From a virus (Duplodnaviria > Caudoviricetes), in the IMG/VR virus record IMGVR_UViG_3300016665_000375, positions 1 to 24,003 of that record: a stretch of 24,003 bases of DNA. One strand, written 5' to 3'. A program made the position numbers and the translations under genes. This document shows, piece by piece, positions 1 to 24,003 of the stretch. Every line of letters starts with the position of its first letter. Within the stretch, counting starts at the first letter, position 1. Under the pieces are notes generated by a model. That model was not told where the DNA came from, ran no database searches, and was given only the letters and a program-made list of their open reading frames with translations.

Positions 1-51
1 CGTATCTTTGGCCCTGACAACACGCTCTCTTATGTGGCGGTATTCCGGTAA
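1..51 (+). CDS. 3' end of upstream gene (partial), probably virion module
   Basis: Open frame RIFGPDNTLSYVAVFR ends in TAA (49-51), which overlaps the next ATG (TAATG coupling). Confidence 0.6.
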   Translation, partial: RIFGPDNTLSYVAVFR

Positions 52-2324
52 TGCCATTAGCTAACCAACAGCTTGTAGTAGGCGATTTCTCCGGTGGGAT
101 TACAGACTATGTTCTGGATGCCCAGCCTAATCAGTCTGCTACGATTGAAAATCTTGTCATCAACAAGAACAAGAAGCTTGAAACCGTAACTGGGAGCGAC
201 ATCTACAATGCTCTTTATCCTCAGATTCCAGATGGCAACGTACGCATTACTGGGCTTTTTAAGAGTCTAGATCCACAGCTCTATGTGACTTCTGCTCGGA
301 AGATCTGGTATCCCGGAACCTCTGCTTGGACAGAGCTTGTGGGCCCCTCGTCCAATCCTGCTTTCTCTGTTGGCACTACTTCTACGTTTGTATCAACCTC
401 TGAGTGGAACGGGCATACTTACGCAGTCAACTCCGACTACGCAACTCCTATTAAGATCTACAAAGGTGCATCAGCTCCTCAGGTCCGTACTGCGGGGTTG
501 CCTAATCTTGCTACTAATCCTGTCTGTACTCCACATAATGCTGGTACTGCGCATAGTTATATTTATGCGTTTCATTACGAATATACCTATGTAGTAGATA
601 GCGTTACTACGTTTCAGGATATGGGGCCTGTAACTTATGTCCCAATGACTGCCAATCAAGAGATTGATGGCTCTCATCCTACGGCAATTACAGTTATCCC
701 TACGCTGTCTAACGGCTCTACTCTTAACTACGACACTGCCAATATTAAAGTGTTTATTTACCGTACAATTAACGGTGGGACTACTTTCTATAAATTGGGC
801 GAAGTTACAAACGGCACAGCGACTTACACAGACTCAGCAACTGACGCATCTATTCTTTCTAACTTCCTTCTCTACACTAACGGCGATGTGCTCGACAACG
901 ACCCCCCGCCCCAGTGTAAATACGTCCACATCGTTAACGGCGTAGCATATTATGCCAATATCAAGGATGGGACTAACTACTATAAAAACCAGCTTCGCCA
1001 GTCGATTATTGGCGATCCAGATTCTTGTCCTATTGATCTGACGATTGATCTGCTTGAAGAGATCGTTGGCATCTCCTCCTATAATGACAACCCGATTGTC
1101 TTCTCAAAGAAGCGTGTTTACCGCTTGAACGGCCAGTACGACGAACTAGGACAAGGTCAAGTCATCTATGAAGACATCACCAAAACTGTAGGCTGTATGA
1201 GTCACAACTCCATCGTGCAGACGCGCTATGGGGTATTTTGGGCAGGGGACGATGGATTCTACTGGACGGACGGATTTCAGTTCAAAAAAATCTCAGATAC
1301 TATCAATGAGCGTTACAAAGATCTTGTATCATCTGATACGCGCCGTTCTCGCATTTATGGAACATTTGATACTGTAGATAACCGAATCCACTGGGCCTGT
1401 ACTTCTGGCAGTGCTTCTACAGATAACGACTGTCTGTTCACGCTTGATCTCCGCTGGGGCGTATCAGAAGCAAGTACATTCACTACCCGAGTAGGGGGCG
1501 CGTCGTTTGCTCCGACTGCGGTAATTTACTACGGAACAGACTTCCTCCGGGCCGACCGCAGGGGCTACTTGTTCAAGCATAACTCAAGCTACACCACCGA
1601 TCCGAAGATCAATACTTTGACGGCCTATTCGACCTGGCCTGTTCAGGCGATTGTGCCTAACTACGTTTCTACGGTATTTAACTTTGGATATCCGATGGTT
1701 CGTAAGTGGGTTCCGAAGATCCTGCTTTCGATGCAGAACGAGACCGACGTATCAGTGCAGATCAATTCGATCAACGATCAATCCACAACAACGGATGCTC
1801 TTCTGCCTATCCGGGTTCGTGAGAATGTCCTTTGGGGCACTGTATCGGCTATCTGGGGCTCTGTAACCCCTTACTGGAGTAACTCTCAGCTTATCGAGCA
1901 GATGCGCCGTTTTCCTGCTGGGGGCCTCCGGTGCAGCTTTAAGCAGATCCAGATCACTCAAGCTTATACTATCATCTATAATTCAGACACCTTTGGGGTG
2001 GCGGATGTTGATTCTACCACTAAAACGGCTACTATTTTGGGGGCGTTATCCTGGCCCACCGATGCGGTGGATTACTACATTTCATTTGAGCATGATAACT
2101 ACGCCAAGCAATACCTGATTACTTCGATTGTTGGGAGCGTGGTATCTTACCTTGATCCAAGCACTACGCAACCATCAGATCTTGGGTCTAAATGGCTTAT
2201 CCAGGGCCAGCCTAAAGGGGAAGTTTTTAATATCCTTTCCTACATCGTTTACTACGCTCCGCTCACCGATCAGTCCTACAGGACCTACCGGACCGAGCAG
2301 GATTCGACTGGAGCTAACGCATGA
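51..2324 (+). CDS. Tail nozzle / DNA-stabilisation protein (P22 gp10 / T7 tail tubular B-like)
   Basis: 757 aa, beta-rich; N-terminal DFSGG, VGC.S..SI and VFWAG.DGFY segments typical of podovirus nozzle beta-propellers; next to adaptor and ejection-type genes. Confidence 0.7.
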   Translation: MPLANQQLVVGDFSGGITDYVLDAQPNQSATIENLVINKNKKLETVTGSDIYNALYPQIPDGNVRITGLFKSLDPQLYVTSARKIWYPGTSAWTELVGPSSNPAFSVGTTSTFVSTSEWNGHTYAVNSDYATPIKIYKGASAPQVRTAGLPNLATNPVCTPHNAGTAHSYIYAFHYEYTYVVDSVTTFQDMGPVTYVPMTANQEIDGSHPTAITVIPTLSNGSTLNYDTANIKVFIYRTINGGTTFYKLGEVTNGTATYTDSATDASILSNFLLYTNGDVLDNDPPPQCKYVHIVNGVAYYANIKDGTNYYKNQLRQSIIGDPDSCPIDLTIDLLEEIVGISSYNDNPIVFSKKRVYRLNGQYDELGQGQVIYEDITKTVGCMSHNSIVQTRYGVFWAGDDGFYWTDGFQFKKISDTINERYKDLVSSDTRRSRIYGTFDTVDNRIHWACTSGSASTDNDCLFTLDLRWGVSEASTFTTRVGGASFAPTAVIYYGTDFLRADRRGYLFKHNSSYTTDPKINTLTAYSTWPVQAIVPNYVSTVFNFGYPMVRKWVPKILLSMQNETDVSVQINSINDQSTTTDALLPIRVRENVLWGTVSAIWGSVTPYWSNSQLIEQMRRFPAGGLRCSFKQIQITQAYTIIYNSDTFGVADVDSTTKTATILGALSWPTDAVDYYISFEHDNYAKQYLITSIVGSVVSYLDPSTTQPSDLGSKWLIQGQPKGEVFNILSYIVYYAPLTDQSYRTYRTEQDSTGANA

Positions 2325-2659
2325 AGCGAAAGTTCTATGTGTCTCAGATTGAAGATGAGTACATGAAGCAGAACATGAAGTCGCTCATGGACTTTTTCAA
2401 CACTACCCCGTTTCTTAAGGGGCAGTGGCGGTTTATTACATTTACGGTAAAGGCTTCTGTCACGGATCAAAAGCTTGAGCATAATTTAGCGTTTACCCCA
2501 GCGGATGTGATTGTAACTTCGGTAATCGGGGGTACAATTACATTTAAGTACGATCAGTTCGATAAGAACTTCTTAGTTTATAGCGCAACTGTGAGTACAT
2601 CGCCCATGACGGTTCGGGCCATCATCGGCACTTATACGGAGGATACAATCGGTGTATAG
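2321..2659 (+). CDS. Small virion-associated protein (hypothetical)
   Basis: 112 aa, ATGA-coupled to nozzle gene, beta-rich C-terminal half. Confidence 0.6.
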   Translation: MKRKFYVSQIEDEYMKQNMKSLMDFFNTTPFLKGQWRFITFTVKASVTDQKLEHNLAFTPADVIVTSVIGGTITFKYDQFDKNFLVYSATVSTSPMTVRAIIGTYTEDTIGV

Positions 2660-3350
2660 CCCTACTTATGCAGATCTGAAGAGTTATTTGGAGAAGGAAC
2701 TCGACCTTGAAGACGAGACATTCATCACAGCAGATGAGATGCGGTCGTACTTCAACGAAGCGGTCGATATGATCGAGGCATCCATCCACAATATCTACGA
2801 AGACTACTTTCTGACCAATGCTTCTCTTAGCATTGTGAACGGCCAGGCCGCATACAGCCTTCCTTCAGACATCTACGCACAGAAGATTCGGAAGGTTCTC
2901 TATAACGACGGCGGGGCGTACAAGTACGAGATCAAGCGGGTTAAAAAGCTCGAAGAGACCATGTTCATTCAGACCCCGGATCTCTACAGCTATGTGCTGA
3001 CTAACGACGCAACGGCGGGGCTTAAACTGACTCTTTTCCCTACCCCTGTCGCTGACCAGCCGTATGGGACGATCTGGTACATCCGTAATGCAAAAAGGTT
3101 TACTCAGGATACGGATGTTTGTGATATTCCTGAATTTACCAACGTGCTTGTTCAGTTTGTGCGGTGGAAGTGCCTCTCGAAAGAGGGGCATCCCGACGCT
3201 AACCAAGCAGGATCGGATCTGGAACGCATGAAGCAGGAGATGGTCGATACCCTGACTGCTCGGGTTCCAGATGAGGACAACTTTGTTTTGAAAGACATGA
3301 GCTTCTATCGTGATTATGACGATTGGAGATTTGGCGGAGGGCAATACTAA
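2652..3350 (+). CDS. Head-tail adaptor (tail tubular A-like)
   Basis: 232 aa, GTG start after GGAGG; pattern T..DL....YFNEA...G...YSLP.D...LFPTP...DIPE is typical of podovirus adaptors. Confidence 0.7.
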   Translation: MYSPTYADLKSYLEKELDLEDETFITADEMRSYFNEAVDMIEASIHNIYEDYFLTNASLSIVNGQAAYSLPSDIYAQKIRKVLYNDGGAYKYEIKRVKKLEETMFIQTPDLYSYVLTNDATAGLKLTLFPTPVADQPYGTIWYIRNAKRFTQDTDVCDIPEFTNVLVQFVRWKCLSKEGHPDANQAGSDLERMKQEMVDTLTARVPDEDNFVLKDMSFYRDYDDWRFGGGQY

Positions 3351-4021
3351 TGGCTGAGAACTATAAGAATCCTTACAATATGCAATCTAATATGATGGGG
3401 CAAAACCCAGGGTATACCCCAATGACACCGCAAGAACTGCAACTTCTTCAAGATCAGTTAAAGTATCAGCAGCAACAGATTGAACAAGAGCGGCAGAAAC
3501 AAGAGCTTGCAAAAACTGCAATGCCTGAGCTTACCTACAATCCTATTGTAGAAACCGAAGGCCCAGATGGTAAGAAGACTATCGGTCTTCGTGAAGAACT
3601 CCAGCTCCGTTCTCCTGAAGAATTTATTACTGCCGAAAAGGGCCGTATGGGGCTTGCTCAGACCCAGGCAGCGGATCAATTAAACCGCGCCCTAATGCAG
3701 CAGCAAGCACAACAACGCGCGGCTGCTATGGCTCGTGGTGGAGTTCGCGGTGGGACAGGAGCCCTTGATCGTTTCTCTATGCGGGAGGCAATGCTTGGGA
3801 AGCAGAGACTTGCAGGGCAAGGGCTTGAGCAACAAGCCGAGTTCGCGTCTAAAGCGGAACAACTTCGTTCTGAGGCCCGCGCAAAGCAGGTCGGTGCTCT
3901 GGGAGGAGCCCTTAAAGATGTAGAACAGTTTAATCTTGAACGGTGGAAAAAGATGAAAGATGTTGAAGCATCTAAAACTCAAGCAGAAGCCACCCGATCC
4001 GCAGGAAGCGGTGGTAAGTAA
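3350..4021 (+). CDS. Probable internal virion / ejection protein
   Basis: Start moved to ATG 3350 (TAATG overlap, GGAGG upstream); 223 aa, Q/A/G-rich, helical. Confidence 0.55.
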   Translation: MAENYKNPYNMQSNMMGQNPGYTPMTPQELQLLQDQLKYQQQQIEQERQKQELAKTAMPELTYNPIVETEGPDGKKTIGLREELQLRSPEEFITAEKGRMGLAQTQAADQLNRALMQQQAQQRAAAMARGGVRGGTGALDRFSMREAMLGKQRLAGQGLEQQAEFASKAEQLRSEARAKQVGALGGALKDVEQFNLERWKKMKDVEASKTQAEATRSAGSGGK

Positions 4022-4027
4022 GTAAGT

Positions 4028-4450
4028 ATGATCGAAATAGCTCAAATCTCAAAAGATCAGCTTGATGAGGCGTTTATTGAAAATCTCTACAAGAGCATTT
4101 TCGACTATGAACGCCCTGCTGACCACTTTCGGTTTGATTTGTGCATGGTCGCCAAGAATGAAAAAGGCGATTTAATGGGATTCTGCTTGGCTCGGGAGCT
4201 ATCTAAAACTGTGGTAGAGCTGGCCTGGGGTGGGACATCCAAAGAACATCGCGGTGCGTCTACATTGATTGGGTTAAAGAAGATTACCGATGTGTGCCTT
4301 GAGCACTATGAATCGGTGGTTTTTCATACTTGGAATAACAATATTAAAATGATTAAAGTTGGTTTAGCTCTAGGATATACTATCATTGGAACTAAGCTTA
4401 GTGATTTAAATGAGATAATGCTCATTTTTAATAAGAAAAGAGGAGGCTAA
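4028..4450 (+). CDS. GNAT-family acetyltransferase-like protein
   Basis: 140 aa; motif A-like GGTSKEHRG and C-terminal N..MIKV...LGY; located among ejection genes as in other podoviruses. Confidence 0.75.
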   Translation: MIEIAQISKDQLDEAFIENLYKSIFDYERPADHFRFDLCMVAKNEKGDLMGFCLARELSKTVVELAWGGTSKEHRGASTLIGLKKITDVCLEHYESVVFHTWNNNIKMIKVGLALGYTIIGTKLSDLNEIMLIFNKKRGG

Positions 4451-4451
4451 T

Positions 4452-4889
4452 ATGCCGATACCATTTGGAGCTTGGGTAGCACTTGCAGGATTAAACGCAG
4501 CAATGGCTGCTTCTAAAAAAGCGCAGCAAGACGCGGCAAGACAACGAGAAGCAAATTTAAGAGCGGCTGAGATCGAGGCTGCTCCTTGGACTGGCAGAGC
4601 GCCGACTACTCAAGTTAGTACCCCATCAAGCAACATCTGGGGAGAACTTGCAGGAGCAGGAGTAAACACTCTTGGACAAGGCATGGCTCTTCAACAATCA
4701 GGGTTATTTACTGAAGGAGCAGAGCTTCCAGGTGCTGAACTGCCCGGAGGATATGATGGGGGGGCTACTCTTACGCCTTCTGCTCAAGCCGCTATGGATA
4801 GAAGTGCTATTCAGGAAAATGTTAGCACTATGTGGCCTTGGGAAAGCAAACGAACTTCTTGGTTGAATACTTTAAAATCCTCAAGATAA
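4452..4889 (+). CDS. Small ejection protein (P22 gp7 / T7 gp14-like)
   Basis: 145 aa, hydrophobic Ala/Gly N-terminus then Q/A-rich helix; RBS AGGAGG. Confidence 0.55.
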   Translation: MPIPFGAWVALAGLNAAMAASKKAQQDAARQREANLRAAEIEAAPWTGRAPTTQVSTPSSNIWGELAGAGVNTLGQGMALQQSGLFTEGAELPGAELPGGYDGGATLTPSAQAAMDRSAIQENVSTMWPWESKRTSWLNTLKSSR

Positions 4890-4902
4890 TTAAGGATATA
4901 TT

Positions 4903-5859
4903 ATGGATAGTCCAGTACAGCCCCAAATTACAGCAGCAGCTATCCAGCCGGATATGACTGAAGAAGAAATGAAGAAACAACTTCTTGCACTTCTAGGGCA
5001 GTCTTTCGGGCAGCAAACTCAACAAATTGAAGCCCTTCAGAAACAGGCTGAAGCAGAGAAAAAGCGACAAGAAGAAATGGGAGTTTTGGGACGACTTGAC
5101 CTACGTCCATTTGCCCAAGCCGCTAAAGGATATGGAGCTACTAACGTAGCTATTCCAGAAGAAGCTCCAGTAGATAGAACAGCTATTCTCAGCAAACTTC
5201 AAAACGCTGTATCAGAAGCTCAACAAGGGCTTACTAAAGAACAGGTAAATGCACTTAAAGGGATGCTTGAAGATAAGCGGTCTGCCCAAGCTGGAATTTC
5301 TCAGAAAAACCAAGAAATCAGGATGTTTAATTACGCCCAGGGTAAATACTTAAAACCTGCCGAAGATTACTTGAAAGGATCAGGACAATACAATTTTGTG
5401 CGTAATGAACTTGCTACTGGTCAGCCTTCAAGAATTAATAGGGCATTATCTCAGTACGCTCGTATTATGGGCCAAACAGGGGTTCTCACGGATAATGATA
5501 TTCGCTTGCAACTCCCTCCTACATTTGTATCTGCGTTAGATAGGGCATATACATATGTAACAGGAAATCCAGAAGCAGAGCTTCCACAAGAGATTGTCAC
5601 AGATCTTCTAAGTACTCTTGATTCGGGGCAAGTTGCAACTCAACAAGCCTACAAGAATAAATTAGATCTTACCCATCAGAGCTTTTTGCAAGGGCCTTAT
5701 GCAGGTATGCCAGCATTAGATAATTTGTATGCACAATCCTCTAAAACAATTCTTGGCAATGCAAAACCAGCAAAAGGCGGCGCTCCTGGGGGATTGCCTC
5801 CAGCCGCAGATATTGAAGCAGAAGCTAAGAGAAGAGCTGCCGCAAAGAAAGGTAAATAA
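4903..5859 (+). CDS. Probable ejection protein
   Basis: 318 aa, Q/A/E-rich coiled-coil character; position in module. Confidence 0.55.
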   Translation: MDSPVQPQITAAAIQPDMTEEEMKKQLLALLGQSFGQQTQQIEALQKQAEAEKKRQEEMGVLGRLDLRPFAQAAKGYGATNVAIPEEAPVDRTAILSKLQNAVSEAQQGLTKEQVNALKGMLEDKRSAQAGISQKNQEIRMFNYAQGKYLKPAEDYLKGSGQYNFVRNELATGQPSRINRALSQYARIMGQTGVLTDNDIRLQLPPTFVSALDRAYTYVTGNPEAELPQEIVTDLLSTLDSGQVATQQAYKNKLDLTHQSFLQGPYAGMPALDNLYAQSSKTILGNAKPAKGGAPGGLPPAADIEAEAKRRAAAKKGK

Positions 5860-5861
5860 AC

Positions 5862-7319
5862 ATGGATCTTTCTAAACTGAGCGACAAAGATTTTGAAGCA
5901 TTACAAGCAGGTAAACTTCAAGATATGTCCGATGAAGGATTTGCATATCTTCAATCTCAAAGCGCCGCAGAACCCAGTATACCTGTCAGTAAAAAAGAAC
6001 CAGGAATACTTGAAAAAGCGACTCGGGGGCTTAACCTCGCTGGAGGAGCAGTTCGCGGAGCGATTGCGGGGGCAGTAGAACCTCTTATTGGTAAGGATAT
6101 TGTATCTGCCGAAGAAGTAAAATCTGGAACTGTACCAGGCGCTTCTGAACTTATGGCACGAGCAGGAATTCCAGAAGGATTCTCTTTATCCGATATTGTC
6201 CCTTCTATGTATTCTCAAGATGGTGAAGGACTTGCTCTTGAAAAAGGTGGGATGTTTGATCCTACGGCTCGGGGGACTGCTGGCCTTGCCGCAGATATTC
6301 TTACAGATCCTCTAACTTATCTTGCAGCTCCTTTAAAAGCAGCTCAGGTGGCTCGTGCGGGCACAGCGGCAGGGAAAGCCCTTAAGCTTGGTGAAGTATT
6401 GATCAATCCTATCGGAGAAGCCGTAGGAGCTGCGGGAGCGGGGCTTAAAAAGGGCGGAGAGAAATTCTATAAATCTGCGTTTGAAAAAGCAGATCAAGCT
6501 CTAGCTACTCGATATGGAAAAGGATCTATTGCAGATATTCTTAAATCTCGTGGGTTTAAAGGATCGGCTGAACAAGCCCTAGAGAAGACCTCCGAAATTA
6601 ATCAAGAACTTGGTAAAAAGATCGGTACATTTAGAGAAGCTGCGGATCTTACAGGTATTCTTGAAAAACCATTAAACTTTGAGGCCGCAGAAAAAGTAGT
6701 GCAGAAATACAGGGTATCTTCTGATCCTGAGATGATGGGTATAGCGGACAATCTTCAAGAAATTCTTGATAGCTATAAGGGAATGCCCCCTAAAACTGCT
6801 ACCGAACTTGCTACCGTTAAGAGAACTAATCTCGACATGGCAGGAGGCGATACCGCATTTGATATGCTTAAATCTTCTCCAGATCGCGCTAAAGCAGAGC
6901 TTCGTAGGGCAATAGGTAAAAGCCTTGGTGAAGCGGAGGATTCAGCGGTTAAACAAGCACTTCCTCCTGAGCAATATAAAGAATATCTAAAGACTAAGCG
7001 TGATTATGGAGTGACGACTAAATTTGCTCAAAAAGAACTGAATAAACTTGCTCGCGCTGAAATGACTCGTACTGGAGTTGCTCCTAGTGCAGTAGATATT
7101 ATGGGAATGGGAGTAGCTGCTGCTGCTGGAAGCCCTATAGGAATGGGTGCAATGGCAGCTAAAAAAGCTAGGGATATTATGCGTCTTACTGGGACTAAAA
7201 CCCGTCTTGGGCCTATGATGGAATCTGTAGGAGGAGGCATCGAAGCAACAGCCGCTAAGATCCCCCCACAAGTATGGCTTGAAATGTTGAGATCTAAACC
7301 AGAAGGAGAACAGAAATGA
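5862..7319 (+). CDS. Probable large ejection (DNA transfer) protein
   Basis: 485 aa; N-terminal MDLSKLSD.D..AL, Gly/Ala-rich amphipathic stretches and a DILTDPLTYL segment, as in podovirus internal proteins. Confidence 0.6.
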   Translation: MDLSKLSDKDFEALQAGKLQDMSDEGFAYLQSQSAAEPSIPVSKKEPGILEKATRGLNLAGGAVRGAIAGAVEPLIGKDIVSAEEVKSGTVPGASELMARAGIPEGFSLSDIVPSMYSQDGEGLALEKGGMFDPTARGTAGLAADILTDPLTYLAAPLKAAQVARAGTAAGKALKLGEVLINPIGEAVGAAGAGLKKGGEKFYKSAFEKADQALATRYGKGSIADILKSRGFKGSAEQALEKTSEINQELGKKIGTFREAADLTGILEKPLNFEAAEKVVQKYRVSSDPEMMGIADNLQEILDSYKGMPPKTATELATVKRTNLDMAGGDTAFDMLKSSPDRAKAELRRAIGKSLGEAEDSAVKQALPPEQYKEYLKTKRDYGVTTKFAQKELNKLARAEMTRTGVAPSAVDIMGMGVAAAAGSPIGMGAMAAKKARDIMRLTGTKTRLGPMMESVGGGIEATAAKIPPQVWLEMLRSKPEGEQK

Positions 7320-7639
7320 AAATGAACAAAGAAGATATGGCTAAGATGGAGAATGAACCAGGCGAAGGCATGATGCACGAAAAAGCAGAAGGCCCAGCTT
7401 ACGAGAAAAAAGAAGATGTAATGGAAGGCGAAGACTCTGGCGAAGAAGATATGGGCGAAGAGTCCGACTGGCAAGCTAACTGCGACGCTAACGACCTCCT
7501 CCGCGCTGCTGAGATCAAGGCTGACCCTATGCGTATGAAAGCTGCCCTTGAGATTCTGGGGCAGAAGAAAAAAGCCATCGACTCTATGGAAGAGCTGATG
7601 GCTGTTCGTAAAGATAAGATGATGGAGAAGAAAGGGTAA
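7316..7639 (+). CDS. Hypothetical protein, acidic Met/Glu-rich N-terminus
   Basis: 107 aa, ATGA-coupled, AGGAG RBS. Confidence 0.7.
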   Translation: MKMNKEDMAKMENEPGEGMMHEKAEGPAYEKKEDVMEGEDSGEEDMGEESDWQANCDANDLLRAAEIKADPMRMKAALEILGQKKKAIDSMEELMAVRKDKMMEKKG

Positions 7640-7644
7640 GCATC

Positions 7645-8235
7645 ATGGCTGATGACATCTTCACAGTTCAAAGAAAGCCTTTAAGCTGGCAGGAAATGAC
7701 TCGTCAGGCAATGGCAGAGGAAGCTCGTAAGCAAACTCCTATGGGCTGGGAAGTCCCTGTCGATCAGCTTTATGCTCCGTCTTCTGATGTACCTGTTTCT
7801 GGGGGATTCGCCCCAGGGGGAGCAGAGTATGATCCTACTCCTGAAATGATTGCCTCGATGGTTCCTTGGGGAGCCATGACTAAGGGAGCAATAGCAGAAC
7901 TTAAAGCGCTAGGAGAACTGGGAGCGATTGGAAGGGATATTAGTCTTAAAACTCCAGAAAGAGCTAAAGAATTAGTTAATATTAATCTGCCAAAAGGTAT
8001 GCACCGAATAGGTGGAGAATCTATTCCTGCAAGAGAACTTCAACTTCCAAATATTCGACCAGAACTTAAATCGGCTAAAGTACTAAAACAGCGTCCTGAA
8101 GCAAAAGAATTATTAGGCACTTCTATCGGACAAGGAGAATCTGTACGAGAGGGAGATATTGCCAACGCTATTGAAGCAGCGATTCGGGCAATCCGTTATG
8201 AAAGAAGACTGCCCAAACCGAAACTGCCTAAGTAA
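7645..8235 (+). CDS. Hypothetical protein, last gene of the + arm
   Basis: 196 aa ORF whose stop abuts the stop of the convergent gene. Confidence 0.65.
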   Translation: MADDIFTVQRKPLSWQEMTRQAMAEEARKQTPMGWEVPVDQLYAPSSDVPVSGGFAPGGAEYDPTPEMIASMVPWGAMTKGAIAELKALGELGAIGRDISLKTPERAKELVNINLPKGMHRIGGESIPARELQLPNIRPELKSAKVLKQRPEAKELLGTSIGQGESVREGDIANAIEAAIRAIRYERRLPKPKLPK

Positions 8236-8652
8236 TTAAAGATTCCCAAGATCGGCAATGAAGGGCTCAAGCACCGTAAGATCGCTTGGGCTCACATTGA
8301 CTCCCCTAAGCTCGGTGGCGAAAAGAGGGCTCACTTCAATCTCAAACTCGGAATCAAGGTACTGTTTCACCTTGCCGTTAAACGTCTCCGAGTCCTTCAG
8401 CTTATAGCCTACCGCTCTGCGCTCCTCGCCTTCGCCCTGGTATTCGAAGATAGGCTTCCCCTCAGCATCGTGCTCGCCGTACACCTTAAGCAGATCCGTC
8501 ATGAACTTCACATGGTCCTTCTGCTTCTGGTCCAGCTTGTCCGCATACCGCTTCATCTTGTATGCCGCATCAAACGGCATCTTCTCATTCATCATGGCCT
8601 GGAATACGGCGTACAGACGGTCGTTAATAAGAATGCTATGCTTTAGTTTCAT
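8236..8652 (-). CDS. Conserved phage protein, DUF1617-like
   Basis: 138 aa; pattern P...AY....L...Y.E.D.EG.P...F...L..E.EI...SP.DL..L.PFI recalled from this family; GGAGG RBS. Confidence 0.55.
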   Translation of the reverse strand: MKLKHSILINDRLYAVFQAMMNEKMPFDAAYKMKRYADKLDQKQKDHVKFMTDLLKVYGEHDAEGKPIFEYQGEGEERRAVGYKLKDSETFNGKVKQYLDSEFEIEVSPLFATELRGVNVSPSDLTVLEPFIADLGNL

Positions 8653-8950
8653 TTGCTATGTCCTCCAACTTCTTCATTACTACGTCGATATTCTCAGGAT
8701 AAACAAGAGTCGCGTAGCCTCCACTCTCGTTTATTTTAGCTAGATTATACAACTGAAGCTCAGTGGCAGGAGCCCTGTCACTACGCTTCAACTCAAGCCC
8801 TACGAACCTCCCGTTCACACAAAGCAGCAGATCCGGGGTCCCGTGGATCGAAGTCTGCTGAATGGTGAAGGTCACCGTTCTCGGCAGTTTCCTTAGCCTC
8901 GACAGAACGCGCTTTTTGAAAGTCGATTCTTTTGGCAAGCTCGTCTTCAT
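8636..8950 (-). CDS. VRR-NUC (PD-(D/E)xK) nuclease / Holliday junction resolvase
   Basis: ES.F...V, GTPDLL, FVGLELK, ATELQ, GG.A motifs. Confidence 0.9.
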   Translation of the reverse strand: MKTSLPKESTFKKRVLSRLRKLPRTVTFTIQQTSIHGTPDLLLCVNGRFVGLELKRSDRAPATELQLYNLAKINESGGYATLVYPENIDVVMKKLEDIANETKA

Positions 8951-10760
8951 CTATATCGTTGAGTCTACCCCAACTCTCACCAATAGCAACCGAAGTGCTC
9001 ATAGGTAGGCCGTTTTTTGGCCTATATACTCTCGCCATAATTTCTTGAATTGCGGGTACAAGATGCAGTTCATCTTCCGCCATTTCAAGCTCGATAGAAT
9101 CATGGATCGTAAGTATAATTTTAGACTTATAGGGCTTTAAGAACTCATGCACCTCAATCAAAGCTCTTCGCATGATCTCCGAACCGGAGGATTGGATGAT
9201 GTAATTAGGCCCCTTATAGGCGAAGTTGCCCTGCTTCTTCACTCCATCCTGCTCGAACTCAATAGCTGGGAAGTGCAAAATACGACCTGCGAAATTGAAT
9301 ATATACCCCCTACTATCAATCGTCGATTTAATGGCGGAGATAAAGTTGCTCACCTTTCCGAGCTTTGAGAAGTACAGATTCTTAAGTTCGGTGGCCTTCA
9401 TAACCGGAATGTTTAGCATTGTCGCAATCTTCGGCGCTGCTGCACCATACAACAGCGCAAAGTTCAGCACCTTCGCAGAATGCCTATCTACGCCCATCAT
9501 CTTGGCCGTAGCCGAATGGACATCTACTCCTGCGTTGATTTGGGAAATAAGATCACGTTCTCCGGCATAGTCTGCGGTGAGTCGGTACTCTTGGGCGGAG
9601 TAGTCGATGGAAACGTAAACGTAACCTTGTCTAGCCCTAAATGAATCTCGAACCCTCCAGTCCCCATCGTCCTCGCTGTTAAGAGTCTGAAGTGCAGGGT
9701 CGGTGATAGAGAATCGGAAGGTGTCTGCGGCAGCCTGTTTGATATTAGGTCGTACAGTGCCTTCTGCATCTCCGCAGTGGGTAAAATTATTGTAATAGGT
9801 GTTGAGCCGTTTGGTGGCATCTCGGTACTCACGGATCACTCCAGCGATAGGGTGGTCGATTTTTTCAAGAACTGCGTCTGTAAAGCTTGCATTGCCCTTT
9901 GCGGTAGTACCTCCCACAATCCCATTTGCCCCGAAGACCTGGGATAAGTGTTTATTGCTGTCAATAAGCTCTGTGCCAGTAAGTTCGGTGAACTGCGCTT
10001 TCGCGGCTTCGATCCGGCTCTCTTCCCGTTCCTTGGCTTTTTTGATGTAGTCATAGTTCAGCTCCATTCCCCTCTGTTCGATGTCAAACAACACTTTAGT
10101 CAGTTTTCTCTCGGTTGCAATCAGATCCGAGAACTTCCCAGGATACCCCTTAATCTTCCCGTACTGCTCGGTGAGTTCCTGTACTTTGGCAACCTGAGCC
10201 TTGTAAATCTCATAGGTAAGCTCTGCGTCTTTTAACGCATACTTCGATACGATCTCAAACGGGACTCGGTCGAATCGGGGGTTTTTAGTAGCGCTCTTCT
10301 TCCCCGGAATCTCTACCTTATCAAACAGCTTATGCTCTTTGATGTAGTCCATCAGATCCCCGTCCTTGCTCCCGAAGCCCATGCGCTCGGCCACTGAGTT
10401 CAGGCTGTAGGAGAGGTGGCGGTTATAAATGCACTTGTCTACCACTAGCACATCCCAAGGATCGAAGTCCGTCTCCCAGCCCTCTTTGCAGAGGAAGTGC
10501 ATGTCGAATTTGGCATTGGCAAATGCTATCTGCTTGCCCTTCACAGCCTCATAGATCAGAGGGATTACGGCGCGGTCTAGGGCAGATGCTTCAAGGCCAA
10601 AACTAAAATAAAACCCACCGCGCTCTCCATGCACCGAAATAGCAAATAGCCGATCACCGTGATAAGGTCTAAGACCACTTGTTTCTGTGTCAGCTGCGAG
10701 AGAATCACAAGCCCTAATGCTTTCAATAACACTGTCGAAATTCTCGTTAGTAACAATCAT
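8793..10760 (-). CDS. Family A DNA polymerase with 3'-5' exonuclease domain
   Basis: ExoI DTETSG, ExoII NAKFD, ExoIII YALKDA; motif A DYSAQEYR, motif B RHSAKVLNFALLYG, motif C IHDS. Confidence 0.95.
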   Translation of the reverse strand: MIVTNENFDSVIESIRACDSLAADTETSGLRPYHGDRLFAISVHGERGGFYFSFGLEASALDRAVIPLIYEAVKGKQIAFANAKFDMHFLCKEGWETDFDPWDVLVVDKCIYNRHLSYSLNSVAERMGFGSKDGDLMDYIKEHKLFDKVEIPGKKSATKNPRFDRVPFEIVSKYALKDAELTYEIYKAQVAKVQELTEQYGKIKGYPGKFSDLIATERKLTKVLFDIEQRGMELNYDYIKKAKEREESRIEAAKAQFTELTGTELIDSNKHLSQVFGANGIVGGTTAKGNASFTDAVLEKIDHPIAGVIREYRDATKRLNTYYNNFTHCGDAEGTVRPNIKQAAADTFRFSITDPALQTLNSEDDGDWRVRDSFRARQGYVYVSIDYSAQEYRLTADYAGERDLISQINAGVDVHSATAKMMGVDRHSAKVLNFALLYGAAAPKIATMLNIPVMKATELKNLYFSKLGKVSNFISAIKSTIDSRGYIFNFAGRILHFPAIEFEQDGVKKQGNFAYKGPNYIIQSSGSEIMRRALIEVHEFLKPYKSKIILTIHDSIELEMAEDELHLVPAIQEIMARVYRPKNGLPMSTSVAIGESWGRLNDIDEDELAKRIDFQKARSVEAKETAENGDLHHSADFDPRDPGSAALCEREVRRA

Positions 10761-11473
10761 GGCCCCTTATAGTCCTTCAGAATTATAGTCGGAAAGTCGA
10801 ACGTCAGTTTTTCGTAGTCGCACTGCTTAAGCAGCTTCACCCACCATTTATTATTCCCATCCCATAGGAATCGGTGGGCTTTAGCCTTCTCTCTGTTGTC
10901 ATAGCTAACATTAGCCCTGACCCAAATTTGAGGTGACTTGGCCCGTTCCATTATGACCTCAATCGGAAACCGAAAAAGTAAAAGTGCCATTAAATCAACA
11001 TCATGCCGAGCACTATGGGCCGAAGGATTAACTATCCCGAACTCTGCTCCGAGATAGGTGAGCTTTCTCGTCTCGATGTGCTCGGGCCAGGGTACGTCAA
11101 AGCGGGTATCTACAAGAAGCGGAAGCTCTGGGAGATCCATTCCGAGACGGGCTACCTCGTTCTTCAGTAGAGGCAGATCGTAATTATGAAAGTTATGAGC
11201 CGCGACAAAATCCACGTTAGCACTGTGCTCAAACAGATTAGCAATAGCCGTAGTAAGCGGCGCTCCGAATTTCTCAAGTTGTTCTTTAGAGATCCCCGTG
11301 ATCTGAGCTGCTACGGGGTCGATCTCATACTCCCCCTCTGGTAGTATGAGTGAGCTGTAGTGATAAAGCTCTTTTTTTTCTTCAATATCCCAAACTGAAA
11401 ATGCGACCTGAGTAATGCGGGCCGTTTGGACATCTTTATCGGTTGCTTCAAAGTCTAAAAATAAGCCTCGCAT
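10757..11473 (-). CDS. DEDDh (DnaQ-like) 3'-5' exonuclease with C-terminal DUF5710-like domain
   Basis: Start set to ATG 11473 after AGGGGG; LDFEAT, HN..NYD, HSARHD; C-terminal NVSYDNREKAKAHRFLWD...KWW. Confidence 0.9.
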   Translation of the reverse strand: MRGLFLDFEATDKDVQTARITQVAFSVWDIEEKKELYHYSSLILPEGEYEIDPVAAQITGISKEQLEKFGAPLTTAIANLFEHSANVDFVAAHNFHNYDLPLLKNEVARLGMDLPELPLLVDTRFDVPWPEHIETRKLTYLGAEFGIVNPSAHSARHDVDLMALLLFRFPIEVIMERAKSPQIWVRANVSYDNREKAKAHRFLWDGNNKWWVKLLKQCDYEKLTFDFPTIILKDYKGP

Positions 11474-11483
11474 ATTTCCCCCT

Positions 11484-11524
11484 AAAAATTCCCCCCGGCC
11501 CTTCCCCATCAGAAGACCGGGGGG
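11484..11524 (-). terminator. Intrinsic terminator-like / processing hairpin
   Basis: Minus strand CCCCCCGGTCTTC...GAAGGGCCGGGGGG followed by AATTTTT. Confidence 0.55.
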
Positions 11525-11537
11525 TTCTAACGCTATG

Positions 11538-12272
11538 TTAGAATGGCGCTTCCTCTTCGATGATCTCTTCACCTGTCTGGATCTGAGCACCTTGAGAAAG
11601 CATTGTCTGGAGGTTTTTTGCCTCCATCGCAGCACTGCTCATAACGTCAGTTGGTATTTTGACGCTACGATCAGCGTTCGCTGTGAACACGAACCATTTC
11701 CCTTTGTCGTTCTCTACTTGCTTCACACCGATGTCATAAGCACAAGCGTACGGGGGAACGCCACGCTGCACTGAATTCATCAGTTGAGTAAGCATAGGAC
11801 GACCAGCAGAGTTGATGTTTCGTGATCCACGGAAACTGAGCATATACTTCGACTTGGTTTCGTCGCCTACGACAAGGACGAAAAAGTTAAAACATGGGTA
11901 GTTGAAATACTTCACTCCATCTTTCACTTCTTCATACTGGCGTTCGCCATCATAGGCTTCGATGCCATGAAACTCTTTCTTGCCGTTCACTTCCTTCTGT
12001 ACCTGATAGCTCTTCTGGAAGTAGAACGGAACTACTTTAGCCGCACCCTTTTTACCGCCAAGAACCTTGTTCTCCATGTTCTCTACGATGTCGCCTTGAT
12101 TGGCAATACCGTCAGCGCACACTTTGCTCATGGCCTGAGCAATGTAGATCAGGGGGATCTTGATGTCCTTGGATGTCACAGTGTCGAGACCAAACGACAT
12201 ACCATTTGGGATCTCACACGCTACCCGCAGTTCTTCGTCTTGTTTATTCACCAATTCGTTTTTCTTCGTCAT
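11538..12272 (-). CDS. Putative ssDNA-binding protein
   Basis: Start set to ATG 12272 (AAGGA RBS); 244 aa; G.D.VT..DI.IP.I.IAQ.MS N-terminal motif and acidic C-tail ending EEEAPF; between helicase and polymerase genes. Confidence 0.65.
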   Translation of the reverse strand: MTKKNELVNKQDEELRVACEIPNGMSFGLDTVTSKDIKIPLIYIAQAMSKVCADGIANQGDIVENMENKVLGGKKGAAKVVPFYFQKSYQVQKEVNGKKEFHGIEAYDGERQYEEVKDGVKYFNYPCFNFFVLVVGDETKSKYMLSFRGSRNINSAGRPMLTQLMNSVQRGVPPYACAYDIGVKQVENDKGKWFVFTANADRSVKIPTDVMSSAAMEAKNLQTMLSQGAQIQTGEEIIEEEAPF

Positions 12273-12276
12273 GTTC

Positions 12277-12744
12277 TTATTTTCCTTTTCGCATTGAGAC
12301 AGTGACTCTTGCTTCCGGGGCATCAATCCCTGGGAGCACTTTAGTCGGATCAGCTCCGTCTCCAAGCTCATCCAACTTACTTTTAAAAAATCCATTCAAT
12401 GTCTGATGATTCATTGTAAGCATCGAATCAAGACCGTTGTCAATCAAGTACTGCCGAAACTTTGCAGCGTTCTCTCCATCCTTCGGAAAGCTCACCTGAT
12501 ACTTAGTAACAAGGCTAATTTTCCCAGCACCTGGAGTCTCATGATTCAAACGCCCGGTGGCTTCCAGAATGTTCTGGATCTTTATCTGCATGGCTTCATA
12601 CTCACCATGTTTCTCCGATGCCTGATCCTTCAGTGCTTCATACTCCGAACGGAGTTCAAAGCACTTCTTAACCATCGCATCTATTTCTGCAAGTGTTGTC
12701 TGATCTAGTGGCTTCTCGTCGAAGCCGAAATTTAATTCGTCCAT
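12277..12744 (-). CDS. Hypothetical replication-module protein
   Basis: 155 aa, N-terminal coiled coil; RBS TAAGGAGG. Confidence 0.75.
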   Translation of the reverse strand: MDELNFGFDEKPLDQTTLAEIDAMVKKCFELRSEYEALKDQASEKHGEYEAMQIKIQNILEATGRLNHETPGAGKISLVTKYQVSFPKDGENAAKFRQYLIDNGLDSMLTMNHQTLNGFFKSKLDELGDGADPTKVLPGIDAPEARVTVSMRKGK

Positions 12745-12773
12745 TTAGTCCTCCTTACTTTTTGATTATCATA

Positions 12774-14195
12774 TCAGAGCATCGTTGCAAGCTGTAAAAT
12801 ATCCGTTGATAAATCTTTCTTAGACTGAAGCGCTTTAAGCACTGCGACATCAAGCGTCCCTTCGCTGACCAAATCAATCCTAGTAATGCTTGTATGCCGC
12901 TCAGATCCACCACGATACGCGCGCGCCTCCGACTGAAGATCATGTTCAAGCGAATACCCACGGCTGAAGTAAATCATGTAATTTGCCGCTGTCAAATTGA
13001 CACCCGTTCCACCCGCAGCCTGGGACGCTACCATAACGCGCACTCCATCATCCGACTGAAACGCATTGATTTGATCCTGCTTGTCCTTGATCTGTCCAGT
13101 AAGCTCTGCATACCGAACACCAAGCTTATTGCACACATTCCTAACCACTTCATGATCCTCATGGAATATCGACCAGACAATCACCTTGTTCTTTGGCGTA
13201 ATGTCCTCTAACAGCTCTTCCAATGCGTCGGCTCGGGGGTTTATATTGAAACGATACACAGATCCATCATCAAGCTTCATGAAGCCAGAGAGGATCTGTT
13301 GCATCCTGAGCGCTTTTGTAATCGCAAGCTGTGCTACTGCCACACCGTTCTTGCACACTGCCAAGAAGTCGCTCTTCATCTCGTTATATGCCCGCTTCTG
13401 CTCGGGACTCATATCGACCGGGATCATGGTCCTGACCAGTGGCGGAAGATCCAAGCACTCGTCTTTTGAGGCATGAATGGAAATCTGAGAGATAATACTC
13501 TTTAAAGATTCTTTTGCGGATAGCTTTGTCACCCACTTAGGGAAGTGGGCGTGTTTGGGCATGAACTTGTTCTTGTCCTCGAAATACCTGGCCCTGAACT
13601 CGAAGAAGTTCTTCCCAAGCCGCTTGCCTCCATCCAAGATCCGATACTGCGCAAATAGATCCATCTCGTTATTCAGCACCGGAGTCCCTGTCAGGATCAT
13701 CCGATACTTCACGGGCAGATTGCCCATCTGGTCGCTGATCTTAATCAAAGCTTTAGTCCGAAGAGCCGTAGGTCCTTTGACTCGGTGGCTTTCATCAAGG
13801 ATCAGAAACTCGGGGGGATTCGATAGAAACGCACTGGCAAACTTTTGATTTGCAAGTGCTTCAAAGTTAGTGATGAATATGCTGTCTTTCGGAAGCACAT
13901 TCACCATCTTAAGCCGATCTGTCACGGCTCCTTGCAATACAAACACTTTATCGAGCGGAATCTTCGTGTACTTCTGGATCTCGTCCCTCCAGTTATACAC
14001 AACCGCCGAAGGACCTATAATAAGAGTACGTAGGATGCGGCGATTCTCGTTCATCCTGGCCCGGAGGATTTCAAGTGCAGTCCGAGTCTTCCCCGTGCCC
14101 ATTTCAAACAGCAACGCACAATCGGGGTTCTTCTTGCCTAGTTCAATACCACGAAGTTGATGATCCCAAAGTGGAGGAAGTTCTTTTTCTACCAT
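12774..14195 (-). CDS. SNF2-family (SF2) helicase
   Basis: EMGTGKT, DESH, LTGTP, GGTGVNL, QSEARAYR motifs. Confidence 0.95.
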   Translation of the reverse strand: MVEKELPPLWDHQLRGIELGKKNPDCALLFEMGTGKTRTALEILRARMNENRRILRTLIIGPSAVVYNWRDEIQKYTKIPLDKVFVLQGAVTDRLKMVNVLPKDSIFITNFEALANQKFASAFLSNPPEFLILDESHRVKGPTALRTKALIKISDQMGNLPVKYRMILTGTPVLNNEMDLFAQYRILDGGKRLGKNFFEFRARYFEDKNKFMPKHAHFPKWVTKLSAKESLKSIISQISIHASKDECLDLPPLVRTMIPVDMSPEQKRAYNEMKSDFLAVCKNGVAVAQLAITKALRMQQILSGFMKLDDGSVYRFNINPRADALEELLEDITPKNKVIVWSIFHEDHEVVRNVCNKLGVRYAELTGQIKDKQDQINAFQSDDGVRVMVASQAAGGTGVNLTAANYMIYFSRGYSLEHDLQSEARAYRGGSERHTSITRIDLVSEGTLDVAVLKALQSKKDLSTDILQLATML

Positions 14196-14638
14196 TTCGC
14201 GAACTCCTTATGCATTTTTTTAGCGGCTTTTACATAGGCTTCATGAGCTTCTTTTGCTGTTTTAAAAGTGCCTAAATAAATATGCTTTTTATACGCAGCA
14301 ATTTGAGCAATCCATTTTCCTGGAGTTGGACTTTTAGTCACACCTTTATAGCCACTAGTATTATTAGATTGTTTAGGCCTATTAAACTTATTGGTAAAAT
14401 GGTTACACTTACGCAAGTTCTTTTTTCTATTGTCTAGCCCGTTTCCATTTTTATGATCAATATATTTTTCATTTAAAATAAAACAATGCATATAAACGCA
14501 AGTGACTTTGTTTTTGTGCTGGGATTTACGATAAGCATACCCAAGTGGATTGTATGTCCACTTCCATTGAGTAAGATATTCAAAATCTTCATCATCCACT
14601 AAAGCAAATTTACCCTGAGTTAATGGTATTTTTTTCAT
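14189..14638 (-). CDS. HNH endonuclease with C-terminal AP2 domain
   Basis: ALVDDED, IDHKNGNGLDNRKKNLR, SGYKGV, W.AQI, YLGTF...EA..AY; visibly more AT-rich than neighbours. Confidence 0.92.
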   Translation of the reverse strand: MKKIPLTQGKFALVDDEDFEYLTQWKWTYNPLGYAYRKSQHKNKVTCVYMHCFILNEKYIDHKNGNGLDNRKKNLRKCNHFTNKFNRPKQSNNTSGYKGVTKSPTPGKWIAQIAAYKKHIYLGTFKTAKEAHEAYVKAAKKMHKEFAKW

Positions 14639-14647
14639 TAGTCCTCC

Positions 14648-14737
14648 TCATCCAAAAAGTACAACAAGTAGATAAAACGGCAAAAACATCCCCGTCAACA
14701 CTAGCAATAGTTCGACAACAATAATCAGCTTTTTCAT
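14648..14737 (-). CDS. 29-aa hydrophobic peptide
   Basis: MKKLIIVVELLLVLTGMFLPFYLLVVLFG, preceded by GGGGGGACTA; not in ORF track. Confidence 0.6.
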   Translation of the reverse strand: MKKLIIVVELLLVLTGMFLPFYLLVVLFG

Positions 14738-14755
14738 TAGTCCCCCCTGTCAGAT

Positions 14756-14878
14756 TTAGCGTTTCATTACATACTTTAAAGCATCAAATACAACTGCACC
14801 AAAGAGAGCGCCAAAAGCAAAGGCACTCCCCAATACCATCATGTAGCCTACTTCAAACAACAGATCCGAAAATGTCAT
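14756..14878 (-). CDS. 40-aa single-TM peptide
   Basis: MTFSDLLFEVGYMMVLGSAFAFGALFGAVVFDALKYVMKR, RBS GAGAGG; not in ORF track. Confidence 0.65.
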   Translation of the reverse strand: MTFSDLLFEVGYMMVLGSAFAFGALFGAVVFDALKYVMKR

Positions 14879-14893
14879 ATAGTCCTCTCAATA

Positions 14894-14967
14894 CCACTCC
14901 CCCAGGAATCGAACCTGGCTCTCGCACGATCTCTATTCGTGCCACTCTGCCACTGAGTTAGGGAGCT
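14894..14967 (-). tRNA. Atypical tRNA-like element (nominal anticodon AGA)
   Basis: AGCTCCC-TA-ACTC-AGTGGCA-GAGT-G-GCACGA-ATAGAGA-TCGTGC-GAGAG-CCAGG-TTCGATT-CCTGG-GGGAGTG-G; canonical D and T arms, 6-bp anticodon stem, 1:72 mismatch, no encoded CCA. Confidence 0.75.
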
Positions 14968-14977
14968 TCCCGTATTA

Positions 14978-15157
14978 TCACTTGCCTAGTTTCTTCTTGG
15001 CAATCGCTTTCAACTGATTCAGAGTTTTTGGTTTCTTACGTTCAGGAATGTTCTTCGGTGTTTCCGCATTCCACTCATCGAACGTCTTTTGGGTGATCTC
15101 ACCCTTCTTCACCATAGCTCCGAACTTCCTACGCTGGGCCATACTGCGAAACGGCAT
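14978..15157 (-). CDS. 59-aa basic phage protein (MPF.S.AQRR type)
   Basis: MPFRSMAQRRKFGAMVKKGEITQKTFDEWNAETPKNIPERKKPK...; AGGAGG RBS; not in ORF track. Confidence 0.8.
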   Translation of the reverse strand: MPFRSMAQRRKFGAMVKKGEITQKTFDEWNAETPKNIPERKKPKTLNQLKAIAKKKLGK

Positions 15158-15168
15158 AATACATCCTC

Positions 15169-15627
15169 CTATTCGTCCATCTTACACAGGCGGCAAGCCC
15201 TTGCATAGACGTACTCGCCCACCATGTACGGCACAGACTTGTTAGGCACTGTCTCGTCCACTTCGTCGAATCCGACAATGTGCATCATCTGGCGGGCAAA
15301 ATAACCGCAAAGTTCTGGCATCGTCGCAACGTCAAAGTAATCTTCATAGGTACTGATGACATTCGCCACCACTGATCCGGTGGATTTCTTATCCAGCCAC
15401 TTCTTAAACCAGCCCCGCTTGATGAGCGTCCAGGTGAACCGATACTGCTGACGGTTGAACATCTGGGACACCACCTCTACGTTCAGAAGGTTCGGGGGGT
15501 TTACCATATCCCCAAACCGCTTAGAAACGAACCATGCCTCGAATTCGAATGAATTGAGGATATGCTCGGTAAGCTCGACTGCTCGAAGCTGCTTTGGGTT
15601 CAACTTTGCATTCGTCAGAAATTTCAT
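15169..15627 (-). CDS. Degenerate zinc-metallopeptidase-like protein
   Basis: 152 aa; NS.EF, ARQMMHIVGF at the expected HExxH position, downstream SVPYMVG. Confidence 0.5.
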   Translation of the reverse strand: MKFLTNAKLNPKQLRAVELTEHILNSFEFEAWFVSKRFGDMVNPPNLLNVEVVSQMFNRQQYRFTWTLIKRGWFKKWLDKKSTGSVVANVISTYEDYFDVATMPELCGYFARQMMHIVGFDEVDETVPNKSVPYMVGEYVYARACRLCKMDE

Positions 15628-15818
15628 CTCAGCCGCCCTTCGTACTTCTTAGGATTTGAAAAGTACTTCTCCACTGCGCTCACGGCTTCGCCCTGGGTCT
15701 TAAAACATCCAAGATAAATGCGCTTGTAGCTCACGTTGATGCGGGCAATATAGCGGTACACTTTTCCCTCGCGTTTGATGGCGAATACATATCTTGGTTT
15801 TCTCTTGTTCACGTTCAT
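15624..15818 (-). CDS. Stand-alone AP2-like DNA-binding protein
   Basis: 64 aa, YIARI.V..KRIYLGCFKT..EA..A; AGGAG RBS. Confidence 0.75.
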   Translation of the reverse strand: MNVNKRKPRYVFAIKREGKVYRYIARINVSYKRIYLGCFKTQGEAVSAVEKYFSNPKKYEGRLR

Positions 15819-16006
15819 AGTTCGTCTCCTAGTACTTCAGTAATTAGTTCTGGCCCATATCCCATTTCGATCAGTTTCTGCCTGATCTGTGCGTACGCCG
15901 GGGCCTTAGCGTAACAGCACTTTCCGCTGATCTTCAACTGCTCTTTGAGCAAGTGTCGAAGCTCGTCGTTCTCTTCTCGAAGTCTATCTATCTCTTGTAT
16001 CGACAT
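15815..16006 (-). CDS. Hypothetical protein
   Basis: 63 aa, AAGGAGG RBS, ATGA coupling. Confidence 0.75.
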   Translation of the reverse strand: MSIQEIDRLREENDELRHLLKEQLKISGKCCYAKAPAYAQIRQKLIEMGYGPELITEVLGDEL

Positions 16007-16024
16007 TAGTCCTCCTTTAGTTAG

Positions 16025-16073
16025 CCCCCCTAACCGTCAGCCAATGATTAGGGGGGTTGGTGAGATATTCACC
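16025..16073 (-). other. Intergenic tandem hairpins
   Basis: Minus strand GGTGA-ATATC-TCACC, then CCCCCCTAATC...GGTTAGGGGGG, just 5' of an RBS. Confidence 0.55.
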
Positions 16074-16090
16074 GTTAGGGATAAAGCGCC

Positions 16091-16249
16091 CTAATCTTCG
16101 TAGTCTTCGTAATCGTCATAATCCCCGTCATTCTGCTCATCCCAGAAGCTCTGCACATTTGAGCTTTTGCACTTGGGACAAGCCAGCATATAGCCATTAT
16201 TGAACGCAGTGTGCCCGCAGTCATAGCAGAAGTGTTCCATGCAAGCCAT
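16091..16249 (-). CDS. 52-aa zinc-ribbon protein with acidic tail
   Basis: MACMEHFCYDCGHTAFNNGYMLACPKCKSSNVQSFWDEQNDGDYDDYEDYED; TGATG coupled; not in ORF track. Confidence 0.8.
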   Translation of the reverse strand: MACMEHFCYDCGHTAFNNGYMLACPKCKSSNVQSFWDEQNDGDYDDYEDYED

Positions 16250-16497
16250 CACTCCCCACCTTTCAACGCTTCACGGGCAATTTCTACGGCTTTCTCCGAG
16301 TCGTGCCTAACACCATAGCTTGTTACCCAAGGTTGACACGCTTTTAACATATCTGCCGTGAACTCCAACGCCTCCCGATAACGGGCGTTTTCGGCTCGGA
16401 GGGTTTCGATCTCCTTCTGCAATTCAGTAGTCCGTTCGCTCAGAGATTTTTCCCAAGCTTTCTTATAGTAGTCTGCGTACTCCATAAAATCGCTCAT
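16249..16497 (-). CDS. Hypothetical coiled-coil protein
   Basis: 82 aa, LRAENARYREAL...AREAL phage-type pattern. Confidence 0.75.
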   Translation of the reverse strand: MSDFMEYADYYKKAWEKSLSERTTELQKEIETLRAENARYREALEFTADMLKACQPWVTSYGVRHDSEKAVEIAREALKGGE

Positions 16498-16562
16498 TTC
16501 TTCCCACCCCCGCAGGTACAGATGAAAACGAGGCAGCCAAAGTCATGTGTTGTTTCTGTCAT
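16494..16562 (-). CDS. 22-aa Cys/His minigene
   Basis: MTETTHDFGCLVFICTCGGGKK; AAGGAGG RBS; stop overlaps next start (ATGA). Confidence 0.55.
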   Translation of the reverse strand: MTETTHDFGCLVFICTCGGGKK

Positions 16563-16583
16563 AAGTCCTCCTTTACGGAGAAG

Positions 16584-16889
16584 TTATGCGTCGTATTTGG
16601 TAAAGTCAAAATCTTTTTTTGACTTTGGTTTCTTTTTCTTCTTTTTCTCTTCTTCAGGCCACTGCATATCGACCACAAGCTGAATGCCCTCGTCGTCAAC
16701 TACATAGACAAACTCGTCAGTCAGTGCCTCGTCCTCGACGAACTCCACCGTCCGCTTAATCGGAATGTCCCCAAAAGACCTGAGCTCTGATACGAACTTC
16801 TTCCGACTCTTTAAGAGAAGCTTAATACACCTCGGACTACTGACAATGTACGTCGTGTCCTTGTCGTCATACGGCCATTCCTGAATCAT
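16584..16889 (-). CDS. Hypothetical protein with poly-Lys tail
   Basis: 101 aa, ATGA coupled. Confidence 0.7.
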   Translation of the reverse strand: MIQEWPYDDKDTTYIVSSPRCIKLLLKSRKKFVSELRSFGDIPIKRTVEFVEDEALTDEFVYVVDDEGIQLVVDMQWPEEEKKKKKKPKSKKDFDFTKYDA

Positions 16890-17179
16890 CGCTTCCCCCA
16901 GTAGTTGTGAAATAAAATGTAAAAGAGCGCATCTTCCAACTGATATATGGCCCGGTGGCTTATGTCGATCCCCCGCTCCTCACACACAGCATGAAGTATT
17001 TCATGAATGACGCTTTTTATCTCCTGCTTTTCACTCTGACCCTTCTTTAGCGCAATCTGCCGCACATCAAAGCGGCACTCGCCTAGCGTATCAGGCACTG
17101 AGAAATCCTCCACCCATACCACCTCGTACACCGTCTTGTTCTTGACTTTAATACGCGGTGGGATCTTGGGCAGCTTCAT
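16886..17179 (-). CDS. Small HExxH metallopeptidase-like protein
   Basis: Start set to ATG 17179 (ATGA overlap); LGEC....QI.L and IHEILHA motifs. Confidence 0.75.
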   Translation of the reverse strand: MKLPKIPPRIKVKNKTVYEVVWVEDFSVPDTLGECRFDVRQIALKKGQSEKQEIKSVIHEILHAVCEERGIDISHRAIYQLEDALFYILFHNYWGKR

Positions 17180-17415
17180 TTCTTCACAGACTTCTTCGCT
17201 ACACAGTTCCATTTGGCGCGGCTAAGCCGCAGCGGACTGTTCGGATCTTTCGCCGCCTTCGGGTGCTTTAACATCTGCCCCCAAGATCTAGCGCAATAAG
17301 AGTCTCCACGGCTAGTTCCTGGAGCAATCGAATACCCCTTCGCCCCATATCTGACTGTACGCTCCCGCCCCGTATCTGGATCGGTAATAGTCTTGCTAAA
17401 CTTCTTCTCGGCCAT
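17176..17415 (-). CDS. Basic phage protein, DUF6321-like
   Basis: R..SYCARS.G......AKDPNS....SR..WNC motif. Confidence 0.7.
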   Translation of the reverse strand: MAEKKFSKTITDPDTGRERTVRYGAKGYSIAPGTSRGDSYCARSWGQMLKHPKAAKDPNSPLRLSRAKWNCVAKKSVKK

Positions 17416-17423
17416 CGCTCCCC

Positions 17424-17543
17424 CTAACTAATGAGCAGTCTGATCAGCAGGATCTCTCCTAGCTTCATCGCAGCTCCAAAGATCATCCCGCAAACAATCA
17501 ACTCAACCTTGCCTATCTCAATCTTCACCTTCTGTGCTTCCAT
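17424..17543 (-). CDS. 39-aa hydrophobic peptide
   Basis: MEAQKVKIEIGKVELIVCGMIFGAAMKLGEILLIRLLIS; G-rich RBS; not in ORF track. Confidence 0.55.
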   Translation of the reverse strand: MEAQKVKIEIGKVELIVCGMIFGAAMKLGEILLIRLLIS

Positions 17544-17590
17544 AGGTTCCCCCCCTACTACAAGTCTAAAGGCTCGGTGGTTTTTGCCCA

Positions 17591-17761
17591 CTACTTTTTC
17601 TTCTTAGTCTGCTCCAACACTTCCATAAAGCCAAGCAAACACAGCATCTCCAAGTGCGCTTCGATGCGAGACTGCATATAGAAGTCCGCCTTCAGGTTCT
17701 CCCGCTCTGCGTCAATACTTTCCAACTTCTCCATGTACGCCTTGATTCTCTCTTCAATCAC
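17591..17761 (-). CDS. 56-aa hypothetical protein
   Basis: GTG start after GGAGG; MIEERIKAYMEKLESIDAERENLK...; not in ORF track. Confidence 0.6.
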   Translation of the reverse strand: MIEERIKAYMEKLESIDAERENLKADFYMQSRIEAHLEMLCLLGFMEVLEQTKKKK

Positions 17762-17957
17762 AGCTTGCCAACCTCCATATTTTTACACTATACCCGCCCT
17801 CAATCTCTTCCCTTACCGGACTAATCGAAGTGCAGTACCCCTCTGTAGGCCAATCCCTCAAATACCGCGCCGCAGCTTGCTCCACCGCTTCACGAGTCAC
17901 CCCTGTTATATACGCTGTTACCGATGATCCACTAGCCATCTCTTTGAATTCCGTCAT
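17754..17957 (-). CDS. Hypothetical protein, possibly leaderless
   Basis: 67 aa from ATG 17957; no SD; ATG lies 6 nt after a -10-like TACCTT. Confidence 0.65.
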   Translation of the reverse strand: MTEFKEMASGSSVTAYITGVTREAVEQAAARYLRDWPTEGYCTSISPVREEIEGGYSVKIWRLASCD

Positions 17958-17963
17958 AGTCAA

Positions 17964-17991
17964 AAGGTACGCTAGTTCTGCGAGACTTCAA
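17964..17991 (-). promoter_or_regulatory. sigma70-like promoter for the leftward middle operon
   Basis: TTGAAG-16 nt-TACCTT directly after the sRNA terminator. Confidence 0.4.
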
Positions 17992-17992
17992 G

Positions 17993-18067
17993 AAAAAACG
18001 GAGAGGAAGATCCCTCTTCCCCTCCGCCTGACGTTCAGAGGACTAATTCTGAAGCAGCGAACGCTGC
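17993..18067 (-). ncRNA. Candidate ~75-nt anti-RBS small RNA
   Basis: Three hairpins: GCAGC-GUUC-GCUGC; UUCAGA-AUUAGUCC-UCUGAA; 12-bp terminator CGGAGGGGAAGA-GGGA-UCUUCCUCUCCG then U6. Promoter immediately upstream. Confidence 0.7.
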
Positions 18068-18073
18068 ACCTCC

Positions 18074-18102
18074 AATGTAAAAATTTAATTGCCTTTGCAC
18101 AA
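18074..18102 (-). promoter_or_regulatory. sigma70-like promoter of the small RNA
   Basis: TTGTGC-17 nt-TACATT; +1 falls at about G18067, the first base of hairpin 1. Confidence 0.6.
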
Positions 18103-18118
18103 CTGTTTTCTGTACGCT
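18089..18118 (+). promoter_or_regulatory. Possible sigma70-like promoter for primase-helicase
   Basis: TTGCCT-18 nt-TACGCT, overlapping the divergent promoter. Confidence 0.4.
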
Positions 18119-18156
18119 GAGAAAGAATTACATCGGACGGAGAGGACTAACACCAC

Positions 18157-20469
18157 ATGACACTCAAAAACTATATCGTACCTTCACTCAATTCGCCTTT
18201 GTCTAAAGGCCATATCCAGGCATCCGACCTGCTGTCAAAGATTCAAAACTACAGCGGCTCGGAGGGTTACTACTGCCTATTTGACCTCGAACCCCGCGAC
18301 TCCTTCCAAGGCTACCGAGGCTTCCACACCCCGGCCCTTGGCTACTACGTCCTCGACTTCGACCACTCCGAAGACGTAGCCCTTGCTCGCACCGACTGCC
18401 TCGCCACCATCGCGGCTCTGGGGCTTGAACAGAACACCTACAAAGTCTATTTCTCCGGCTCCAAGGGCTTCCACCTCTACATCCGCCAAGAGTTCTTCGC
18501 GCTCACCCCAAGCGAGACCACCGCAAAAGACTTCGAGCGCCTCATCGTACAATTCGCCGCCACCAACAACATCTCCACCCTGGACGACTCGATCTATTCG
18601 GCCAACCACAAGTTCCGCCTCCCCAACTCAAAACACCCAAAAACAGGCCTCTACAAAGTAGAACTGACCCGCGAGCAAGTAGAAACCCTCTCCATCGATG
18701 AGATTAAAAACTTAGCCAAGTCACCATGTGGGGTGAGTCTGTCCGAGTACGTTACTCCGAGCACAAGGTATGCTCGGGGTAGCGTCTCGGTTAACCCTTC
18801 AGGCTCGGTGGGTTTGAGCCTCGCCTCCTACGGCCTGGACCTTACCCCCGAACCAAACACCTTCGCCACCTTCAAAGGAAAGCCCTGCATCCAGTCAATG
18901 GAAACAGGCAAGCACAAAGAAGGGATGCGCCATGAAGTAGCCCTCACTCTTATCTCCGAGTACTTCCACCGAGGCGAGGCCCAAGACACCACCGAGGCGA
19001 TGATTCGGGGGTTCTGCGAAACCAACCAAATCATGGACCGCTTCGAGCGTGACTACCTCCGAGCCATCCGAGACGCTTACTCCGGCAAAGCCGCCTACTC
19101 CTACGGATGCTACTCCAAGATCAAACAAAAGTTTTGCTCCGGGACCTGTAAGCTGTATACTAGCCTCAACCCAAGCAAGCGAGCTCAAGTCCTAGATGCT
19201 CCAACAAGTTTACCGTCCGCACCACACACAACCTCCCCCGAGCCAACCATGACGGACGGCTCGGGGGGTTCTCCAATCTTCCCAGATACCGCAAAGAAGG
19301 GGCCTCTCGCCACCATCGGAAACATCAAAGCCCTGCTCGATTTCTACAACATCCAGGTCGGCTACAACCTCATCAAAAAAGACATCGAAATACGCATCCC
19401 CGAGCTAGAACTACTAAAAGACAACGCAAAGTCCAACGCCCTGATCCACATAGTCTCGCTTGCCAATAGCCACCGACTCCCAAGAGGCGGTGTCGAAGAA
19501 TTCGTCGAATACTTAGCCTCCGATAATCCCTTCAATCCTGCGGTTCGGTGGATTACAAGCCAGCCCTGGGACGGAGTCAGTCGGCTTGGAGCGTTCTACA
19601 ACACCATCACCGGAGCAAAAGACTCTGTTAAGGAGAGTAAGCAGCTCAAAGAGACGCTCATGCGGAAGTGGATGCTCTCCGCTGTAGCCGCTGCATTCAG
19701 TCCTAACGGCTCGGCGGGTTCAGGCATTCTAGTTCTGCAGGGCGCTCAATACATGGGAAAGACTAAGTGGTTCAAAGAACTCGTCCCAGCCGAACTTGAA
19801 ATCACCAAAGACGGCATGATGCTTGACCCAAAAGATAAGGATAGCGTCTATCAGTGCGTGACCAACTGGCTCGTCGAACTAGGTGAAGTAGATGCCACCT
19901 TCAGGAAGGCAGACATAGCCCACCTAAAAGCCTTCCTCACCAAGGATACGGACGTTCTGAGGCTTGCCTATAGCCGTAAAACCTCCGAGTTCGCCCGTAG
20001 AACCGTTTTCTTTGCGTCTGTGAACCAGGAGGACTACCTCTCTGACCCCACCGGAAACAGGCGTTTCTGGACGATTGAGTGTAGCGCCATCAACCATACC
20101 CACGGGCTCCCCATGCAACAGGTTTGGGCCGAAGTCTATGAGCTGTGGAAGAGCGGAGAAAGCCACTACCTGACCACCGAAGAGATGGTAGCCCTCAACA
20201 AACACAACGAAAACTATCAGGTTAAGGATGCGTTTGAAGAACTGTTCCTTGAGCGGTTCGATCTTGAGAGTTCAAACACTGTGTTCATGCCTACAGGGGA
20301 GATCCTCAAGCACTTGGGGATCAACTCCCCAACCTCAAGGGACTTCTCAAGACTTAAAGCAGTGCTTAAGAATCTGAACATCCCAGTCCACAAGCGGGTG
20401 GGCGTGAGAGGGTATTTCGTTTGTGCCGTTCTAAATCCTAAAGACCGATTCGAAGAAGCGCAGTTCTAA
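18157..20469 (+). CDS. AEP primase - Cys-rich domain - VapE/VirE-type helicase fusion
   Basis: AEP motifs VLDFD, FSGSKGFH, D.SIY....FRLPNS.H; Cys domain PCI...YGC...FCSGTC; VapE motifs GAQYMGKT, WLVELGE, D.LR.AY, DPTGNRRFW. Confidence 0.9.
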   Translation: MTLKNYIVPSLNSPLSKGHIQASDLLSKIQNYSGSEGYYCLFDLEPRDSFQGYRGFHTPALGYYVLDFDHSEDVALARTDCLATIAALGLEQNTYKVYFSGSKGFHLYIRQEFFALTPSETTAKDFERLIVQFAATNNISTLDDSIYSANHKFRLPNSKHPKTGLYKVELTREQVETLSIDEIKNLAKSPCGVSLSEYVTPSTRYARGSVSVNPSGSVGLSLASYGLDLTPEPNTFATFKGKPCIQSMETGKHKEGMRHEVALTLISEYFHRGEAQDTTEAMIRGFCETNQIMDRFERDYLRAIRDAYSGKAAYSYGCYSKIKQKFCSGTCKLYTSLNPSKRAQVLDAPTSLPSAPHTTSPEPTMTDGSGGSPIFPDTAKKGPLATIGNIKALLDFYNIQVGYNLIKKDIEIRIPELELLKDNAKSNALIHIVSLANSHRLPRGGVEEFVEYLASDNPFNPAVRWITSQPWDGVSRLGAFYNTITGAKDSVKESKQLKETLMRKWMLSAVAAAFSPNGSAGSGILVLQGAQYMGKTKWFKELVPAELEITKDGMMLDPKDKDSVYQCVTNWLVELGEVDATFRKADIAHLKAFLTKDTDVLRLAYSRKTSEFARRTVFFASVNQEDYLSDPTGNRRFWTIECSAINHTHGLPMQQVWAEVYELWKSGESHYLTTEEMVALNKHNENYQVKDAFEELFLERFDLESSNTVFMPTGEILKHLGINSPTSRDFSRLKAVLKNLNIPVHKRVGVRGYFVCAVLNPKDRFEEAQF

Positions 20470-20500
20470 TAGCGCGTATCCTTTGTGCGTAGGAGTGTGG

Positions 20501-20544
20501 AGCCCCTGGATCACCTGAGCGGTGGTTCGGGGGTTTTTCGTTTT
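20501..20544 (+). terminator. Intrinsic terminator after primase-helicase
   Basis: AGCCCCTGGATCAC...GTGGTTCGGGGGTT followed by TTTCGTTTT. Confidence 0.75.
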
Positions 20545-20553
20545 GAGGCTGAG

Positions 20554-20863
20554 TTGGGGCCGCTGGGGCCGCTTGGGGCACTGAAATTTTGACTACTCGG
20601 CCCCAAGAAAACCTAATGCTTACACCCCCTTATACTACTTGGGGCCGTTGGGGCACTATATATATATAACATTATGAATTATATATAGAGGGGGGTATAG
20701 ACCGCACCCTAGAGGGGGGCACACGCAATTCTGGGAAGTTCGGGAAAAGTGCTGCCCCAAGTGCCCCAAGTGCCCCAAAATGAGTTAAGTTATTGTTTGT
20801 ACAATTAAATTCTTGGGGCCGAGCAGTGCCCCAAGTGCCCCAGTTGGGGCCGTATAGTCAAAA
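20554..20863. repeat. Putative replication origin: iteron array around an AT-rich core
   Basis: 13 copies of TGGGGC/GCCCCA (7 forward, 6 reverse), clustered at 9-10 bp period, around a (TA)n core at 20656-20688. Confidence 0.75.
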
Positions 20864-20867
20864 CTAT

Positions 20868-21272
20868 TTACAACCTAAGTACTTTAATCAAGGCTTCCTC
20901 AAGAGAAGTTGAAGAAGGGCGCGGGAGTTCCGGTGGGCGCGGGGAGTCCGACTCAAGAGGGATCTCTGGTGCGGGAATGATCGGAATAGGAGCTTCCTCT
21001 ATAGACGCATCCTTTGCGCGCGGGAGCTTCCCCAGGAGAGACCCTAGGTCTAGGACTGTCTTGTCCCGGCCCTTCCTAGCCTCAATGTGGAGCTCGTATC
21101 CAAGCGCGGTGAGGATGTCCGCTAATCGCCGAACCGTTGGCGTAACCTCTCCCCGCTCAATGTTAGAGATCGGCCCTTGATAGGCTCCCCCGCCTCGAAT
21201 GCCTGAGAGGATCTCGGCAAGGGCTATCTGACTAATACCTGACTCTTTTCTAAGGTCTCGTAGTGTTTTCAT
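20868..21272 (-). CDS. XRE-family HTH regulator with Pro-rich C-tail
   Basis: LRDLRKESGISQIALA...ISNIERGEVTPTV..L..I..ALG; second ATG (21272) fits the AAGGA RBS. Confidence 0.9.
   Translation of the reverse strand: MKTLRDLRKESGISQIALAEILSGIRGGGAYQGPISNIERGEVTPTVRRLADILTALGYELHIEARKGRDKTVLDLGSLLGKLPRAKDASIEEAPIPIIPAPEIPLESDSPRPPELPRPSSTSLEEALIKVLRL
21007..21020. promoter_or_regulatory. Repeated dyad motif GCATCCTTTGCGCG (copy inside the XRE gene)
   Basis: Identical to copies at 21275 and 22649. Confidence 0.55.
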
Positions 21273-21274
21273 GT

Positions 21275-21288
21275 GCATCCTTTGCGCG
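21275..21288. promoter_or_regulatory. Repeated dyad motif GCATCCTTTGCGCG over the XRE gene RBS
   Basis: Exact 14-bp repeat. Confidence 0.6.
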
Positions 21289-21292
21289 TGGG

Positions 21293-21616
21293 TTATTCGA
21301 GCCAGAAGCGATTAGCCTTGGCCATGTCCCAAGCGGTGTTCCACAGTTCAGAGTCGGCTTCGTGCTTGGCCAGTAGTTCTGGCGTTTCGTTCCCCTCGTC
21401 ATCGCATGAATGAGTGAAGCCTCTACCTAGAACGACATGGAAAGCCTCGTCCATTGCCATGTTAGAATCGCAGTGGTTCCCAGTAGCACAGCACCCCTCG
21501 TAGGTAGTGCCCTTGTAGGACTCATTGAGCGCGATTACTTCGCGCATAGTGGACTCTCCGAGCCACTCGTAAACGATTCTTGAAAACACCCGCGCCAGTT
21601 GTTCTGTCGTGTTCAT
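21293..21616 (-). CDS. Hypothetical early-type protein
   Basis: 107 aa, CCAT..HCDSNMAM segment; ATGA coupled, GAGAGG RBS. Confidence 0.75.
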   Translation of the reverse strand: MNTTEQLARVFSRIVYEWLGESTMREVIALNESYKGTTYEGCCATGNHCDSNMAMDEAFHVVLGRGFTHSCDDEGNETPELLAKHEADSELWNTAWDMAKANRFWLE

Positions 21617-21903
21617 GCTAACCTCTCTTTGAAAAACTCAATAACCTCGTCGACTGATAGCCCATCAATCGAGTCTTCTGGGCAGTTGAAATTGGAAATA
21701 AGCCATTTTTCAGGATTCAGGACTGACGACTCATCGCCGAAAATGACATTCTCCGCATCGCCCGAAGGATAGACTGCGAAGTCTTCAACTTTAGGATGCC
21801 CCATGCTACCTAGAGCGTCATTTTTCCATGAGTAGTCCACTAGCCCGAACTCCAAAAACTTCTCTGGTATCCTTGTCTTGACTGGATGATTTAAATATTT
21901 CAT
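21613..21903 (-). CDS. Hypothetical early-type protein
   Basis: 96 aa, ATGA coupled, AAGGA RBS. Confidence 0.75.
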   Translation of the reverse strand: MKYLNHPVKTRIPEKFLEFGLVDYSWKNDALGSMGHPKVEDFAVYPSGDAENVIFGDESSVLNPEKWLISNFNCPEDSIDGLSVDEVIEFFKERLA

Positions 21904-22088
21904 GACTGTTTTTCCTTTATTTCGGCGTTAATATACTCAATTAAAATTTTTTCGAGTTTATAATACTCATTTCCTGAAAAATAAACTGAGGCAAAATCTC
22001 CATGCTTCACGCCGATTTCATCCTGAATAAATTTTAAAGCGATGTTGATTGCATCTTCAGTTATTGATTCGATTTGTTTTTTATTCAT
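21900..22088 (-). CDS. Hypothetical early-type protein
   Basis: Start set to ATG 22088 after AAGAGG; 62 aa; AT-rich. Confidence 0.7.
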   Translation of the reverse strand: MNKKQIESITEDAINIALKFIQDEIGVKHGDFASVYFSGNEYYKLEKILIEYINAEIKEKQS

Positions 22089-22089
22089 A

Positions 22090-22302
22090 TTATCCTCTTT
22101 TTGCTTCATGTATTTCTGCAATGCACTGCTTGCAGTTTACTTTTTCATTGTCGAAGGAGCGTTTCGCCCCTCCGTAGATTCTCCTCACCCGCCCATCGAC
22201 TGTTATGTTCATGCCATTATCACCGCACAGTGAAACCGATCCGGAGAATGGTTTTTTGACTGCCTTATGTATAGTTCCTGAGTCATCCTTTAGCTGTTCC
22301 AT
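22090..22302 (-). CDS. Hypothetical protein, possible Zn-binding (H, C, CxxC)
   Basis: 70 aa, IH...LCG...VNCKQC; AGGTG RBS. Confidence 0.65.
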   Translation of the reverse strand: MEQLKDDSGTIHKAVKKPFSGSVSLCGDNGMNITVDGRVRRIYGGAKRSFDNEKVNCKQCIAEIHEAKRG

Positions 22303-22324
22303 GTGTTCACCTATCCTTTCCGCG

Positions 22325-22612
22325 TTAGTCTTTTTTTACTTCAACTTGAATCCCGTCGATAAAAGCGAAAAGCAAGCTTTGCAATTCCCTTTTCGACACA
22401 TACCCGCATCGCAAAACGTCATGTGTTCCCGTGCCTTCATCGCACATTTGGTGTAGTGTTACTCCACCATAGGCAAAACTTAGATGATAATTCCCAGCTT
22501 GAGGTTCAAGCTTGCCTTCAGCATTTCGCACATAGGCCATTTCGGGATTTCCCGTCATTCGATTGATGCGTGTTACAATATTTTCCAAATCTTTTTCAGT
22601 TACTCTTTTCAT
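22325..22612 (-). CDS. Hypothetical early-type protein
   Basis: 95 aa, R.T.K.L...V.RIN...G.YHLS.AYGG..L pattern. Confidence 0.8.
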   Translation of the reverse strand: MKRVTEKDLENIVTRINRMTGNPEMAYVRNAEGKLEPQAGNYHLSFAYGGVTLHQMCDEGTGTHDVLRCGYVSKRELQSLLFAFIDGIQVEVKKD

Positions 22613-22648
22613 AGTATATTCTCTTTCTTTGTTTGGTTGTTTCCTCGC

Positions 22649-22662
22649 GCATCCTTTGCGCG
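22649..22662. promoter_or_regulatory. Repeated dyad motif GCATCCTTTGCGCG (intergenic copy)
   Basis: Extends here to the perfect dyad CGCGCA-TCCTT-TGCGCG. Confidence 0.6.
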
Positions 22663-22674
22663 TAGGGAATTGTT

Positions 22675-22733
22675 CCAGGGCGCAGGTCTCCCTGCCCAGG
22701 GAGACTTCCGTCTCACTAGGCTTTGCGTTCTGG
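22675..22733 (-). ncRNA. Unclassified structured intergenic RNA
   Basis: CCAG/CUGG closing stem, GCCUAG/CUGGGC stem, GAGAC-GGAA-GUCUC and AGG-GAGA-CCU GNRA hairpins. Confidence 0.5.
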
Positions 22734-22746
22734 TTTTAAATCTAGG

Positions 22747-23004
22747 TTATTTGAACATTACTTCCAGTTCATTAAACACCGTTAGAGCTGAGTCTAAGTC
22801 TGGATAATCTTTTTCTGTCCACTCTACTCTCGTTTCTGGCAGTAGGTTCACCGTTCTAATCTGATAAACATACTGACCATGTCCGAAGGCTATCGACCAC
22901 AGTTCATGATACCTAGTCGAACTCTCTTCTACTGTATCGATGATCCTAAATGTATGTTGAGCAAGTGGGCGATGTGTTCCAATTCCTGCATAATATCTGT
23001 TCAT
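22747..23004 (-). CDS. Hypothetical early-type protein
   Basis: 85 aa, GGAGAGG RBS. Confidence 0.7.
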   Translation of the reverse strand: MNRYYAGIGTHRPLAQHTFRIIDTVEESSTRYHELWSIAFGHGQYVYQIRTVNLLPETRVEWTEKDYPDLDSALTVFNELEVMFK

Positions 23005-23030
23005 GTAGTCCTCTCCATTCTGATTAGATT

Positions 23031-23084
23031 AGCCTCATCAGTCTCCGCATTACGGAGAGACACTCCTTTCGGAGTGTTTCGGCC
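23031..23084 (-). ncRNA. Type II hammerhead ribozyme
   Basis: GGCC-GAAA-CACUCC(GAAA)GGAGUG-UC-UCUCCG(UAAUG)CGGAGA-CUGAUGA-GGCU: intact core and three helices. Confidence 0.92.
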
Positions 23085-23093
23085 TCTCGTTAT

Positions 23094-23405
23094 TCATTCA
23101 TCATGATCCCGTTTCATAGATGGAAGCACGGCCTCGGCAAGGCGGGCATTCTCCGATGCAGCGATGGCGCGGCCTTCATTCAGTTCGATTTGATGAATCG
23201 CAGTTTCGACCATTGCCCTAGCATCATCGGGTGAGCGGCATACCTCGCTCATATTCACTTCGTCGGCGTTCAGCATCCGGCAAATGGTTTTGGCGGTTTT
23301 TTCGCCCCACACGGCCCCGACCGATTCACTTTTGAATGGGTTCGAGCCATGCCATACGATTATAAAGGTATTTGATTGATAAACTCTTGGGTAATAACTA
23401 AACAT
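23094..23405 (-). CDS. Hypothetical protein, first gene of the leftward early-type operon
   Basis: 103 aa, AAGAGG RBS. Confidence 0.65.
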   Translation of the reverse strand: MFSYYPRVYQSNTFIIVWHGSNPFKSESVGAVWGEKTAKTICRMLNADEVNMSEVCRSPDDARAMVETAIHQIELNEGRAIAASENARLAEAVLPSMKRDHDE

Positions 23406-23459
23406 TTTAGTCCTCTTTCTGTATCTCGTTTCGGCTTCATTGCCTCACACCTTTAGTAA

Positions 23460-23475
23460 TGCAGAGACCATGCCA
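23460..23475 (-). promoter_or_regulatory. sigma54-type (-24/-12) promoter, leftward
   Basis: TGGCATGGTCTCTGCA, exact GG-N10-GC spacing, about 55 bp upstream of the first leftward gene. Confidence 0.7.
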
Positions 23476-23722
23476 AAATCAAAACCTAATAAAATCAATG
23501 AGATCCAAAATGACACACATACTTTTTTTGTATTATTTATAGGCAGTGTCTAAAATTTTTACATGGTCAACCAAAATCGTCGCCTTTGCTCTCGCTCTAT
23601 ATATGTAGACATGGGCCCTCCGATCCTACCGATCCAGTTGACCTTGACAACCCTCCAGGTCGATTATGGTCTAACCCCTTGAAATCATTGAACTTTTACC
23701 ACAACTCATAAGTAAAACTTCT

Positions 23723-23750
23723 ATGTCTGATAATAGTTATTATGTAAACT
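23723..23750 (+). other. dif-like XerC/XerD recombination site
   Basis: ATGTCTGATAA-TAGTTA-TTATGTAAACT: 11-6-11 layout; right arm matches the B. subtilis dif arm TTATGTAAACT and is close to E. coli TTATGTTAAAT. Confidence 0.8.
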
Positions 23751-23810
23751 CTGAACAATTACAATAAGTTACGAGGCCAAACTAAAGTAGAAATATTAAT
23801 AAGTGACCTT

Positions 23811-23826
23811 TGGTATGAACCTTGCA
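23811..23826 (+). promoter_or_regulatory. sigma54-type (-24/-12) promoter, rightward
   Basis: TGGTATGAACCTTGCA, GG-N10-GC with TTGCA. Confidence 0.6.
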
Positions 23827-24003
23827 TAGTTCGAACCCCCGAACCACCGAACCTAAGCCCTTGTAATCATTGCACATAATGCCCGGTGGTTGAATGACTC
23901 GATAGAGCTCGTTGATTTTAAAGGGTTTTCGTTGATGAGGGTAAAGGAAGTCGATTGACGGGGGGCTGGGGGGTCATGGCAGTTCGTGGTCGCTAACGAT
24001 TCA

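Follow-up and report, generated by a model that had tools for sequence, protein, structure and literature searches.

Genome organization and probable host

The stretch of DNA analyzed here (the window) is a complete virus record of 24,003 bases. Virion genes occupy 51-8235 on the + strand. A replication module (DNA polymerase A, exonuclease, gp33- and gp34-like genes, SNF2 helicase, and HNH) runs leftward, and the gene for a 770-aa primase-helicase runs rightward. A further group of small leftward genes, one of them an HTH gene, is termed the early region here because of its position. There were no close cultured relatives of the phage; the best matches were at 24-35% for the primase and ~33% for the helicase. 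Bdellovibrionales is the probable host order, because a contig with a 92% identical primase was binned with Bdellovibrionales and two distant relatives were in other Bdellovibrionales bins. Two other relatives sit in unrelated bins, and binning can mislead. Hfq was absent from three incomplete Bdellovibrionales bins and present in a fourth bin.

Several other features of the window were noted. Behind the primase gene (20550-20850), direct and inverted GGGGCAC/GCCCCA repeats flank an AT-rich stretch in an origin-like arrangement. The first leftward gene has a -10-like box ~6 nt before its ATG (17957-17992, - strand) and no Shine-Dalgarno sequence, an arrangement with similar counterparts in relatives L097 and L015. 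If leaderless, this first leftward mRNA would escape the small RNA described below. A repeated motif, CGCGCAAAGGAT(G/A)C, is present on the - strand near 22662, 22324, 21288, 21020 and 20489, often as a small hairpin displaying AAGGA in its loop; there are five copies in the window, eight in G001, three in G002, nine in G004 and three in L002. It resembles CsrA-type sites or a processing signal.

A predicted small RNA gene divergent from the primase gene

The region between the primase gene and the first leftward gene contains the following features:

18157..20469, + strand: primase (AEP-like N-terminus) fused to a VapE-like helicase, 770 aa (Pfam and PHROGs)
18089..18118, + strand: likely primase promoter, TTGCCT-18-TACGCT, read from the sequence, with similar boxes in L015, L016 and L007
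18097..18102, - strand: -35 box (TTGTGC) of the small RNA promoter, the top-ranked promoter, within TTGTGCAA, which is invariant in 7/7 aligned members
18074..18079, - strand: -10 box (TACATT) of the small RNA promoter; TACTTT or TATCTT in relatives, weaker in L007 and L017
17993..18067, - strand: predicted 75-nt small RNA, +1 at the first base of P1
18054..18067, - strand: P1, the 5' hairpin, with an invariant GCGUUCGC core; 2/5 pairs changed on both sides
18034..18053, - strand: P2 hairpin; 3/5 pairs changed on both sides
17993..18029, - strand: intrinsic terminator and U-tract (18029-17996 in the terminator scan), of differing sequence in each relative

The first-pass annotation of this DNA had proposed a minus-strand promoter here with a start at about 18067. 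Our own promoter scan ranked the same site first and placed the +1 at 18067. The promoter is sigma-70-like, with a spacer of 17 nt, and lies back to back with the likely primase promoter. A strict consensus scan did not list it because it has just 8 of 12 consensus matches.

The predicted transcript folds on the minus strand as P1, P2 and the terminator at -37.4 kcal/mol (z -4.32; none of 200 shuffles folded as well), in agreement with the hairpins described earlier. The + strand also folds, at -31.6 kcal/mol. The loop of P2, AUUAGUCC (18047-18040), has an unpaired probability of 1.0 and, together with part of the 3' arm of P2, makes up the predicted seed, AUUAGUCCUCU (18047-18037). The P1 core presumably serves stability or protein binding. 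As had been noted, there is no ORF on the RNA: none of at least 40 aa was found on that strand, and stops occur in every frame of the unit in all six members checked. On the + strand, a 96-aa ORF overlaps the unit. There was no match at the element among 4227 Rfam families up to an E-value of 5. In one low-depth relative contig, there is an extra paired change in P1 (18056/18065) and a loop one base shorter, which may be an error.

Gene starts that carry a tag complementary to the loop

The motif GAGGACTA occurs nine times in the window, compared with a chance mean of 0.78, a number reached in none of 100 shuffles. Seven of the nine copies have an ATG no more than 11 nt away; the other two are the element itself and a site within the primase gene. 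The full form of this tag in the window is (A/G)GAGGACTA(A). The following sites are candidate targets, identified by seed match and duplex energy:

18141..18150, + strand: tag at the primase-helicase RBS; 10-nt match, -14.7 kcal/mol
23407..23416, - strand: tag, first early-region gene (103 aa); 10-nt match
23006..23014, - strand: tag, 85-aa early-region gene, right behind a hammerhead ribozyme
16005..16014, - strand: tag, 63-aa gene; 10-nt match
14880..14888, - strand: tag, 40-aa gene
14736..14746, - strand: tag with G.U pairs, 29-aa hydrophobic ORF (start 14737); duplex energy
14637..14646, - strand: tag, HNH-AP2 endonuclease (Pfam and PHROGs); 10-nt match
12745..12753, - strand: tag, DUF7307 (Pam3 gp33-like) replication-module gene
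10770..10776, - strand: weak 7-nt match 5' of DNA polymerase A, -9.8 kcal/mol, within the coding end of the exonuclease gene; a doubtful target

Nine gene starts had been described as complementary to the loop, with 10-nt matches at 18141, 14637, 16005 and 23407. We found all four of these matches at those positions. Eight of the nine starts can form 9-11 contiguous pairs with the seed, G.U pairs included, at -13.9 to -16.2 kcal/mol; the ninth, DNA polymerase, is weak. These approximately eight candidate targets lie in three transcription units. Among 38 starts called with our own simple gene caller, eight matched the 5' domain of the small RNA over at least 8 nt (shuffle mean 0.34; 0 of 2000 shuffles), seven of them through the tag and one through a different 8-mer. 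None of the 10 structural starts in the window carries the tag, compared with 8 of the 28 other starts (p = 0.08).

The possibility that the tag is a host-wide RBS was ruled out. In bin G017 (2.4 Mb) the tag was followed by an ATG three times, all on one contig, the phage's, and in four other bins at most three times; because there are so few of these matches, the tag is not the RBS of the host. The consensus for CsrA contains ANGGA, which is absent from the tag, and a CsrA site was dropped as a candidate. Ranking targets by whole-duplex energy was unspecific: the primase start came 8th of 38 in the window and 26th of 66 in relative G005, and was not first in most genomes.

Two kinds of RNA element were seen next to tagged starts. 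A type II hammerhead ribozyme (23024-23084, - strand) lies ~50 nt before a tagged RBS in the window; it matches Rfam RF02276 at 32.4 bits, under the gathering score of 37. Two more hammerheads, with different stems, precede tagged starts in G001 (near 36411 and 37004). Self-cleavage may free early mRNAs that are then controlled by the small RNA. In addition, a tRNA called as Ser with anticodon AGA, which lacks a long variable arm, stands directly before a tagged RBS (14894-14967, - strand) and has a counterpart at 946-1022 of L171; relatives have a tRNA-Asn in the same module.

Conservation and co-variation in close relatives

Seven close members keep the unit at the same place (the window, L171, L097, L015, L016, L017 and L007). 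All 70 of the 70 stem cells in these members pair, compared with 22-51% in slid controls, and five of the ten base pairs change on both sides. TTGTGCAA, GCGUUCGC and the loop core, UAGUCCUC, are invariant, the last being found in 7/7 members. The terminators differ in sequence, and all have a hairpin and a U-tract. In six of the seven close members the +1 from the script was the 5'-most base of P1; the start points of L017 and of the more distant L175 were set by hand. A covariance model found just its seven training members as significant among 54 sources, along with two weak matches (E-values of 0.26 and 0.8). A less strict pattern scan picked up 119 loci, and filters on stems and tag counts left four known members as the only full units.

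The excess of tags at gene starts was significant in G001 (7 of 65 starts; 22 of 2000 shuffles), G002 (9 of 54; 0 shuffles) and G004 (8 of 36; 2 shuffles). It was not significant in G003 (2 of 45 starts; 173 shuffles), which is without its early region. As in the window, the tag in G001 was confined to non-structural starts (0 of 29 structural starts compared with 7 of 36 others; p = 0.014).

Two changes in the seed are mirrored in the tags, which bears on the earlier proposal to test whether the loop and the RBS motif co-vary in related phages. In G004, whose loop is AAUAGUCC (a U to A change), the tag is followed by T at 6 of 8 sites, compared with A at 21 of 27 sites elsewhere. In G002 and G003, which have a U to A change in the 3' arm of P2, the tag is preceded by A at 2 of 11 sites, compared with 19 of 24 others. 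The Fisher p-values were 0.0007 for the G004 change (C sites left out) and 0.002 for the G002/G003 change, but both are overstated because G002 and G003 are near-copies, five of the G004 sites have near-identical leaders, and an ATG supplies 10 of the 21 A's. Without bases derived from an ATG, the G004 comparison was A at 11 of 17 compared with T at 5 of 7. We count the co-variation as two events, both in the predicted direction.

Units of unrelated sequence in distant relatives

We compared 22 loci with a primase match that includes the start of the protein. There was a divergent promoter, a short non-coding stretch and a terminator in 14 of the 22, occupying three places on the primase tree, and no such unit in the other eight (L068, L078, L099, L176, L179, L273, L274 and L276). 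In six of these eight, the gene preceding the primase runs in the same direction, and in the other two no terminator was found. No unit was found further upstream in G007, G012, G013, L099, L179 or L176. L018 (upstream DNA missing) and L069 and L177 (copies of L070) were excluded. Seven more distant loci had no unit and were left out of the counts, and three further relatives, found through the helicase, did not have the primase start region.

The seven distant units have a similar layout and a sequence unrelated to that in the window. Six of them match their own primase start perfectly, over 10, 8, 9, 9, 10 and 11 nt. The seventh (L175) pairs imperfectly with its primase start, yet this was the best energy of its row. 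When units and primase starts from seven groups chosen by eye were permuted, none of the 5040 arrangements scored above the one that pairs each unit with its own primase (off-diagonal mean 4.9).

A blind search for 9-mers common to gene starts recovered the tag in the window, G001, G002 and G004. In G009, the same search gave GGGAAGAAA among the top motifs. It precedes four starts, including that of a 682-aa gene in the position of DNA polymerase, and the sole other copy is within the unit. The 5' region of the G009 unit, taken alone, folds no better than shuffles (z -0.39). In G005, G006 and G010, the primase start was the only one with a match of at least 8 nt. G008 had three matches, and a multi-target excess was not significant in G003, G005, G006, G008 or G010. 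Relatives without a unit that were scanned (G007 and G011-G014) had no start motif in common. Four starts in G005 match the L103 RNA over at least 9 nt, though the unit of G005 itself matches just its primase start.

On these comparisons, the primase start looks like the ancestral target. Control seems to have expanded to a regulon at least twice, once in this clade and separately in G009.

Proposed function and alternative explanations

The most likely explanation of these data, at a probability of roughly 70%, is that the unit encodes a phage small RNA of 75 bases whose loop is complementary to the RBS tag of eight early and replication genes and would block their translation. Compensatory changes in the stems, the invariant loop core, and co-variation of seed and tag in near and distant relatives support the reading of the first-pass annotation, a multi-target anti-RBS RNA made from the minus strand. 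Transcription would start at a host-type promoter that adjoins the primase promoter and points the opposite way, and the RNA would accumulate with time and genome copy number. Its loop would make first contact with the ACUAA portion of the tag, between the Shine-Dalgarno sequence and the start codon and immediately 3' of the former. Pairing would then open the 3' arm of P2 and cover the GAGG/AGGA core, and the 30S subunit would be shut out, repressing translation of the tagged gene.

Three other explanations seem improbable, to increasing degrees. The small RNA could be real and control the adjacent primase alone, with the other tags being good RBSs copied along with early-gene leaders and under no regulation of consequence. 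The primase-only matches in G005, G006 and G010 fit this idea, as do the visibly repeated early leaders in G001 and G004. However, tags also precede unrelated replication-module genes (helicase, gp33-like, HNH and the methylase region), the match at these genes is often better than at the primase itself, and G009 repeats a second tag with another sequence. We regard control of the primase alone as the least improbable of the three.

A protein, either a translational repressor or a DNA-binding factor, might instead bind the tag, with the copy in the hairpin acting as a + strand decoy or operator. A motif in a single orientation at gene starts does look like a protein site, the + strand folds too (-31.6 kcal/mol), and the phage encodes an HTH protein. 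A decoy on the + strand had already been judged less fitting, and we came to the same view: the promoter and the U-tract are oriented for the minus strand, which is also the better-folding strand in 12 of the 14 units. The motif is wholly different between groups yet still complementary to the unit, and departures from the tag in the window are A to G changes opposite U, although the strength of the Shine-Dalgarno sequence favors G there too. A protein site is a distinctly unlikely reading. We give still less weight to the idea that the unit is a leader or attenuator of the leftward operon, or a single-stranded DNA hairpin for the primase, with an incidental RBS match. The unit is directly upstream of the leftward operon and adjoins the primase gene, and compensatory pairs suit DNA hairpins equally well. 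However, neither version explains the co-variation of loop and tag. It is also disfavored by another -10-like box, ~6 nt ahead of the next ATG, and by the position of the origin-like repeats at the opposite end of the primase gene.

Of the roles suggested earlier for a multi-target small RNA, the early-to-late switch, taken here as early shut-off or feedback on replication, fits best. Dormancy and immunity found no support; there was no tyrosine integrase (the only type sought) in any of the five records searched, three of them >90% complete. We lean toward feedback on replication or early shut-off, because the small RNA would build up while structural genes carry no tag. A carrier state or a superinfection block comes second, as a less likely but reasonable reading, and some other role is less likely still.

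Comparison with known antisense RNAs and with SAS motifs

Antisense RNAs that set plasmid copy number, such as CopA and ColE2 RNAI, are constitutive brakes, initiated through loops, on translation of a replication initiator. They are cis-encoded, with long perfect complementarity to a single target, whereas the unit would pair over 9-11 nt in trans with many targets. The replication genes of satellite phage P4 that are held down by CI RNA include its primase, and the unit would likewise be a small phage RNA holding down replication genes, among them the primase-helicase. CI RNA is described as processed from the transcript that it controls, acting by premature termination through seqA and seqC (PMC4825925). 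In contrast, the matches of the unit are RBS tags on other transcripts, and flanking sites of the P4 CI type were not seen: there is no GAGGACTA on the minus strand from 16014 to 23006.

The c4 antisense RNA of P1 and P7 pairs through its loops near the RBS of ant, blocks translation, and controls an antirepressor from an operon (c4-icd-ant) shared with its target (PMC12197685, PMC8198154). The loop of the unit similarly displays sequence complementary to phage RBS regions. Unlike c4, the unit has its own predicted promoter and terminator, approximately eight candidate targets, and a position divergent from the primase gene. The Rfam covariance model for c4 gave no match at the element, and no antirepressor was found among the window proteins scanned (28 and 30 in two profile searches). 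The unit would work like c4 and belongs to neither c4 nor P4 CI.

Trans-encoded bacterial small RNAs have their own promoter and terminator and a short conserved seed for several RBS targets (PMC12197685). The unit resembles these in having a predicted promoter and intrinsic terminator, no ORF, and a conserved accessible seed that co-varies with its targets in events that are not independent. It differs in being encoded by a phage against the phage's own genes, in its near-identical target sites, and in having the seed in a hairpin loop. In the literature searched, which covered subscription papers thinly and included parts of PMC12197685, we found no phage RNA that targets many of the phage's own genes through an RBS tag.

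In layout, the unit has a parallel in the SAS motifs of cluster K mycobacteriophages (PMC3203893, PMC11373665, PMC12699233). According to Pope et al. (2011), SAS is an asymmetric motif of 13 bp found at 11-19 non-structural gene starts and is absent from the host; four K1 phages have one reversed copy, and an RNA or protein partner was suggested (PMC3203893). In 2024, the role of SAS was still called unknown (PMC11373665). The tag is also asymmetric, located at the RBSs of non-structural genes, absent from the host, and present in one odd copy, but (A/G)GAGGACTA(A) differs from the 13-bp SAS consensus and belongs to another phage group and host. In the right arm of Adephagia, there are 16 forward SAS copies and a reversed one in the gap between genes 92 and 93, which presents the anti-SAS stretch in a hairpin loop (z -3.61). 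The loop (L462, 29650-29710) belongs to the rightward strand and follows a further strong hairpin. Late transcription is reported as apparently starting between genes 92 and 93. The right arms of Pixie and TM4 gave no reversed copy. The layout of the unit parallels that of SAS, an analogy drawn with one phage, Adephagia, and not a proof.

Implications

We tentatively suggest, at a little under even odds, that this phage has an RNA-only regulon in which one small RNA is the master repressor and genes join by acquiring an RBS tag. Such a regulon would have grown from an RNA that controlled the primase and would have widened at least twice, with different tags. SAS may share this logic, with the reversed copy between genes 92 and 93 of Adephagia specifying a late-made RNA that shuts off early genes; the function of SAS thereby becomes directly testable in a cultured phage. 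In the portions of the literature covered, phage antisense RNAs aimed at phage genes elsewhere have one or two targets. A small RNA that controls many genes through a common RBS tag would, if real, do with RNA what a repressor does with its operators. It also provides a search rule for any phage genome: a motif at many gene starts, with one non-start copy in a promoter-hairpin-terminator unit. A repressor of 75 nt whose loop can be exchanged would also make a useful tool.
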